A stretch of DNA of 64,000 nucleotides, from assembly GCA_041651095.1 (NCBI GenBank), contig JBAZJV010000002.1, positions 43,621-107,620 of the forward strand. Reading direction: 5' to 3'. The notes below the pieces were generated by a model. It was not told the DNA's origin, did no database searches, and was given only the letters and a program-made list of their open reading frames with translations. This DNA is from Patescibacteria group bacterium (GTDB lineage Bacteria; Patescibacteriota; Patescibacteriia; Patescibacteriales; UBA12465). The translations under genes and the position numbers were made by a program. Positions 1-64,000 of the stretch are shown here, in pieces. Positions within the stretch are counted from its first letter, which is position 1, and each line of letters begins with the position of its first letter.

Positions 1-207
1 GGCTTCGGTCGGCACGCGGCCGGCCGAAGTATGCGGCTGATAGATATAGCCTTCGTCTTCGAGCTCCATCATCTCATTACGCACGGTTGCCGGAGAAATA
101 TCCAGCTTGTACTTGTCGACCAGCACGCCGGAAGAAACCGGCTGGGCGCTTTTCACGTACTCTTTGATAATGGTTTCGAGCAAGAATTTTTTACGCTCTG
201 ATATCAT
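1..207 (-). CDS. hrcA: Heat-inducible transcription repressor HrcA, N-terminal part (gene runs off the window start)
   Basis: Reverse translation from the ATG at 207-205 gives MISERKKFLLETIIKEYVKSAQPVSSGVLVDKYKLDISPATVRNEMMELEDEGYIYQPHTSAGRVPTEA, a typical HrcA winged-helix N-terminus. A perfect CIRCE operator lies 22 nt upstream. Confidence 0.85.
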   Translation of the reverse strand, partial: MISERKKFLLETIIKEYVKSAQPVSSGVLVDKYKLDISPATVRNEMMELEDEGYIYQPHTSAGRVPTEA

Positions 208-228
208 ATGGCTATATTATAAACGAAA

Positions 229-255
229 TTAGCACTCGCGTCAAGCGAGTGCTAA
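229..255. promoter_or_regulatory. CIRCE operator (HrcA binding site)
   Basis: TTAGCACTC-gcgtcaagc-GAGTGCTAA is an exact match to the TTAGCACTC-N9-GAGTGCTAA inverted repeat, placed directly upstream of hrcA. Confidence 0.9.
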
Positions 256-299
256 CAGGAACCGGCTGATAATATAATTTTAGCTATTATCAGGAAAAA

Positions 300-800
300 C
301 TACATACCATAGTAGAAACGGTCGGTCTGGTATTTGCCGTATTGGCTGGGGTTTAAGAGCTTCTTGGCCGAGAAGCCCTGTTCGTAACGGTAAATAAGCG
401 AATAATTCCGCAACGGATACTCATTGATCAGAGCATCGCTGAACATATGGATTAGGCCGCCCAAAGTCAAAGCGACCAGGAAAGCGGCTACGACCTTTTT
501 TAAACGCAACAGCCAGGCGGCCAAGAGAATCAGCGGCACGTATTCCCAGGCATGGAACCAGATATGGATCTGGTCGCTGGTCAGGAACTGGCGGCCTTCC
601 AAAAAATAGATCGGGTTGAAATGCGGGCCGAAGACCAGCAAATATTCCAAGACGTGATCCAGATCAATGAAGAATCCGCCCAGGACGCCGCCGATAATTC
701 CCCATTTCACTTGATTAAAACGCTTGCCGGCCAGATAGCCGACTAAAACCGCCAGGATGAAATGGATGCTAAGATGTATTGGTAATGGTAACGGGAACAT
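300..800 (-). CDS. Membrane-bound metal-dependent hydrolase, YdjM/DUF457-like
   Basis: 166 aa and multi-TM. It has His/Asp motifs in the YdjM pattern: N-terminal HLSIH, FIDLDH, and GGLIHMFSDALI. Confidence 0.55.
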   Translation of the reverse strand: MFPLPLPIHLSIHFILAVLVGYLAGKRFNQVKWGIIGGVLGGFFIDLDHVLEYLLVFGPHFNPIYFLEGRQFLTSDQIHIWFHAWEYVPLILLAAWLLRLKKVVAAFLVALTLGGLIHMFSDALINEYPLRNYSLIYRYEQGFSAKKLLNPSQYGKYQTDRFYYGM

Positions 801-805
801 ATATA

Positions 806-2932
806 TTAGGTAGCTGACGGCACTTCAGATGGTACTTGAGTAGTAAAATACCAATTTAAAATATCCTTGGCAATGGGCGCGGCAATCGCGCTCCCTTCCA
901 CGCCTTCTTCGACCAGGACGGCAATGACGATTTGCGGCTGGTCATAGGGGGCGAAACCGATGAACCAGGCGTGCGGCCCTTTCTTGGTCGACCACTGCGC
1001 CGTGCCGGTCTTGCCGGCGACGGCGACAGGCAGGCTGTTCAAGGAACGGGCGCTCCCTAAGGTAATGGTCTCGCGCATGCCTTCACGCACGATTTCCAAA
1101 TTCGCCGGATCAATAAAATTTCGGCGCAGCACTTTCGGCTGGACTGCCTGGACCAGAGAATTATCCGGCGCCAGGATCTCACTGACCAGATGCGGCTCAT
1201 ACAAGGTACCGCCGTTAGCGATGGCCGTCGTGTAATTGGCGACTTGGAGCGGCGTGACCAGGACGTCGCCCTGACCGATGGCGAAATGGTAAGTATCGCC
1301 GATATACCAGGGTTCTTTCTTGGTCTGCTCTTTCCAGTCGGCCGTTGGTACGAAGCCGGGCCGCTCGCCCGGCAAGTCCACGCCGGTGATTTCGCCCAAG
1401 CCGAAGAGCCGCGCGTATTTTACCAGGCCGCTCACGCCCAAGCCTTTGAAATCGCCGTAACCGCCGCCGATATAATAGAAGAAAGTGTTGACCGACCAGG
1501 CCAGCGCCGTCTTGACGTTGGTCAGGCCATGGCCGCCGGCTTTCCAGTCCGGGAAGAACCATTCGCCGATGCGCAGGCCGCCGGTCGAAAGCATGGTGGT
1601 CGCGGCCGTAATGATCTTGTCCTGCAAAGCGCCGGAGGCGAAGATCGGCTTGATGGTGGAGCCGGACGGGAATTCCCCGCTCACCGCGCGGTTGAACAAG
1701 GGATGATCGGGATCGTTCAAGAATTTATCGTAATCCGCCTGGCTGATGCCTTTGGCGAACAGATTATTATTATAGCTGGGCAGGCTGACTAGAGCCAGAA
1801 TCTCGCCGTTATTCGGATTCATCACGATGACCGCGGCCCGGTGCAGATTCGCTTTCTTCAGATAGGCCTGGGTTACTTCTTCGGCTTTCTGCTGCAGCGC
1901 GGCGTTGAGCGACAATTTCAGGTTATAGCCATCGCGCGCCGGCACTTCGTTGATTATCTTCTTCTGGCGGCCGAGCGCGTCCACTTCGATATTCTTCTTG
2001 CCCGGCGAGCCTTTGAGTTCTTTTTCCCAGGCGTACTCAATGCCCATCTTGCCGACGTAATCGATGGGCGAATAGTCGGCGCCGGCCGTCTGCAATTCGG
2101 CGTCGCTGATCTTGCCGGTATAGCCCAGGATATGGGAAAAGCTGCTTTCGCCGAGCACGGTCGGGCTGGAAGAAGCGACGGGCAAGAGGTATTCCCGCCG
2201 AATCTTGTTGGTCAGATAGACGCCCGGCCACTCCGACAAGTGCAGCATGATGAGCATGGCCCGGTCGTAGTCGATATTATCGGCGACGAACAAAGGCTGG
2301 TATGATTCCAGAGAACCGATTTTTACTTTGGAGAGCGCGTCTTTGAGCTGATAGAAAGTCGCGTTGTCGGCCACGATGTCGACCGGCGAAGCAGCGCCGG
2401 GCGCGGACAAACGGGCGGCGACGGCCACGGTCGAAGTGCCGGATAAAAGGCCGCTAATCTGGCGCAGCAGGTTATCGCGGGCCAACTCGTCGCGCGGCAG
2501 GTCTATTGGTTTAAAATAGAGCACGAAGTTGGCCTTATTGCGGACTAAGGGTTGCCGGTCGCTGGTATAGATGATGCCGCGCTTGGGCTCGATGGTTTCG
2601 GCGCGTAGCCGGTTGCCTTCGGAAAGCAGGCTGTAGTAGTCGTTCTTGGTCACCTGCAGCCAGAAGACGCGGCCGCCCAGGATGATAAAGGCCAGGAGGG
2701 CGGCGAGAGCGAAATATTTCAAACGGCGCAGATCAAAAGAGCGGGTAACCATTTCCTTGTGGCTGGTATCGACCAGGTACGAGCCTTCGGCCCAGTCGGC
2801 ATAGTAAAAAGAATCCTTGAGTTCGCCAAAAGGCAGCTTGCCTTCCTGCACTAGAAAAGGATCTTCGTCCTTGGGGCGCAGGGACTCGATAAGCTTGTTT
2901 TTCTTGGCCATTCTGAAGAATTTCGGGCTCAT
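806..2932 (-). CDS. mrdA: Penicillin-binding protein 2 / peptidoglycan D,D-transpeptidase
   Basis: 708 aa with an N-terminal TM anchor. The transpeptidase triad is present: SGSTIKP (SxxK), WSVN (SxN) and KTGTA (KTG). An alternative start at MAKKNK is possible. Confidence 0.85.
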   Translation of the reverse strand: MSPKFFRMAKKNKLIESLRPKDEDPFLVQEGKLPFGELKDSFYYADWAEGSYLVDTSHKEMVTRSFDLRRLKYFALAALLAFIILGGRVFWLQVTKNDYYSLLSEGNRLRAETIEPKRGIIYTSDRQPLVRNKANFVLYFKPIDLPRDELARDNLLRQISGLLSGTSTVAVAARLSAPGAASPVDIVADNATFYQLKDALSKVKIGSLESYQPLFVADNIDYDRAMLIMLHLSEWPGVYLTNKIRREYLLPVASSSPTVLGESSFSHILGYTGKISDAELQTAGADYSPIDYVGKMGIEYAWEKELKGSPGKKNIEVDALGRQKKIINEVPARDGYNLKLSLNAALQQKAEEVTQAYLKKANLHRAAVIVMNPNNGEILALVSLPSYNNNLFAKGISQADYDKFLNDPDHPLFNRAVSGEFPSGSTIKPIFASGALQDKIITAATTMLSTGGLRIGEWFFPDWKAGGHGLTNVKTALAWSVNTFFYYIGGGYGDFKGLGVSGLVKYARLFGLGEITGVDLPGERPGFVPTADWKEQTKKEPWYIGDTYHFAIGQGDVLVTPLQVANYTTAIANGGTLYEPHLVSEILAPDNSLVQAVQPKVLRRNFIDPANLEIVREGMRETITLGSARSLNSLPVAVAGKTGTAQWSTKKGPHAWFIGFAPYDQPQIVIAVLVEEGVEGSAIAAPIAKDILNWYFTTQVPSEVPSAT

Positions 2933-3067
2933 ATCTTTTCCTTATTCTATCGCGGATCAGGAGAAAGGGCAAGAAAGGAAAATGAGGGGGATTTTATGGG
3001 GAGAGGTGGTTGTTATATATAATAAACTATGATAAAATTATTATATAATTTTTTTAATAAAAAAATT

Positions 3068-3142
3068 ATGAAAAAAGTTTCAAAAAAACTGGCCAAAGCT
3101 GTGGCTCAAGCTGTTGGCAACTGGATTCCTTGGAGAGACTAG
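3068..3142 (+). CDS. Small ORF, 24 aa (MKKVSKKLAKAVAQAVGNWIPWRD), candidate precursor or small membrane-active peptide
   Basis: The ATG at 3068 is preceded by an AT-rich region containing tataat. The peptide has a Lys-rich amphipathic N-terminus and a C-terminal NWIPWRD. A strong hairpin and then an isoprenoid-synthase-like gene follow. It is too short to appear in the ORF track. Confidence 0.3.
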   Translation: MKKVSKKLAKAVAQAVGNWIPWRD

Positions 3143-3151
3143 CCAAAAAAT

Positions 3152-3184
3152 AAAAAGCGCCTTAGAAGGTGCTTTTTATTTTAA
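3152..3184 (+). terminator. Hairpin plus T-tract (intrinsic terminator or attenuator) between the small ORF and the downstream enzyme gene
   Basis: aaaaagcgcc-ttagaa-ggtgcttttt forms a 10-bp stem with one G-U pair, followed by attttaaa. Confidence 0.5.
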
Positions 3185-3194
3185 ACATAAAAAT

Positions 3195-3995
3195 ATGAAA
3201 ATAGAAAACATTATTGCGAACTGGCCTAAATTATTTTTGGAGGCTTTAACAGAAAAAAGGGACAACAATCTTATTAAAATATTATCTTCAGCTAATAAAT
3301 ACTGGTGGCTAGCTTATAATATATATGATGATATATTAGATGGAGATAGCGATGCGTTTCAACTTCCAATAGCAAATAATTACTTTATAAAATTTATATC
3401 CAGTTATTATAAACTAAATTTACCGAAGCAATTCTATCAAATTTTTGAAAAAACAATAACTAATGTAGAAAAGGCAAATAAATTAGAATTAAAGCAACAA
3501 AAATTAAAATTTAATGATGGTAAAATTATAATTCCCCAAATATTACCGGGGTTTACTGATTTAAAAATGCTATCTAAAAAATCATTAGCGTTATCATTAG
3601 GACCAATAGCTATAGCATACTATCTAAATTTAGGTCAGAGGAAAGTAAATTTATGTATAGAATTTTTTAAAAATTTTTTAGCTGCGAAACAATTATCTGA
3701 TGATGCACATGATTGGCTGGAAGATTTACAATCTGGCAAGATTACCGCCGCTAATAGCCTAATTCTAAAGGAGGCTAGGACTAATAAAATAGTTTTAGAT
3801 TTAAATAATCAACAATCATTATTTAAATTATTTTTAAAAATTAACTCTACAACTGGTAAAAATGTAATTAAACTATGCAAACAAGCCAATAAACTAGCAC
3901 TTAGAATCGGCTTACAAAAAAATTGCAAATTTCTCAATATCACTATAATTCCTATTCAAAATGCCGCGAACAGAGCTCTAAAGATCAATAACTAG
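3195..3995 (+). CDS. Class I isoprenoid-synthase-fold protein (ComQ / polyprenyl-synthase / terpene-synthase-like), divergent
   Basis: There are two Asp-rich motifs about 124 residues apart: YDDILDGDSD (nt 3327-3341, DDxxD) and KQLSDDAHDWLEDL (nt 3699-3725, DDxxD / DDxxDxxxD). The protein looks all-helical and AT-rich. I start it at the ATG at 3195 (MKIENIIANW) because the track start at TTG 3114 overlaps the small ORF and the hairpin. Confidence 0.45.
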   Translation: MKIENIIANWPKLFLEALTEKRDNNLIKILSSANKYWWLAYNIYDDILDGDSDAFQLPIANNYFIKFISSYYKLNLPKQFYQIFEKTITNVEKANKLELKQQKLKFNDGKIIIPQILPGFTDLKMLSKKSLALSLGPIAIAYYLNLGQRKVNLCIEFFKNFLAAKQLSDDAHDWLEDLQSGKITAANSLILKEARTNKIVLDLNNQQSLFKLFLKINSTTGKNVIKLCKQANKLALRIGLQKNCKFLNITIIPIQNAANRALKINN

Positions 3996-4016
3996 GACTA
4001 CTAATATCTAATCTAA

Positions 4017-4199
4017 ATCAACTATAAACCCGCATTCGACATGCGGGTTTATGATAAATATACGCTTAAAGAAGGAAGCGCACTTGAGAGACGAAAACTA
4101 CTAGCAAACCCTAGAAGCAGAATAGTACTAAAAAAAGAAGCTAACACTGTTAGAAAAATAAAAAACATCGGTATTAGTCAGATGTTTTTTAATAGATAG
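4017..4199 (+). pseudogene. 3' gene remnant, possibly the C-terminal part of a large serine recombinase (copy 1)
   Basis: The open frame reads INYKPAFDMRVYDKYTLKEGSALERRKLLANPRSRIVLKKEANTVRK... It has no plausible N-terminus and is about 75% nt-identical over about 90 nt to the fragment at 8135-8230. The ...LLxxLxSxIxLKDKKL pattern recalls recombinase C-termini from memory only. Confidence 0.3.
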
Positions 4200-4403
4200 A
4201 TTCTTTTACATCTTTTCACTGGAAATATCAAAAAATCTCTCAAAGAAGCTAGTTAACTTATTTAAAACGCTTTCTCTCTTTTTCCCATAACCACCAGGAG
4301 AAAATCATGATGGTTTATTTACCATAATTTTTGTTATTGCCGTCACTGTTGTAGTAACACTGCCATCACTAAAAGCATTTTTTATAAATGTATAAGTGGC
4401 ATC

Positions 4404-4919
4404 TTAACCAAGCTTATTCTCATCCATCAATATAACGACTAAAGCGTTGAGAGTTATATAACCATTTTTAATTAGAAGGTTATCTCTTTTGTCATTTGGA
4501 TTTTTACTGCCATGAAATAAGTTATTTCTGATAACATGCCAAAATTCAATCATGTTTTTCCAGTCATCCAAATTTCTTATTTTGCCTCGTTCATTAATAT
4601 TAGAGTAATCCCAATATTTCAAACCATGTACTATATCACTATTCTGATCCACTTCGCCTATCGGTAATTTATCTAACTCATTTTTTATTTTTGTCCACGA
4701 AGAATTTAAAATGCCATCTTTTACTTTTTCGATATATAAGGATTTAACATATTCATCATTTTTGAGTTTCCTTAAGGCTTTCCAATCTTCATTTTGATCT
4801 ATATATATTTTTCTTTTTAGCAAAGCAATAAAAGCTAGATATTCAAAAATAAATTTAGAAAAATATTCTTCTTCCGATGCTTTAGCGTGCCAATTTTTTA
4901 TCAGGTTATCAAAATTCAT
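4404..4919 (-). CDS. HEPN-domain protein (putative RNase), fourth gene of the OLD/UvrD operon
   Basis: 171 aa. An Rx4H motif sits in FWHVIRNNLFHGSKN (R131/H136, His codon at 4512-4514) in a C-terminal helical context. The start lies 1 nt after the stop of the upstream gene. Confidence 0.55.
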   Translation of the reverse strand: MNFDNLIKNWHAKASEEEYFSKFIFEYLAFIALLKRKIYIDQNEDWKALRKLKNDEYVKSLYIEKVKDGILNSSWTKIKNELDKLPIGEVDQNSDIVHGLKYWDYSNINERGKIRNLDDWKNMIEFWHVIRNNLFHGSKNPNDKRDNLLIKNGYITLNALVVILMDENKLG

Positions 4920-4920
4920 A

Positions 4921-5367
4921 TTATTTTATATTATTTTTTCCTATTTCTTTGCTTGCAATATTATGAACTGTCTTTGCTTTTGTTTTTATGTCGTCTGGTA
5001 ATTCAATTAACATAATCTCTATATCTAATGGGGTTTTACCAGTCGATATTCTTTTAAAAAAATTATAAAAATTTTTATTAGTTAAAACTAATATTTTTCT
5101 TTTTGCTTTAACTAACGACAACATGTATATGTCAAAATAGATTGATTTTACCGATCCTACTCCCGCCCTGCCATTTTCTCTAGTCTGATGTGACTTGATA
5201 TCCCCGATAATATTTTTATCTAGCGACACTATATCAAATTTATGGCTTCCCCCAGTCACTAATTTCAATTTTATGTCTTTATTATAAAACTCACATCCTA
5301 TTTTTTCTCTCAGTCTCTCCCTGACATAGGGCTCAATTAGCTGCGATAATATTTTTGTATTTGCCAT
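4921..5367 (-). CDS. Small PD-(D/E)xK-like (restriction-endonuclease-fold) protein, third gene of the operon
   Basis: 148 aa. It has N-terminal helix acidic residues (EPYVRERLRE), then KFDIVS (D45) and IIGDIKS (D56-x-K58), which is the classical D...(D/E)xK spacing. It lies 6 nt downstream of the helicase stop. Confidence 0.4.
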   Translation of the reverse strand: MANTKILSQLIEPYVRERLREKIGCEFYNKDIKLKLVTGGSHKFDIVSLDKNIIGDIKSHQTRENGRAGVGSVKSIYFDIYMLSLVKAKRKILVLTNKNFYNFFKRISTGKTPLDIEIMLIELPDDIKTKAKTVHNIASKEIGKNNIK

Positions 5368-5373
5368 ATATTT

Positions 5374-6423
5374 TTAATCTATAACAAATACTACACTATA
5401 TTTTGCTCTAGTAACGGCCACATATAACTTTGGGATGTCGCCAGCCTTTGAAATGTCGTTAGTGCTTAAATATGTTAACATTGGTTTTGTCGGGAAAATT
5501 AAAACTCTATCATATGTAAGCCCTTTTGAAACGCCAATGTTAATAGCGCGCAAACCCATTGAATCCGAATCTATTCTATATTTTAATATTGCAGGTTTAA
5601 ACTTTTCTACATAACTTAAAACATCTTTTCCCGCAATGTTAAAAATTCCATCGTGACCTGTTATCTCAATATTAGTTGACGTTGTCTTTGGCATATTAGG
5701 AAATAACGCGTCAGCAAAATCACATATTTTTTGATTACATCGATGACATTCACATTTTTCTTCCAACGAAATTAATTTCTTTTTTTCTAATTCCTTCGCC
5801 CAGTAAAAAATTCCCCCTCTTTTAAATTTTCTATTCTTTGAAGAGTTATTAGTGCTAAACGTAGACTGACGCGGGTCGCCAACTGCTGTTATAAAAATAT
5901 TGGAATTAAAAAGTTTTTCCATAATATTTAAATCATAGCCAGATAAATCCTGCAGCTCATCGACGAAAACAAAATCGTAATTTTTCTGAAGACGATGAAT
6001 TACTAAACCACTGCTCATATCGTCTACATGGACAACAAATTCTGAAACTCTATCTCGGAATATATCATTATTTTCAGAAACAAAATAAGTTTTTGCATGT
6101 TCTTTTCTTGAATATTTTACGTAATTTGGTAAATTGGAGAATATAATTCCATTAATTCGCTGCTCAATAATAATATTTTGATATGGATGTACCCCATCTT
6201 GAAAAAGAAAAGTGTACCAAGAAAGTATGGTTACGTTTTTAGGAACGTGGCCAATTTTTTTAATAAAAAATCCTCTAATTTGTTCCAAATTTTCATTGGT
6301 ATAAGTAGTAATTAATATTTTTTTGTCGGGTAATTTCAATGCCTCATTAACAATAAATGTTGTTTTACCTGATCCAGCGCTTGCAATAACAATTTTATTT
6401 TTATGAGATAGCGTCGTTGACAT
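5374..6423 (-). CDS. Compact UvrD/Rep-like SF1 helicase (GajB-like)
   Basis: SF1 motifs are present: ASAGSGKTT (I), ITTYTNE (Ia), FVFVDELQDLSGYD (II), AVGDPRQS (III) and LYVAVTRAKYSVVFV (VI). The likely start is the ATG at 6423 (MSTTLSHKNK), which overlaps the OLD gene's 3' end by 23 nt. The track start at 6456 is a TTG. Confidence 0.8.
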   Translation of the reverse strand: MSTTLSHKNKIVIASAGSGKTTFIVNEALKLPDKKILITTYTNENLEQIRGFFIKKIGHVPKNVTILSWYTFLFQDGVHPYQNIIIEQRINGIIFSNLPNYVKYSRKEHAKTYFVSENNDIFRDRVSEFVVHVDDMSSGLVIHRLQKNYDFVFVDELQDLSGYDLNIMEKLFNSNIFITAVGDPRQSTFSTNNSSKNRKFKRGGIFYWAKELEKKKLISLEEKCECHRCNQKICDFADALFPNMPKTTSTNIEITGHDGIFNIAGKDVLSYVEKFKPAILKYRIDSDSMGLRAINIGVSKGLTYDRVLIFPTKPMLTYLSTNDISKAGDIPKLYVAVTRAKYSVVFVID

Positions 6424-8005
6424 AATCTGGCATATTAATACTTTCTTCGCTCTCAAATATTTTTAAGGCACAGTCTGTTTTATTATTCTCCATATACTGT
6501 ACAAGTGCTTTTTTATCTTTCTTGGTTCCAAAAATTTTATTCAATACGGCTATATCATTGCAGGCGACAATATTTGGCTCTAATGTATTCAATTTATTGT
6601 CATCGCTAGAACATACTTTTATTCTGCCCGTGCCTATATACGCTTCATATTTTTCAATTACATTTTTTTGATAATCATGATCATTATCAGTAACAACAAC
6701 TACATCCTTACCCAGTTCTTTTGCAATATCCAAAAATCTAGTGAAAGAAAGTCCTCTAACATTTATAACATCTACGCCATCTTCGATTGGCAATTTCCCA
6801 TACTTCATGATATATGCTTTCTGAATTAAAAGTTCATCAGACGGTCCTTCTACTAATATTGATTTATTCGCCAAAATTAGTCTTAGAGTATCGTACCCAG
6901 AAAGTTTTTTAAAATAATTTTGAGTATCAATTGGTAAATTTCTTAAAAAGGCTTTGTTGTTATTATAAATAAAAATAAGTTTGTCTATCCCCAACTTATT
7001 CAAAACATAGGCACTGTGGGTTGTTATAAATATTTGCTTGCCTCCACACCTATTTTTTATTTTACTTATAAGTTTATTCATTGAAGAAAAAGACAGGTGA
7101 TTTTCTGGTTCCTCAATTAAAATTACATCTGATTTATCGGCCTGTCTTTCTAAGGCTAACATTATTTTTAAAGCGTTTTGTTCTCCTTGGCCGGCTAACT
7201 GAAACGGGATACCGTCTAAATGAGGCACCAGGTTAGTTTCCCAATTTGCTTTTTGTGAAATATCAATCGATATCGCGAGGTCTTTATCAGTGATTACCCC
7301 TTTGCGCTCTGTTAGTTTGTCATTAATGCCCTTTATTGATGGCTCATCAGAAAATTTTTCTTTTAAACTCCTGTAAGTAATAGCAAGAGCCACTTTTTCT
7401 CTGGCTTCCAGGCCGCTATTTATTATATTCTGCAAATAATAGTCTGTTCCGCTTTGCAGACGTATAGATGTCGCATCTATGAAAGATGTATTTACAGGAA
7501 AACTTCTTGGAGCTACGGATTTATTTGCAAATGAGTGCCAGTAGATTTTATAATATTCTGTTGGGATCATCTTAATTTCGGCTCTATTTTCTAGTAATTT
7601 ACTATAATCATCTCTGTAGTCTTCATCAAATGTAATTTCCACCTTAACTCCTGGGCAATCTTCTCTTTCTGAATTATTATTACCAATCAATATTTCAGTT
7701 CCTTCAATTTCAGAAAAATATAACTCAATAATTATTTTTGGTAAGTCTGGATTCCCCCCTTTGTATATATTAGACAAATAGTCATTAACGCATTCCTTAT
7801 TAAACAAGTAGGGCGATAGCTCCGTTTCTGCGAACCTCCCATTAATCTTTTTTGTTAAGGCTAGATTTATTGCCTCAAGAATTGTAGACTTACCAACTTC
7901 ATTATTGCCAACTAAAATATTTAAATCTGAATTAAAATCCAGGGTAAATAATTGGAAAAGTTTATAATTCTGTATCTTGATTTTTTTTATCATAGAAATA
8001 ATCAA
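6401..8005 (-). CDS. OLD-family ATP-dependent endonuclease (ABC-type ATPase + Toprim; GajA-like)
   Basis: 534 aa. It has Walker A GNNEVGKST, signature/Walker B region LIEEPENHLS, FITTHS, and a C-terminal Toprim domain with ILVEGPSDELL and VVVVTDNDHD. Confidence 0.85.
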   Translation of the reverse strand: MIISMIKKIKIQNYKLFQLFTLDFNSDLNILVGNNEVGKSTILEAINLALTKKINGRFAETELSPYLFNKECVNDYLSNIYKGGNPDLPKIIIELYFSEIEGTEILIGNNNSEREDCPGVKVEITFDEDYRDDYSKLLENRAEIKMIPTEYYKIYWHSFANKSVAPRSFPVNTSFIDATSIRLQSGTDYYLQNIINSGLEAREKVALAITYRSLKEKFSDEPSIKGINDKLTERKGVITDKDLAISIDISQKANWETNLVPHLDGIPFQLAGQGEQNALKIMLALERQADKSDVILIEEPENHLSFSSMNKLISKIKNRCGGKQIFITTHSAYVLNKLGIDKLIFIYNNNKAFLRNLPIDTQNYFKKLSGYDTLRLILANKSILVEGPSDELLIQKAYIMKYGKLPIEDGVDVINVRGLSFTRFLDIAKELGKDVVVVTDNDHDYQKNVIEKYEAYIGTGRIKVCSSDDNKLNTLEPNIVACNDIAVLNKIFGTKKDKKALVQYMENNKTDCALKIFESEESINMPDYVNDAIS

Positions 8006-8056
8006 TTATAGCTATATTCGAATTTAAAAATTTAGTATCAAAATAAAATTTTCTAA

Positions 8057-8264
8057 AGGGATTACCCCCCCTCCCAGGATATTCGAGTGTTTTATATAAA
8101 TATCCAACAAACGACCCGTCATAATGAAAACGCCAAACCCGCAGTCGATATGCTGGTTTATGCTAAATATGTACTTAAAGAAGGATATGCCCTTGAAAAA
8201 CGGGAGTTGCTGGCTAATTTGAAAAAATAGGATTATATTAAAAGATAAAAAGTTGTTATATTGA
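8057..8264 (+). pseudogene. 3' gene remnant, possibly a large serine recombinase C-terminus, frameshifted (copy 2)
   Basis: The frame reads ...ENAKPAVDMLVYAKYVLKEGYALEKRELLANLKK* (stop at 8228-8230) and continues in the +1 frame as RIILKDKKLLY* (8229-8264). It is homologous to 4026-4130. It overlaps the 3' end of the convergent R-M gene. Confidence 0.3.
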
Positions 8265-10580
8265 AGATGAGTACGGCAGAGATTTTATATAATTTTCAAT
8301 AAATTTCCAATCAGGGTCTTTACCATTTGCTGGCAACTTTATACTCCTTTCTTTTAAGCGAGTTTGACTAGCTTTTCTTCCATAATTATACCTATAACGT
8401 TCCAAATTAATAATGGTAGCTAAAAATAAACCGATATATTTATTCATCTTAAATTTTGGACACAATTTTTCTACGTGATCGCTGGCGGAAAAATTAAACG
8501 GTTGATAAGCACAAAATCCCAAAACAGCACTATCAACAGTTAATATGTTGCCAGCTTCTGTATGATAATTATAAAAACCAGCAATGCCATTATTCGTTGC
8601 CTGAGTAGTCACAAATGGAAATTCCCCTTCACCAAATTCTTCTAAATCAAGAATTGATGTTGTTTTACTGCCAGTAATATTAAAAAGTTTGTCCAACGAA
8701 AAACTCTTCCATTTTTTTACTTCCAATTCGTACTTATTTTTGTTAACCGGATTAGAAAGAATATTATTTGTCATTTGATTAGACAGAAGAAACGAACAAT
8801 ATTCTACTAATGTTTTTTCAAAATCTTTTCTAACTAGACCAGAATAGTCTGTTTCCATATATGCCTCCGGGCACCATTCATCTTTTGCTGTTATCTCTTT
8901 AGTTACACTGAATCCAGGAATAGTTTCTCTGTTTTGATAATTAACTATCCACTTGTTTTTTATTTTTCTTTCAAATTCTTCATATAAATCAATCCGCCCT
9001 TTAGTTTTTCTTTTTACAAAACCATCTTTCTTATAATAGCCAAAATAAGTCTTTTTCCCTGCTGGATGTGGTCTTTTGGCCGTAAAAACCATTACACAGG
9101 CAACAACTCCGACATCAGAATTAAAAAATAATTCGTCAGGCATGCTAAACACCGCCTCAAGGGTGTGCTGACTTAAAAGTTTCTTTTTCCATTCATATAT
9201 ACGACCAGATTGAGCTAATGCGCTTTGCATTGGCACAATAGCAACGCATTTACCGCCCTGCACCAAACATTCCAAGTTATCAAATACGAACTCCAACTCT
9301 TCAGTATCCTTTTTCTTGTCAGATTTATAAGGGGGGTTAAGTAATCCGGCAGTTGGTTTAAATTTTTTTACTTTTTTGATTATCTCACCATCAAGACAGC
9401 TACCATTTAAAATATTACTCTTCCCGTCTTGATGAATAAACATGTTGCTACAAGCCAAAACAAATATATGCGCCTGATACTCAACACCCACTAGCTGATT
9501 CTTTTTTATATTTTTTATTTTACGCAAATCATCTTTCGCATCTTCTATCATTATACTCATTGCCGAAACAAGAAATCCGCCAGTTCCAACACAATTATCA
9601 TATACAATGGAATCTTTATTAACCTCGGCAATTCGCGCCATAAACTCGGTAATATGAAGAGGTGTCAAAACTATCCCGAGCCCTTTATCACTATTAGCAT
9701 AACGCAAAAATTCTATATACAATTGGCCTAAAACATCAATGTACTTATGTGTTTTAATAAAATCTTTAATATTTTCATTTATGCTAGAAATTATATCTCT
9801 TAATACATTTGCCTTTTTTGACAAGGACGTATCTGTTTTGATAAAGGCGAGTCTGCCACTTATAACATCTAATTTTTCCTTCTGAATCCCACCGTTTTTA
9901 AACTCCATATCAACAGTATCAACCAAATATTTGGCCAAGTCCTCTGGCTTACTATAATTTTTATAAGATGCTTCAAATGCTTTGTTTTCTAACGCTATCA
10001 AAATACAAGCTATCAATAAAGCTCTTTCACTTTCTACTATTTTATGACTATGTAGCGTGTCATTTAAATCCTTGGAAAATATTATCAATTTATCGTAATC
10101 CTGTCTGAATTTTTCTGGACTCTTTATGTAGCCAGTTAGATACTCTTGTGAAGATAAAAATTTATCAGAAAACTTTGGCAATGCTTTTTGCTCACCTTTT
10201 AATTGTAAAAAGTGGGAAATTTTAAGTTCTTTTTTATTTTCCCCACTGACAGCTATAGACAATACATCATATTCCCTCGATAGATATGCTGAGTATAATA
10301 ATGCACCGTCAACAGCGTAATCTCTGTATTGATCTAGGGTGGAGCTTTCGTGTTTTTTAATATCCGCTTTGCATTCTACCAATATCAATAAATCGGGGTT
10401 ATTTCTAAATTGCATTATAAATTCTGGATGACCAGCTCCATTGCCAGCTTTAGACGCTGTTGATAATAATTTTTTAATTTTAGGATTGTCTGATGATTGC
10501 TCTTCAATAATTAATTCTGCTGTGTATTTCTTAAAATGTTCCCTGGTTATATTTTCAGTTTTTCTCTCATTTTTAGCCAT
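8256..10580 (-). CDS. Single-chain restriction-modification enzyme (Type IIG-like): N-terminal PD-ExK nuclease + gamma-class N6-adenine methyltransferase + C-terminal specificity (TRD) domain
   Basis: 774 aa. It has NNPDLLILVECKAD (PD...ExK), YDNCVGTGGFL (SAM motif I) and GLLNPPY (motif IV NPPY). The C-terminal 170 aa resemble an HsdS TRD (LDKLFNITGSKTT...FPFVTTQATNNGIAGFYN...RLKERSIKLP). Confidence 0.75.
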   Translation of the reverse strand: MAKNERKTENITREHFKKYTAELIIEEQSSDNPKIKKLLSTASKAGNGAGHPEFIMQFRNNPDLLILVECKADIKKHESSTLDQYRDYAVDGALLYSAYLSREYDVLSIAVSGENKKELKISHFLQLKGEQKALPKFSDKFLSSQEYLTGYIKSPEKFRQDYDKLIIFSKDLNDTLHSHKIVESERALLIACILIALENKAFEASYKNYSKPEDLAKYLVDTVDMEFKNGGIQKEKLDVISGRLAFIKTDTSLSKKANVLRDIISSINENIKDFIKTHKYIDVLGQLYIEFLRYANSDKGLGIVLTPLHITEFMARIAEVNKDSIVYDNCVGTGGFLVSAMSIMIEDAKDDLRKIKNIKKNQLVGVEYQAHIFVLACSNMFIHQDGKSNILNGSCLDGEIIKKVKKFKPTAGLLNPPYKSDKKKDTEELEFVFDNLECLVQGGKCVAIVPMQSALAQSGRIYEWKKKLLSQHTLEAVFSMPDELFFNSDVGVVACVMVFTAKRPHPAGKKTYFGYYKKDGFVKRKTKGRIDLYEEFERKIKNKWIVNYQNRETIPGFSVTKEITAKDEWCPEAYMETDYSGLVRKDFEKTLVEYCSFLLSNQMTNNILSNPVNKNKYELEVKKWKSFSLDKLFNITGSKTTSILDLEEFGEGEFPFVTTQATNNGIAGFYNYHTEAGNILTVDSAVLGFCAYQPFNFSASDHVEKLCPKFKMNKYIGLFLATIINLERYRYNYGRKASQTRLKERSIKLPANGKDPDWKFIENYIKSLPYSSSI

Positions 10581-10606
10581 ATTTTTATTTTTTTCTTTAT
10601 AGGGGT

Positions 10607-10615
10607 ATTATAGCA
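10607..10615 (-). promoter_or_regulatory. Extended -10 box (TGcTATAAT) inside the left TIR, facing the R-M gene
   Basis: The minus strand reads TGCTATAAT. The R-M ATG (10580) lies 26 nt downstream. Confidence 0.45.
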
Positions 10616-10756
10616 TTTTTTTAAAATATTCGTAACAGAAAAATAGCTACCAAAAAGCCCCGAAAATACAGGACTTCTGGGTCTATCCGATACCAAATTG
10701 TCTTAGCGGAGATAATAGGATTGGAACTTATAAAATAGGCTAAAATCCCCAAAAAA

Positions 10757-10765
10757 TGCTATAAT
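10757..10765 (+). promoter_or_regulatory. Extended -10 box (TGcTATAAT) inside the right TIR, facing mgtA
   Basis: The plus strand reads TGCTATAAT. The mgtA ATG (10802) lies 36 nt downstream. Confidence 0.45.
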
Positions 10766-10801
10766 ACCCCTATACTTGCCTAAGCTATTATAGCCTAATA
10801 T

Positions 10802-13321
10802 ATGCCCTACAAACTGGTTCCCACTGCGGACCTGAAAGCGCTCAGCCTGCAAGAGCTCTACCCCCTGGTCGGCTCCTCCCCGAAAGGGATGACGACCCAG
10901 GAAGCGATCGGCCGCTCCCAGGCCCTCGGCTATAACCAGATCTCGGCTGCCAAGCGCCGGCAGCCGGTCCTCTTGTTTTTCGGCTATTTCAAGGATCCGC
11001 TCATCATCATCCTGATTGTCGCCGCCCTCATTTCGGGGCTCACCGGCGAACTGCGGAGCATGGCCATCATCCTGTCCATGATCTTCCTGAGCGTCATCCT
11101 CAACTTCTATCAGGAGCATAAGTCCAGCAAGGCCGCCGAGAAGATCTCCCGCCGCCTGGCTATTCGCGCTAGCGTGCTCCGCGACGGCCAGAAGCAGGAC
11201 CTCGAAACCAAATACCTCGTGCCCGGCGATATCATTTCCCTCTCCGCCGGCGACATCGTGCCGGCGGACGGCAAGATTATCAGCGCCACCGATTTCTTCC
11301 TGAACGAATCCAGCCTGACCGGCGAAAGCCTGCCCGCGGAAAAGACGGCCGGCGGCGACAGCACGATCTTCTCCGGCACCAACGTCGTTTCCGGTTTCGG
11401 GGAATTCCTGGTGACCAGCATCGGCCTGCATACGGAATTCGGCCAGATCGCCCAGAAAATCGTCAAGCCCGCCACCGAGAACGCTTTTGAAAAAGGCATC
11501 AAGAGTTTCGGCTTCCTGATTATCCGGGTCATCGCCGTCATCGTCGCCATTATCTTCCTGATTAACGCCGTGATGCATAAAGGCATTCTGGATTCTTTCC
11601 TGTTCGCGCTCGCCATCGCCGTCGGCGTGACTCCGGAACTCCTGCCCATGATCATGTCGATTAATATGGCTAAGGGCGCGACCAAGATGGCCAAGAACGG
11701 CGTTTTGGTCAAGCGCCTCAATTCCATTCCTACTTTCGGCTCCATGGACGTCCTCTGCACGGATAAGACCGGCACCCTGACTGAAGACCACATTACGGTC
11801 ATCAAGCATATCGATATTTCCGGCGCGGACTCGCTCAGCGTTTTTACCGCCGCTTACCTCAACGGCTATTTCGAAACCGGCCTCAAGAGCATCCTGGACC
11901 AGGCAATCTTGGAATATAAGAAAATAGACGTCCGGGGCTATCAGAAAATAGAGGAGCTGCCCTATGACTTCAACCGCAAACGCTCGTCCATCATCTATGA
12001 GCACGGTGGCCGACTGACCCTGGTGACCAAAGGCGCGCCGGAAGAGATCTTCAAAATAAGCACGCGCTATTTCAGCGGCGAAGCCGAGCAGCCGCTCACG
12101 CCGGAGCTCCTCAAGCAGGCGAAAGCGACCTATGACGACCTGAGCCGCCAGGGCCTGCGCGTCCTGGCCATTGCCGAAAAGAAAATTACGGTCCGGCGGG
12201 ATAATTATACTTTAAGCGAAGAGCAGGGTCTGAGCCTGCGCGGCTTCATGGCCTTCTACGACCCGCCCAAAGCCGACGTCCGGGAAACCCTGGCCTTCAT
12301 GAAAAAGCACGGCGTGGCGATCAAGATCTTGACCGGCGACAGCCCCTTAGTCACCCAGAAGATCTGCGCCGATCTTGGCCTGGCCGTGGACCAGGTCATT
12401 AGCGGCGAAGAGTTGGATCTAAACCGCCTAACCGACGAGGAAGTCTACAAAAAGACCAAGGACGCTACGATTTGCGCCCGCCTCTCCCCGGGGCAGAAAG
12501 AGAAGATCATCATGGAACTGCGGCGTAAAGGCTTGACCGTCGGCTATTTGGGCGACGGCATAAACGACGCCCCGTCCCTGCAGACGGCGGATGTCGGCAT
12601 CTCGGTCAATAACGCCGTGGACGTGGCCAAGGAAACCGCCGATATCATTCTGCTCAAGAAAGGCCTGCGCGAACTCATGGCCGGCGTCATCGAGGGCCGC
12701 AAGACTTTCGGCAATACTATGAAATATTTGCTCATGGGCCTGAGTTCCAATTTCGGCAATATGTTCTCCATGATCGGCGCCAGCCTGTTCCTGCCCTTCT
12801 TCCCCATGACCGCCGGCCAGATCCTGCTCAATAATTTCCTCTATGACAATTCCCAGCTGTCTATACCCTCGGATAACGTCGACCCGGATTACCTGAAAAA
12901 GCCCAAGCACTGGGACATGTCTTTCATCAAGAAATTCATGCTGGTCTTCGGCCCGGTCAGCTCCCTGTTCGATTTCCTGACTTTCTTCGTCCTATACGGC
13001 GTGCTGCATCTCTCGGGCGGCGCTTTCCAAGCCGGCTGGTTCGTGGAATCTCTGGCCACCCAGGTTCTGGTCATCTACATCATCCGCACCCAGAAAATTC
13101 CTTTCCTGCAGTCTAAACCCAGCAAATACCTGCTGGCTACTACCCTGGCCGCCGTCGCCCTAAGCCTAGCGCTGGTCAGCCCCTGGCTGGGCGCCATTTT
13201 CGGCTTCGCGCCGCTGCCTTTGGTCGCTTTCTTATTCATCTTCATTATCGTCATCGCCTATCTCCTGGTCGTGGAATTCACCAAACAGCTGTTCTACCGG
13301 CGGCTGGCGGTAAAACATTAG
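10802..13321 (+). CDS. mgtA: Magnesium-translocating P-type ATPase
   Basis: 839 aa with CTDKTGTLTED (phosphorylation site), TGDS and GDGINDAPSL. The C-terminal NFLYDNSQLSIPSDNVDPDYLKKPKHWD is characteristic of the MgtA/MgtB subfamily. Confidence 0.85.
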   Translation: MPYKLVPTADLKALSLQELYPLVGSSPKGMTTQEAIGRSQALGYNQISAAKRRQPVLLFFGYFKDPLIIILIVAALISGLTGELRSMAIILSMIFLSVILNFYQEHKSSKAAEKISRRLAIRASVLRDGQKQDLETKYLVPGDIISLSAGDIVPADGKIISATDFFLNESSLTGESLPAEKTAGGDSTIFSGTNVVSGFGEFLVTSIGLHTEFGQIAQKIVKPATENAFEKGIKSFGFLIIRVIAVIVAIIFLINAVMHKGILDSFLFALAIAVGVTPELLPMIMSINMAKGATKMAKNGVLVKRLNSIPTFGSMDVLCTDKTGTLTEDHITVIKHIDISGADSLSVFTAAYLNGYFETGLKSILDQAILEYKKIDVRGYQKIEELPYDFNRKRSSIIYEHGGRLTLVTKGAPEEIFKISTRYFSGEAEQPLTPELLKQAKATYDDLSRQGLRVLAIAEKKITVRRDNYTLSEEQGLSLRGFMAFYDPPKADVRETLAFMKKHGVAIKILTGDSPLVTQKICADLGLAVDQVISGEELDLNRLTDEEVYKKTKDATICARLSPGQKEKIIMELRRKGLTVGYLGDGINDAPSLQTADVGISVNNAVDVAKETADIILLKKGLRELMAGVIEGRKTFGNTMKYLLMGLSSNFGNMFSMIGASLFLPFFPMTAGQILLNNFLYDNSQLSIPSDNVDPDYLKKPKHWDMSFIKKFMLVFGPVSSLFDFLTFFVLYGVLHLSGGAFQAGWFVESLATQVLVIYIIRTQKIPFLQSKPSKYLLATTLAAVALSLALVSPWLGAIFGFAPLPLVAFLFIFIIVIAYLLVVEFTKQLFYRRLAVKH

Positions 13322-13331
13322 CCTGCCCCAC

Positions 13332-14021
13332 ATGCCCAATCCATTATTATCAATCATCATTCCCGTCTATAATGAAGACCGCCTGGCCGTGGATTCCCTG
13401 CCGCCGATTTTTGATCTGCCGATAAATAAGGAGGTCATCGTGGTCAATGACGGTTCAACCGATAATACCGCGGCGGTCTTGGCAGGACTGGCCAAGCAAT
13501 ATGATTTCCGCTTGCTCAATCAGCCGACCAACCAGGGCAAAGGCGCCGCGGTCAAACGCGGCCTGAGCGAAATCAAGGGGAATTATTTCATTGTCTGCGA
13601 CGCCGACCAGGAATATCAGGCATCGGATATCATCAAACTGTTTACGGCCATGCTGGATGGAGCGGACGAGCGAACCGTCATCTACGGCTCCCGCTTCCTG
13701 GGATACCCGCCGCTCACCTTCCATTACCTGGCTAACCGCTTCCTGACCGGACTGACCAATCTGCTCTTCAACAGCCAGCTGACCGATATGGAAACCTGCT
13801 TCAAGCTGGTACCGGCCAGCGCCTTGAGCCAAATCAAACTGAGCGGCCGACGCTTCGAGGTCGAACCGGAACTGACCGCGCAATTACTCAAAGCCGGCTA
13901 CCGCATCAAGGAGTCGCCTATTAGCTACCGCCGCCGCGGCTATCAGGAAGGGAAAAAAATAAGAGCCCGGGACGGGCTCCTGGCCATTATGAGCTTGCTG
14001 CGGGAAAGATTAATCCGCTGA
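13332..14021 (+). CDS. Family 2 glycosyltransferase (polyprenyl-phosphate sugar synthase-like)
   Basis: 229 aa with SIIIPVYNE, VVNDGSTDNT and CDADQEY (DxD). Confidence 0.8.
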   Translation: MPNPLLSIIIPVYNEDRLAVDSLPPIFDLPINKEVIVVNDGSTDNTAAVLAGLAKQYDFRLLNQPTNQGKGAAVKRGLSEIKGNYFIVCDADQEYQASDIIKLFTAMLDGADERTVIYGSRFLGYPPLTFHYLANRFLTGLTNLLFNSQLTDMETCFKLVPASALSQIKLSGRRFEVEPELTAQLLKAGYRIKESPISYRRRGYQEGKKIRARDGLLAIMSLLRERLIR

Positions 14022-16031
14022 AGGCAGCTTGCCTTGCGACCGCAGATAATCGATCTGTTTCAAATAATACAGCGCGGACGCGTCGCCGCTATCCAGACGC
14101 AAAGCCGAGTGCCAAGCCGCCTCGGCTTTTTGGTAATCTCGCAACTGCCAGGCCGCCAGTCCCATGGCGTCATAGACGCCGGGCAGGCGATAACCGGCTT
14201 CAAGCGCCCGCTGCAAATAGCTGATGGCCCGGCGCTGGCTGGCCGCGTCCGCCGCGGCCGCATACAGATAGCCGAAAGCAGCCAAGGCCTGCCGATTGTT
14301 CGGCTGGGCGAAGAGGATTTCCTGATAAGTTTCCGCCGCCAGATCCGGCTGGCCATCAGCCTGAGCTAAATAAGCCAGCTGCAATTTATTCTTGATATCC
14401 GACTGCTGCGCCAGCTCGCGCCACCTCGTCCGGAAAGCCCAGACATCCATAGCGTTCTTAAGCGTATCTGGATCGCCGGTTTTCTGATTGACCAAGATAA
14501 CGGTCTGGCGGTCGAAATAAACTAAAGCCCAGTCCGGATCCTGCAATATGCGCCGCAGGAACTGCTGCGCCCAGGGCGTGGAATCGTGATAGCCGAAATA
14601 GACCGTCTGGAATTGGTATTGCGCGCTATATTTCCGCCAGGCCGCCGGATCGGACTGCAGCGGCTTATAGACCGCTGTAAAAAACTCATTGCGATAGGCT
14701 TCCGGCCGGTTGTCGACGAAGACGCGCTCTTGCGGATACAGCCAGAAAGCCAAGGCGCTGCCCAGGTCGTAATTATTGAAGATCGGCCCGGCGAGCCGAT
14801 GCTCCTTAAAAAAGGTTACTGAATCAATGCTGCCGGTTACTAACCCCCAACCCGATTCGGTCTTGATGAAACTGCCCTGACGATTATAGTCGGTCAGCAA
14901 ATACGGGATGGCGATAATAATGATTAGCAGCGTCAGTCCGGTCAGATAGGGCGGCAGCTGGCGCCGCCAGACGAACAGGAGAGCGGGACGGGCGTCTCGC
15001 AGGTAATGATAAACGGCGGACAGGTTATGGCTAATTATAAGTAAAGCGACTAAACCGAATAAAGATAAGTTGCGGGAAGCGAACAGGGCCAAAGCGGCGA
15101 AGAACAAGGCCGTAAACGAAACGAACCAGCTCAGGCGTTTGTTCTTGAAATAATAGACCAGGAAGCTGAGCAGGAGCAAGAAAAGCAGCCATTTGAAAAT
15201 CGCAAAATTATGGTTGATCATCAGGCTCTGCAGGTAGAAAATGGATTTATTCTCGGCTATTTCATAGCCGTAGTTCCGGAAGATATTAAAAGGATAAATC
15301 AGGCCGCGCCAAGTATTGGGGTTGAGCAAACCGGCTAAAGCCGCGAAGATTAAGGTTCTGGCCCAAGGCTTAGCGGCCTGCCAGCCGGCAATGAGCCGGA
15401 CGCGCCACTCGCCGGCTGTCCGAATAAAGGGCGGCAAAAATTCCGCAGCGGCCTTGAAACCGAGGAGAGCCAAGCCGATGAAAAAATAAATGTGGATATT
15501 GACCCAGAAAGCGGAGAGTAACACCAGCCACCAGAGATGCCGGTATTTTTTAGTCTCGCCGACCTTATCGATTATCACCCAGCTGACGATAATGAACAGA
15601 TAGCTGATTATTTCCGGCCGGATTTCCACGCGCTCGCTGAGCAAAAAAATGACCGGCAGGGATAGTAGGCCGGCTAAATAAAAACCGATCTTGCGGCGGG
15701 CAAAATTGAAGGCCAGAATAAAGGCACCCAGGATAAGCAGGATATTAAAAACGGACAGAGCCGCGAAACCGCCGAGCCGATAGACGCCATAGAAGATAAC
15801 GCCGGAGAGCCAATGGTGGTTGATGAAAGCCTGGTCCGGCTCGGTATAGGAATAGAAATTAGTGAAGAGGACGCGGTGGTCCTGGAATACGATCTGGCCG
15901 TTGGCCAGATGCCGGCCCAGGTCGCTGGCCGTAAACTGGACCCGTTGGGAAAAGATAATGATAATCAGCGCCAATAGGCCGATAAAGATCAGGCGGCGCC
16001 AGAATTTTTCCGTTTTCAGCTGGCTGAACAT
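14010..16031 (-). CDS. Polytopic membrane protein with a C-terminal TPR domain (GT-C / glycosyl-lipid transferase-like)
   Basis: 673 aa. The N-terminal half has at least 10 hydrophobic helices. The C-terminal region has TPR-like repeats (AETYQEILFAQPNNRQALAAFGYLY..., YQKAEAAWHSALRLD). Confidence 0.5.
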   Translation of the reverse strand: MFSQLKTEKFWRRLIFIGLLALIIIIFSQRVQFTASDLGRHLANGQIVFQDHRVLFTNFYSYTEPDQAFINHHWLSGVIFYGVYRLGGFAALSVFNILLILGAFILAFNFARRKIGFYLAGLLSLPVIFLLSERVEIRPEIISYLFIIVSWVIIDKVGETKKYRHLWWLVLLSAFWVNIHIYFFIGLALLGFKAAAEFLPPFIRTAGEWRVRLIAGWQAAKPWARTLIFAALAGLLNPNTWRGLIYPFNIFRNYGYEIAENKSIFYLQSLMINHNFAIFKWLLFLLLLSFLVYYFKNKRLSWFVSFTALFFAALALFASRNLSLFGLVALLIISHNLSAVYHYLRDARPALLFVWRRQLPPYLTGLTLLIIIIAIPYLLTDYNRQGSFIKTESGWGLVTGSIDSVTFFKEHRLAGPIFNNYDLGSALAFWLYPQERVFVDNRPEAYRNEFFTAVYKPLQSDPAAWRKYSAQYQFQTVYFGYHDSTPWAQQFLRRILQDPDWALVYFDRQTVILVNQKTGDPDTLKNAMDVWAFRTRWRELAQQSDIKNKLQLAYLAQADGQPDLAAETYQEILFAQPNNRQALAAFGYLYAAAADAASQRRAISYLQRALEAGYRLPGVYDAMGLAAWQLRDYQKAEAAWHSALRLDSGDASALYYLKQIDYLRSQGKLPSAD

Positions 16032-16035
16032 AGAG

Positions 16036-16752
16036 TTAATTGGGCTGGCGGCGCTTCAGGCCCAGATAAGCCGCCATCACCCGGAACTCGCCGCCGTCGC
16101 GGCGATAGGAAAAATATTGATCTTTTTCATCATGAGTACATTCCTGGCTGATGTCGATATTACCAGCCTTTATTCCAGCGGCCATTAATTGCTCCCTGAC
16201 CACGCCGGCCAGGTCGATAAAGATCTTATCTGACCGGCTGACAAATTGCGGATAGGCGGCGAATTGATTGGCCACATCATCCTTAACCTCGAAATGACAA
16301 ATGTGGATATGCGGCCCGATGTGTATTTCCAGATCGCCCGGATCCGTCTTATACAGTTCAATAAATTTGTTCACGACCTCCCGGCTGATGTTGGCGAGAA
16401 CGCCGCGCCAGCCGGCGTGTGCCAAGGCAATGGCTTGGCGCCGTTGGTCATAGAAATAAATCGGCAGGCAATCAGCCACGGTCAGGCTCAGGACGACTTG
16501 CGGCTCATCAGTGATCAAAGCATCGTAATCGGACAAAATCTGACCGCGCTGGCCAGCGCCTACTGTTGCCACTTTTGAACCGTGAACCATCTGCACGCCC
16601 ACCACCTGATTAACGCAACCGAGCCGGCTAAAGAATTTCCGCCGGTTCTCGGCCGGTTGGTCGTCGCCCGGCGCCGGGTAAACCGTCATATTGCCGTCCG
16701 AGCGCCGCGATATTCCCGCTATTATATTAGCACTGCCCGCTGATCCGAACAT
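16036..16752 (-). CDS. pgeF: Peptidoglycan editing factor PgeF (YfiH/DUF152 laccase-domain protein)
   Basis: 238 aa with VHGSKV, DALITD, VADCLPI, HAGWRG and ECT. Confidence 0.8.
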   Translation of the reverse strand: MFGSAGSANIIAGISRRSDGNMTVYPAPGDDQPAENRRKFFSRLGCVNQVVGVQMVHGSKVATVGAGQRGQILSDYDALITDEPQVVLSLTVADCLPIYFYDQRRQAIALAHAGWRGVLANISREVVNKFIELYKTDPGDLEIHIGPHIHICHFEVKDDVANQFAAYPQFVSRSDKIFIDLAGVVREQLMAAGIKAGNIDISQECTHDEKDQYFSYRRDGGEFRVMAAYLGLKRRQPN

Positions 16753-16765
16753 AAGTTCTTAATTT

Positions 16766-17308
16766 TCAATCTGGTAATTCATAAATCCATCCCGGCTGCC
16801 AGGCTTTTTTGTTCCGCCAGTCCTCCTGCAGCGCCTGCTCCCAGGTCTTGCCGTTTATTAGCACTTCCAGAGCCAGCTGCGGCGCCTTATGCGCCAGTAC
16901 CGCGACGAAATGTCCGGAATAATCGGTTTTTAAAAAATCCAAAAAGCTTTTCAGCCGCTTAGCCACATCCATTAGGCTCTCACCGTGCGGGAACGCTTCA
17001 CTGATATGAGCTGCGTAATCGACTAAGCGCTCATCCGCCTGCGTCAGGTCGCCGTAATTTATTTCTCTGAGCCGCTCATCGGGGATAATCGGATAAAATC
17101 CTTTGAAGCCGAGTTCGGCCGAATCGACCGCTCGTTTCAGGTCGGAACAGAATAGCGGGCTGAAATCGCGTTCTTTGACCTGCGCCGGCAAAGCCTTAGC
17201 CTGGCGGATGCCCAATTCCGAAAGCTCGCCGGGCGCCCAGCCGGTGGATCTGCCGGCTTCGTTGTCGGTCGTGGTGCCGTGAACGAAATAGATGATTCTG
17301 ACGCTCAT
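16766..17308 (-). CDS. Histidine phosphatase superfamily protein (phosphoglycerate-mutase-like)
   Basis: 180 aa with N-terminal IIYFVHGTTTDNE, which is a variant of the RHG motif. It also has SDLKRA and HKAP. Confidence 0.55.
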   Translation of the reverse strand: MSVRIIYFVHGTTTDNEAGRSTGWAPGELSELGIRQAKALPAQVKERDFSPLFCSDLKRAVDSAELGFKGFYPIIPDERLREINYGDLTQADERLVDYAAHISEAFPHGESLMDVAKRLKSFLDFLKTDYSGHFVAVLAHKAPQLALEVLINGKTWEQALQEDWRNKKAWQPGWIYELPD

Positions 17309-17502
17309 AATTTAAACAGCTTGAATAGGCCTATATACCGTCATTTTAGGCCTAAAATGGTAAAAAATCAATCGGTATTGGTCAAATCCGCGGCCAATTT
17401 GCCAATATCCAGGCGACAATTTGACAATAAATGGCAGAAATTATAGGATAATTAGTCGTACTTTGAAAATAATCGTTAACTAAATATAGAGGGACCAAAA
17501 AA

Positions 17503-18237
17503 ATGGAATCCATAATCAAGGCATTTTGCGCGGCCATAGAAAAATTCATGGTCGAAACCCGCGATCGTTGTCTGGCCAACCAAGGCAGTACTACCGTGGA
17601 ACAAGTGTTTTCACTCCATGAGAGATATGGCATTTACACGCATCCGCAGATTTTCCTGTTGATACATGGCGCCAGGCACGCCACGATGGGCGATAAAAAC
17701 ATGGAAAAGACGCACCTGATCTTAAACAGCATCATCGACGATCCCGTCTTTCGGGAATCTGCCTGCAGTTGGGCGGAAATCCACTCGCATGTAAAATATC
17801 GCTTTCCGAAAGATGTTTATGACCAAGCCGGCGAGCTGCGGACGGTCATCAGGAAGGTCCTGGAAGCGAGCGAACTCCGGACATCCAGCGGCAAGGTTTT
17901 AGAGATGCGGCTGACCGAACTACAATCTGGCGTTCGTCTAACCCTTCTGGCTTTAGGCTGGCTGGATTGGATGAGTAAAGCCATACCGATCTTACGGATC
18001 TTCGGCAACGGGCATGAAAATTATCCATACTGGTCCAGCGCCGACTACTTCATCAAATTCATGCCTGCCCTGAACCAGCACATCAGTCTTCTGCGCCAAG
18101 CGCTGATCAGCGACTTGAAAAGCGTCGGCAAGAAGCACTATAGCTGGTATGAATCTACTAGCCAGGAAATGGCTAGATATTTAAAAGAATATAACAGCAT
18201 CATCTTCCTGCCAATTCTGAAAGATAATAATCGCTGA
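17503..18237 (+). CDS. Hypothetical protein
   Basis: A 244-aa ORF followed by a strong intrinsic terminator. I recognise no motif. Confidence 0.5.
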   Translation: MESIIKAFCAAIEKFMVETRDRCLANQGSTTVEQVFSLHERYGIYTHPQIFLLIHGARHATMGDKNMEKTHLILNSIIDDPVFRESACSWAEIHSHVKYRFPKDVYDQAGELRTVIRKVLEASELRTSSGKVLEMRLTELQSGVRLTLLALGWLDWMSKAIPILRIFGNGHENYPYWSSADYFIKFMPALNQHISLLRQALISDLKSVGKKHYSWYESTSQEMARYLKEYNSIIFLPILKDNNR

Positions 18238-18250
18238 CCCACGATTAATA

Positions 18251-18285
18251 AGGGAATCTGAACAGATTCCCTTTTTTATTTTTTA
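18251..18285 (+). terminator. Rho-independent terminator
   Basis: agggaatc-tgaaca-gattccct followed by ttttttatttttt. Confidence 0.75.
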
Positions 18286-18301
18286 AAATTGATCGGAGCC
18301 G

Positions 18302-18868
18302 CTAAGCGAACAGCTGATTCTCCAGCGGCCGCAGCGCCGCGATTACGAAATCGATATGCTCATCGCGATCTGGGCCTAATTCAGCAATCCCTTGCTCGAT
18401 ATCGGCGCGGCTCACCTTGGCGGCGAATTTCTTGTCTTTGAGTTTCTTCTTCACCGTGCTGGCGTCCATGGAAGCAAAGCGATCCGGCCGCATATAGGCG
18501 CAGGCGACCAGGAATCCGCAAAGTTCGTCGCAGGCGAACAAGCACTTGGCCAGCTGGCCCTCTCTGGCGACGCCAGTATATTGGGCATGCCCTAAGATTG
18601 CTTCGATAATCTCGGCCGGATAACCGGCCGCCTGCAAGACTTTAACGCCTTCATAAGGGTGCCCGGACTTGGCCGCAGAGTCATAAGTCGGATAGCGCTC
18701 ATAGTCAAAGTCGTGGATCAAGCCGCAATTACCCCAGGTTTCGGCATCGGCGCCGTATTTTTGGGCATAGGCGCGCATGGCCGCTTCCACGCAGAGCATA
18801 TGCTTACGCAAGCTGTCAGACTGGACCCACTCTGACATGAGTTTATAGGTATCTTCACGATTGGGCAT
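18302..18868 (-). CDS. HD-domain phosphohydrolase
   Basis: 188 aa with LRKHMLCVEAAMRAYA and GLIHDFDYE (HD motif). Confidence 0.75.
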   Translation of the reverse strand: MPNREDTYKLMSEWVQSDSLRKHMLCVEAAMRAYAQKYGADAETWGNCGLIHDFDYERYPTYDSAAKSGHPYEGVKVLQAAGYPAEIIEAILGHAQYTGVAREGQLAKCLFACDELCGFLVACAYMRPDRFASMDASTVKKKLKDKKFAAKVSRADIEQGIAELGPDRDEHIDFVIAALRPLENQLFA

Positions 18869-18872
18869 AAAT

Positions 18873-20414
18873 TTAATATTTAGATTTTAACACCTTAATG
18901 ATACCCCGAGTGGCATCAACTTCCACCAGATCTCCGTCGTGCAAAGCCTTGACCGCAATTTTGGCTCCGATAATACAAGGCTTACCTAACTCCCGGGCTA
19001 CAATCGCCGCATGCGAAGTAATGCCGCCTTCATCAGTAACAATTGCTATGGCGCGGCGCATCGCCGGCACAAAATCAGGTGTAGTCATAGCCGTTACCAA
19101 AATATCACCTGATTTAAGCTTGCCAATCTCCGTGGATAGCCGGCAAATCTTGACCGCGCCGCGTACCAGGCCGGGTGAGGCAGTCTGGCCCTTGATTTCT
19201 CTGGCTCGTTCGACTTTAGCTAAAAGATGGTTAACTCTGATGAAACGTTTAGCCGCCCGACCGGTTAACCAATAATATCGCTTATTCCTGATAATTAGGA
19301 CATAGCCTTTCTCTCTGGCAATCAGATCTTGCCTCAGCCGGCCGTCTAAACGGCCAGACCGTAGGGCATCGGCAATTTCTATTTCGCTCAAATAATCCAG
19401 ATATTTATCGGCTAATTGTAGACGGCGACCAATTTCCCGCTTAACCACCAATTGCAAAATCGGATGACTTCTGGTCTGAGTCACTTTTTTTAATTCCTGG
19501 AGATAAGAAAGTTTGCGCAGAGCATAAGTCAAGTTCTTCAGACCGACCGGTAAAGACAACGGCTGAAAAGCTTGATCGCGTCTCTTCATCCTGACCCTGA
19601 TTTCTTGTCGCTTGGCCTGACGTAGCCGAGCCGGATCATTTTTCAACATTACATTTAGCCGTCGCAAAAAGTCTTTCTCTCCCCAGACGATTCCGGTGCG
19701 GTAACCGAAAGGCAGAGATTCATAAGATCGAAGATGACGGAGCCAGGCGGCACGGAGACCAGGCGGCAAATTTTTAGCCGCTGACAACTTTTTTATTTGC
19801 AATTTTTGGAGCTTAATAGCGATATTTAAAAGCGACGATTCTTCCTTAAAGTTCTCGCTCTGGTATTCTAATGGTTCAATAATGGTCGCCAGCAATTGTT
19901 CAGTGTCTAACTCGGGATAATTGGCTGCCAAATAATGCCTCAATTTTTCTTCGGCAGCAATGGCTCCCAACCACCAGGCCGGCGTATTTTTAAGATGATA
20001 ATCTAGATATTTCCGAACATAAAGCAGATAATGTTCGGCGATCTCCTGGTTGCTTAATGAACCGATAATCTGCTGGCCTAGGTTGCGACTTATATAATCA
20101 TATAAACCATTAGTCTGGCCTTCCGACCAACGGATAAGCCGATCTAAATAACCGGGTTGACGCTGGAATTTTTCTACCAACCGGGAACTGAATTCAAGAT
20201 AGTCGGCTTGGGATTCCATCGCCACCTCCAGATCTTTCTCGTCGCTAACATCTATCACCGATTTCAGACCGGCGCCATAGATATGTCTACATTTCCGGCC
20301 GGTCGCATAAGCAACAGTATAAACCGACGGGAAAAGAGCGATCGTATCTTTCGGGCGCGCGCGCCAAGCCTGCAGGGATAATCTTTGACAATATTTTTTA
20401 GTTAGATCGGGCAT
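18873..20414 (-). CDS. PEP-utilizing-enzyme swivel (phosphohistidine) domain protein with an uncharacterised N-terminal region
   Basis: 513 aa. The C-terminal 90 aa read GDILVTAMTTPDFVPAMRRAIAIVTDEGGITSHAAIVARELGKPCIIG, the PEP_mobile motif with the catalytic His. I saw no ATP-grasp or PEP-binding TIM motifs. Confidence 0.7.
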   Translation of the reverse strand: MPDLTKKYCQRLSLQAWRARPKDTIALFPSVYTVAYATGRKCRHIYGAGLKSVIDVSDEKDLEVAMESQADYLEFSSRLVEKFQRQPGYLDRLIRWSEGQTNGLYDYISRNLGQQIIGSLSNQEIAEHYLLYVRKYLDYHLKNTPAWWLGAIAAEEKLRHYLAANYPELDTEQLLATIIEPLEYQSENFKEESSLLNIAIKLQKLQIKKLSAAKNLPPGLRAAWLRHLRSYESLPFGYRTGIVWGEKDFLRRLNVMLKNDPARLRQAKRQEIRVRMKRRDQAFQPLSLPVGLKNLTYALRKLSYLQELKKVTQTRSHPILQLVVKREIGRRLQLADKYLDYLSEIEIADALRSGRLDGRLRQDLIAREKGYVLIIRNKRYYWLTGRAAKRFIRVNHLLAKVERAREIKGQTASPGLVRGAVKICRLSTEIGKLKSGDILVTAMTTPDFVPAMRRAIAIVTDEGGITSHAAIVARELGKPCIIGAKIAVKALHDGDLVEVDATRGIIKVLKSKY

Positions 20415-20540
20415 ATTTAATATTATAACATATCGCTAAAATATGACGTAATTTACTAGATCAGTCAAATAAAAAATCGCCAGTTGATTCTGACGATTTA
20501 TCTGACTATTGTGTTTAGACTTCCCTTATAATAAAACCCG

Positions 20541-21071
20541 CTACTCCAAAGCGGCAGCCACATTCTCCGCCATGGTCTTAGTCGTCAAATATGGCAGCGC
20601 ATCAATATCCGGCCGGGATAGCCGGATCATGTCCAGGTCCGGACGGTACAGCAGATCGATACCGTTCATTCTTTCGCCAAGTTCCGCGAGACTTTGCAAT
20701 CTGCGGTGTTCTTCGCTGTCTATAACAAAGTCGACATCGCCGATTTGCGGCGATTTAGGATCGGGGCGGCGGATATATAGATAAGTATAGGTCGTTTCCG
20801 GCAGATCTCCGCGCGCCGGAATGGTGATCGACTCATGCAGGCGGAAATACTTTTGGTTCCAATTATCATTTCGATCAGTAAGTTTCTCGCGCAAAGCCGT
20901 TAAAAAAATAAATTCGTCATCATCATGACAAAAAATACCGATATTGCCGGCGACCGGCAAATAACGGCCCAGCGCCAGCTGGCACAGTTGAAAACAGGCA
21001 ATATGCGTGTATTCGATCGCCTTTCTTAACTCGGCTTCGCTTTTAATCGGACTGAATCTAAAATCTGACAT
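20541..21071 (-). CDS. Hypothetical protein
   Basis: A 176-aa ORF lying between the two swivel-domain paralogs. No motif recognised. Confidence 0.5.
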   Translation of the reverse strand: MSDFRFSPIKSEAELRKAIEYTHIACFQLCQLALGRYLPVAGNIGIFCHDDDEFIFLTALREKLTDRNDNWNQKYFRLHESITIPARGDLPETTYTYLYIRRPDPKSPQIGDVDFVIDSEEHRRLQSLAELGERMNGIDLLYRPDLDMIRLSRPDIDALPYLTTKTMAENVAAALE

Positions 21072-21086
21072 ATATTATTTCGACAC

Positions 21087-22178
21087 TTATCTATCGGCCG
21101 CCCGCTTGATTGTTTTTACTACTCCCCGTCCGGCCGCTACTTCCACCAGATCACCATCGTTTAAAACTTTAGTCGCAATCTTAGTTCCAATGAGACATGG
21201 CTTTTTTAATTCCCGGGCAACAATGGCGGCATGGCAGGTCAGACCGCCTTCGTCGGTAACAATAGCGGCCGCCTTTTTCATAGCTGAAATATATTCCGGC
21301 GAGGTCATCGGCGTTACTAAAATCTGACCTGTCTTAAAATCTTTGACTCCGAAAGAATTATATATTTTCTTGACGCGCCCAGTCACAACCGCGCCGGTGC
21401 AAGCCGTCACTCCTTTTATAATCTCCGCCTTATCAATCTGGGCTGCGTTAGCGACCAGCAGCCGACGGCGAGTGAGAAATTTAGCAAAACTTGTATCACG
21501 GCCTATTTTGCCATCGCTATAAATGTAACCTCTGGCCCGGCGATGCAAAACGCTCAAAGCCGGTAATTTTTGGCGCTCGACAAAATTCTTGATTTCTCGC
21601 ACGGTAAGCAGTCTCACATATTCCTCGGGGTATTTGGCTTTTTTTAATAACGGCCCCAGCCAGGCGCGCAGATATAAACCAACCAGCTTCAAGAGACCCT
21701 CGCTTTGCTCACGGCTATGCATTAACAACTTGAGGACTGGCTTGCCTTTGACTCCGTGTATTTTCAAAAAGTCTTCCCGCCAAGGTCCGGCGATGAAAAT
21801 GCCCAGAGGATAATAAGGGTACATCCGCTCAAACAAATTAGTCAAAAGAGCCAGATGGGCGGCCTGATTTTTGATCTTGCTTACCGGCACTTTGATAGCA
21901 GCACGCAACTCTTTAACTAATTTTAAAAACTCGCTTTGCACTTTAGGGGAAAAAATCGGATGGCTCAAAGGCTGCCTAACCAGAAAATTTCTCAGCTTGT
22001 CCATATCATCATAAAAACGATACCAATGGAAAGTCGCTCCGTCAAAATGGACGATTTGATCAGAAAGCCCCCGCCCCCAAATTCTGAGAGTATCAATAAC
22101 CAAGGAATTCCTAATAATTTCCTGTATCCATTGATCAAAATCACGGGTAAAAATTAAATTTATTTTTTGAGGTTTCAT
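21087..22178 (-). CDS. PEP-utilizing-enzyme swivel domain protein (paralog of 18873-20414)
   Basis: 363 aa with C-terminal GQILVTPMTSPEYISAMKKAAAIVTDEGGLTCHAAIVARELKKPCLIGTK. Confidence 0.7.
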   Translation of the reverse strand: MKPQKINLIFTRDFDQWIQEIIRNSLVIDTLRIWGRGLSDQIVHFDGATFHWYRFYDDMDKLRNFLVRQPLSHPIFSPKVQSEFLKLVKELRAAIKVPVSKIKNQAAHLALLTNLFERMYPYYPLGIFIAGPWREDFLKIHGVKGKPVLKLLMHSREQSEGLLKLVGLYLRAWLGPLLKKAKYPEEYVRLLTVREIKNFVERQKLPALSVLHRRARGYIYSDGKIGRDTSFAKFLTRRRLLVANAAQIDKAEIIKGVTACTGAVVTGRVKKIYNSFGVKDFKTGQILVTPMTSPEYISAMKKAAAIVTDEGGLTCHAAIVARELKKPCLIGTKIATKVLNDGDLVEVAAGRGVVKTIKRAADR

Positions 22179-22243
22179 ACAACGGGCTTATTTAATATCG
22201 CTTCTAGAATAACTGACAATATAATCATACCCCCATAAAACAC

Positions 22244-22272
22244 AAAAAACAAGGCGGATTGCCTTGTTTTTT
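22244..22272 (-). terminator. Rho-independent terminator (symmetrical)
   Basis: aaaaaacaaggc-ggatt-gccttgtttttt lies immediately 3' of the stop at 22275. Confidence 0.7.
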
Positions 22273-22274
22273 GA

Positions 22275-22673
22275 TTAAATTTCTATCAGCGGAATAGATT
22301 GCCTGGGAATCCGGCGGACTTTCACCCGCCGGTGTCCCTCTCGCATCAGCCTAACCAGGCGGTGGACGCCGTCCAATATTTCCAGCCGGCCGCCCGGGTT
22401 CTCAATAATATCTATCGGATAACGGATGTCGGCACTCAGCACGCGATCTTTATGATCAGGATAGGCTTCCAGATCTTCTAAAACCAGGCGAGGGCAAAGC
22501 CGGTATTTTACCCCTTCATGCGCCCAAAAGGGCAGATCCAGCTGCCACTCCAAAAGACTGGTCTCGATTTCTTCAACCGGCAGGTCCAAAGCCCAAATTT
22601 TCCGGTTATCCCAGTGGAAATCCACGCCTTGTTCGCGGATCTCGGGGGGTAATGTATCATAGTCGCGCCGCAT
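22275..22673 (-). CDS. ParB/Srx-fold (ParB N-terminal-like) domain protein
   Basis: 132 aa with LEILDGVHRLVRLMREG, which matches the DGxHR core of ParB-like nuclease/NTPase domains. Confidence 0.45.
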   Translation of the reverse strand: MRRDYDTLPPEIREQGVDFHWDNRKIWALDLPVEEIETSLLEWQLDLPFWAHEGVKYRLCPRLVLEDLEAYPDHKDRVLSADIRYPIDIIENPGGRLEILDGVHRLVRLMREGHRRVKVRRIPRQSIPLIEI

Positions 22674-22746
22674 GGAAATTTTACAAATTTTAGGTAATTA
22701 ATACCTATATTTTATCATAATTTCCTATTTTTCAACATCATTTCTA

Positions 22747-22755
22747 TGATATAAT
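22747..22755 (+). promoter_or_regulatory. Extended -10 box (TGaTATAAT) only 8 nt upstream of the ATG, suggesting a leaderless or near-leaderless transcript
   Basis: tgatataat lies at 22747-22755 and the ATG at 22764. No Shine-Dalgarno sequence could fit in between. Confidence 0.4.
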
Positions 22756-22763
22756 GAATACCT

Positions 22764-24122
22764 ATGAAGAAAGGCGTTTCGCTATTCATTCCCCTAATTT
22801 TAATAGCGGCCAGTCTGGCTTTAACTCTGTCCGAACCGGGTATTTATCGTACGGCTTTCGCCCAAACCGGACAGAATGCCGGCTGGGAGCAGGAACGACT
22901 GCAGTTACAACAGCAGCTTAAAGAAATAGAACAAGAAATCGCCGCCGCTGAAGCCTCTTTAGGTAAAGTCCGGTTCCAAAAAAATACCTTAGCCAATAAG
23001 ATCCAGCAATTGAAAATCAGGCAGGCCTCCCTGACTCTAAAAATCAAGGCTAGCTCCTTGCAACTGGAGCAATCTACTATCAGCCTGCTGCAAATCCAGG
23101 CTCAAATAGACCAGAATGCCGCGCAGGTTACCGCCGCCCAGGATCAGCTGGCCGCGGTCTTAAACAAGCTGTGGCAAGAGCGGCAGGTTTCGCTCTTCAA
23201 CCGGCTGCTGACGGCCGACAGTCTGGCCGGCTTCTTCAATGGCATGCATGATTTGGAAAATGTCAGCCGGGGCATCGCGGCCATGAGCCGGAAATTGCAA
23301 GACGAAAAAGCGGATTTGGAAAATAACCGGCAGTCCTTAGCCGAAGAGCAGCAGGCGCAAGCCAGTTTTTTCAACATCATTTCCCTGCAGAATTCCGAAC
23401 TGACGGCTAACCTCCAGGACCAAAATGATTTATTGCGGCAAACCAAGGGCCAGGAAGCTAATTACCAATCCCTGATCAAACAGAATCAAGCAACGGCTAA
23501 CGCTATCCGCGGCCGCATCTACAGCTTAATCGGCACCGCCCAACAAATTAATTTCGGCGAAGCCGTGCAAATCGCCACCTGGGCCTCTAGCCAGACCGGC
23601 GTCCGGCCGGCTTTCCTGCTGGCTATTCTGACCCAGGAATCAAATCTGGGCCGCAATGTCGGAACTTGCAACCGGGCCGGCGATCCGCCCAGCAAAAGTT
23701 GGCGCGTAGTGATGAAGCCGGAGCGCGATCAGGAGCCGTTCAAAAAAATAACCGGTGAGTTAGGTAAGAATATCGACACCACGCCGGTCTCCTGTCCGAT
23801 GCGCGATAAGAACGGCGATCAAGTCGGCTGGGGCGGCGCCATGGGCCCGGCCCAATTCATTCCCTCCACCTGGCTAGGCTATCGCGATAAGGTCAAGGCG
23901 ATTACCGGCCAAGCTGCCAATCCCTGGGATATCCGCGATGCCTTTTTGGCGGCCGCCATCAAGCTCAAAGCCGACGGCGGAGCCACGCCGAGCGGCGAAT
24001 GGGCGGCGGCGATGCGCTATTTCTCTGGCTCGGCCAATACCGCCTACCGTTTCTACGGCGACAACGTCGTCGCCATGGCAGATAAATACCAAAGCGATAT
24101 CGATGAGTTGAATAAAAAATAG
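22764..24122 (+). CDS. Secreted coiled-coil protein with a C-terminal lytic transglycosylase (SLT-like) domain
   Basis: 452 aa with a signal/TM N-terminus and a long Gln/Leu-rich coiled coil. It has LLAILTQESNLG (catalytic Glu-Ser) and GAMGPAQFIPSTW. Confidence 0.7.
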   Translation: MKKGVSLFIPLILIAASLALTLSEPGIYRTAFAQTGQNAGWEQERLQLQQQLKEIEQEIAAAEASLGKVRFQKNTLANKIQQLKIRQASLTLKIKASSLQLEQSTISLLQIQAQIDQNAAQVTAAQDQLAAVLNKLWQERQVSLFNRLLTADSLAGFFNGMHDLENVSRGIAAMSRKLQDEKADLENNRQSLAEEQQAQASFFNIISLQNSELTANLQDQNDLLRQTKGQEANYQSLIKQNQATANAIRGRIYSLIGTAQQINFGEAVQIATWASSQTGVRPAFLLAILTQESNLGRNVGTCNRAGDPPSKSWRVVMKPERDQEPFKKITGELGKNIDTTPVSCPMRDKNGDQVGWGGAMGPAQFIPSTWLGYRDKVKAITGQAANPWDIRDAFLAAAIKLKADGGATPSGEWAAAMRYFSGSANTAYRFYGDNVVAMADKYQSDIDELNKK

Positions 24123-24136
24123 GCCGAAAGGGCCTA
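24120..24136 (+). terminator. Weak hairpin overlapping the stop codon
   Basis: taggcc-gaaag-ggccta, with no T-tract. Confidence 0.3.
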
Positions 24137-24204
24137 CAAACACAACTTTTATCTAGTATAAAATTCTCAAAATGGTACTATTTTATTAAGAAATTTAATC
24201 ACTA

Positions 24205-24813
24205 TTATACTTTAATTTTATACCACCTCGAATCTCTTATGTTTTTGATCTTTATACCCACAGAGCCAACTGACAGTTTGCTAATATTTTGTAAATAGTC
24301 GAATAACTGCTGTTTTGGGGCATTTGGCATAAAATAATACTCTTCTTTATGAATAATATTCAATACACCTTCTTTCAGTGAGTTATAATTTTTTTCATCA
24401 CCGTTAGCCTTTTCCGCCCAATCAAAGATGTGATTCTGCGCTACGCGCGATTTTTGATCCATCGCTGTAATCAGATAAGATTTTATTAACTTTATAGATT
24501 CCTCTGCCAATGAACAAGATTTAAAAAAATCGGATATTTTGTTGATTTCATTGCTATCAAAATTTTTTACAAATAGGTGTTGCAACTCATTCCAGTGATT
24601 TGAGGGTAAAATATAACTATAATCACTTATTGCCTTACTTTCTTTTATTTTTTTAATTTCTCTTTCTGCAGTATAAATTTCATTTAACAGAATATTTGCG
24701 GCCTCAATTTTTTTATCTCTCTTGCTATATAAATAAACCAGCCAAGCTACTAAGCCGGTAAATATGGTAGCTAAACCATTAAATAAATTTTCGAAAAAAT
24801 AATCCATACACAC
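24205..24813 (-). CDS. Hypothetical N-terminally membrane-anchored protein, third gene of the TA islet
   Basis: 202 aa, AT-rich. It has one N-terminal TM helix (LFNGLATIFTGLVAWLVYLY). The track start is a GTG sharing nt 24813 with the toxin stop; an ATG at 24807 is a plausible alternative. Confidence 0.5.
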   Translation of the reverse strand: MCMDYFFENLFNGLATIFTGLVAWLVYLYSKRDKKIEAANILLNEIYTAEREIKKIKESKAISDYSYILPSNHWNELQHLFVKNFDSNEINKISDFFKSCSLAEESIKLIKSYLITAMDQKSRVAQNHIFDWAEKANGDEKNYNSLKEGVLNIIHKEEYYFMPNAPKQQLFDYLQNISKLSVGSVGIKIKNIRDSRWYKIKV

Positions 24814-25196
24814 TATAGCCTATCAATGTTTGGCACACTACCTAAATAATTCTTTATTCTATCTTTATTTTCATTTTCTTTATCGCTTTTATAGTATATT
24901 TCGAACCAAACTACTTTTTGAGTAGATGGACACCAGGTGTAAATTACTCTTATTCCACTTTGGTTACCCCTTCCCTTTAATGATTTACAGGCAAATTTTT
25001 TTATTTTCCAGAAGCTGACCATATTGCAAACACAACCCGGAATTTCAAAAGTACTCATGTTATTGATGTTTTTTAAGTGCCGTAATTCAATGACCGCCTT
25101 TTTGACGGTTTCCAAATCATCCGGTAAGGAAGGGAATCTTCTCATCAGCTTTTTTAAGTCTTTTTTAAACTCGTCTGACTCTTCATATTCAATCAT
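24813..25196 (-). CDS. RelE/ParE-superfamily-like toxin
   Basis: 127 aa. The pattern DEFKKDLKKLMRRFPSLPDDLE ... GNQSGIRVIYTW...VVWFEIYYKSDKEN resembles RelE/HigB-type mRNA interferases. It overlaps the upstream antitoxin gene by 8 nt. Confidence 0.55.
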   Translation of the reverse strand: MIEYEESDEFKKDLKKLMRRFPSLPDDLETVKKAVIELRHLKNINNMSTFEIPGCVCNMVSFWKIKKFACKSLKGRGNQSGIRVIYTWCPSTQKVVWFEIYYKSDKENENKDRIKNYLGSVPNIDRL

Positions 25197-25953
25197 AACT
25201 TCTAACCGAAAAATCAGGCGTGCGGTAGAAAACGGCTTCGTAATCTATGACAGACTGTTCTTCTGCGGTTATCCAAGGCACATCTCGATGGGAATATTCT
25301 TCCATCTCCTTGGCATTTTTATCAGATAATCTAGCCAAAACCCAATCTATGTGCTTTTGTTCTTCTGCTGTAATAAGAGACAAGTCTGGATTCCGTAATG
25401 GCAAATACTTTTTTTGTTGATATTTATATCTTTGTCTGATGGCAGGGGTAATTTCCTCTTTTTCTTCCATCTCTGCGATAATTCTGGTAAACGCCGCGGG
25501 GGTTGGCCCATGATGATTTTTTATATATACAGCACCCATTAATTGTTTCTCGTATCTTTCATAAAAATCAAAATCAATAAAATACATAAGCTTACAAAGG
25601 ACGCTCTCGCCTATATTAGGCTTCGCCCCTATCCGCCCAAGAACATACAGAAGGACTTCTTTAAATTTTTTCATATTCTTCTCTGGCACGGAAATTCGCA
25701 TGCTCGACATTTTATTTGTTTTAGTTTTCTCTTTTTTAACTACCAATACTGGTGCTGGCGGTACTCTATTAGCGATAAAATCGGTAAAAGAGATACTTAA
25801 AAAATCGGCTAACTTTTCCGCTTGTGAAACTGTAAGATCTTTTTCCCCTTTTTCTATTTCACTAAAAGACGGCCTTGAAACATTAATTAATTTGGCTAAT
25901 TCATCTTGAGAATAACCATGCTCTTTTCTTAACTGTTCAATTATAGTAATCAT
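25189..25953 (-). CDS. XRE-family HTH fused to a Panacea (DUF4065, SocA/PanA-like) antitoxin domain
   Basis: 254 aa. The N-terminal HTH reads QDELAKLINVSRPSFSEIEKGEKDLTVSQAEKLADFL. The C-terminal region reads LLYVLGRIGAKPNIGESVLCKLMYFIDFDFYERYEKQLMGAVYIKNHHGPTP, typical of DUF4065. Confidence 0.75.
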   Translation of the reverse strand: MITIIEQLRKEHGYSQDELAKLINVSRPSFSEIEKGEKDLTVSQAEKLADFLSISFTDFIANRVPPAPVLVVKKEKTKTNKMSSMRISVPEKNMKKFKEVLLYVLGRIGAKPNIGESVLCKLMYFIDFDFYERYEKQLMGAVYIKNHHGPTPAAFTRIIAEMEEKEEITPAIRQRYKYQQKKYLPLRNPDLSLITAEEQKHIDWVLARLSDKNAKEMEEYSHRDVPWITAEEQSVIDYEAVFYRTPDFSVRSYD

Positions 25954-25993
25954 AGCTTAATTATTTATATAATTATTATAACTATTGCAAAAA

Positions 25994-26030
25994 ATATTGT
26001 CAATATGTATGTTAATTATATTAACAATAT
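25994..26030. promoter_or_regulatory. Imperfect inverted repeat, candidate operator for the XRE-Panacea protein
   Basis: atattgtcaat (25994-26004) pairs with attaacaatat (26020-26030) with one mismatch, 40-75 nt upstream of the antitoxin start. Confidence 0.35.
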
Positions 26031-26108
26031 AAAGTTCTCTATACAAAGCGGGGCTCTATATAAGACGCGGCAAATAGCATATTTTCACAATTTTTCGCCA
26101 ACCCAAGT

Positions 26109-26384
26109 TTAACGGTGCAGACAGCCCGGCCAACAACAAGGGCGACGCTGCCCCTCCTTAAGCTCGGAACATACTCTTTTGACGTGCTGTTGTCTGGTCT
26201 CTGGTTTTTTAACGGAAATAATCCAACAAATCCACTCGTTGCGCGCTAAGGGCGTAATATCCTGCCAGGCCGCCAAAGCTAATTGGTCGGCCGCTAAAGC
26301 CTGACGTAAATCCGGCGGTATATTATGCACTACCCCACCGGGTATCCGGCCGCGAAATGCTATTTTATTATATCTTTCTTTCAT
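26109..26384 (-). CDS. YdeI/OmpD-associated (OmdA) family protein
   Basis: 91 aa with PPDLRQALAADQLALAAWQDITPLARNEWICWIISVKKPETRQQHVKRV. Confidence 0.7.
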   Translation of the reverse strand: MKERYNKIAFRGRIPGGVVHNIPPDLRQALAADQLALAAWQDITPLARNEWICWIISVKKPETRQQHVKRVCSELKEGQRRPCCWPGCLHR

Positions 26385-27262
26385 ATTGGTCTCATTACAT
26401 AAACCACCGGATCCTTCAACAAGTCTGCCACCCGATCCCGCGGCAAATCGATCTTGGGCGGCGACACTAAATCATCAAACACTTCCATAAAACTGTGCCG
26501 CTCGACGCTAAATCCCGATTCAGCAAAAAATTTGGTGGCCGTTTCCTCGTTATCAAAGCTATTGGCATTAACATCAATTCCAGAAAATAATAATATCCTC
26601 TTCCGATTATCTTCTCTTTCTTCCTTTTGCTCAGTTTTGAGTAGCCGTTTCAAAGTAATGTCAGAAGTGATCCAGGCGCCACCGAATTTTTCTAGTAAGG
26701 CGCGGATGTTATCGGCTACTTTCCTTTTTTCGTCAAAACTCAAATAACGCAACAACCCCTCATGGACTACTGTAACCGGCTTAGGCGCGAAGTGTCGCGT
26801 GGCCGCCATTACCGAATCTTGATCCAGGGCGTTGCCGTCTTCTACATATAGATTACCGGGCCACTTGATGCCATTCTGGGCGGCCAAATTTTGCAATAAG
26901 ACTCTTTTGTTCCTGGCCATTTCCGGCAAATCCAGCTCGACATAAGTTAGCGATGGATCGGCCTGCGTCATCGCCAACCCTCGCCCGACCAAGCCGGCGG
27001 CTAGCTCCAAAATTTGGCCGGTTGGATTGGCCGCGATCATCTTATCGATCAACTTATAGCGCGCCTCGATTTGCGGCGCGATCTTCGACTGCCTCGCGCT
27101 ATCCATATACGCGATCTGGGCGGCATCGGTCGGCTTGACTATCCGGTCCAGTTCTTCGAATATCTCTTTGGCGTATTGGATATCCGAAAAAGTCCGGTGC
27201 CAGGCTACGCCCCAGGCCGTCGGACCGACTTTTTCGTAATTGCCATTGGTTGGTTCGGACAT
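26381..27262 (-). CDS. Class I SAM-dependent methyltransferase
   Basis: 293 aa with motif I ILELAAGLVGRG. The overall layout is O-methyltransferase / Leu-carboxyl-MT-like. Confidence 0.55.
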   Translation of the reverse strand: MSEPTNGNYEKVGPTAWGVAWHRTFSDIQYAKEIFEELDRIVKPTDAAQIAYMDSARQSKIAPQIEARYKLIDKMIAANPTGQILELAAGLVGRGLAMTQADPSLTYVELDLPEMARNKRVLLQNLAAQNGIKWPGNLYVEDGNALDQDSVMAATRHFAPKPVTVVHEGLLRYLSFDEKRKVADNIRALLEKFGGAWITSDITLKRLLKTEQKEEREDNRKRILLFSGIDVNANSFDNEETATKFFAESGFSVERHSFMEVFDDLVSPPKIDLPRDRVADLLKDPVVYVMRPI

Positions 27263-27338
27263 AGCTATAGTTTTGCCCCGGCATTTCGATCGATTAGACC
27301 ATAAGCTTTAGCTATTTCTGCCGGATCGTAATTTAGTG

Positions 27339-27629
27339 TTAGCCATGATAATGATTCCGCACTCGTTCTATGAATTCTTTGATATCGTCTATATGGATCT
27401 TCATAGTATCATAATTGCCCGAAGCTCCTTGATAACGCAATCCTTGGCCCAGATTATTTTCCGGGGATGTTCCCTCTTCACCGTCAAGCAGGCTAGCTAT
27501 ATTCTTGGCTTGCCGGCCCAGTTCCTGGGTAGCAAAAGCACTTACGGGAACATAGCCGTCCTTATCCGCTTTCATTTGATATTTTTCTTTAAAGCCTAAT
27601 GGGGCCTTAAAATGTTCAGGGTTTTCCAT
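27339..27629 (-). CDS. Hypothetical protein
   Basis: A 96-aa ORF with no recognised motif. The opposite-strand 87-aa ORF looks less protein-like. Confidence 0.35.
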   Translation of the reverse strand: MENPEHFKAPLGFKEKYQMKADKDGYVPVSAFATQELGRQAKNIASLLDGEEGTSPENNLGQGLRYQGASGNYDTMKIHIDDIKEFIERVRNHYHG

Positions 27630-27739
27630 ATAATTTATTGAATTAATAAGTTATTAGACCGATAAGATAAATCATTTACAGGAAAATTCTATATTTATAT
27701 GTACATTATACCGTAACGACGTTCCGTGAACGCAAGTTG

Positions 27740-28660
27740 CTAAACTACGGCCCGGACTTCATCCAAGCTCGGCATAGACGACCCGGCTCCCGCGCGGGTG
27801 ACAGAAATAGAAGCCGCGACATTAGCAAATAGCAAACTCTCTTTAAAAGAGCTGCCGCCCGCTAGACTAGCCGCTATTGCTCCCACAAAACAATCACCGG
27901 CGCCAGTCGTATCAATGGCTGTAACTTTTTTACCAGCGATATTTATTACTGCGCCGTCCTTAAAAGCCATCACTCCTTTTTCGCCGATTGTCACCACGAC
28001 CGATAAATTGCCGCGTGAGATCGTTTCTACAGCTTTCCTAATTGATTCTTCTTGAAAAACATCCACTACCCTATTCGAAATATAGCTGAGCTCCGTTTCG
28101 TTAAGGATAAGAATATCTACAATATCCAATAAATCTCTGGAAATAGTTCGGGCAGGAGCGGGGTTAAAAATGTTAATTGCTCCCACCACTCTACCTTTTT
28201 TAAAAAATGCCGTAATCGTTTCTTCCGGAATTTCAAATTGAGAAACTAAAATATCGCCTTTCCCCGGATTAACATTTTGAATATCCTTTTCAGAGAACAA
28301 AAAATTTGCACCCGGAATAACTACTATGGTGTTATTCGATGTCTCGGCGGCTACAGTGATAATAGCCGTACCGCTTGAGGCGCCGTCGCCAACTGAAACA
28401 TGGGTTTCGATATCTTGCTGTTTTAGGTTAGAAATTAATTCTTCGCCAAAAGTATCACTACCCACTTTGCCAAGTATAAGCGTCTGGGCGCCAAGCTTGG
28501 CGGCGGCTATCGCTTGATTGGCGCCCTTACCGCCAAAAAAATATTTTAAACTATCTCCAAAAACAGTTTCACCAATCTTCGGATGGTGCTGAGCCAAGAT
28601 GACGATATCCATATTGATACTGCCAGCGACAATAACTTTACTCATAAATTTTGGCGCCAC
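27740..28660 (-). CDS. rbsK: Ribokinase
   Basis: 306 aa with GGKGANQA and DTTGAGDCFVGA (PfkB signatures). An alternative start is MSKVIVAGSINMD at 28645. Confidence 0.85.
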   Translation of the reverse strand: MAPKFMSKVIVAGSINMDIVILAQHHPKIGETVFGDSLKYFFGGKGANQAIAAAKLGAQTLILGKVGSDTFGEELISNLKQQDIETHVSVGDGASSGTAIITVAAETSNNTIVVIPGANFLFSEKDIQNVNPGKGDILVSQFEIPEETITAFFKKGRVVGAINIFNPAPARTISRDLLDIVDILILNETELSYISNRVVDVFQEESIRKAVETISRGNLSVVVTIGEKGVMAFKDGAVINIAGKKVTAIDTTGAGDCFVGAIAASLAGGSSFKESLLFANVAASISVTRAGAGSSMPSLDEVRAVV

Positions 28661-28680
28661 ACTCCTCGTGCTAGCTCAAA

Positions 28681-28754
28681 TGGCTGCGGGACCTGGATTC
28701 GGACCAGGATAAACGGCTCCAAAGGCCGCTGTCCTACCATTAGACGATCCCGCA
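28681..28754 (-). tRNA. tRNA-Gln (anticodon UUG), CCA encoded
   Basis: The minus strand reads TGCGGGA-TC-GTCT-AATGGTA-GGAC-A-GCGGC-CTTTGGA-GCCGT-TTAT-CCTGG-TCCGAAT-CCAGG-TCCCGCA-G-CCA. It has a U1-A72 pair and G73, as in bacterial tRNA-Gln. The T-loop reads TCCGAAT. Confidence 0.85.
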
Positions 28755-28832
28755 AGATTAGGCGACAATAAAATATCCTCGCCCTTGGGATATTATTAAA
28801 AATAGGCCAAATTGTCAACCGTATCCCGCTCC

Positions 28833-29744
28833 TTAGATGCGCGCATACTTACGGACGGCAAACAGACTGGCCAGGATATTGATGAGTAATATAGCGCCGA
28901 ACTGAGCGCCGAAGATGAAGAAGAAATTATCGACGAAATAAGCCAGGATATTGATGCTATAGCCGGTGAAGAACGCTTCCAGATAAGGCTGGAGCAAGGT
29001 CAGGAAAGGATAAAATACGGAAATGATTATCAGCACGCTGAACAAGGCGTAAACCAGGGCGGAAAACAGGTACGGCATGTAAATGAAGAAATTCGAGGCT
29101 CCGACCAGGCGCATGATTTCTATTTCCTGGCGATGAGTATAAATAGCCACCCGAATAGCGTTATAGACCACCAGCAAACTGGTCAGGATGAAGATGGAAA
29201 TGATGAATAGGCCGACCTGATTGACGCGCTTGGTGATGCCGTCTATTTTCTTCAGGATCACTGAGTTATCGGAAAAATCCCGCGATTCGATGATCGGGCT
29301 GTCTAAGGTCTTGAGATTATTGATAACGAGTTCCGTGTCTTTGAAATCCTTAGGCATTATCGTCAGGCTGGGCGAGAGCGGATTGCGGCCCAATTCCTTC
29401 AGGGCTGCCAGAACCGCCGGGTCGTTCTGGTATTTCTGGCGGAAAGCGTCGATGGCGCTCTGCTTGGAGATATAAGTCACGCTTTTAACCTGCGGCAGAT
29501 CGGCGATCTTGGCTTTCAGAGACAGGATTTCCGTGTCCGCCGTGTCCGGCTTGAGATATAGGCTGATATCTATCTTCTCTTTAATAGCCGCGACGGCGCT
29601 GTCGCTGATGAGGCGCACGGTAATCAGGGTGTTGATGGAAAACAGGGCTAGGAGCAGGATGGTTACGGTGACGATGGTCAGCCAGATGTTGCGGACGATG
29701 TCCTGGAAACTGAACTTGATGATGCGATATAGGGATAATAGCAT
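28833..29744 (-). CDS. ftsX: Cell division permease-like protein FtsX
   Basis: 303 aa with a 4-TM FtsX topology and a large first extracytoplasmic loop. It lies directly downstream of ftsE. Confidence 0.8.
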   Translation of the reverse strand: MLLSLYRIIKFSFQDIVRNIWLTIVTVTILLLALFSINTLITVRLISDSAVAAIKEKIDISLYLKPDTADTEILSLKAKIADLPQVKSVTYISKQSAIDAFRQKYQNDPAVLAALKELGRNPLSPSLTIMPKDFKDTELVINNLKTLDSPIIESRDFSDNSVILKKIDGITKRVNQVGLFIISIFILTSLLVVYNAIRVAIYTHRQEIEIMRLVGASNFFIYMPYLFSALVYALFSVLIIISVFYPFLTLLQPYLEAFFTGYSINILAYFVDNFFFIFGAQFGAILLINILASLFAVRKYARI

Positions 29745-29758
29745 AAACGTTTAATGGC

Positions 29759-30451
29759 CTAGAGTAAATATTTGCCGTGTTCCTGGTCGCTGATGACCTG
29801 GCCGTGCTCCATGGCGACGACCCGCTTGTTCAAGCGATTGACGATATCCTTGTTGTGCGTCACCAGGATGACGGTCGTCCCGAATTTATTGATGCGCAAC
29901 AGCAGATCGATGATTTCGTTGGCGTTAATGGCGTCCAAATTGCCGGTCGGCTCGTCCGCCAACAGGATCTTCGGCTGATGGACGAGAGCCCGAGCAATGG
30001 CTGCCCGCTGCTGTTCGCCGCCGGAAACCTCATTCGGATAGCGGTTTTTCTTGTCATCCAGGCCGACGATTTTCATTACGCTAGGGACGATCTTCTTGAT
30101 CTTGGCCGGCTGGCCGCCGGAAACCTGCAAGGCGAAGGAGACATTCTCTTCCAAGGTCTTTTTCGGCAACAGCTTGAAATCCTGAAAGATCACGCCGATC
30201 TGCCGGCGCAGGAACGGCACTTCCCGCCGGTTGATTCTGGTAATATCCCAATCGCCGACCATGACCCGGCCTTCATCCGGCCGTTCTTCGCCAATCAGCA
30301 AACGGACAATGGTCGTCTTGCCGGCGCCGCTCTGCCCGACGATAGACACGAATTCTCCCGGCTCGACGTCCAGGCTGACGTTCCGGAGGATATTAATCCG
30401 GTTGATATAGGCTTTAGAAACGTTTTCCAGTTTAATCATAATAACTCTCAA
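29759..30451 (-). CDS. ftsE: Cell division ATP-binding protein FtsE
   Basis: 230 aa with GQSGAGKTT (Walker A), VSGGEQQR (signature) and ILLADEPTGNLD (Walker B). The likely start is MIKLENV. Confidence 0.85.
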   Translation of the reverse strand: MRVIMIKLENVSKAYINRINILRNVSLDVEPGEFVSIVGQSGAGKTTIVRLLIGEERPDEGRVMVGDWDITRINRREVPFLRRQIGVIFQDFKLLPKKTLEENVSFALQVSGGQPAKIKKIVPSVMKIVGLDDKKNRYPNEVSGGEQQRAAIARALVHQPKILLADEPTGNLDAINANEIIDLLLRINKFGTTVILVTHNKDIVNRLNKRVVAMEHGQVISDQEHGKYLL

Positions 30452-30460
30452 TTATAATCG

Positions 30461-31957
30461 CTAAGGCGCCAGGAGGCGTTGGCCGAAACGGATTAGCTGC
30501 TCGTTGTCCAAAAAATTATTGGCTTTGCTCGTCGAACCTAAATTAACCGCGATCAGATTCCCTCGCGGCGTCGCCACTTGGGTCATCAGGCAATAACCCG
30601 CCTCGTCCAGATAGCCGGTCTTGGAACCGATAATCGGATAATTATTAGTCTGCAATAATTTATTGGTATTGGTTAAAGTATGGGCCTGCTTGGTATTCTT
30701 GGTCTTGAAAGTGTAGCGCAAAGTCGTGCTGATCTTTTTGAGTAAAGGATTGGTGAAGACTTCTTTAGTTATTATAGCATAGTTCAAGGGAGAACTCACA
30801 TTCTCCGGCGACAGACCGGTCGGTTCGATGAAGCGAGTATCGGTCGCGCCCCAATCTTTGACCAGCCGGTTCATCCGGGCGATGAATTCCTCCCGCTTCA
30901 GGCCGCTGGTCCGAATCAGGGTTTCCACGGCGTTGTTGGCCGAACCGACCAGAGCGCTGTAGAGCAGGTCGCCGACGGTCATGGTTTCGCCGTCCTTGAC
31001 TTTTAGCTGCGCCGATTCGCCGGGCGGACAATATTTATCGTTATATTCCCGATCCGCTTTCTTATAAGTAACCACCCGGTTCAAATCCGGCTTGGTGTCG
31101 AGCAGTACCCGGGCCGCGACCAATTTGGTTAGGCTGGCTAAAGGCGAAACTTGATCCTCGTTCTTGCCCCAGAGCACGCGGCCGTCTTTTTCCAGCATCA
31201 GGACCGCGGCCGAAGCGGTCAGATTCAATTCTCCGGTGGTCTGCGGCAGCGCCTGCTTGGTTTCCGGCACCACGATCTTAAGCGGCTCCAAACGGACGGA
31301 AATCAGGCCGTCAGCGGGTGAAGCGATGCGGCTGAATGCGACCTTGTCCAGATCGATGACCCGATCCGGGTGTCGGCCGCGATCCGGACCCCAATCGTTT
31401 ATGGTCACGTCCACGCTCTTGCCGTTGGCCAGATTATAGACGCGGACAACGGAACCTTTGGACAGATCCGGCGAAGCGGCGAACAGCCCGTCCTTGAACT
31501 TATACCAGCTGGCCGTACCGACCGTCATCAGGTCATGGTTGCTGAGCACGATCAGCCGGCCGGATGTGGAATCGGTCGTGGCCGTTACGTATCTGCCGTC
31601 CGGCGAATCCTCGGTCGGGACAGCGCGCCAAACCTGGCTCAAGGAATCATAAAAGAAAACCTGCTTATAATAATTGCCGGCAACCGAGTAATTGACTTTT
31701 AATTGCAGCGGCCGACTCGGATCATACAGTCCGGTCGTCGTAAAAGAATATTCGTAGGCCGGAGTAAGCGGCTGCCATTCCCAAGGCAGGCTGGAAGTCG
31801 CAATCGTGGCGATATTGGTATTTAGGACGGCCGGTGCGGTAAAAGCCGCCGGATCCGCGCTGACCATCAGTCCCGGCGCGTCTGCCCGGACCGCGACGGG
31901 CGCGAGAAAAAACAGCGCGCCGGCTAAATAAAGGTATATTTTTCGATTCAGAATCAT
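30461..31957 (-). CDS. Secreted fusion protein: RlpA-like DPBB domain + D-alanyl-D-alanine carboxypeptidase (peptidase S11)
   Basis: 498 aa with a signal peptide. The DPBB region reads TASWYKF...VVRVYNLANGKSVDVTINDWGP...VIDLDKVAFSRIA. The S11 triad is SLTKLV (SxxK), GSANNA (SxN) and SKTGY (KTG). Confidence 0.7.
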   Translation of the reverse strand: MILNRKIYLYLAGALFFLAPVAVRADAPGLMVSADPAAFTAPAVLNTNIATIATSSLPWEWQPLTPAYEYSFTTTGLYDPSRPLQLKVNYSVAGNYYKQVFFYDSLSQVWRAVPTEDSPDGRYVTATTDSTSGRLIVLSNHDLMTVGTASWYKFKDGLFAASPDLSKGSVVRVYNLANGKSVDVTINDWGPDRGRHPDRVIDLDKVAFSRIASPADGLISVRLEPLKIVVPETKQALPQTTGELNLTASAAVLMLEKDGRVLWGKNEDQVSPLASLTKLVAARVLLDTKPDLNRVVTYKKADREYNDKYCPPGESAQLKVKDGETMTVGDLLYSALVGSANNAVETLIRTSGLKREEFIARMNRLVKDWGATDTRFIEPTGLSPENVSSPLNYAIITKEVFTNPLLKKISTTLRYTFKTKNTKQAHTLTNTNKLLQTNNYPIIGSKTGYLDEAGYCLMTQVATPRGNLIAVNLGSTSKANNFLDNEQLIRFGQRLLAP

Positions 31958-31967
31958 AGACGATGGA

Positions 31968-31997
31968 TTGACTAAATTGATTTAATAATTCTATAAT
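31968..31997 (+). promoter_or_regulatory. Sigma70-type promoter for the tRNA-Gly/tRNA-Thr pair
   Basis: TTGACT (31968-31973), an 18-nt spacer, then TATAAT (31992-31997), about 28 nt upstream of tRNA-Gly. Confidence 0.55.
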
Positions 31998-32024
31998 GTT
32001 TACGCTAAGACGCGGGTATCTGTC

Positions 32025-32096
32025 GCGGGTGTCGTATAATGGTTATTACGTCAGCTTCCCAAGCTGAAGAAGGCGGTCCGATTCCGCTCACCCGCT
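32025..32096 (+). tRNA. tRNA-Gly (anticodon CCC), CCA not encoded
   Basis: GCGGGTG-TC-GTAT-AATGGTTA-TTAC-G-TCAGC-TTCCCAA-GCTGA-AGAA-GGCGG-TCCGATT-CCGCT-CACCCGC-T. The layout is close to E. coli tRNA-Gly(CCC). Confidence 0.85.
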
Positions 32097-32103
32097 CCCG
32101 AAG

Positions 32104-32176
32104 GCCGAGATAGCTCAGCTGGTAGAGCAACGCACTCGTAACGCGTAGGTCAGGGGTCCGAATCCCCTTCTCGGCT
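32104..32176 (+). tRNA. tRNA-Thr (anticodon CGU), CCA not encoded
   Basis: GCCGAGA-TA-GCTC-AGCTGGTA-GAGC-A-ACGCA-CTCGTAA-CGCGT-AGGTC-AGGGG-TCCGAAT-CCCCT-TCTCGGC-T. There is one A31-C39 mismatch in the anticodon stem. Confidence 0.8.
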
Positions 32177-32190
32177 CAGTTAAAGAAAGC

Positions 32191-32622
32191 TCAGTCAAAG
32201 AAATAATGCCACCACTTGGCCAGGTTGCTTGATGCCGGTTCGGCCGAGGCGGCGCCAATCTCATTAACGTTCGCCGGTTTATCTTCCACGACGACCACTC
32301 CTTCGCCGGGCTTTTTTAGATTCAAATTCAACCGGGCCGCCTCTTCCAAGGATTGATCGGATTGCAGATAGGAAATCAAGTCTTTCAATTGCTGATTCTG
32401 GCTCTCATAGTGATCGATCTGGCCTTGGACATCGGCGATCTCTTGTTCAACCAGGCGCCGCTGGCTATAGGTTTTAGCCAGGGGGAAAATGATCAGCACC
32501 AGAAATACCAGCCCGATAATAGCTAAAAACCGCTGGCTGGACACCAGGCGGTAGAAAAAACCGTGCGTCGGCGAACTGGTCGCCGGATTGAGCACTCGGG
32601 GGTGCCGACTCTGTTTCATCAT
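32191..32622 (-). CDS. Septum formation initiator family protein (FtsB/DivIC-like)
   Basis: 143 aa with a single TM helix, a coiled coil (EQEIADVQGQIDHYESQNQQLKDLISYLQS) and EEAARLNLNLKKPGE. Confidence 0.7.
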   Translation of the reverse strand: MMKQSRHPRVLNPATSSPTHGFFYRLVSSQRFLAIIGLVFLVLIIFPLAKTYSQRRLVEQEIADVQGQIDHYESQNQQLKDLISYLQSDQSLEEAARLNLNLKKPGEGVVVVEDKPANVNEIGAASAEPASSNLAKWWHYFFD

Positions 32623-32668
32623 CGCTTACCATTATAGCATAAATTCCGCCCCCTCCGGAAAAAATTAC

Positions 32669-34264
32669 TTAACGCCGTTTCGGCGTCCACCAAAAACCCA
32701 TATATTTGCCGAACATCAGGCGGATTTGAGCCTCCAAACACGGGACCGATCCGAAAATGATGATCGTCACCGGCACGGCCAGCCATTCCAGGCTCATCAG
32801 GATCTTTTTCCAGAATGTATATTTGGCCGGCTTTTTCGGCAACAGCAGGGCGGAAATGACCGCCGACAAGATCAAACCGATCATCGCGACGTTCATCAGA
32901 TTTTGGGTGATTGAGGGCAGATTGCCGGATAAGACCGTGGAGTTAAAACGATCGCCGCCCAAAAGCATCGGCAGCCAGCCGATGACGGCGATGATCAGAG
33001 CATTGGTGGCCCAGGCGTTAAAGCCGTAAATCTGAATCAGGATGTGCCCGATGATGCGCCTTTTGTCCAGGTCCGGTTCATGCCAGCGCTTGCCGGCGTT
33101 GAATAAGAGATAGGGGATGTTTTCGCCGCCCCAAGCCCAGCGCCTTTGCTGCTTATAAAGATTTTTAGCGGTCTTCCAAAGGCTTTCATCGTGGGTAACG
33201 TCCATGGATAGCTCGAAATAGATCGGTTCCACCCGATAATGGCCGCGGTAATGCATCAAGCAATGCCAGAAGATCCGGGAATCTTCCGAAACGTTCTTGG
33301 TCGACCAGAAACCGATATCCAAGAGAGCCCGCCAAGTCATGGAATGGGAAGAATAGGTCACCAGGCTCTCCTGCCTGATCTGCATGATCATCTGCCAGAA
33401 GGTGTTGGACGAAGCAGCGACGCGGGAAAAGAACGGCGCCTCCCAGATATTATTATGGTAGACCGGCACCGGCTGGTAGCTGGTGCGATAAGGGTCGGGG
33501 ACGGTCAGGAACTTATAGGCCAGGGCGAAAAAATAACCCGGCCGAACCACGGTATCGATATCGAAAACGCTGACTAAGATCTTGTCATAATCCAGTTTTT
33601 CCCGATCAATGATTTCTTCCTTGACTATCCCGGCCGACCAGGCCTGATTCGCGCCCTTGCCCTTCAATTCGCCGGGTATGGTATCGGAGTGGACGGTAAC
33701 GATGAAATAGCCGAATTTAGCGCCGAATTCCTGCCTGATCGTTTCCGCCTTAGCCTTGGCGGCTTCGCCGGCCCGCTCTTCTATCGCCAACGCGACAATC
33801 ATGCGGTCGGTCGGAAAACCGTCCGCGACCAAAGAAGCGACGCAGGTCCGGAGGATTTCAACGCCTTCGTGGACGTTAGGTAAAATGATGAGTTGCCATA
33901 AATCGCCGAATGAGACTCCTCGCCGCGCCAGGGCGGTCGGCGCGAGCGAAGATAAGTCAACCCGGCCGTCGGATAATTCTTCGCATTTCTGTCGCCAATC
34001 CGTCTTCAGGCCGGCTTGCAGACGGTAATAGGAAGTGATTAAAAAAATGGCCATATAAATGACCAGTAACAGCCAATAGACGTCGAAAGCGATGATAAAA
34101 TAAGCAACGAGCACCGGTTGGAAATAAGACAAGACGGCCAGGACAACCAGGAGCGATAAGGATAAGAAGCCCGGAAAGATTTCCAACAGACGGTAAATCA
34201 GGCGATCGCGACCGGCAAGATCGGTCGCCTTGCCGATTTTCAAATAATTAGTGGTTTGATCCAT
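32669..34264 (-). CDS. Processive family 2 glycosyltransferase (cellulose/chitin-synthase-like), integral membrane
   Basis: 531 aa with N- and C-terminal TM helices. It has VFDIDT (DxD), VSEDSRIF (ED) and KQQRRWAWG (QxxRW). Confidence 0.7.
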   Translation of the reverse strand: MDQTTNYLKIGKATDLAGRDRLIYRLLEIFPGFLSLSLLVVLAVLSYFQPVLVAYFIIAFDVYWLLLVIYMAIFLITSYYRLQAGLKTDWRQKCEELSDGRVDLSSLAPTALARRGVSFGDLWQLIILPNVHEGVEILRTCVASLVADGFPTDRMIVALAIEERAGEAAKAKAETIRQEFGAKFGYFIVTVHSDTIPGELKGKGANQAWSAGIVKEEIIDREKLDYDKILVSVFDIDTVVRPGYFFALAYKFLTVPDPYRTSYQPVPVYHNNIWEAPFFSRVAASSNTFWQMIMQIRQESLVTYSSHSMTWRALLDIGFWSTKNVSEDSRIFWHCLMHYRGHYRVEPIYFELSMDVTHDESLWKTAKNLYKQQRRWAWGGENIPYLLFNAGKRWHEPDLDKRRIIGHILIQIYGFNAWATNALIIAVIGWLPMLLGGDRFNSTVLSGNLPSITQNLMNVAMIGLILSAVISALLLPKKPAKYTFWKKILMSLEWLAVPVTIIIFGSVPCLEAQIRLMFGKYMGFWWTPKRR

Positions 34265-34267
34265 AAT

Positions 34268-34840
34268 TTAAACAATACCTCTCCGTTTTAGCTCAAAAAA
34301 ACAATCGGCGCAAGCCTTGACATCATAAATAGCGTCATGCGCCTCGGCAAAACCCTTAGCGAATAAGCAATTATACAGTTCCGTCAAATTCGGCCACTTG
34401 TAGCTGCCGCGGCCGTTGGAGATCCGGCAATACTGGGCGCTGCTCTTCATCGTGCAGATCTTGTCGGCAGACGGCAAGGGGTTGGCCAGGTTTTCCCGCA
34501 GCAGCTCGGCGCCGACGATCTTCTCGTCAAAATCGATATTATGGGCGACCAGATGCGCCGCGCTCCCGGCGTCAGCCAAGAAATGCTCCAAGGCGGAACG
34601 CAGGGCGACGCCTTCGGCCAGCGCTCTTTCCTGGGAAATCCGGTGGATCTTGGTCGCCTCCGGCGGAATTACGAAGCCGTCCGGGCGAATGATATAGCTC
34701 TGGCTTTCCCAATGGTTGCCGTCGGCGTCATACAGGCTCCAGGCGATCTGGACGATGCGGGGCCAATTCAAAAAATCATCAAGCGGCGCTTGATAATTCC
34801 GGGGCAAGCCGGTGGTTTCCGTATCAAAAAATAAATACAT
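34268..34840 (-). CDS. DEDDh 3'-5' exonuclease (DnaQ/epsilon-like)
   Basis: 190 aa with FFDTETTG (Exo I), VAHNIDFDEKI (Exo II) and HDAIYDVKA (Exo III, H-x4-D). Confidence 0.8.
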   Translation of the reverse strand: MYLFFDTETTGLPRNYQAPLDDFLNWPRIVQIAWSLYDADGNHWESQSYIIRPDGFVIPPEATKIHRISQERALAEGVALRSALEHFLADAGSAAHLVAHNIDFDEKIVGAELLRENLANPLPSADKICTMKSSAQYCRISNGRGSYKWPNLTELYNCLFAKGFAEAHDAIYDVKACADCFFELKRRGIV

Positions 34841-34844
34841 AAAG

Positions 34845-36749
34845 CTAAAAACTGTTATTGGTGATAATGACCTCTTCCCCTTCCTTCAATTCTTTTTCCT
34901 CGTAGGTTTGGGATTGGCCGGGCGTTTCCGTCGGCCGGAGCGGCGGTTTGAGCTTGATTTCCCGGCCGCGAAAATCCCGCGGCGCAACGCGGTTCAAATC
35001 GCTCAAAGAAATGGTCGGGGTCGCCGGGCTGGCCGGCTGAGCCAATACTGTCCGCCGTTCCTGGTCTTTGGCTTGTTTGCGCGCTTCTAGCTCCAGTTTC
35101 TTTTCTTCCCGCTTTCGGCTCAGGCAGTCACGGCAATAAACCGGCCGGATGCCGTCAGGCTGAAAAACAGTCATGGTTTCCCGGCCGCAACTGCTGCAAA
35201 TCGCCGGATAACCGTTCCTTGCGCCGGCGGCTGGCGCGGTCTTAGGCGCCGGACTAAACGGACGCGGTCTGGGCTGAGAGCTGGCCGCGGGAACGGAATA
35301 ACCAGGCGCGGCCGGACGAGAAGCCGCGGCCGGATAATCAATAGCGGCCGCTGGCTGATTCGCGGCCGGGCGATACCCGGGAGCGGCGGCCGGACGGTTC
35401 TGATCGGCGGCGGGAGCGACTTTCGCCGGTCTGGCCGGCGCGGCCGGCATGGCCTCGCCGGGAGTCAAACCGCCGTTATCATCATGCCAGCTCATTATCT
35501 TCTCTTCCACCGAGGCCCGGTCCGAAGCGTATTTCTCGCGGGAATACTGAATGACTTTTTCGACATTACCGGTCCGTTCCTCTTCCCGAAGCGGCGGCAA
35601 GCCGGCGGCGGAAAACGGCGAAGAAGAAATGCCATCGATCATCAATTTCAGATACATCTCGTATTTCGGCAGATTGACCAGGTCTTCTTCCGTAAAAGTC
35701 GGCGTGAATTCCTTGACCAGTTCTTCCGCGTCGGCGGCGCCGACCCGGAACACGACCATCGTGCCGACGTTGCCGAAGACCGCCGGCTTGACCTTCTCGC
35801 TCAGCTGTTCGATATACTGGTGCGCCAAAATCAGGTTCAAGCGGTATTTGCGAGCCTCTGATAAGATGTTGGCGAAGCTGTCCGTGGAAAAATTCTGGAA
35901 TTCGTCGATATAAAGATAAAAATCCCGACGTTCCTTTTCCGGCACGTCTACCCGGCTCATGGCCGCCAGCTGGATCTTGGTGATCATCATCGCGCCTAAA
36001 AGCGCCGAATTATCCTCGCCGATGCGGCCCTTGGACAAGTTCATGATGATGATTTTGCCGTTGTCCATGATTTCCCGGATGTCAATGGCGGACTTCACCT
36101 GGCCGACGATATTGCGCATCAAGGAATTGGACAGGAACTGACCGACCTTGTTCTGGATAGGCGAGACCGCTTCGGAGGCGAACTTATCGGCATAGCTGGA
36201 AAATTCTTTCTCCCAAAACGCTTTGACGACCGGGTCTTTAATGTTGGAAACTACCCGCTTGCGGTAATTCTTGTCGGAGAGCATACGCACGACGCCCATG
36301 AGCGTGGAGCCGGGAAAATCCAAAATGGCCAGAATAGCGTTACGCAAGATATATTCCAGGCGCGGCCCCCAAGAATCCGCCCACAGCTTCTGGAAAACGC
36401 CGATCAGGCCGGAGGCGACCAGATGCCTGAGATGCGGCTCTACCTGTTCGACGACGTTAAAGGCGATCGGATAATTGATGTCCGAAGGGTTGAAATAAAC
36501 GACATCGTTGATGCGCTCGTTCGGGATGAATTCGATGACTTTTTCTGCCAGGTCGCCGTGCGGATCGACGACGGCCACGCCGTGGCCGGCCCGAATGTCG
36601 TCCACGATCATATTTTCCAGAATAGTGGACTTACCCATGCCAGTTTTGCCAATCAAATACATATGGCGGCGCCGGTCGTCAGTCTTAATACCGAATCTCT
36701 TGGATTCGTTGCGGTAGGTTGTCTGGGCAAAAACCGCGATGTCTTTCAT
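34845..36749 (-). CDS. TraD/VirD4/HerA-like P-loop NTPase with a Pro/Ala-rich linker and a C-terminal CxxC...CxxC zinc ribbon
   Basis: It has GKTGMGKST (Walker A), FYLYIDEFQNF (Walker B) and RKYRLNLILAHQYIEQL. The linker is low-complexity (PAAPARPAKVAPAADQNRPAAAPGYRPAANQPAAA...). It ends with CSSCGRETMTVFQPDGIRPVYCRDC. I start it at the ATG at 36749 (MKDIAVF) to avoid overlap with nrdG. Confidence 0.55.
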   Translation of the reverse strand: MKDIAVFAQTTYRNESKRFGIKTDDRRRHMYLIGKTGMGKSTILENMIVDDIRAGHGVAVVDPHGDLAEKVIEFIPNERINDVVYFNPSDINYPIAFNVVEQVEPHLRHLVASGLIGVFQKLWADSWGPRLEYILRNAILAILDFPGSTLMGVVRMLSDKNYRKRVVSNIKDPVVKAFWEKEFSSYADKFASEAVSPIQNKVGQFLSNSLMRNIVGQVKSAIDIREIMDNGKIIIMNLSKGRIGEDNSALLGAMMITKIQLAAMSRVDVPEKERRDFYLYIDEFQNFSTDSFANILSEARKYRLNLILAHQYIEQLSEKVKPAVFGNVGTMVVFRVGAADAEELVKEFTPTFTEEDLVNLPKYEMYLKLMIDGISSSPFSAAGLPPLREEERTGNVEKVIQYSREKYASDRASVEEKIMSWHDDNGGLTPGEAMPAAPARPAKVAPAADQNRPAAAPGYRPAANQPAAAIDYPAAASRPAAPGYSVPAASSQPRPRPFSPAPKTAPAAGARNGYPAICSSCGRETMTVFQPDGIRPVYCRDCLSRKREEKKLELEARKQAKDQERRTVLAQPASPATPTISLSDLNRVAPRDFRGREIKLKPPLRPTETPGQSQTYEEKELKEGEEVIITNNSF

Positions 36750-36759
36750 AAAAAAACGC

Positions 36760-37482
36760 TTAACCGCGGACCTCGCATAATTGGACATAGCCGCGGCCAA
36801 TAGCCGCGAATTCAGCCATCTCCCTGCTGGTATACGCTTGGCGGGCCTGATATTTCCGGTCCACCAGATCGGTATCGGACTTGAAATTCTGCAAATACCA
36901 CTTCTTGGCGCGCTTGATCATCTTTCCCATCTTGGCAAAATCTTCCTTCGCCAAGAGGCTGGGCACGACCGTGGTCCGAAATTCATAAGGCAGGCCGCTG
37001 GACATTATGATTTTAACACTTTTTTGCAAATTTTCCCAGTTAACCGGCACGCCGACGACAGCCTCGTATTTATCCGCCGGCGCCTTCAGGTCCATAGCGA
37101 CATAATCAATCAGACGGTCAGCGATAAGCTGCCGCAACATTCGCGGATTAGTGCCGTTAGTATCCAGCTTGACGAGATAGCCGATGTCCTTGATCTGCCT
37201 GATGAAATCCGGCAGATCCGGATGCAGGGTCGGCTCGCCGCCGGTAATGACTACTCCTTCCAAACGGCCGAAGCGTTCCGCTAAAAAAAGAAAAAGGTTC
37301 TGCGGGGAAAGCGGGGAAAAACCTTTTTCTTTTTTATTTTCGTCCTTTCCCTGACGGGGCAGGACAAGCAAGGGGTTATAGCAGAAGTGGCATCGGAAGT
37401 TGCAACCTTGGGTAAAGATGATGGCCGCTAGGTGGTCGGGGTAGTCTAGAAGAGTTAGCTTCTCTAAACCACCGATAATCAT
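36760..37482 (-). CDS. nrdG: Anaerobic ribonucleoside-triphosphate reductase activating protein (radical SAM)
   Basis: 240 aa with GCNFRCHFCYNP (CxxxCxxC) and GVVITGGEP, directly downstream of nrdD. Confidence 0.85.
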   Translation of the reverse strand: MIIGGLEKLTLLDYPDHLAAIIFTQGCNFRCHFCYNPLLVLPRQGKDENKKEKGFSPLSPQNLFLFLAERFGRLEGVVITGGEPTLHPDLPDFIRQIKDIGYLVKLDTNGTNPRMLRQLIADRLIDYVAMDLKAPADKYEAVVGVPVNWENLQKSVKIIMSSGLPYEFRTTVVPSLLAKEDFAKMGKMIKRAKKWYLQNFKSDTDLVDRKYQARQAYTSREMAEFAAIGRGYVQLCEVRG

Positions 37483-37496
37483 AAAATTAACTGCGC

Positions 37497-37634
37497 TTAG
37501 TTGTTAGACTGGTAAGTCTTGCGATCGACGTATTCGCTTTGCTTGCCGAGATTCCAGTTCTTGGTCGGCGTCAGCCAGCCGACGACGCGGCTGTAGACCA
37601 GGCATTCCTGCCGTGAAGTCTTGATCGGGCTCAT
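37497..37634 (-). CDS. 45-aa ORF carrying the NrdD C-terminal glycyl-radical motif, separate from the nrdD body
   Basis: MSPIKTSRQECLVYSRVVGWLTPTKNWNLGKQSEYVDRKTYQSNN contains the class III RNR glycyl-radical loop pattern R-[VI]-x-G-[YW] followed by W-N-x-G-K-x-x-E. It lies 38 nt after the nrdD stop, in a different frame, and 14 nt before nrdG. Confidence 0.6.
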   Translation of the reverse strand: MSPIKTSRQECLVYSRVVGWLTPTKNWNLGKQSEYVDRKTYQSNN

Positions 37635-37672
37635 ATTTTTACATTATAAATAATAAACGATTAAATTACAAA

Positions 37673-39751
37673 TTAACTGGCCGCTTGGCCGTCTGCCGCG
37701 GTTTGGCCGGCGTGGCTGGCCTCCGGCACTTCTTCGTGATAGCCGATTTCCTCGTCGCATTTCGGGCAATACTTATGCTCGCCAGACAGATAGCCGTGCT
37801 TGGGACAGACGGAAAAAGTCGGAGTAATCGTGAAATAAGGCAAGCGGTAATTCTCGACGATCTTCTTGACCAGCTTCTTGGCCGTCTCGCCGTCCGGCAA
37901 GCGTTCGCCGATAAAGCCATGCAAAACCGTACCGCCGGTATACTTGATTTGCAGATCGTCCTGCAAATCCAGGGCTGTAAAAATATCGTCGGTGAAACTG
38001 ACGTGCAGATGAGTGGAGTTGGTATAATACGGCGGGACGCCCTGCCCTTGGACCGCTTCAGCATTAGCACAGATGATGCCGGGATACATCTCCTGGTCTT
38101 TCTTGGCAAAACGGTAGGTCGTCCCTTCCGCCGGCGTAGCTTCCAGATTGTACAGGCTATTGGTCTCGTTTTGGAAATCCATCAGCTTCTCCCGCATAAA
38201 ATCCAAGATTTCCGCCGCGAAGGCCCGGCCTTCCGGCGTAGCCAGATCCTTGCCCATCAGGTTAAGCGCCGCTTCGTTCATGCCGTTGATGCCGATGGTG
38301 GAGAAATGATTCTTCCAATATGACCCGAAGCGCTCCTTGATGTCGCTTAAATAGAACATCGAATAAGGATACAGCCGGTCGTTGGTAAATTTCTCGATGA
38401 CCTTACGCTTGATTTCCAAGCTTTCCTTGGCCAGCTCCATCAATTTCAGCAGGCGCGCCTTGAATTCTTCCTTGGTCTTGGACAGGTAACCCAGGCGCGG
38501 CAGGTTAATGGTGACCACGCCGATGGAGCCGGTCAGCGGATTGGCGCCGAACAGGCCGCCGCCGCGCTTGCGGAGTTCCCGGTTATCCAGACGCAAGCGA
38601 CAGCACATGGACCGGGCGTCATCGCGCTTCATATCCGAATTAACGAAATTGGAAAAATAGGGGATCCCGTATTTAGCCGTCATTTCCCAGGCCGGCTTCA
38701 ACGATTCTCGGTCCCAATCGAAATCCTTGTCGATGCAATAGGTCGGAATCGGAAAACCGAAGACTCGGCCGGTAGAATCGCCCTGGATCATCACTTCCGC
38801 GAAAGCCTGGTTGAAGATATCCATTTCCGCCTGGAAATCCTTGTATTTTTGCGATTTGATCTCGCCGCCGATAACCACATTCTCTTCGCCGATCATCGGG
38901 GACGGGGTCACATCCAAGGTTACGTTGGTAAACGGGGTCTGGAAGCCGACGCGCGTCGGCACGTTGATATTGAACATGAATTCCTGCAGGCCCTGTTTGA
39001 CCTCCTTATAGCTTAGCTTGTCATAACGGATGAATGGCGCCAGATAAGTATCAAAGTTGGCGAAGGCCTGGGCGCCGGCCGCTTCGCCCTGCATGGTATA
39101 GAAGAAATTGATAATCTGCCCTAAGGCGCTGCGGAAATGCTTAGGCGGACTGCTTTGCACTTTCTCGTTGACGCCCCTAAAACCGCGCAGCAAGAGGTCC
39201 TTCAGGTCCCAGCCGCAACAATACGGAGCGAGCAGGCCGAGATCATGGATATGAAAATCGCCGTCGACATGGGCCTGGCGGATATTTTCCGGATACATCT
39301 TATTCAGCCAGTAGCGGGCGGATATAGAGGAGGCGATATAATTGTTCAAGCCCTGGACTGAAAAACTCATGTTGCTGTTCTCTTTCAAGCGCCAATCCGC
39401 GCGGCCCAAATAATCTTCCATCAGCTTATTGTCCGAAGTGGCGGCGCCGATGTCGCGCAGCTGGCGATGCTGGTCGCGGTAGAGGATATAAGCCTTGGCG
39501 ACCTTGATCAGCTTGTTGTTAATCAAGACCTCTTCCACGATATCCTGGATCTCTTCGACGGCCGGAATGCTGCTCTTATGAAATTTCTGATTGACCTGCA
39601 TAACCACCTGATCGGTCAGCTTCTTGGCCAGATGATGGTCGTCAAGACCGGCCGCCGTGCCGGCCTTGTAAATGGCTTGGGTAATCTTGGCTTGATTGAA
39701 GTCGACGATTTCGCCGGAACGTTTAATCACTTTGCTGATAGTCTCGGGCAT
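37673..39751 (-). CDS. nrdD: Anaerobic ribonucleoside-triphosphate reductase (class III), large body lacking the glycyl-radical tail
   Basis: 692 aa with an N-terminal ATP-cone (VIKRSGEIVDFNQAKITQAIYKA) and CCRLRLD. The C-terminal Zn site reads CPKHGYLSGEHKYCPKC. The ORF then ends in a low-complexity tail (EEVPEASHAGQTAADGQAAS) without an RVxGY motif. Confidence 0.85.
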   Translation of the reverse strand: MPETISKVIKRSGEIVDFNQAKITQAIYKAGTAAGLDDHHLAKKLTDQVVMQVNQKFHKSSIPAVEEIQDIVEEVLINNKLIKVAKAYILYRDQHRQLRDIGAATSDNKLMEDYLGRADWRLKENSNMSFSVQGLNNYIASSISARYWLNKMYPENIRQAHVDGDFHIHDLGLLAPYCCGWDLKDLLLRGFRGVNEKVQSSPPKHFRSALGQIINFFYTMQGEAAGAQAFANFDTYLAPFIRYDKLSYKEVKQGLQEFMFNINVPTRVGFQTPFTNVTLDVTPSPMIGEENVVIGGEIKSQKYKDFQAEMDIFNQAFAEVMIQGDSTGRVFGFPIPTYCIDKDFDWDRESLKPAWEMTAKYGIPYFSNFVNSDMKRDDARSMCCRLRLDNRELRKRGGGLFGANPLTGSIGVVTINLPRLGYLSKTKEEFKARLLKLMELAKESLEIKRKVIEKFTNDRLYPYSMFYLSDIKERFGSYWKNHFSTIGINGMNEAALNLMGKDLATPEGRAFAAEILDFMREKLMDFQNETNSLYNLEATPAEGTTYRFAKKDQEMYPGIICANAEAVQGQGVPPYYTNSTHLHVSFTDDIFTALDLQDDLQIKYTGGTVLHGFIGERLPDGETAKKLVKKIVENYRLPYFTITPTFSVCPKHGYLSGEHKYCPKCDEEIGYHEEVPEASHAGQTAADGQAAS

Positions 39752-39752
39752 A

Positions 39753-40211
39753 TCACTTTTTCTCGTTAATTAATTTATTTAATTCCTTGCGGAACTCATG
39801 AGCATCCTTGAAGGATTCATAAACCGAGGCATAACGGATGTAAGCGACCGGGTCGATTTTTTTCAGGTTTTTCATGACCATCTGGCCGATCTGCCGGGAG
39901 GTGATCTCCGTGCTTTTCAGGCGCTGCAGGTCGCGCTCTATGGAATGGATCAATTTCTTAAAGCGGTCTTCGGTAATCGGCCGTTTTTCACAAGACTTCT
40001 TCAGTCCGTTCACCATCTTATCCCGGCTGTAAGATTCGCGCCGGCCGTCGCGCTTGACGATGACCAGATCCAGAAGCTCAATTTCCTCATAAGTCGAAAA
40101 ACGGAAAGCGCATTTCAAACATTCGCGCCGACGACGGATCGAGAGTCCGTCCGGCGCGACGCGGGAGTCAACCACCTTAGTGTCCGGGAAATAACAGATG
40201 GGACATTTCAT
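39753..40211 (-). CDS. nrdR: Transcriptional repressor NrdR
   Basis: 152 aa with an MKCPICYFPDTKVVDSR...ECLKCAFRFSTYE zinc ribbon plus an ATP-cone. Confidence 0.9.
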   Translation of the reverse strand: MKCPICYFPDTKVVDSRVAPDGLSIRRRRECLKCAFRFSTYEEIELLDLVIVKRDGRRESYSRDKMVNGLKKSCEKRPITEDRFKKLIHSIERDLQRLKSTEITSRQIGQMVMKNLKKIDPVAYIRYASVYESFKDAHEFRKELNKLINEKK

Positions 40212-40218
40212 AGAGAAA

Positions 40219-40234
40219 ACCCTATATTTTGTGG
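40219..40234. promoter_or_regulatory. NrdR box 1
   Basis: ACCCTATATTTTGTGG compared with the palindromic consensus acaCwAnATnTwGtgt. It lies 8 nt upstream of the nrdR start. Confidence 0.6.
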
Positions 40235-40250
40235 CATTTTAAATATTTGG

Positions 40251-40266
40251 CCACTAAATGTTGTAT
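40251..40266. promoter_or_regulatory. NrdR box 2
   Basis: CCACTAAATGTTGTAT. Its centre is 32 bp from box 1, about three helical turns, which is the typical tandem NrdR-box spacing. Confidence 0.5.
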
Positions 40267-40519
40267 TACACTTATATTCTATCAAATTTTTATCTTAGGG
40301 TCAATTTAGCTAATCTTAATACAAATATAAATTTTTTAAGTAGTTATCCACAGAAATTTATCAAAAGCTGATTATAGCCATTGCCCGCCGATCTTGAAAA
40401 GTCAAGGCAGCATAAACATACATTGACAAAAACACCTATTATAATTAATATGATGAAATATAAGTTCGTTTAAAAACAGTAAAAACCCAACATAAACAAC
40501 AATTAAATCAGGAGATGCA

Positions 40520-41557
40520 ATGGAAAAATTCACTTTTCTTCGCCCCGATGATTTTCATGCTCATTTACGGGATGGGGATATGCTAAAGAGGGTCCTTCCC
40601 TACAGTAACATTTTTGGTAAAGTCCTGGTTATGGGAAACTTGTCGCAACCTATCGTGACCGATCGCGATCTGGTGGATTATTGGCATCAGATCAGGGCCT
40701 TAGAACCGGCATTCAACCCCCTCATGACCGTGATGCTAACCAAAAAAACCAGCAACCAGGTTATCCAGGCAGCGAGCCAAGCCGGAGCGGCTGCCCTGAA
40801 GATGATTCCCGGCGGTACTTCCACCGGATCCAGCCAGGGAGTAGCCTTATCGGACCTGCGCGACTACTACCATATATTACAAGAGGCGGCGCGCTGCAAG
40901 CTGGTGTTCTCCGGACACTGGGAACTGATGGCTGAGCCTGACACGGGCGACGAAATCCCTGAAGCTCAGCGGGAAATACGAGCAATCCCTTATTTGATTG
41001 ACGTCATCAGAAATTGTCCAAAACTGAAAATCGTCGTGGAACACGTTTCCACGGCGGCCATGATCAAGGTCGTCGAGGACGCGCCTGACAATGTCGCGGC
41101 AACAATAACCGGACATCACCTGGGGCCATATCATCTAGGTGAAGTTATTAAGGATGGCACGGTCGTGAATCCGCTGCTTTATTGCAAACCGGTTTTAAAA
41201 ACCATTAACGACATCAAGGCAGTCCGCCGCGCGGCGACGAGCGGCAATCCGAAATTCTTCTTCGGTTCGGATTCCGCACCGCACTCCCTGGAGAAAAAAA
41301 TGGCTTTGCCGCCCGCGGCCGGCATCTTCTCGGCGCCTACCGTCATCTCTCACGTCTTCTCCGTATTCTACGAGGAGGGATGCGAGCAGCGCTTTGAAAA
41401 CTTCACCGCCAAATTCGGGACGGAATTCTATAATTTTCCAGCTAATCGGGATAAGATAGTCATCGAGAAGCGACCCTGGATCGTACCGAAAGATTATGAT
41501 GGCGTCGTCCCCTTCCTGGCCGGCCAAGAACTGTCTTGGCAAGTCGCAAGACTTTAA
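40520..41557 (+). CDS. pyrC: Dihydroorotase, class II (E. coli PyrC type)
   Basis: 345 aa. RPDDFHAHLRDGDMLKRVLPY closely parallels the E. coli PyrC N-terminus. It also has VEHVST and FGSDSAPH. An AGGAGA Shine-Dalgarno sequence lies 4 nt before the ATG. Confidence 0.85.
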   Translation: MEKFTFLRPDDFHAHLRDGDMLKRVLPYSNIFGKVLVMGNLSQPIVTDRDLVDYWHQIRALEPAFNPLMTVMLTKKTSNQVIQAASQAGAAALKMIPGGTSTGSSQGVALSDLRDYYHILQEAARCKLVFSGHWELMAEPDTGDEIPEAQREIRAIPYLIDVIRNCPKLKIVVEHVSTAAMIKVVEDAPDNVAATITGHHLGPYHLGEVIKDGTVVNPLLYCKPVLKTINDIKAVRRAATSGNPKFFFGSDSAPHSLEKKMALPPAAGIFSAPTVISHVFSVFYEEGCEQRFENFTAKFGTEFYNFPANRDKIVIEKRPWIVPKDYDGVVPFLAGQELSWQVARL

Positions 41558-41567
41558 GAAACACAAC

Positions 41568-41600
41568 AAAAAAGGTTAGATCGATTCTAACCTTTTTTTA
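41568..41600. terminator. Bidirectional rho-independent terminator (pyrC / ftsZ)
   Basis: aaaaaaggttaga-tcgat-tctaaccttttttt, with A/T runs on both sides. Confidence 0.75.
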
Positions 41601-41623
41601 TTTATCCTAATTGTGGTGATATT

Positions 41624-42817
41624 CTATCCCATCTTCTTCCTAATGAAAGCCGGCACGCTCAAATCGTCGTCGTCTTCTTTAGGCAAGGCTTTTTCCGCCT
41701 TCTTTTCCAGAGCCGGCTTGACCGGGATATTCTTGAAGACGGAAGAGAATTTGCCTTTGCTCTTATCCGTCAGGCCGGCCGCCAGCTCTTTCTCGTTCTC
41801 TTTCTCCACGATAAAGGCGTTGGGGGTATAGGATTTGGTCAATTCGTTCTTCTGGCTCTTACCGTGCCCGTCGAACCCGGTCGCCACCACGGTAATCTTG
41901 ATCTGGTCTTTCATCTTTTCGTCGACGACCGCGCCGAAAATGATCTTGGCGTCGTCATCAGCCGCGGAAGTGATCACCTTGGCCGCTTCGGACACTTCGG
42001 TCATACTCAAATCCGGACCGCCGGTGATGGTGAAGACGATGCCGCGGGCGCCGTCAATGGACATATCCAGCAGATTGGAATTGATCGCGTCCTTGGCCGC
42101 TTCCACGGCCTTGTTCTCGCCGGTCGCCTGGCCGATGCCCATGAGCGCCGAACCGGCATTGGACATCACCGCCTTGACGTCGGCGAAATCGGCGTTGATG
42201 ATGCCCGGAACCGTGATGATTTCCGCGATGCCCTGGACGCCCTGGCGCAAAACGTCATCGGCGATCTTGAAGGCGTCCAGCAAAGAGGTGCGCTTATCGA
42301 TGACTTGCAACAATTTATCGTTGGAAATGGTGATGATGGTGTCGACCTTGTCCGCTAATTCGGAAAAAGCGCGGTCGGCGATGTTCTTGCGCTGGCCGCC
42401 TTCGAACATGAACGGCTTGGTCACCACCGCGACCGTGAGCGCGCCTAAATCCTTGGCGATCTGCGCCACGATCGGCGAAGCGCCGGAACCGGTGCCGCCG
42501 CCCAGGCCGCAGGTCACGAACACCATGTCGCAATCTTTCAGGGCCTCCCGGATTTCATTCTGCGATTCTTCGGCCGCGCCCTTGCCCAGATCCGGGTTCA
42601 TGCCGGCGCCCAAACCTCTGGTCACGGTCTTGCCGATATGGATCTTTTCCGTCGCCTTATTATAATGCAGGGCCTGGACATCGGTATTTATCGCCACGAA
42701 GCCGACGCCTTTGATGCCGCTGGAAACCATCCGGTTTATCGCGCTGCCGCCGCCGCCGCCGACGCCGACGACTTTTATCTTCGCAAAAGTTTCAATTTCC
42801 GGTTTTACTTCCGCCAT
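41624..42817 (-). CDS. ftsZ: Cell division protein FtsZ
   Basis: 397 aa with GVGGGGGSAINRM and GLGGGTGSGASP (tubulin signature). The C-terminal peptide is DDLSVPAFIRKK. Confidence 0.95.
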   Translation of the reverse strand: MAEVKPEIETFAKIKVVGVGGGGGSAINRMVSSGIKGVGFVAINTDVQALHYNKATEKIHIGKTVTRGLGAGMNPDLGKGAAEESQNEIREALKDCDMVFVTCGLGGGTGSGASPIVAQIAKDLGALTVAVVTKPFMFEGGQRKNIADRAFSELADKVDTIITISNDKLLQVIDKRTSLLDAFKIADDVLRQGVQGIAEIITVPGIINADFADVKAVMSNAGSALMGIGQATGENKAVEAAKDAINSNLLDMSIDGARGIVFTITGGPDLSMTEVSEAAKVITSAADDDAKIIFGAVVDEKMKDQIKITVVATGFDGHGKSQKNELTKSYTPNAFIVEKENEKELAAGLTDKSKGKFSSVFKNIPVKPALEKKAEKALPKEDDDDLSVPAFIRKKMG

Positions 42818-42838
42818 AAAATTAGCTTAGTTAAATTT

Positions 42839-44098
42839 TTATTTGGGCATGATCTTGTTCCACAAGCCCTTGGTCTTTTCCAATAGACCGCTCAGATTCC
42901 GTTTAAAATTATTATCACTCAAGCCTTCGCCGTCCGTATGGCTGCCCCAGATAACCAGGCCGAGCGCGGTCAGGAATTCCGGATTGCGCACCTTATCGAT
43001 GACGACGTTGATATTCTTGGCGGCGCCCAGCGCCGCGGGCAGGCGTAATTTCTGCTTGGCCGCTTCAACCAGGCCGTCCAGTTCCGCCCCGCCGCCGACG
43101 AAAATGACGCCGGCCGGCAGCATGCCGGAGCGATCTATCCGCTTGAATTCGTTGTCAACCCTCTCGAAAATCTCTTCTACGCGGGCACTGATAATCTCGG
43201 CTAAATATTTACGCGAAATAGTACTGATATCATCATTGACTTCCTCTTCCTTGACCAATTGGCTCACGTCGACTTCATCTTTCTTATCGACTTCTTCCGC
43301 CGACGCCGTGCCGTATTCGCACTTGATCCGTTCCGCCAGGTTTATGGGGCAACGCAAGCCGATGGCAATATCGGAAGTGATATGTTCCGCGCCGATGGGT
43401 AAAATAGCGGTGTGAATCAAGTTCCGCTCTTCATAAACCGCCAAAGAAGTCGTAGCCGAACCAAGGTTGATGAGCGCCACGCCGAGCTCTTTCTGCTTGG
43501 CGCTCAATACTGCTTCGGCGGCGGCCAGAGGAGCGATGACCAGGTCTTCGATTTCCAGGCCGGTCCGATAAATCGCTTTGGTCAGATTCTTGATCTGCGT
43601 GCTCAGTCCCTGGACGATCAGGGTTTCCACTTCCAGCCGGATGCCGTTCATGCCGATGGGGTCCTTGACGTCGCCCTGGTTATCGACGCTGAATTTTATC
43701 GGGATCACGTGCAGGATTTCATAATTGACCGGCACGGCCAGGGCGCGCGCCGCTTCAATGGCCCGGTTCACGTCGTTCTCGCCGATTTCACCGTCGCTCC
43801 GGCCGACCGCCACGACCCCTTTGGAACGCTCACACTTGATATAGGGATCATTGATGCTCACCCAGACCCGGGTAATCGGCACGCCGACCAGCCGCTCCGC
43901 TTTTTCCAGGACGGCCGAAATGGACGAGGTGGTTTCCTCGATGCTGTTCACTACCCCGCGGCTGACGCCGGCCGTCGGGCCGGATACCGCGCCGATAATC
44001 TGCAATTCTTCCCCGGCCGGGCCGGTAATCCGCTGGCCGATGACCAGACGAATGGAAGTCGAACCGATGTCCAAGCCGGCAGTAACGTTATCCTTCAT
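42839..44098 (-). CDS. ftsA: Cell division protein FtsA
   Basis: 419 aa with an actin-like ATPase fold (GLDIGSTSIRLVIG, INLGSATTSLAVY, VFVGGGAELDGL), directly upstream of ftsZ. Confidence 0.9.
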   Translation of the reverse strand: MKDNVTAGLDIGSTSIRLVIGQRITGPAGEELQIIGAVSGPTAGVSRGVVNSIEETTSSISAVLEKAERLVGVPITRVWVSINDPYIKCERSKGVVAVGRSDGEIGENDVNRAIEAARALAVPVNYEILHVIPIKFSVDNQGDVKDPIGMNGIRLEVETLIVQGLSTQIKNLTKAIYRTGLEIEDLVIAPLAAAEAVLSAKQKELGVALINLGSATTSLAVYEERNLIHTAILPIGAEHITSDIAIGLRCPINLAERIKCEYGTASAEEVDKKDEVDVSQLVKEEEVNDDISTISRKYLAEIISARVEEIFERVDNEFKRIDRSGMLPAGVIFVGGGAELDGLVEAAKQKLRLPAALGAAKNINVVIDKVRNPEFLTALGLVIWGSHTDGEGLSDNNFKRNLSGLLEKTKGLWNKIMPK

Positions 44099-44182
44099 AA
44101 ACGTGATTTAGATTAGAAATAATTGCTGTTAATATTATACAAAATTTAAAAAAATTAAACAATTCCCGGCGACCGGGAAAAA

Positions 44183-44950
44183 TCAGGATAAGAGCCGCCA
44201 ATACCAGGCAATAATCGCTTCTCCCCAAATTAAAGTAATAATAGCCCCGGCGGCCAAAAATGGACCGAGGGCGATGCGGGATTGCCACTGTTTGCGCCGA
44301 CTAACAAGCAGGATTAGGGAAATACTAGCGCCTAAAGTATAAGAAGCGACCATAATCAGGAAAAGGCGACTTATGGCCGGAAAAGCCAGTCCTAAGAAAG
44401 CACCCAGCCAAATATCGCCCTCGCCCACGCCGCGGCGGCCGGTTAGAATATACTGGACCAGAAAAAAGGCGGCACCCAAAGCGGCACAGGTTAGCAGCAA
44501 TAACAGCGGCGCGCCCAGCAGCAGATTAAGCAAAAATACGGCGACGCCGGCCGGCGCCAGGAAATCCAGGGGAATAAGCTGCCATCTTAAATCATAAACG
44601 AAGACGACGAGCAAAGCGATAACCAGCAACCAGTCGCGCGATAAGGCTAAAGCTAATTGCGGATTAGCTAGTTCTAGGCGGCAGGTCAGCACAAACAGGA
44701 TGGCTGTCGCCAGCTCCACCAACGGATATTGCCAAGAAATATTCTGCCGGCAGGATCGGCAACGGCCGCGCAGAATAAAGAAGCTCAACACCGGAATATT
44801 ATCATACCAGGCGATCGCCCGGCGGCAATGCGGGCAATAGGAGCGGCCGCGCAGGCTTTCCCGCCGGTACAGCCGCCAGATCAGACAATTCAAAAAACTG
44901 CCAGTGATCAGGCCGAGGATAAAAACGATGCTGAAAAATAAAGTAAGCAT
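44183..44950 (-). CDS. pilD: Type IV prepilin peptidase (A24 family)
   Basis: 255 aa with CPHCRRAIAWYDNIPVLSFFILRGRCRSCRQNISWQYPLVE and a GEGDIWLGAF aspartyl motif region. Confidence 0.85.
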   Translation of the reverse strand: MLTLFFSIVFILGLITGSFLNCLIWRLYRRESLRGRSYCPHCRRAIAWYDNIPVLSFFILRGRCRSCRQNISWQYPLVELATAILFVLTCRLELANPQLALALSRDWLLVIALLVVFVYDLRWQLIPLDFLAPAGVAVFLLNLLLGAPLLLLLTCAALGAAFFLVQYILTGRRGVGEGDIWLGAFLGLAFPAISRLFLIMVASYTLGASISLILLVSRRKQWQSRIALGPFLAAGAIITLIWGEAIIAWYWRLLS

Positions 44951-44953
44951 AAA

Positions 44954-47287
44954 TCATTGATCGTATGCCTGCCGCAAAGCTTGAATGGCCGGCTCAGCCG
45001 GCGCCAGCTGTCCGGCCCGTTCCAGATATATTCGGGCTTGGGGTCGGTCGCCGGTCTCATAATATAAGGCGGCGAGCGCCAGCGACCAGTGATAATCGCC
45101 CGGGTCCCTGGCCAGGCCATGGGCAATATAAGAAATTGCCGCCGCCTGATCGCCGGCCAGATAATAAGCATCGGCGACCTGCTTTAATAATACCAAATCG
45201 TCCGGATTGGCGCGATAAGCCTCCCGGTAATATTTGGCCGCCGCGGCATACCGGCCTTGGAGCTGATAAATGGCGGCCATCTGCCGGTTAAGGAAAGACC
45301 GATAGTCCAGGACGATGCGGCGATGCTCTTCATTCAAGCGGCGATCGCTAGCCTCCGGCAAAACCAGGCCGGCGTGATAGTAATTCAATAAGGCGCGAAG
45401 CTGATCGCCTTCGGCCAGGGCCAGCCCGGCCCGAGCTAAGTAAACCGGCGGCCACTGCGGCGCCAGAGCAACCAGCTGATCCAAGTAATTGCCGGCGGCC
45501 GGATAATCTCGTAAAGCCCGGGCGATCTCCGCTTGCACCAGAAGCTGGCGATAACCAGTTCGGCTCAGGGACCCGCTGATTTCCATTAACTTATTCCTGG
45601 CCGCGTTCTTGACTGCGGCGCCGGCCAGGTCGGGATAAGCCTGGCTCAACTGCTCAGCCAGAAACAGATCGTAAAATTCCTGGTTAGCCGGGTTGACCCG
45701 GAGATCGGTCAGATATCCGTAAATGGTCAGGGCCGTGAAATAATCCTGATCGGCCAGAGCTTTGACAGACTGCTGGAAATAAAAATCAGCGATCAGGGTT
45801 CGCAGACTGCAATTAGCCTGCCAGGCGATGATGATGATCACGACAACGGTGGCCAATAATCGGCCTGAATGGCGGCGCCAGGAACCGCCGGCCGCCGGGA
45901 CGACTGACCGCCCGTCACCGGGCTGCCAAGATAGGACAACCAATAAAGCCAGAAACAGCCAGAAATAGATTTCGCCGGTTAAGATGGAAAAACCGAACAA
46001 TAAGGAAATCAGATAGGCGGCCGCACCGAGGGCCAGGGCTAAAGACAAGGCGGCAGATCGCCGCTGCCGGATATTGCGGCGCGCCAAATAAAAGAAAAAA
46101 CCATACAGGACGGAAAATAGGACTAAACCAAAAATGCCGGTAGTCAACAATATGTCCAGAATCAGATTATGAGCCCGGTCCGCTACTTGGCTGACCTCGC
46201 CGTAGACGCCCCAATCCGGGGCATAGTAACGGATAAATATTTCCTGGCTGTTTTCCAGGCCATAGCCGAATAACGGCCGCTCCGGAATCGTCGCCAAAGC
46301 GGCCAGATAAAAATTCCAGCGGGCGCCGGTCGAACCGTAATTAATATCGACCGCCCGCGACCAGCGCGGTCCGGCCAGCGCCCCGCTGACGACCCAGGCG
46401 ACTAGCGCCAGGAAAATCAAAGCCAAGGCTAACCAGATTTTTCGCCGGTGCGGCCAGCCGACATGGGTGAGCCAATAAAGCAGTCCGGCGGCGGCCACGA
46501 TGAGCGCGGCGATTATTCCGGCGCGGCTGCCGGTCAGCCATAAAGCGATCAGCTGCAAGATAAAAGCCGCGGCCCAAACCGACTTAAGCCAAAAGGAGCG
46601 GCCACGGAAAAACAAATAAGCGCTTAAGGGTAAAACCAGGAGCAGCCAGGAGGCTAGAAAATTCGGCTGGCCGAAAGTGGCGAAGCTGCGCTGCGTCAAA
46701 TACGGCGCTTCCAACCAATATAAGAAATCAATATTCAAAAATTGCAGAACAGCGTAGGCCGACACTGCGCTGCCGGTTATGACGGCCGCGCCCACCAGCC
46801 GCTCGATTTTCTTAGCGACCGCCGATTCAGCGCTCACTTCTTTGACGCCGGCGTCCGGCCGGCCGACCGGCCAGAGGTTAAAACTGAGCAAGACGAACCA
46901 TAAGGCATAAAACAGATAACTAAGCAGCCCTTGCTCACGCGCCGGATTGCCATAAAAACTCTGAGCGATATTCGTCGACCAAATCAGGGTCAAACTTAGG
47001 CCGATAATAAAAACGGCCGGCGGCAGCCAGTATTTTTTTAGCGCGCCGCGTGTCGGCCAAGGTACGGCGGCCGGATAAATGACGGCTTTGAGCAAAGTGA
47101 AGAGCAGAAGCAGCCAAATCAGGATCTGGAACAGCACGAATTTATTCAATTCAAAAACATGGTAAGTCGGCCACCAATAAGCGAACCAGAGCGGGACGGT
47201 GACGATGATCGCCAAATAGCTGGTCTCGATCAAGCCGTTCAGAATGTTTAGCCCGGCAACACCGGCCGATCGGAAAATGAATTTCAT
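44954..47287 (-). CDS. O-antigen-ligase-like (Wzy_C) polytopic membrane protein with a C-terminal TPR domain
   Basis: 777 aa. It has at least 12 TM helices, including an ...ADRAHNLILDILLTTG... loop typical of the O-antigen ligase family. The C-terminal 300 aa form TPR repeats (YYLAGDQAAAISYIAHGLARDPGDYHW...). Confidence 0.6.
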   Translation of the reverse strand: MKFIFRSAGVAGLNILNGLIETSYLAIIVTVPLWFAYWWPTYHVFELNKFVLFQILIWLLLLFTLLKAVIYPAAVPWPTRGALKKYWLPPAVFIIGLSLTLIWSTNIAQSFYGNPAREQGLLSYLFYALWFVLLSFNLWPVGRPDAGVKEVSAESAVAKKIERLVGAAVITGSAVSAYAVLQFLNIDFLYWLEAPYLTQRSFATFGQPNFLASWLLLVLPLSAYLFFRGRSFWLKSVWAAAFILQLIALWLTGSRAGIIAALIVAAAGLLYWLTHVGWPHRRKIWLALALIFLALVAWVVSGALAGPRWSRAVDINYGSTGARWNFYLAALATIPERPLFGYGLENSQEIFIRYYAPDWGVYGEVSQVADRAHNLILDILLTTGIFGLVLFSVLYGFFFYLARRNIRQRRSAALSLALALGAAAYLISLLFGFSILTGEIYFWLFLALLVVLSWQPGDGRSVVPAAGGSWRRHSGRLLATVVVIIIIAWQANCSLRTLIADFYFQQSVKALADQDYFTALTIYGYLTDLRVNPANQEFYDLFLAEQLSQAYPDLAGAAVKNAARNKLMEISGSLSRTGYRQLLVQAEIARALRDYPAAGNYLDQLVALAPQWPPVYLARAGLALAEGDQLRALLNYYHAGLVLPEASDRRLNEEHRRIVLDYRSFLNRQMAAIYQLQGRYAAAAKYYREAYRANPDDLVLLKQVADAYYLAGDQAAAISYIAHGLARDPGDYHWSLALAALYYETGDRPQARIYLERAGQLAPAEPAIQALRQAYDQ

Positions 47288-47305
47288 GCTTTAATTATAC
47301 CAGAT

Positions 47306-47332
47306 AAAAAAAGGGCTGGAAACAGCCCTTTT
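47306..47332 (-). terminator. Rho-independent terminator after secF
   Basis: The minus strand reads aaaagggctg-tttc-cagccc followed by ttttttt. Confidence 0.7.
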
Positions 47333-47357
47333 AGGAAAATTATTAGCTAATATTAAA

Positions 47358-48266
47358 CTATTTCTGCCGGTGAGTAAATTTATCCCAGACAACCAAGACC
47401 GGGCTCGCCACGAAGATGGAGCTGTAAGTGCCGACACAGATGCCAACGATAAGCGCCAGAGCAAAATCCTTAATCGTATCGCCGCCCAGGAATAACACGG
47501 CCAATAAGGCCAGGATGGAAGAAAGCGAGGTATTAATGGAACGGGTGATCGTCTGGTTCACACTCCGGTTGACCGTATTCTCGAAATCTTCCTGGCTCTT
47601 CGGCAGGCTTTCGCGGATACGGTCGAAGACGATGATCGTATCGCTTACGCTATAGCCCAGGACGGTCAGGACGGCCGCGATAAACGGCGTATTCACTTCC
47701 ACGCCGAAGAAATGGCCGAGCACCGCGAACACGCCGAGGATAAACAGAATGTCATGGATGAGGGCGATGATGGCCGCCACGCCGTATTTCCAAGAAGCGA
47801 CCGGCCGGGAAACCTTACGGAAAGCCAGAGAGATATAGATGATGATCATCACAAAGACGATCGCGGTCGCGTTGAAAGACTTGCTCTTGAGTTCCTGCCC
47901 GACGGACGGCCCGACCGCGTCGAACTGCAGTTCGGAGACGGCCGCCCCCGGCTTATCCTTGACTAAGGCTTGCAGGCTGTTCATCGCTGCCCGATGAGCC
48001 TCCTCCGTATTATCCTGGAAACGCATGATTACCGAATTGCTGGTCGGCTGGATGACCAGGTTGTGCAGGCCGACCGGCTGCAAAGCGTTTTGCAACTCGG
48101 TAATGCTGGGCTGATAGTTGGTAAACTGCACTTCCCAGAGACTGCCGCCGGTAAAATCGATGCCGAAATTCAACCCCCAGAAGCTAATGGCCAAAATGGA
48201 GGCGACGACGGCCAGGCTCGACAAGCTCAAGAATATTTTTCTCTTTTGAATGATGCGATAAATCAT
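47358..48266 (-). CDS. secF: Protein translocase subunit SecF
   Basis: 302 aa with GIDFTGG, a six-TM SecF layout and a VFDRIRE motif. Confidence 0.9.
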   Translation of the reverse strand: MIYRIIQKRKIFLSLSSLAVVASILAISFWGLNFGIDFTGGSLWEVQFTNYQPSITELQNALQPVGLHNLVIQPTSNSVIMRFQDNTEEAHRAAMNSLQALVKDKPGAAVSELQFDAVGPSVGQELKSKSFNATAIVFVMIIIYISLAFRKVSRPVASWKYGVAAIIALIHDILFILGVFAVLGHFFGVEVNTPFIAAVLTVLGYSVSDTIIVFDRIRESLPKSQEDFENTVNRSVNQTITRSINTSLSSILALLAVLFLGGDTIKDFALALIVGICVGTYSSIFVASPVLVVWDKFTHRQK

Positions 48267-48277
48267 ATGGAGTAAAT

Positions 48278-49849
48278 TTATTTATCTGATCCGGCCGCGG
48301 GGCGACGGACGCCCAGGAGCCAGGGCCGTTTTTCCAGCCAATTGCCCAAAATGACGATGAATAAGGTATGAGTAATAACGATGGCGCTGAACAAGGAAAC
48401 TACGATGCCGATGAACAGGGTGGTGCCGAAACCCTGGATAGTCGAGGTGCCGAAGAACATCAGGATCAGACAAGTGATGATCGTAGAAACGTTGCCGTCG
48501 CGGATAGACGGCCAGGCTCGTTTGAAGCCGTCGTCAACCGCCTGGCTGACCGATTTACCGGCGCGCAATTCTTCCCGGGTGCGGGAAAAAATCAAAACGT
48601 TGGCGTCGACCGCCATGCCGATGGACAGAATAAAACCGGCGATACCGGACAATGACAGGGTAACCGGCTTCAGGGCATAGAAGAAAAGCAGGAAGCCGAT
48701 GATGATAAACAGCAGTGCCAGGGTGCCGTTGAATATTTTCAGCTCGTTGAAAGTATAGAAAATCAGCCCGATCATGACAATCACCAGGACCAGGGAAAAC
48801 CAGATCGGCAGGGCTTTGAAAATGGCCAAGATAGTCAGTCCATAAACCAACAGCGAAATTATCGAAAGCAAGCCGGGCAGGCGGTAATACAGAATCATGA
48901 AAATAGAAACCAGCAACAGGCCGAGCAGCCCGGCCTGCAGGCTATTATTTATGGACTGGGAGCCCAGGCTAGCTTCGACGGTCTTCTGCGAAACCAGGGA
49001 AATGGGTACCGGCAGAGCGCCGGAATTCAGCCGGGTCACCAGCATCTTGGCTTCGTCGACCGTAAAGCGGCCGGAAATTGAAGCCTGGCCGCCGGTGATT
49101 TTTTCATTGACCGTCGGCGCGCTAATCAGATAGCCGTCCAGGAAAATAGCGATCGGCTTATTGATGTTGCGCGCGGTGATCTCTTCGAATAATTTTGCTC
49201 CCTCGGCATTGAACTCCAGGGAAACTTCCGGCGAACCGTCATTGGGGTTGAATTGGACCGAAGACCGTTTCAAGTATTTGCCGCTCAACTCGGTGTTCTG
49301 CCAATTCTGGCCCAGGTCCAGGGTAACCGGCGTCGCCGTGCCGGCCGGAGAAGAGGTGGCCGCTACCACGGGGATGGAAGTCGCCTCTTCTTTGAATTCC
49401 AAAATCGGGGTTTCGCCGATAGTCTTGATAGCTTCGCCCACGTCTTTAATGCCGGCCAATTCGGCGATAACTTGGTAATCGCCGGTAATGCTCCGATTAA
49501 CCGTCACCAACGGCTCACTGACGCCGAAAGCATTGACGCGCCGTTCAATGACATCACGGACCGAATCCATGGCTCCGGCCCGATCGGCTTCCGGGATGCT
49601 GCTGACATCAGCCTTATAGACCAGGTGAGCGCCTCCCTGCAAATCCAAGCCCAAACTGAACGGAATATCCTTAATTTGTGGTAAAATTACGACATTATTA
49701 GTCTTAGCCGCTAATTGTCCGGCCAATTTATTATAATAGGTTCCGCCGGCGGCCAGACCGACGGCCAGAGTGAAGATCGCGATTATCGCCAGCATCCACC
49801 AGGCCTTGGCGCGAGCCGATAATTTAGAGAATTTTTGGATAAATGACAT
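48278..49849 (-). CDS. secD: Protein translocase subunit SecD
   Basis: 523 aa with LGLDLQGGAHLVY, a large periplasmic-type P1 domain and AVDANVLIFSRTREE. Confidence 0.9.
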   Translation of the reverse strand: MSFIQKFSKLSARAKAWWMLAIIAIFTLAVGLAAGGTYYNKLAGQLAAKTNNVVILPQIKDIPFSLGLDLQGGAHLVYKADVSSIPEADRAGAMDSVRDVIERRVNAFGVSEPLVTVNRSITGDYQVIAELAGIKDVGEAIKTIGETPILEFKEEATSIPVVAATSSPAGTATPVTLDLGQNWQNTELSGKYLKRSSVQFNPNDGSPEVSLEFNAEGAKLFEEITARNINKPIAIFLDGYLISAPTVNEKITGGQASISGRFTVDEAKMLVTRLNSGALPVPISLVSQKTVEASLGSQSINNSLQAGLLGLLLVSIFMILYYRLPGLLSIISLLVYGLTILAIFKALPIWFSLVLVIVMIGLIFYTFNELKIFNGTLALLFIIIGFLLFFYALKPVTLSLSGIAGFILSIGMAVDANVLIFSRTREELRAGKSVSQAVDDGFKRAWPSIRDGNVSTIITCLILMFFGTSTIQGFGTTLFIGIVVSLFSAIVITHTLFIVILGNWLEKRPWLLGVRRPAAGSDK

Positions 49850-49992
49850 AGATTTAAGGGAAAAATCGCCCTTAACCGGGCAACATAATAAAGAATTCTT
49901 TTATATTAGCAAAACTGGTTCTATCTTAAACCAGCCGGCGATAAAAATCAAGGGGGCCGGCTGTCTGCCAGGGCGACCAGAACACCGAATAT

Positions 49993-50030
49993 AAAAAAGC
50001 TCCGGAACGCGCTGTGGACACGCTCCGGAG
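49993..50030 (-). terminator. Rho-independent terminator after the T9SS-tail gene
   Basis: The minus strand reads ctccggagcgtgtccacagcgcgttccggag followed by cttttttat. Confidence 0.65.
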
Positions 50031-50068
50031 TACTTAGGGACGGACCTGATCATTAGACCAGGACCTTT

Positions 50069-51874
50069 TTACTTTATTAGAATCATTTTCTTTGTTTGTA
50101 CGAATTCGCCGGCATTTAATCGGTAAATGTAAGTACCGCTCGCCAGCTGAGCACCGTTGAAATCAACCGTATAAACGCCTGCTGCTTTTTGTTCATTAAC
50201 CAAAGTCATTACATCTCTGCCAAGAATGTCGTAAACTTTTAAAGTTACCGATCCGGACTGGGGGATGCTATAGCTAATAGAGGTAGTCGGATTAAACGGA
50301 TTGGGATAATTCTGTGCGAGGCTGAACGTTTTTGATAATTCGGTTTTACCTTCGACGCCAGTTACCTGTCCCGGAAGACTGACCGCTTCAACTTTATACT
50401 TTAACCTGCCATCCGGGACGGTAAATAAAATTTTTCCGTTGCTTACTGTGGCTGCCTTACTCCATAATTTCCCTGATGGGAGCATGGCCGATATCCTGAC
50501 CGCATAAGCCTTGGTGCTGATGTTTATCATATCACCGGTTTGCGTCGTGGTATAGCCTACCGGCACCGGTCTGGTACGCTGGGACATTAACTGCCCAATA
50601 CCTAAACCGCTAACGAGTGGATCGTCGGGGTGATTCAGCCACACACGTAAGAGGAATAAATCACATAAAGTTGAACCGTCAAATAGAATAGCGGTCTTAC
50701 CGAGATTATAGCCGACCCTGGTATATTGATATTCTTCCCCAATATAACCGAGACTCGTATATAATTTCTGTAATTCATCTACATCATCCATTAATACCGC
50801 CCCGTCTCCGTTAAAGTCACCCAAAACTCCATCAACTGACTTTATCGCTCGACTATAGTCTGCATATTGCGATAATGGCACTGACATAAATGGGCTATAA
50901 AGCACCGCTTCGTTGGAGAAATAGATATAGGAACTCGCACCGACTGGCAGAGAGTTGTGCCCGGACAGCCAACTGAAATTGAAATACTCTATGCCACCGC
51001 TTGTAGAATTGACTGTCCAATCAATTATCTGACTGGTATTAGTCACCGCCATGGTCACGTGACCGCGACTTTTTAAATCATCAGTCCAGGGAGCAGAAAG
51101 GCTAAAGTCGCCGCCGGTTAGATCTTGACCAATATTGGTGCTGGTCCTGAAACCAACAATGCAATTCGGTAAATAATTGGCTGGATTTAAATCACAATAC
51201 CCGGAAGAAAAGAAATACTCACCGGGCAGAACGTACAAGGTATCGGCAGTCAAGCCATTGCCGCCACGTGGATAAATCTGCAGCTTAAGCCGCAGATGAT
51301 CAGTATTGGCTAGCACCAAATTATTTCCAAACAATCCGTTATTCCAATCCGGTTCGTAATGCAGCACTTTACTCTCTTTAGCAGCAATGTCAGTTACGGC
51401 CAAATCTGTTAATGAAACATTAAATGTGCCCCAGCCATACAAATCTGCCCGTAGATTGATGACCACTGAGGTATGTTTGGCGATGACTAGCGGATTCGGA
51501 AAGTAAAAACCAATATTACGACTAGCGACATTAAGAGACCATGAATTGACTACACCGAGCCGCACATCATTATACAAAGCTTGAATGTTATGCATTTCCA
51601 GCTGAGCATCTTCGTATGGACTATAAATGCCAAAGACCATGCCAGCGACTAAGATGTCGTGACTAGACTGATTGTCTACCCTAACCGCATAGCAGCTAAT
51701 ATCGGATAAAACTTGCTTATCATTCGCCACCAAATTAGCACTGGGGGCTGATTGGTCTAAAGTTGCATAAACTGAATCCAAGGCAGTAACCGGATTCGTG
51801 GTCTGAGCTAGGGACAACGAACTGATACTGATAACGAACAACAAAAACCAGAAAAACATGGACATTTTTTTCAT
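50069..51874 (-). CDS. Secreted protein with a T9SS-type (Por_Secre_tail) C-terminal sorting domain and one dockerin/EF-hand-like loop
   Basis: 601 aa with a signal peptide (MKKMSMFFWFLLFVISISSLSLAQT). The C-terminal region reads FSLAQNYPNPFNPTTSISYSIPQSGSVTLKVYDILGRDVMTLVNEQKAAGVYTVDFNGAQLASGTYIYRLNAGEFVQTKKMILIK. It also has GDFNGDGAVLMDDVDEL. GC is clearly lower than in the flanks. Confidence 0.75.
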   Translation of the reverse strand: MKKMSMFFWFLLFVISISSLSLAQTTNPVTALDSVYATLDQSAPSANLVANDKQVLSDISCYAVRVDNQSSHDILVAGMVFGIYSPYEDAQLEMHNIQALYNDVRLGVVNSWSLNVASRNIGFYFPNPLVIAKHTSVVINLRADLYGWGTFNVSLTDLAVTDIAAKESKVLHYEPDWNNGLFGNNLVLANTDHLRLKLQIYPRGGNGLTADTLYVLPGEYFFSSGYCDLNPANYLPNCIVGFRTSTNIGQDLTGGDFSLSAPWTDDLKSRGHVTMAVTNTSQIIDWTVNSTSGGIEYFNFSWLSGHNSLPVGASSYIYFSNEAVLYSPFMSVPLSQYADYSRAIKSVDGVLGDFNGDGAVLMDDVDELQKLYTSLGYIGEEYQYTRVGYNLGKTAILFDGSTLCDLFLLRVWLNHPDDPLVSGLGIGQLMSQRTRPVPVGYTTTQTGDMINISTKAYAVRISAMLPSGKLWSKAATVSNGKILFTVPDGRLKYKVEAVSLPGQVTGVEGKTELSKTFSLAQNYPNPFNPTTSISYSIPQSGSVTLKVYDILGRDVMTLVNEQKAAGVYTVDFNGAQLASGTYIYRLNAGEFVQTKKMILIK

Positions 51875-52055
51875 GACCTACTCCTATAATTAATGAAATG
51901 ATGTATTTTTTATTTAATTTAAGATAAAATTTTCTTAAATGTTTTGTTAAAAAACAAAGACCTTAAATATTAACACATATATGATATTCAGTCAATATTT
52001 AAAAAACCGATAGTTTTGCGTATAATAAAAGTCTGAATAAATAAATTTTCTTAAT

Positions 52056-52640
52056 ATGCCGTTAATTCCTACCGTGATAGAAAAAGAGGGGCAAATGGAG
52101 CGGGCTTATGACATCTATTCCAGATTGCTCCGCGACCGGATCATCTTCCTGGGCGAGGCTATTGACGACCATGTCGCCAATATCGTGATTGCCCAGCTGC
52201 TTTTCCTGGACGCCGAGAACAAGGACCAGGATATCAAATTCTACATCAATTCTCCGGGCGGATCAGTATCTTCCGGCTTGGCGATTTATGACACCATGCA
52301 GTACATCAAGTCCGATGTCTCGACGATCTGCGTCGGCTTGGCCGCTTCCATGGCTTCCGTCCTCCTGGCCGCCGGCAAGAAAGGCAAACGCTTCGCCCTG
52401 CCGAACAGCGAAATCATGATCCACCAAGTGATGGGCGGCGCCGAAGGCCAGGCTTCCGACATCAAGATCCGCGCCGAGCACATCTTGAAGATAAAAGAGA
52501 ATATGAATAAGATCCTGGCGCTCCATACCGGGCAAAAAATCGCGACCATTGAAAAAGACAGCGACCGGGATCATTTCATGACCGCCCAAGAAGCGATGGA
52601 TTACGGCTTGATTGATAAGATCATCGGCAGCAAAAACTAA
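52056..52640 (+). CDS. clpP: ATP-dependent Clp protease proteolytic subunit
   Basis: 194 aa with [24 protein letters not shown] (catalytic Ser), MIHQV (His) and [17 protein letters not shown]. Confidence 0.95.
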
Positions 52641-52668
52641 ACCGACAGCAAACGATTTCCTGATCACA

Positions 52669-52699
52669 AAACTCCGCGGCTAAAAACCGCGGAGTTTTC
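52669..52699. terminator. Bidirectional rho-independent terminator
   Basis: aaaactccgcgg-ctaaaaa-ccgcggagtttt. Confidence 0.7.
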
Positions 52700-52724
52700 T
52701 TAATGATCGGCTATTGAAATCAAC

Positions 52725-53717
52725 TCACTTGATAAAGAAAGAGTTGATCATCATCTGGAAGATCGTCGGATAGGCGATGCGGCCCTCCAGTGCGGGAATA
52801 TAGGAAATAACGAAAATATGCTGGCGGTTCTTGTCCGTCAAGTAAAAATTCAGGCCATTTTCACCCATAATGCCCTCCCAGCTGTAAGTGCTCCGGACCT
52901 TGTCGTAGGTGACGGTCACTTCCGGAAAAGACTCCTCATACCAGCTGAGCATGCCGGCCCGATTCTGGTTATCCTGCACGGAGATCTGAATCAAGGAATT
53001 ATCCGGCGCGCTGAAGATGGTCGTCGCCTCGTCATTCAAGGATTGAACAGGCCAGCCTTTCGGGTACAAAATCTCGTAATTGAAGGCTTGGTTGGCATAA
53101 GTTGTCAGCTGAGGATTGGTCGCTATTTTGCCGCTGCCGGACGGATCATAGCCGTTGATGATTTCCGCGAAATCAGAATAAGCATCGCCATCCGAGTCCG
53201 TGGAAGTGGCGCTAATTCCCAATAAGGCTTCCTCGCTGTCATTCAAGCCGTCCCGATCGGCATCCGGGAATAACAAATCAGTAGAACTCGTCGCCGGATT
53301 TTGGTCCGGCGCGATGACCGTCGTGGTCGCCAGGTCAATCGGCACCGTCGTGGTCGCCAAATCGGTCGTCGTGGCCGTTTCGACGATTGGCACCGTCGTG
53401 GTCGCCGGGCTGATGTCCGGCTCAACGATCACGGCCGGCTGCGGCGCCGCCGCCGGCGCGATGACAAAGCGATAACTCAAATAAACTAAAATGCCGATTA
53501 CCAGGACGCCGCTAATCATGATAATAATGCCGGTAGTCCGGTGCTTGGTGCCGGCCGGCTGAACCGCCGTGGCGACGGGCAAAGGAGCCGGCTCCATCCC
53601 CACCGCATAAGCCTCACCCAATTTGGCGGCCTTCGGCATATTGTGGACGACCATATCCTGATTCAGCTGATTGACGGCTTCCGGATTTTGTTCGATTTTC
53701 TTTTTCTTCTTAAACAT
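52725..53717 (-). CDS. Membrane-anchored extracellular protein with thrombospondin-type-3-like Ca-binding repeats
   Basis: 330 aa with one TM helix (TGIIIMISGVLVIGILVYL) and a Thr-rich linker (TTTDLATTTVPIDLATTTV). It has DADRDGLNDSEE and DSDGDAYSDFAE, plus a C-terminal globular domain. Confidence 0.5.
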   Translation of the reverse strand: MFKKKKKIEQNPEAVNQLNQDMVVHNMPKAAKLGEAYAVGMEPAPLPVATAVQPAGTKHRTTGIIIMISGVLVIGILVYLSYRFVIAPAAAPQPAVIVEPDISPATTTVPIVETATTTDLATTTVPIDLATTTVIAPDQNPATSSTDLLFPDADRDGLNDSEEALLGISATSTDSDGDAYSDFAEIINGYDPSGSGKIATNPQLTTYANQAFNYEILYPKGWPVQSLNDEATTIFSAPDNSLIQISVQDNQNRAGMLSWYEESFPEVTVTYDKVRSTYSWEGIMGENGLNFYLTDKNRQHIFVISYIPALEGRIAYPTIFQMMINSFFIK

Positions 53718-53742
53718 AAATTACCTCCCAACTCCGCGGATG

Positions 53743-53937
53743 TTACTGCCAAAAGATTAAAAAAGCGATCAAGACCATCAAGCCAAAAATCAATAGTCCC
53801 AAAAATAGCCATTTTTTAAAATGGCTATCGGCGGTCTGAGGCATCGTGTGCAGGCTGAGGGACAAACGCGGTAGAGCCTGCTTGGCGGCGAGCGATCGAG
53901 AACGCGCCAGCGTCTTATTATCGCTGTTCATCAACAT
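53743..53937 (-). CDS. Small single-TM protein
   Basis: 64 aa with a C-terminal hydrophobic helix (WLFLGLLIFGLMVLIAFLIFW). It lies in the same-strand cluster. Confidence 0.35.
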   Translation of the reverse strand: MLMNSDNKTLARSRSLAAKQALPRLSLSLHTMPQTADSHFKKWLFLGLLIFGLMVLIAFLIFWQ

Positions 53938-53948
53938 AAAAACGAGAA

Positions 53949-54818
53949 TTATTGGGCCATTTTGAGCGTATCGGCCGCTTTCATCAGTTTGCCGGTCCCG
54001 TTCGGATTGTAGCCATTCTTGACCTCCGCCCCGTCCAGATAGCCGTCATCATCGCTATCGGCGCTCAAAGGATTGCTGTGATAGATTTTTACCTCTTCGT
54101 AATCACTTAAGCCGTCGTTATCCGTATCGATGACATTGATATTCGTACCGACCGCTTGCTCCTCAGCGTCAGTCAATCCGTCGCTATCGGAATCGATTAG
54201 GGCAACGGGGCCGGGATTGACGGTGCCATCAGAGGGAGCGACATTTGCCGGACTGGTCGTGGCCGAGGTATTCACGCCCGGGATGCTGGGAATGGCTTCC
54301 GGCGTATTGACGGCCGTTTCGCCGCTGGTCGGCGTGACGAATGAACCGCTGCCGGTCGGCGTGACGGAAGTTGAGGGCTGAGACGGGGTGACTTCCGGAT
54401 TGGCGGCCGTCTGGGTCGGATTCGTGACCGTACCGGCAGCCGACGGATTGGCCGTCAATTCAGTCGAGAGATCCGGGCTGGCCTTAAAAAATTTACTATA
54501 CACCAAATAAGCGCCTAAAATAACGATGGCGGCGATAACGGCAATCAAGCTGATCTTGAACCATTTATTGCCGAAAGTTTTTTCGGCCGCCTCTTCCACC
54601 ATCCCGTCGCTGGCAGTCAAGCCGACCCGCCGGGTGTCAATGCCGATATTAGCCGAGCCAACGCCAACTGGAGCGCCGGGAGTGATCGGCGAACCGGGCG
54701 CAGCGGGAGCGGGGCTAGCGGGAGTGTTCGCTCCCTCCGGATTCCGGTCGGTTTCGGCGAAAATATCATCTACCGGCTGCTGGTTCTGACGATTGGGGTT
54801 ATTGAGATCGTTAAACAT
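53949..54818 (-). CDS. Membrane-anchored extracellular protein with three thrombospondin-type-3-like repeats
   Basis: 289 aa with a TM helix (WFKISLIAVIAAIVILGAYLVY) and a Pro/Thr/Ser linker. It has DSDSDGLTDAEE, DTDNDGLSDYEE and DSDDDGYLDGAE. Confidence 0.5.
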   Translation of the reverse strand: MFNDLNNPNRQNQQPVDDIFAETDRNPEGANTPASPAPAAPGSPITPGAPVGVGSANIGIDTRRVGLTASDGMVEEAAEKTFGNKWFKISLIAVIAAIVILGAYLVYSKFFKASPDLSTELTANPSAAGTVTNPTQTAANPEVTPSQPSTSVTPTGSGSFVTPTSGETAVNTPEAIPSIPGVNTSATTSPANVAPSDGTVNPGPVALIDSDSDGLTDAEEQAVGTNINVIDTDNDGLSDYEEVKIYHSNPLSADSDDDGYLDGAEVKNGYNPNGTGKLMKAADTLKMAQ

Positions 54819-54892
54819 ATTTTTTCCCTTTATTTGTAAGTATCTTAATTATAACTAATAACCGCCGGCTTGGCCAGGCTTCGCCGGCCGAT

Positions 54893-55210
54893 TTAACGGA
54901 TCGGCGCCTGCTGGCGCGGACTGATCGGCGGTACGGCGGCCGGATCAGTCACGATATCAGCATCGGAACTGATAATCTTATAAACGCTGATGTCGCCGCC
55001 GGCTTCCCGGGTGATCACTTGCGCTTTCAAATCAGCCGGTATGTTGAAGGCGGCTTTTTCCTGATCGGTCATAAACTCCACGGCCGGCAAGGAGCCGACC
55101 GGCGGCTGGCCGGCGCGGCGATGAAGCCGGCCCGACCAAATTAAGATCGCCAGGATAATGATCAGAATGAGACCGCCGATCAATATGGCGATTCGATGTT
55201 TATTGTTCAT
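54893..55210 (-). CDS. Small N-terminally anchored protein
   Basis: 105 aa with an N-terminal TM helix (IAILIGGLILIIILAILIW). Confidence 0.4.
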   Translation of the reverse strand: MNNKHRIAILIGGLILIIILAILIWSGRLHRRAGQPPVGSLPAVEFMTDQEKAAFNIPADLKAQVITREAGGDISVYKIISSDADIVTDPAAVPPISPRQQAPIR

Positions 55211-55222
55211 ATCTTTGCCTGA

Positions 55223-58200
55223 TTATTTCGTCTTCGTACTTGGCGAGCAGATTTTCCCCTCAACCCAGACGCCGTTGACGCAATTATCCGTATAATAACC
55301 ATTGTAGCCGCCGCTACCGCTCACCGTACAGGCGCGGGTCTTAGTGTCGGCGCCGCAATTGATCGTACCGCCGCAGCCGTTATTATTCTTGGTGCCGCAG
55401 ACATAGCCCAAAGACGGGCAGGTCGGCTGGGCCGAACAGGAACTGGCATCGACCCATTTGCCGCTAGCCGTACAGGATTGTTTTTTGGTACCGTAACAGG
55501 TGCCATAGGTACAGGCGACCGTGGTCGAAGTCGGGCCGCAATACAAGGTGCCGGCATTAGGCGCGCCGTCACAGCCGTTATTATAGCCACTGCCGCAAAC
55601 ATAGCCCTTGGAAGCGCAGGTGTCCGGCGTACAGACGCAGAAAGGGGTGGAAGTCGTATAGCCGGTGCAATCGCTATTACAGGGAGCATCACCGCTAAAA
55701 TGGCTGTTATGCCAAAGCGTCGCGCAAGATTTGGTCTTAATCTTATTGCCGCCGGACAGACAAGCTGTGCCATTACCAGTATTGACGCAGGTGCCGCTGC
55801 ACTGTGAGGCCCCGTTGATCTTCATTTCCGCCACCAGGTCCGAGGTATTGAAATTTTCTCCTTCGCAGCGGCCGATTTGTGACGTCTGACCATTCGGTCC
55901 GACATAAGCGTCGGATTTCGTGCAGTAGCCGGGACGCGGGTCGCTGGTGTCGCAGTTACCGAAATAGCCGCCGCTGCAACGTTTTGTGCCGATGATATGG
56001 CAAAGGCCATTATTCGGGAAAGTCGCTACTAATTCGCCGCCGCTATAGGCCGGATAATTATAGTAAATGCCATTGGAACAGGCGGTTTGATAATTGTTGT
56101 TATGGCTATAGCTGCATTGGCCGCCCGAGCAGGTCTCATTGGTGCACGGGTTATTGTCATTGCAATCATTTCCGGAAGAACACCTGGCGCCTAGGCAATG
56201 GCCGTCAACGCAGCTCTGGCTGCTGTTGCCGCAAAGCCCGCAGGAACCGCCGCAACCGTCATCGCCGCAGCTCCGACCGAAGCAGTTGGGCACGCAATTA
56301 TTTTCCGTAATCTGGGCCTGGCAACAGTCGCTGGAACAGTTGTCGCAGGTTTCCATAGCCGCGTTATTTATCTTGGCCTGGCAATAGCCGTCGCCGCAAT
56401 AGCCGCCGCCCTTGGTCGGGGATTTAAAGACGCATTGATCATTGCTGAGGATCGGAAAAGGGCGAGCGGAATCGGCCGTGGTCTGGCAGCCATATTGCTG
56501 ATCGATGCGGCTACTGGCGGCGTCGGCGGCGATCGATGCCAGGCCGTCGCAATCTTCATAGCCGTCATTATACAGGCCGCCGCGGCCCTCCGTATTCGGT
56601 TCCTGCCGGATGCCGTCGCCGCAATAATTATTGATTTGAAAAGAAAGCTTTTTCTCGGCGGCGGCGGCATAGTCATTGGTCACCCGAACGGTCACGTTCG
56701 CGCTCGTCGTATAAGCCGAGCTGCCTTTCAACCATTGATTAGTATCCGTCACGAGGCGGAAGCCGGTCGGCAGGCCGGTTGCCGTGTAGTGTAAAGATTG
56801 ATTCTCCTGCTGGAAAGGGCCAAGCTCGCAGGTATAAAGCTGATCGACCCGGCCGGCCGGAGCACAATTGAAATCCAATAACGGCACCGTTGCTTTGACC
56901 GTGATCGTGAAACTCTTGCCGGCAGTATTGCCGAGACTGTCGGTCACTTGCAAATTGCATTTAAAATCCTGATCACGGGTGAATTGCTGAGAGGCGGGGA
57001 TCAAGCCGTCATACTCTATCCGATATTTACCGGTGCCGATCAGGGTGACGGTCTTCTGCAGGCCGCTCAGCGAATTCAGCAAGTTAAAAGGGCTGCAAGA
57101 GACCGTATAAGAAGAAGCGCTGACGTTGCGGCCGGAAAAAGTAAAGCTGTATTTAAAATGATCAACCCGGTTGGCTACATATTCGGCGTTATCCGCTTCG
57201 ATAGAAATCATGGAAGAAAGAATCTTGATCGGAACGGTCGTCGCCAGGATGCCGCCCTGGCCGTCGCTGACATTGAGATTAATATTATAAGTTCCTTTGG
57301 CGCCGGCTCTGGCCGCATAGACTTTCTTCTGGCCGCTACTGCTGGTATTCTGCAATACCGGGGCGGCACTCCAGCCGCTCCAACTAGTCCCGCTGGTACG
57401 AAGAGTCCAGACCAAAGGATTATTTTCCTTATCTTTGACCTGGATATAGCCGTTGAATTCCTGGTTTACCTCGCCGGTGAGCGCCAGGCTGACCAATTCG
57501 GGCGGCGTATTGTTGGCATAGCCGCTGCTCCCGCCAATACCGCTGACGGAGCAAGTGGAAGTAGCCGGATCATTAGGGGAAAAATGGTAATTAAGGGCTG
57601 GGGCGCGACTCTCTAAGACCGCGCAGAGATTATATTTAGAGCCATTCGCGTCAGTAGCATAAGCTAAGGCATAGCTGTCGGCCGGCAAAACTAATTGGCT
57701 GGCACCGGCCGATTGATTATTGAAAAACCGTTTGGCGGCTATGCTCCAGCAAGTCTGCCGATCGTAGCCCGGACAAGAGCCTAGCCGGTTGATCGGATCC
57801 TGGAACGATTGGGGCATGGCCAGATTCGTCAGCAATTCCTGGGTCCAACTCGGCCAGACGGACAGGCTGTGGCCGGACAGATAGCTGCCGGAGTTTAGTT
57901 GCGGATAACGGTTATTGGTTTTCTGGAAATTAGCCAAGGCTTCTTTGATTTCTTCCAAACGACCGACCCGTTTCAAATCGCGCGTCACCTTTGATTTCAG
58001 GCTGTCGCAAAAATAATTGGCGGGGCAATCCGAGTCTACCAAGCAATATTTGGCGGTTTTTAACTGACAAGAATTGGCGTAACCGCTGCTGCTGCCGGCC
58101 TTGACGCAGAAAGAATCGACGGGGCAATCAAGGTCCGTATCGCAGCCCAGAGCGGAAATAGAACAACGGGGCGAGGTGCTATCCGTCAGATTGCTGTTGA

Positions 58201-58594
58201 ATTTCCAATGGCTGATGATCTGCCCCAGGATATCGACGGTATTGGGCACCGGATCCTGATTATAAGAAATCAGATAGATATTGGAGTAGATGCTGTTGGT
58301 ATCTTGATCGATGTTGGCCGCGTTGACATAGACCGTCCGGCCGTCCCTGATTGCCTCATAACCGTCGACCAGCAGGGATTGCGGCGAGCCCTGGAAGCCC
58401 TGACTTTCATACCACCGGGCGATGCTATAATGATTCGGATTGGGAATCACCCGAACGGCGATCGCATCCTGGTTGCCGACGCCAACCCCGGAATTAGTCG
58501 CAGCCAAAGAGGACCGCAAAGTCATCAGCAGCCAGGCTAAAACCAAGACGGCTAAAATTAATCGGAAGCTATTTTTCCCCATATATTTAATCAT
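55223..58594 (-). CDS. Large secreted cysteine-rich protein (Myxococcus-type Cys-rich repeat and CGxDGCGGxCG modules)
   Basis: 1123 aa with an N-terminal signal/anchor (FRLILAVLVLAWLLMTL). It has YCGDGIRQEPNTEGRGGLYNDGYEDCDG and CVPNCFGRSCGDDGCGGSCGLCG, plus two tandem C-terminal modules (TC.S.GYVCG...NGC.G...CG). Its start overlaps the upstream gene's stop by 8 nt. Confidence 0.6.
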   Translation of the reverse strand: MIKYMGKNSFRLILAVLVLAWLLMTLRSSLAATNSGVGVGNQDAIAVRVIPNPNHYSIARWYESQGFQGSPQSLLVDGYEAIRDGRTVYVNAANIDQDTNSIYSNIYLISYNQDPVPNTVDILGQIISHWKFNSNLTDSTSPRCSISALGCDTDLDCPVDSFCVKAGSSSGYANSCQLKTAKYCLVDSDCPANYFCDSLKSKVTRDLKRVGRLEEIKEALANFQKTNNRYPQLNSGSYLSGHSLSVWPSWTQELLTNLAMPQSFQDPINRLGSCPGYDRQTCWSIAAKRFFNNQSAGASQLVLPADSYALAYATDANGSKYNLCAVLESRAPALNYHFSPNDPATSTCSVSGIGGSSGYANNTPPELVSLALTGEVNQEFNGYIQVKDKENNPLVWTLRTSGTSWSGWSAAPVLQNTSSSGQKKVYAARAGAKGTYNINLNVSDGQGGILATTVPIKILSSMISIEADNAEYVANRVDHFKYSFTFSGRNVSASSYTVSCSPFNLLNSLSGLQKTVTLIGTGKYRIEYDGLIPASQQFTRDQDFKCNLQVTDSLGNTAGKSFTITVKATVPLLDFNCAPAGRVDQLYTCELGPFQQENQSLHYTATGLPTGFRLVTDTNQWLKGSSAYTTSANVTVRVTNDYAAAAEKKLSFQINNYCGDGIRQEPNTEGRGGLYNDGYEDCDGLASIAADAASSRIDQQYGCQTTADSARPFPILSNDQCVFKSPTKGGGYCGDGYCQAKINNAAMETCDNCSSDCCQAQITENNCVPNCFGRSCGDDGCGGSCGLCGNSSQSCVDGHCLGARCSSGNDCNDNNPCTNETCSGGQCSYSHNNNYQTACSNGIYYNYPAYSGGELVATFPNNGLCHIIGTKRCSGGYFGNCDTSDPRPGYCTKSDAYVGPNGQTSQIGRCEGENFNTSDLVAEMKINGASQCSGTCVNTGNGTACLSGGNKIKTKSCATLWHNSHFSGDAPCNSDCTGYTTSTPFCVCTPDTCASKGYVCGSGYNNGCDGAPNAGTLYCGPTSTTVACTYGTCYGTKKQSCTASGKWVDASSCSAQPTCPSLGYVCGTKNNNGCGGTINCGADTKTRACTVSGSGGYNGYYTDNCVNGVWVEGKICSPSTKTK

Positions 58595-61500
58595 GGATAT
58601 AGCATTGATTGGCCCAATTACCGTCTAAATAGCGGCATTTATTGGGATCGACTCGCTTAAGGCAGCCGGCCGTAGCGCAATAGGGATAGGCGCCGGCGTC
58701 TTTGATCGTGCCGGCGAACCATTGGCTGCTGGTACTGATTATGGCATCGTCATTGCAGAGCGCCGCGGCGTTTGGTCCGACATTCAATTTCACCAAGCAG
58801 GCCATCCCGTTGGGTAATTCCGCCAAACTGGCGGCCTGATACCACCAATTGTTAAATAAAAGCTGATATTGACGGCTATTCACGGTAATAGTCTCGGCCG
58901 TATCGCGCTGCAAGCTGAATTCGGCGGATTTTCCGCTTTCATTCTTATGGCTATCCAGAGCGGACAAGGCAAAATAGTGCGCGCCGACCACCAGCTGGTC
59001 CAAGGGATATAGCAGATTGACGGAAGAAACGGCGGCATCGAATGATTCGCCGTACTGTCCGGCACTGACGCCGTGATACAACCGATAAAAATTCGCGTCA
59101 TCGGTATTATTGAGCCAAGAAAACTTCAACTGATCGCCGATAATCGCCGCGTTCAAACCGGTCGGCGCCACGGGCGGCGTCCCGTCGGTCGGCGTTACCG
59201 TCTTTTCGCCGGTCAACTGCGTCTCCGTTCGGTTAGCCGAAATGACGGTCGCCTTGAAAACATAAGGGGTGTCGTTGGTCAATCCGCTGATGACGGCCTG
59301 GCAATTATTCAGCGCGCCGCTCGTAGTACAGGCTTGGGCAACCTTGAATTCTTGGCTGAGCATGCTCCCCTTGCCGGATTTTAAATAATAAATCTTATAG
59401 GCGGCGGCCTGGCTGGAATCGGAGGTCCATTCCACCTTGACGGCCCCGCCCGTCCGCTGATCGACGGCATTCGTGAACGCTCCGCCGGCCGGCAGACCGG
59501 CCCGGAAGAAATAAGATTCCTTCAGGACATTCCACAAACAGAGGCCGTCCGGCGCGCCATCGCCATTTTGATCCGGGCCGCAGGCGCCATTAAGGACCGG
59601 GCAAGGATTACGGTCGGAACTGCAAATCAGGTTATTGCTGGTACCGCGGACGACGGCCTGATCAATAATGGCCGGCAAGTCGTCCAAGGTGCCGTTCGTG
59701 CCGGCATCGCGGCAATAATAGAACTTATAATTATAGCTGCTGCAATTGCCGGAAGTCGGTAAACAATTAGCGCTATTATCGACCCAGGGCTGCCATCCGC
59801 CGTCCGCTCCGACGGGCGGCCAGGGATTATTGCACAAGAAGACATAAAGATCGCTATCGGCGTTGAACCCATTACCGCCGGAATAGGCGTTACAACAATT
59901 ATTGCTGCAAGCGGCGTCTTGGCAGGAGCAGTTACCGCTGTTGCAAGCGGTGGAGACAAAGCGCGTCATGTCGATAGTCGCCGTCAGCTTGGTCTCCCCG
60001 TCGACCACCCCGCCTCGCACGGTCACTAAAGCCTGGTCGGCCGGCAGGCCGGCGATCGGCGTGATGGCTGCGATATCCGGGTTATCCACCGCTAATCTCC
60101 AATCCCAGAAATAGCCGGTCACCGGTTGCAAGAATTGGCCGTCGGTACTATAAGCCTGAGCCATGAAAACCTTGTCCCGGTCGGCCGCGGTGTCGAAATT
60201 AGCCTGAGCCGGATTGCTGTCATTTTCATTCAGATCATTATCCGTCGTCTTGAACAGATAGGAAGCGGGCAGCACCGCAACTTTATCGATCGTACAGATG
60301 CCGGCGCTCGGACTCTGATCGGATAAAGTAGTGAATTTGATGATCTGGGAATTAGGGTAGCTATGATTATTGAATTTGAGATCTTTCGCCGGCGTATAGG
60401 AGCTGAGAGCCGCGTTGTTGCCGTATCCCTGGCCGTTAAAGCCGATTTCCGCCGCGCTTAAAACTCCGCTCTTGCTATTAAGATTCTCGTCGCCCTTAAC
60501 CACTAAGTAATAATTGACGGCCGGGGCCAATAATTTCTGCGGCGCGAACGCTAAGACCGTATGGTCGCCGGCGTTTTCGCCGGAGACCGTGCCGGGCACG
60601 GCGCAGTAGAGCTTGCTGGCGCTGGGCAGGACATCCGCCAAAACTTGTCCGGATAAGCGCCGAGCCAGATAGCGGAAAGTCGATCGGAATTGATCGGCTA
60701 AACGCGCCAGCCAACTTTTATTCTTCTGGGCCAAGATATCGCTGAGCGAATCGCCGCGGGCGACGAAAGTGCCGGACGGACAAACACCGCTGCCATAATT
60801 GCGCTCTTCCAGCAACAGGACGTTGCTGCTGAAACTGGAAATATCCATCAGTGAATCAAAGTCAATCTTAAGGAGCGCGTTGCGGCAGACCTTCTCGGCC
60901 AGATGAGCCGGCGAAGTGGTGCTGATGCGCGGCCGGGATTGGCAGCAGGTATCCGAACCGCAACCGATGGTCGCTAAAGTATCCGGGCCGCATTGTTCAT
61001 CGCTGGTGCAACCACAATAGAGGCCGCGGCTGGCGCCGGTGCAGGCTCCTTTATCGGCCAAACATTTCCAGACGATGTTCGGATCGAAGGGCGAAGTGGT
61101 CGTTGATCCGGGCTGGCAACAACAGGTGCCGCAATCCGGCGCCGCGACGCCTAATTGGCCATCCGGGCCAAAGCAGGCGAAATTGGGAAAATTACATTTC
61201 TCGCTGGCGCAGGTGGAAGTGGCTTTGCCGGCGCAGGATAAGCCGGGTCCGCTGGGTGGATTGACACAATAATTAGTGCAGGATTCAAGACTATTGTAAA
61301 TTCCGGTCGCTACCGGCGTCGAAGAGGCGCAGACCGGCGCGCCGGTCGGGCCGACCGCACACTCATAGTAAGCGCAGTAGCCCTGACTGTCGCCACCGGT
61401 AATCGGATTGCCTAAGCGGCACTTGGCGGCGGCATCGTTCTTGGCATCGAAACAGCAATTACTGTGCTTCTGGCATTCCGCCAGATCAGTAATGCCGGTA

Positions 61501-64000
61501 CAAGGATCGGCTTTCGGGCAATCGCCGTCGCAGGCCGCCAGGCTCGGGTAATTGCCGATCTTCAGTGGCGTCGAAGAAGCGCATTTGGTCGGATCGCCCG
61601 GCGGCGTCGCATAAGCGTCCTGACATTTATAATAGGCGCAATAGCCGAAATCCGGATTAGCCGGATCCGTCGTGATACCCTGTCCATTGCCGCCGCGGCA
61701 GACATCATCCGTCGTCGTGGCCGTTTTTCTGGCATCCAGGCAGCAGACGCCGCTATGGTCGCTGCAGTCCTGGCCGCTCAAACCGGCGCAATCCGTACAG
61801 ACGCCGTTCGGAAATTGCGGATTATTGATATCGCAGAATTGTCCGCTATGGCCGGCGCAGTTGCAGGCCGCATCCCGCTCGACCGCCGTATCGCCGGCCG
61901 CTTTGCAGCCGCCGCAACGGCCCAAAGTCACATTGCTGGTCTTACCGGTATCGACGCCGCAACTGCCCTCGCATTTCAAAGGGGCGCAGCAATCGCGGGC
62001 GTCCTGACCGATAGTACAGCAACAATCGCAAGTCGGCTGATCCGGCACGACGCATTTATCCTGGCCGGCCTGAAAACTCCTAGCGCAAGTCGCGCTGCCA
62101 GCGCAAAGCTCGGGCGAAACGCAATGTCCGGTTGAATCAGTGGCCTGTAATTTAACGCATTGGAGATCGGATGAACAAATGGCGCAAGTAGAGTTCAAAT
62201 CAATACATTTATTATTGCTTCCCTTGCTCCAGCCGTCCGGACAGGAAGAGCTTAGCGCGATTTCCCAATGTCGGTCGCTGTTGCAAGTGGCTGCCGTCTG
62301 GCGGGTCTGGCCGTCCATGACATAGGAGATCGTCTGGTCCACATCGCAACCGCCGCCGGCTTCATTCTGCACGCATTTATCGATCGTCGCTTCATAATGG
62401 CAAGCCGCCCCCAATAGCCCGCAGCCATTAAAACCGGCACAGCTGAAATCGCAATCCCCGACGACCTTCTTCCCGCCGCCGGCATAGGGCGAGCAGGACC
62501 CGGGCACGTTCGGGCAGCTGGTTCCGGTCTGGCAGGCGCCGAAATAGCTGGCCAGGCCGGCACAGCTGCCAGTTGTCGGGTCGCTGGAGGTGCTGAAAGT
62601 CGTATTGAAGCTCCACTCGAATACCGAATTAGGAATATCGATGAAACAATCAGCCAAGGCATTGGCGCAACGACCGGATTTATAAGTATTGGCCGGACAG
62701 CAAACTTGAGTGCCGCAATCGGCGTCAGCCGTACATTCGCCAATGGCAAAATTCAATTCATTGCCCCAAACGCTCTTATTGATCACCCGGACCGGACCAG
62801 TGATCGCTCCTGTCGGCACGGCGGTCTTGATCATATTCGCCCGCCCGTCCTTCTGGATGGTGCCGGTCGCATTCTTATCATAATTGAATTTGACCAGCCC
62901 TTCGCTGTTAAGCGTACCGAAATATTCGCCCCAGAGCGTTACCGGCGTTCCGGCCGGGCCGCGATCCGGTTCGATTTTGCATAAACTGGATCTCAAATCC
63001 AGATTCTTGTCGAACCTAAAAGCGTTCGGATTGAGTTGCTGGGTGTCTATCGTCGTCGTCCCGATCAGCATCCGGATGACCTGGTCGCCGTCGCTCAATC
63101 CGGGCGGCACCTTGACGACCACCTGATTATTCTTCCAGACTGAATTCAAGCACATATCCGGAAAATCATAGGCCGCTTCCGTGTTGCCGAAATAAACGCG
63201 GGCCGAGCCGCGGGCGCCGCCGAAAGCGTTGCCGCGGATAGTCACGTACTGGCCGGTATTGCCGGCGGTCGGATAGAACGAGGAGATATAGGGACCGGCG
63301 GCCGGTTCGGTCTCTTTGGTGAAACGCAGGTAATTGCTCTTTTCCGGCCGGCCGTTTAACGTATTCTGGACGAAGCTGCCGGATTCGCCGGGCTTGATAT
63401 TGGGAGTGGTGGAAGTGCCGGCTAGGCCGTCCGCCTCGTTGAATTGGGAATCCAGCGCCTTGACGTTGTTCTTATAATTACCGAAATAGGCTTGGCTGGA
63501 ATAAAGATTGACTCCCTGGTAAGCCACCTGCGACGCCATGACGCCGCTGTTAGGATCCAAATAGCACAAGCCGGGACGGCTGATGCTATTGGCTTGGAAA
63601 TCGGCGATGGCCGGTCCGTAGTCGTCATTAGTCGTATCCGACAGGCCGTCCTGATTCACGACTTTGATCGGTCCGGAGCTGACGCCGCCGGGGACAGCAA
63701 TTACGATCTGTTCGTCGTTCCAAGTATTTATGCAAGCCGGATTCAGGCTGGCCGGCTGGTTGCCGAGCGCCGGTATAGTATTGGCGGCGAAGACTACTTG
63801 GCTGCCCGTGGCGGAATAAGTCTCAAAATTCTTGCCGGTAATGGTTAGAAAATTATTAGCCGTACCATTAGGCGTGCTTAAATCGCAGCCGGTCGTGCAA
63901 TCGCTATCCTGAACACATGATTTATTGGAATCCTCCTGGCAAAAGCCGCCGACCGGACTGATTTCCGTAATGACCGGCGGACCATAGCACAAACAAGTCT
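58587..64000 (-). CDS. Giant secreted cysteine-rich surface protein with IPT/TIG-like and fibronectin-III-like domains (5' end beyond the window)
   Basis: More than 1800 aa, and the frame stays open to nt 64000. It has repeated IPT-like segments (GPYISSFYPTAGNTGQYVTIRGNAFGG; CKIEPDRGPAGTPVTLWGEYFG). It has tandem modules of the form CC.DA...GYCAYY.C...CASSTP. An FN3-like segment (PPVAPTGLNAAIIGDQLKFSWLNNTDDANFYRLYHG) is also present. Confidence 0.6.
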   Translation of the reverse strand, partial: TCLCYGPPVITEISPVGGFCQEDSNKSCVQDSDCTTGCDLSTPNGTANNFLTITGKNFETYSATGSQVVFAANTIPALGNQPASLNPACINTWNDEQIVIAVPGGVSSGPIKVVNQDGLSDTTNDDYGPAIADFQANSISRPGLCYLDPNSGVMASQVAYQGVNLYSSQAYFGNYKNNVKALDSQFNEADGLAGTSTTPNIKPGESGSFVQNTLNGRPEKSNYLRFTKETEPAAGPYISSFYPTAGNTGQYVTIRGNAFGGARGSARVYFGNTEAAYDFPDMCLNSVWKNNQVVVKVPPGLSDGDQVIRMLIGTTTIDTQQLNPNAFRFDKNLDLRSSLCKIEPDRGPAGTPVTLWGEYFGTLNSEGLVKFNYDKNATGTIQKDGRANMIKTAVPTGAITGPVRVINKSVWGNELNFAIGECTADADCGTQVCCPANTYKSGRCANALADCFIDIPNSVFEWSFNTTFSTSSDPTTGSCAGLASYFGACQTGTSCPNVPGSCSPYAGGGKKVVGDCDFSCAGFNGCGLLGAACHYEATIDKCVQNEAGGGCDVDQTISYVMDGQTRQTAATCNSDRHWEIALSSSCPDGWSKGSNNKCIDLNSTCAICSSDLQCVKLQATDSTGHCVSPELCAGSATCARSFQAGQDKCVVPDQPTCDCCCTIGQDARDCCAPLKCEGSCGVDTGKTSNVTLGRCGGCKAAGDTAVERDAACNCAGHSGQFCDINNPQFPNGVCTDCAGLSGQDCSDHSGVCCLDARKTATTTDDVCRGGNGQGITTDPANPDFGYCAYYKCQDAYATPPGDPTKCASSTPLKIGNYPSLAACDGDCPKADPCTGITDLAECQKHSNCCFDAKNDAAAKCRLGNPITGGDSQGYCAYYECAVGPTGAPVCASSTPVATGIYNSLESCTNYCVNPPSGPGLSCAGKATSTCASEKCNFPNFACFGPDGQLGVAAPDCGTCCCQPGSTTTSPFDPNIVWKCLADKGACTGASRGLYCGCTSDEQCGPDTLATIGCGSDTCCQSRPRISTTSPAHLAEKVCRNALLKIDFDSLMDISSFSSNVLLLEERNYGSGVCPSGTFVARGDSLSDILAQKNKSWLARLADQFRSTFRYLARRLSGQVLADVLPSASKLYCAVPGTVSGENAGDHTVLAFAPQKLLAPAVNYYLVVKGDENLNSKSGVLSAAEIGFNGQGYGNNAALSSYTPAKDLKFNNHSYPNSQIIKFTTLSDQSPSAGICTIDKVAVLPASYLFKTTDNDLNENDSNPAQANFDTAADRDKVFMAQAYSTDGQFLQPVTGYFWDWRLAVDNPDIAAITPIAGLPADQALVTVRGGVVDGETKLTATIDMTRFVSTACNSGNCSCQDAACSNNCCNAYSGGNGFNADSDLYVFLCNNPWPPVGADGGWQPWVDNSANCLPTSGNCSSYNYKFYYCRDAGTNGTLDDLPAIIDQAVVRGTSNNLICSSDRNPCPVLNGACGPDQNGDGAPDGLCLWNVLKESYFFRAGLPAGGAFTNAVDQRTGGAVKVEWTSDSSQAAAYKIYYLKSGKGSMLSQEFKVAQACTTSGALNNCQAVISGLTNDTPYVFKATVISANRTETQLTGEKTVTPTDGTPPVAPTGLNAAIIGDQLKFSWLNNTDDANFYRLYHGVSAGQYGESFDAAVSSVNLLYPLDQLVVGAHYFALSALDSHKNESGKSAEFSLQRDTAETITVNSRQYQLLFNNWWYQAASLAELPNGMACLVKLNVGPNAAALCNDDAIISTSSQWFAGTIKDAGAYPYCATAGCLKRVDPNKCRYLDGNWANQCYIHD

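Follow-up and report, generated by a model that had tools for sequence, protein, structure and literature searches.

At one end of the 64,000-nucleotide stretch of Patescibacterial DNA analysed here (the window), a run of minus-strand genes raises the question of whether neighbouring genes for giant cysteine-rich proteins and for small membrane proteins together encode one structure on the cell surface and, if so, what that structure does. The genes of this run and their parts are all on the minus strand.

A seven-gene operon at the window edge

Open reading frame calling recovered between 52725 and 64000 the six co-directional minus-strand frames that an initial annotation had described, and, judging from their relatives, all six are genuine: protein searches found hundreds of E=0 homologs for the giants G2 and G3, and almost every related locus has an ortholog or positional equivalent of the mini-proteins G4 and G6, which do have the single membrane segment ascribed to them. 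The window edge cuts the cluster, so the count of six is an artefact and the real count is seven. On our best reading of the sequences, these genes are the 3′ six-sevenths of an operon, G1–G7, whose first gene, G1, lies outside the window and is known from related loci, where it precedes G2 and encodes a protein of about 890–900 aa that also carries a T4SS_pilin domain. Spacing between the operon genes ranges up to 74 nt, starting from the 8-nt overlap reported initially, which holds if G3 begins at the ATG at 58594; the NCBI start, the ATG at 58582, lies 4 nt past the G2 stop, and G2 and G3 are tightly coupled under either start. The 3′ end of the operon is marked by a bidirectional terminator-like hairpin at 52666–52698 (CTCCGCGG-7 nt-CCGCGGAG, read directly from the sequence), which has an A-run and a T-run on its flanks and sits between the convergent G7 and clpP. 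The operon shares the GC content of the rest of the genome, from which low-GC islands elsewhere differ.

Of 46 Falkowbacteria-like loci with enough flank, 45 keep the order G1-G2-G3-G4-G5-G6-G7 and then have clpP on the opposite strand (G4 and G6 being counted as present or replaced by positional equivalents), and relatives of G3 occur in 236 GTDB species genomes. The operon is present in single copy at a fixed chromosomal position amid housekeeping genes, and it is best read as vertically inherited and characteristic of Falkowbacteria-like (ultra-small) Patescibacteria. ClpP is 86% identical across loci, versus 37–54% for the cluster proteins, a divergence that, together with the variable tail of G3, suggests surface-type evolution. 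Pfam and NCBIfam profile searches detected no enzyme or transporter domain in the six cluster proteins, no PHROG match was found, and BFVD matches were to generic Ig domains only. All products are predicted to be membrane-bound or secreted (by signal peptide, single TM segment or pilin-like hairpin), the genes have been kept as one unit and these searches gave no phage relationship, so the proposed surface location is supported, as against intracellular or phage-tail proteins or genes that do not stay together in relatives.

Two pilin-anchored giants and a secreted Cys-rich protein

The most unusual feature of the cluster is the VirB2-like N-terminal pilin anchor of G2. This giant surface protein (58587–64000) exceeds 1803 aa within the window, with its frame still open at the edge; the full protein is 2037 aa (P0121, 100% identical, same MAG), and the 234 aa beyond 64000 that precede the C-terminal 1803 hold a signal peptide, a VirB2-like T4SS_pilin hairpin and the first Cys-rich module. 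T4SS_pilin (Pfam PF18895) scores 34–40 bits on the N-terminus of G2 and its homologs (cutoff 26.6), the NF045849 family of pilin-like conjugal transfer proteins reaches 33.5 bits, and some G2 homologs, of which there are ~120 at E=0 among the matches listed, are also assigned to PF04956 (TrbC/VirB2) in precomputed Pfam results. In P0121 and its homologs the signal peptide is followed by two TM segments joined by a K/R-rich loop; because this loop is positively charged it should face the cytoplasm, which would place the ectodomains of G1 and G2 (~800 and ~1900 aa) outside. It is highly probable that both proteins enter the membrane by way of the signal peptide and this VirB2/TrbC-like two-helix hairpin. 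The pilin module is the best-conserved part of both, with a median identity of 57% across loci and 59% over 120 aa between the G1 of locus L002 and the G2 of this MAG, whose ectodomains are unrelated, which suggests a role beyond simple anchoring.

The part of G2 inside the window begins with IPT/TIG-like Ig domains in two stretches (residues 1–420 in window numbering, 62739–63998; Pfam TIG, 54 bits, cutoff 20.9; median identity to orthologs 54%), as had been proposed. Cys counts per 100 aa delimit a conserved Cys-rich core (residues 421–1010, 60969–62738) that holds the bulk of the 112 Cys, and the remainder is a string of Big_5/Ig/FN3-like beta-sandwiches (residues 1011–1803, 58590–60968). 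Big_5 scores 26 bits (Pfam cutoff 23.6) and fn3 only 17.3, under its cutoff of 25; nevertheless, FN3-like sandwiches are backed by an all-beta AF2 model of residues 967–1803, for which Foldseek returned PTP-delta, contactin, NCAM and fibronectin. The AF2 models reached pLDDT values of 71.6 and 82.8, the latter for this part of G2, and the domain-wise prediction called for by the initial annotation supports ectodomains built as Ig/FN3/cadherin-like strings, akin to those of adhesion molecules, with no catalytic fold.

G3 (55223–58594, 1123 aa) is a Cys-rich protein, predicted to be secreted, with a cleavable-type signal peptide, a sole hydrophobic segment at its N-terminus (residues 12–30) and at least 552 homologs; He_PIG scores 24.8 bits (Pfam). 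An ordinary signal peptide most probably exports it. A motif scan of G3 found no LPxTG, lipobox or prepilin motif, and the sortase signal suggested as a check was absent from all cluster proteins, as was the prepilin motif from G1–G7; signal peptides are predicted in G2 and G3. Besides its N-domain, the conserved head of G3 (residues 41–757, 56324–58474; median identity 45% over 81 loci) contains small Cys modules, a domain of helix plus beta-sheet, and three Ig-like domains (residues 353–655). The AF2 model is confident over residues 41–650 and of low confidence in the tail, and its Foldseek matches include cadherin, protocadherin, RTX-adhesin and SGBP-B. The tail (residues 758–1123, 55226–56323) is hypervariable and Cys-rich: it can be aligned in only 10 of 81 loci, its counterparts in 94 homologs range from 123 to 947 aa with a median Cys content of 11.9%, and in this genome it contains a 75-nt internal repeat (55349–55423 and 55547–55621).

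The N-domain (residues 41–136, 58187–58474) is extremely conserved, with a mean column identity of 80%, and may be a wall-binding module. Profile searches against PDB gave 8ALU (E 0.008) and 7QFG (E 0.011), identified as SlpA teichoic-acid-binding (SLAP) structures via PMC11181022, and hhalign against a SLAP alignment gave a probability of 76.7%; the likeness is weak and borderline, in that Pfam hmmscan found no SLAP in G3 and the residues with which SlpA binds phosphate (YxY....KxxN) are not retained there. Lactobacillus SlpA (Sagmeister et al. 2024, PMC11181022) likewise couples a conserved wall-anchoring module to a variable exposed region, with local profile similarity to G3 around '...Y(V/I)NAANID...', but there the module is C-terminal and duplicated rather than N-terminal and single, and G3 is far larger, Cys-rich and equipped with Ig domains.

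The extreme Cys content claimed for both giants was upheld, with 68 of 1123 residues in G3 (6.06%) and 112 of 1803 in the window part of G2 (6.21%) against a mean of 0.56% in 15 other large window frames. The Cys columns of G2 are nearly invariant (72 sequences), which argues for disulfides in the giants, whereas the metal cross-links offered as an alternative gained no support. The ectodomains of G1 and G2 would in all likelihood combine disulfide-type Cys-rich modules with Ig/TIG/FN3 beta-sandwiches.

Small membrane proteins and acidic repeats

The four remaining proteins contain one hydrophobic segment apiece and zero Cys, and all are very probably single-pass. G4 (54893–55210, 105 aa) is bitopic with an N-terminal TM segment (residues 7–25) and has 54 orthologs in addition to positional equivalents, and G6 (53743–53937, 64 aa) has a C-terminal one (residues 44–62). 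The bitopic G5 (53949–54818, 289 aa, TM residues 89–107) combines a conserved N-terminal VDDIFAETD motif (54747–54773; 61 orthologs compared), a Ser/Thr/Pro-rich linker and three TSP3 repeats (54024–54194), while G7 (52725–53717, 330 aa, TM residues 62–80), also bitopic, has a Thr-rich linker, two TSP3-type motifs (53163–53264) and a C-terminal globular domain (52728–53120) with weak PsbP-like hints (NCBIfam E 0.022; PDB 2xb3 E 0.45). The TSP3-like repeats attributed to these two proteins are firm in G5, with three copies of DxDxDGxxDxxE and a TSP3_bac score of 60.2 bits (Pfam cutoff 25); G7 has two copies but no Pfam TSP3 match of its own, its ortholog in locus L002 scoring 32.6 bits. In both proteins these acidic repeats should lie outside the cell. 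G6 and G7 also have in common a cytoplasmic [LIV]H[TN]MP motif (LHTMP at 53839–53853 and VHNMP at 53634–53648) that is absent from the rest of the window and loci.

Coat, pilus or adhesive surface

The idea that such proteins are unusual in bacteria must be tempered, as an earlier study of Ca. Peribacter riflensis described clusters of large Cys-rich extracellular proteins and proposed that they serve attachment or rigidity (Anantharaman et al. 2016, PMC4736985). Those proteins, like G2 and G3, exceed 1000 aa, carry signal peptides and contain 6–7% Cys, and are clustered in a small-genome CPR bacterium; the likeness is one of description, the lineage being Peregrinibacteria rather than Falkowbacteria-like, and the VirB2-like pilin anchor, the TSP3 membrane partners and the fixed seven-gene order are absent from that description. 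The VirB2-like pilins of Patescibacterial type IV secretion systems (T4SS; PMC12102498, PMC10633639) share with G1 and G2 the PF18895 domain and the layout of signal peptide and two-helix hairpin, but they are small, in variable arrays and often beside virB4 (Quinonero-Coronel et al. 2025; Wang et al. 2023), whereas in G1 and G2 it takes up the N-terminal 6% of much longer chains (~900 and 2037 aa), whose genes form a fixed pair away from T4SS genes. No description of T4SS_pilin fused to a giant ectodomain was found in the literature searched. Giant Ig-repeat adhesins (the RTX adhesin extender 6xi1; FdeC 4e9l) resemble the cluster giants in having long beta-sandwich strings with a variable or ligand-binding region at the far end, but they are anchored by an outer membrane or sortase, whereas in the cluster an N-terminal membrane hairpin is the anchor, the Cys content is extreme, and there are no RTX repeats and no T1SS or autotransporter signals. 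Streptococcus sanguinis PilB is a modular type IV pilin carrying a bulky functional module, and, like G1 and G2, fuses a pilin-type membrane module to a large functional ectodomain, although it belongs to another pilin superfamily, with the prepilin signal that G1–G7 lack.

Several interpretations can be envisioned for this arrangement. That the genes encode surface and membrane proteins acting independently is very unlikely: an outlier locus, L017, does have a G3-like protein and a TSP3 protein while lacking G1 and G2, but gene order persists despite the divergence of the proteins, spacing is tight or overlapping, and a motif specific to the cluster is common to G6 and G7. It is doubtful, too, that a chromosomal T4SS extracts G1 and G2 from the membrane and builds them into a VirB2-like pilus, or has them cap or prime it, to display giant adhesin modules, although if it did, the adhesins missing from the Patescibacterial T4SS would be those encoded by this operon. 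The bona fide pilin domains, their conservation between unrelated ectodomains, the PF04956 matches and a VirD4/TraD-like ATPase gene in the window (34845–36800) all favour such a pilus, as does the literature, in which T4SS with VirB2-like pilins are widespread in Patescibacteria, class ABY1 included, a survey found no PrgB-type adhesins (PMC12102498), and the pilin arrays of Southlakia proved essential (PMC10633639). However, virB4, virB6 and a small major-pilin gene are absent beside the operon in the window and 78 related loci, and the VirD4-like gene, 16 kb from the operon, is an orphan. Known VirB2 filament packing is incompatible with a 1900-aa C-terminal extension on every subunit, so G1 and G2 could at best be tip or base subunits.

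A regular, S-layer-like outer protein layer of monoderm cells, in which G3 with G1 and G2 would supply wall- and membrane-anchored lattice and stalk subunits whose main task would be to keep the envelope intact and protected, without specific adhesion, is possible but less likely than a contact surface. Lactobacillus SlpA and C. difficile SlpA, like G3, combine a conserved anchor and an exposed part that is hypervariable; the anchor-type N-domain resembles the SlpA wall-binding motif, the B. anthracis EA1 S-layer appears at rank 42 among the G3 Foldseek matches, and the operon is universal, single and fixed in position. Groundwater CPR cells reportedly show by cryo-EM a distinct surface layer. 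Against a coat, seven genes with two membrane-hairpin giants do not resemble the known S-layer loci, the borderline SLAP match lacks the phosphate-binding residues, and the Ig-string matches are generic. If the coat were real, an S-layer protein would be expected among the most abundant of the cell.

We consider it somewhat probable that G1–G7 encode a vertically inherited multi-protein assembly outside the cell, its outermost contact surface, most likely adhesive; that the seven products associate physically is suggested by their co-conservation alone. The ultra-conserved SLAP-like N-domain of G3 may fix this protein non-covalently to the wall or to G1/G2, leaving its three Ig domains and hypervariable Cys-rich tail to point outward, while the Ca-binding-type repeats of G5 and G7, on long Ser/Thr/Pro linkers, may tie the assembly to membrane and wall, and the cytoplasmic motifs ([LIV]H[TN]MP in G6/G7, VDDIFAETD in G5) may couple it to a cytoplasmic partner. 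It is important to stress that adhesion or host contact is a role we infer, that a structural coat fits about as well, and that single-copy conservation beside housekeeping genes suits a coat as much as an adhesin; the host-dependent lifestyle is itself assumed from other Patescibacteria. The operon is nonetheless a good, if unproven, candidate for the contact surface of this cell, one that would most likely mediate adhesion to a partner cell or substrate, with the variable G3 tail perhaps setting its specificity.

Gene content, neighbourhood and conservation of the operon

Six co-directional minus-strand ORFs fill positions 52725–64000, as the initial annotation had described: G2 (58587 to beyond 64000; >1803 aa, its frame still open at the window edge), G3 (55223–58594; 1123 aa), G4 (54893–55210; 105 aa), G5 (53949–54818; 289 aa), G6 (53743–53937; 64 aa) and G7 (52725–53717; 330 aa). 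The count of six holds inside the window, but the unit is cut by the window edge, and in relatives a seventh gene, G1, lies upstream. The intergenic gaps from G2 to G7 are 11–74 nt, apart from the G2/G3 junction, where the 8-nt overlap claimed earlier stands when the ATG at 58594 is taken as the G3 start and disappears with the NCBI model, in which G3 starts at the next ATG, 58582, 4 nt past the G2 stop. The two ATGs are in frame and 12 nt apart, with no obvious Shine–Dalgarno sequence at either (58580–58594). Between G7 and the convergent clpP lies a GC-rich hairpin (52666–52698) flanked by an A-run and a T-run.

Cysteine makes up 6.06% of G3 and 6.21% of the window part of G2, the two giants, and is absent from the small proteins; against an average of 0.56% in 15 other large ORFs of the window, this bears out the extreme content first read from the sequence. 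By Pfam, G2 contains TIG and Big_5 together with an fn3 match under its threshold, G3 contains He_PIG and G5 contains TSP3_bac; the Pfam and NCBIfam scans of the six proteins returned no enzyme or transporter domain, in agreement with the initial description. Hydropathy gives a single TM-like segment in each of G4 to G7 and, in G3, only an N-terminal signal-type segment.

The initial annotation had tied its reading to conservation of the cluster as a unit in relatives, and such conservation is what we find. An alignment-derived pattern scan of representative genomes located G3 relatives in 236 GTDB species genomes, from which 79 loci were retrieved for synteny; the synteny script recovered the order G1-G2-G3-(G4)-G5-(G6)-G7, then clpP on the opposite strand, in 45 of the 46 loci whose flanks were long enough. 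Complete or near-complete genomes that carry the operon include CP066698.1 and OW818634.1. Where G4 or G6 was missed by BLAST, the gap usually holds an ORF of matching size and TM position, although six G6 gaps contained no ORF of at least 45 aa. The sole exception, locus L017, has only G3-like and TSP3 proteins, in another context: at its positions 10001–14017, a G3-like protein (1009 aa) is directly followed by a TSP3 membrane protein (325 aa), without G1 or G2, an arrangement that suggests that G3 and a TSP3 partner form a minimal module. An isolated T4SS_pilin gene (124 aa) is found 8 kb upstream; it was considered as a link to a type IV secretion system (T4SS) and set aside, the locus being without T4SS genes.

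Identity across loci is 86% for ClpP versus 37–54% for the cluster proteins, a divergence typical of exposed proteins. A HMMER search with G3 residues 41–350 found 1382 relatives among 1.84 billion cluster representatives, the module being N-terminal in nearly all of the 150 matches listed, in proteins of about 280–2100 aa. The best homologs are labelled “Patescibacteria group bacterium” and “Candidatus Falkowbacteria”. Many GTDB representative MAGs bearing this Patescibacteria-specific operon (L007, L008, L010 and others, from binchicken/SRP co-assemblies) are titled “uncultured Gammaproteobacteria bacterium”, and there is one “Bacillota”, one “Balneolaceae” and one “Saccharimonadales”; such titles suggest placeholders, misnamed organisms or contamination introduced by binning.

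The neighbours of the cluster are housekeeping genes (ClpP, SecD/SecF, a Wzy_C-TPR protein, prepilin peptidase, FtsA at 42839–44098, FtsZ, NrdD/NrdR, PBP2 and others), and its GC content, 51–58%, agrees with that of the genome outside it; defence genes lie in two patches of low GC elsewhere. In the low-GC island at 4000–10600 (30–33% versus about 52% elsewhere), an AAA_15/AAA_21 + OLD-like TOPRIM ATPase (6401–8005) overlaps a UvrD-like helicase (5374–6456) in what, from its sequence, looks like a Gabija-type defence pair (5374–8005); an 83-nt direct repeat, 76% identical, lies on both sides of the pair (4026–4108 and 8135–8217), and a fused N6_Mtase + Methylase_S protein is encoded at 8256–10580. 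The second patch (24000–26000; 34%) encodes an HTH_3 + SocA_Panacea antitoxin-type protein (25189–25953, minus strand). Two minus-strand paralogs (18873–20414 and 21087–22178), each with only the C-terminal PEP-utilizers mobile domain, share a 143-nt repeat, 73% identical (18904–19046 and 21124–21266). AT skew is unusually strong (about 0.25) at 44000–48000, over the Wzy_C-TPR gene (44954–47287) and its neighbours. A 601-aa protein (50069–51874, minus strand) scores 39.5 bits for Por_Secre_tail, a type IX secretion C-terminal sorting domain, in what is presumably a monoderm Patescibacterium; the syntenic gene of the related locus L002 encodes a Peptidase_S8 that carries this tail too, and locus L003 lacks the gene.

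The cysteine-rich giants and their N-terminal modules

Full-length G2 (2037 aa) is known from a protein of the same MAG and 172.8-kb NCBI contig that has 100% identity to the stretch encoded in the window; its first 120 residues comprise a signal peptide and two hydrophobic helices with a K/R-rich loop between them (hydrophobic segments at 9–27, 55–73 and 98–116; four K/R ahead of the last helix), a pattern common to nearly all G2 homologs listed. This region, which sits beyond the window, carries a match to Pfam T4SS_pilin (PF18895) that scores 34.2 bits with the whole protein and 40.1 with the N-terminus alone (cutoff 26.6); the match to NF045849 (“Mbov_0395 family pilin-like conjugal transfer protein”) is, at 33.5 bits, under its cutoff of 40. 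In locus L002, G1 and G2 score 37.8 and 36.4 bits for T4SS_pilin. G1, as known from relatives, is a protein of about 890 aa with T4SS_pilin and Big_5 domains, encoded directly before G2 and behind a divergent relA/spoT gene; its pilin module is 59% identical to that of G2 over 120 aa, even between species, and the ectodomains are unrelated. Both the HMM score and the hairpin layout agree with membership of the VirB2/TrbC-type pilins (PF18895/PF04956), but those pilins are small, about 100–130 aa, and essentially pilin domain, whereas G2 and G1 are many times that length.

No T4SS genes adjoin the operon, either in the window or in the loci of relatives, where the flanks are relA/spoT and clpP, and virB4 and virB6 are absent within the window. 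The sole T4SS-type gene there encodes an orphan VirD4/TraD-like ATPase (34845–36800, minus strand). This 651-aa protein has TrwB_AAD_bind and TraG-D_C domains, a match to NF045973 (CD1115 family; E 1.9e-10) under the model cutoff and a C-terminal CxxC-x17-CxxC treble-clef zinc finger; its gene stands between RNase_T exonuclease and radical-SAM (NrdG-like) genes, with no T4SS genes near.

G2 homologs have 108–171 Cys each, and in a 72-sequence alignment the Cys columns are nearly invariant, which points to probable structural disulfides. AlphaFold2 (AF2) models the last 837 residues as an all-beta string (pLDDT 82.8), with PTP-delta, contactin, NCAM and fibronectin FN3/Ig arrays as the best PDB matches. 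For G3, the model (pLDDT 71.6 overall; residues 41–650 confident) starts with an alpha/beta N-domain and small Cys modules, continues with a long helix packed on a sheet and then three Ig domains, and closes with a Cys-rich tail, the last poorly modelled; the PDB structure matches are cadherins, protocadherins, an RTX-adhesin extender and SGBP-B, with the EA1 S-layer protein lower in the list. The head of G3 (up to residue 757) is conserved, at 53% pairwise identity; the length of the tail varies from 123 to 947 aa among homologs, whose tails have a median Cys content of 11.9%, and only 10 of 81 loci have a tail that can be aligned to the window’s. No template/variable repeat pair of a diversity-generating retroelement that might act on this tail lies within the window. 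Searched by sequence against the PDB, G2, G3 and G7 gave no significant match, and G2 and G3 gave no NCBIfam match at E<=0.1 to the Myxococcus cysteine-rich repeat (TIGR02232-type); CGDG...CDG-like strings are present in G3 residues 658–757. Residues 199–345 of G3 look pilin-like (helix + sheet), but they have no PDB profile match and reach only 17% hhalign probability against PulG, so a pilin or pseudopilin reading of this stretch is unsupported.

The N-domain of G3 is extremely conserved, with 80% column identity, and its profile retrieves 8ALU (E 0.008) and 7QFG (E 0.011) from the PDB, both the teichoic-acid-binding SLAP domain of Lactobacillus acidophilus SlpA (PMC11181022). An hhalign comparison with a small SLAP alignment gives 76.7% probability (E 2e-5, 47 columns), and Pfam hmmscan finds no SLAP (PF03217) match in G3 at E<=0.1. 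The alignment places SlpA HNAYVYASSKKRAN opposite G3 SNIYLISYNQDPVP; of the phosphate-binding YxY....KxxN residues of SlpA (PMC11181022), the second Tyr and the Lys have no conserved counterpart in G3. SlpA also differs in having two tandem SLAP motifs that form an internal dimer, whereas G3 has a single aligned unit, which runs from the end of SlpA motif 1 into the start of motif 2. It is plausible that the G3 N-domain is a wall- or partner-binding module rather than a member of the SLAP family.

Other routes to the surface were looked for in the cluster proteins. The sortase-motif search suggested at the outset found no LPXTG, the only LPxxG-like string being internal (G2 residue 1647), and G2 and G3 are without a C-terminal hydrophobic segment; the class III prepilin signal G|F-T-L-x-E is absent from G2 to G7, and no lipobox was found. 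Anchoring by sortase, as a lipoprotein or through a prepilin signal was accordingly rejected. The initial annotation had also named phage-tail homology as evidence that would count against it. None of the six proteins matches a PHROG family, and the viral structure matches, from BFVD, are generic Ig, with TM-score <=0.23 for all but one of 50 listed, the exception (0.34) being a short 234-aa target; a phage origin was rejected.

The small membrane proteins G4 to G7

G5 contains three DxDxDGxxDxxE repeats and scores 60.2 bits for TSP3_bac (PF18884), against a cutoff of 25. Two such motifs are found in G7 by regular expression; the window G7 has no Pfam TSP3 match, and its L002 ortholog scores 32.6 bits. 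As to possible Ca2+ binding, there are only weak profile matches to EF-hand and lanmodulin loops (E 0.07; LanM E 6e-5, under the cutoff).

On the cytoplasmic side, ahead of the TM segment, G6 and G7 have in common the motif [LIV]H[TN]MP, which a six-frame translation of the whole window shows in no other gene and which, among 83 loci, is confined to orthologs of G6 (33) and of G7 (37). The idea that G6 is a truncated copy paralogous to the N-terminal part of G7 was rejected: hhalign aligns just the 7-residue motif, so what they share is a short motif and not a domain. The N-terminal VDDIFAETD of G5 is almost invariant. Short conserved cytoplasmic peptides in G5, G6 and G7 suggest that the three may bind a common cytoplasmic partner. 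As a lead only, we take [LIV]H[TN]MP to resemble the PilM-binding “INLLP” peptide of PilN; a literature search on this resemblance returned nothing, and Pfam PilN gave no match.

A proposed envelope-surface assembly and its rivals

The reading best supported by these data is a vertically inherited envelope-surface assembly. In it, two giants would be held by pilin-like hairpins, a third, the secreted G3, would present a conserved base and a tip that is Cys-rich and hypervariable, and four small bitopic proteins, two with TSP3 repeats of putative Ca-binding type, would organise the assembly at the membrane. The data show that all of the products are exported or membrane proteins, which types of fold they have and that they are conserved as a unit; that they form a complex, attach to the wall and act in adhesion we infer.

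A serious rival is a structural coat resembling an S-layer, and a conserved anchor joined to a variable exposed part, a SLAP-like module in G3 and universal single-copy presence would all fit such a coat. It is also attractive to see in G1 and G2 the modular pilins of a type IV secretion pilus: conservation is highest in their pilin module, the T4SSs of Patescibacteria come with VirB2-like pilins but with no detected adhesins (PMC12102498), and in a cultivated relative such pilins are essential (PMC10633639). Genomic linkage, however, lends this reading no support here. Taken to its full extent, it would make G1 and G2 the first modular VirB2 pilins, each a hairpin with a disulfide-rich adhesin that a T4SS places at the tip or base of its pilus, the operon the host-recognition device lacking in the essential, adhesin-less T4SS of an epibiont, and the G3 tail the determinant of host range; we regard this as improbable. 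For the envelope-surface assembly, the operon itself is well defined and widely conserved, and its role is that of a candidate.

Large Cys-rich extracellular CPR proteins were reported in 2016 (PMC4736985), and G2 and G3 match that class in being >1000 aa, with an export signal, several per cent Cys and clustered genes; Patescibacterial VirB2-like pilins were surveyed in 2025 (PMC12102498). In the searchable literature we found no description of the seven-gene operon, of a T4SS-pilin domain fused to giant ectodomains, or of the SLAP-like module or the shared [LIV]H[TN]MP motif. Three features are combined here: a conjugation-pilin-type anchor in a new context, a possible wall-binding module and a hypervariable Cys-rich distal region, the last, in G3, such as one would expect of a protein that recognises partners or varies antigenically.

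A large part of bacterial diversity belongs to the Patescibacteria. To our knowledge, all cultivated members are attached to other microbes, and the molecules of the contact surface are largely unknown outside Saccharibacteria; nor do we know of any CPR surface-layer protein identified so far. The operon offers a concrete, lineage-wide and testable surface candidate: a fixed set of seven products, all exported or membrane-bound, that recurs in about 45 sequenced relatives at least, with G3 relatives known from 236 species genomes and from about 1400 sequence clusters. If the products were an S-layer, they would name a surface-layer protein of the CPR; if they were tied to a T4SS, they would account for the way in which a monoderm T4SS that has pilins locates its target; and if they are a set of adhesins, the host range of Falkowbacteria-like organisms would become predictable from sequence.
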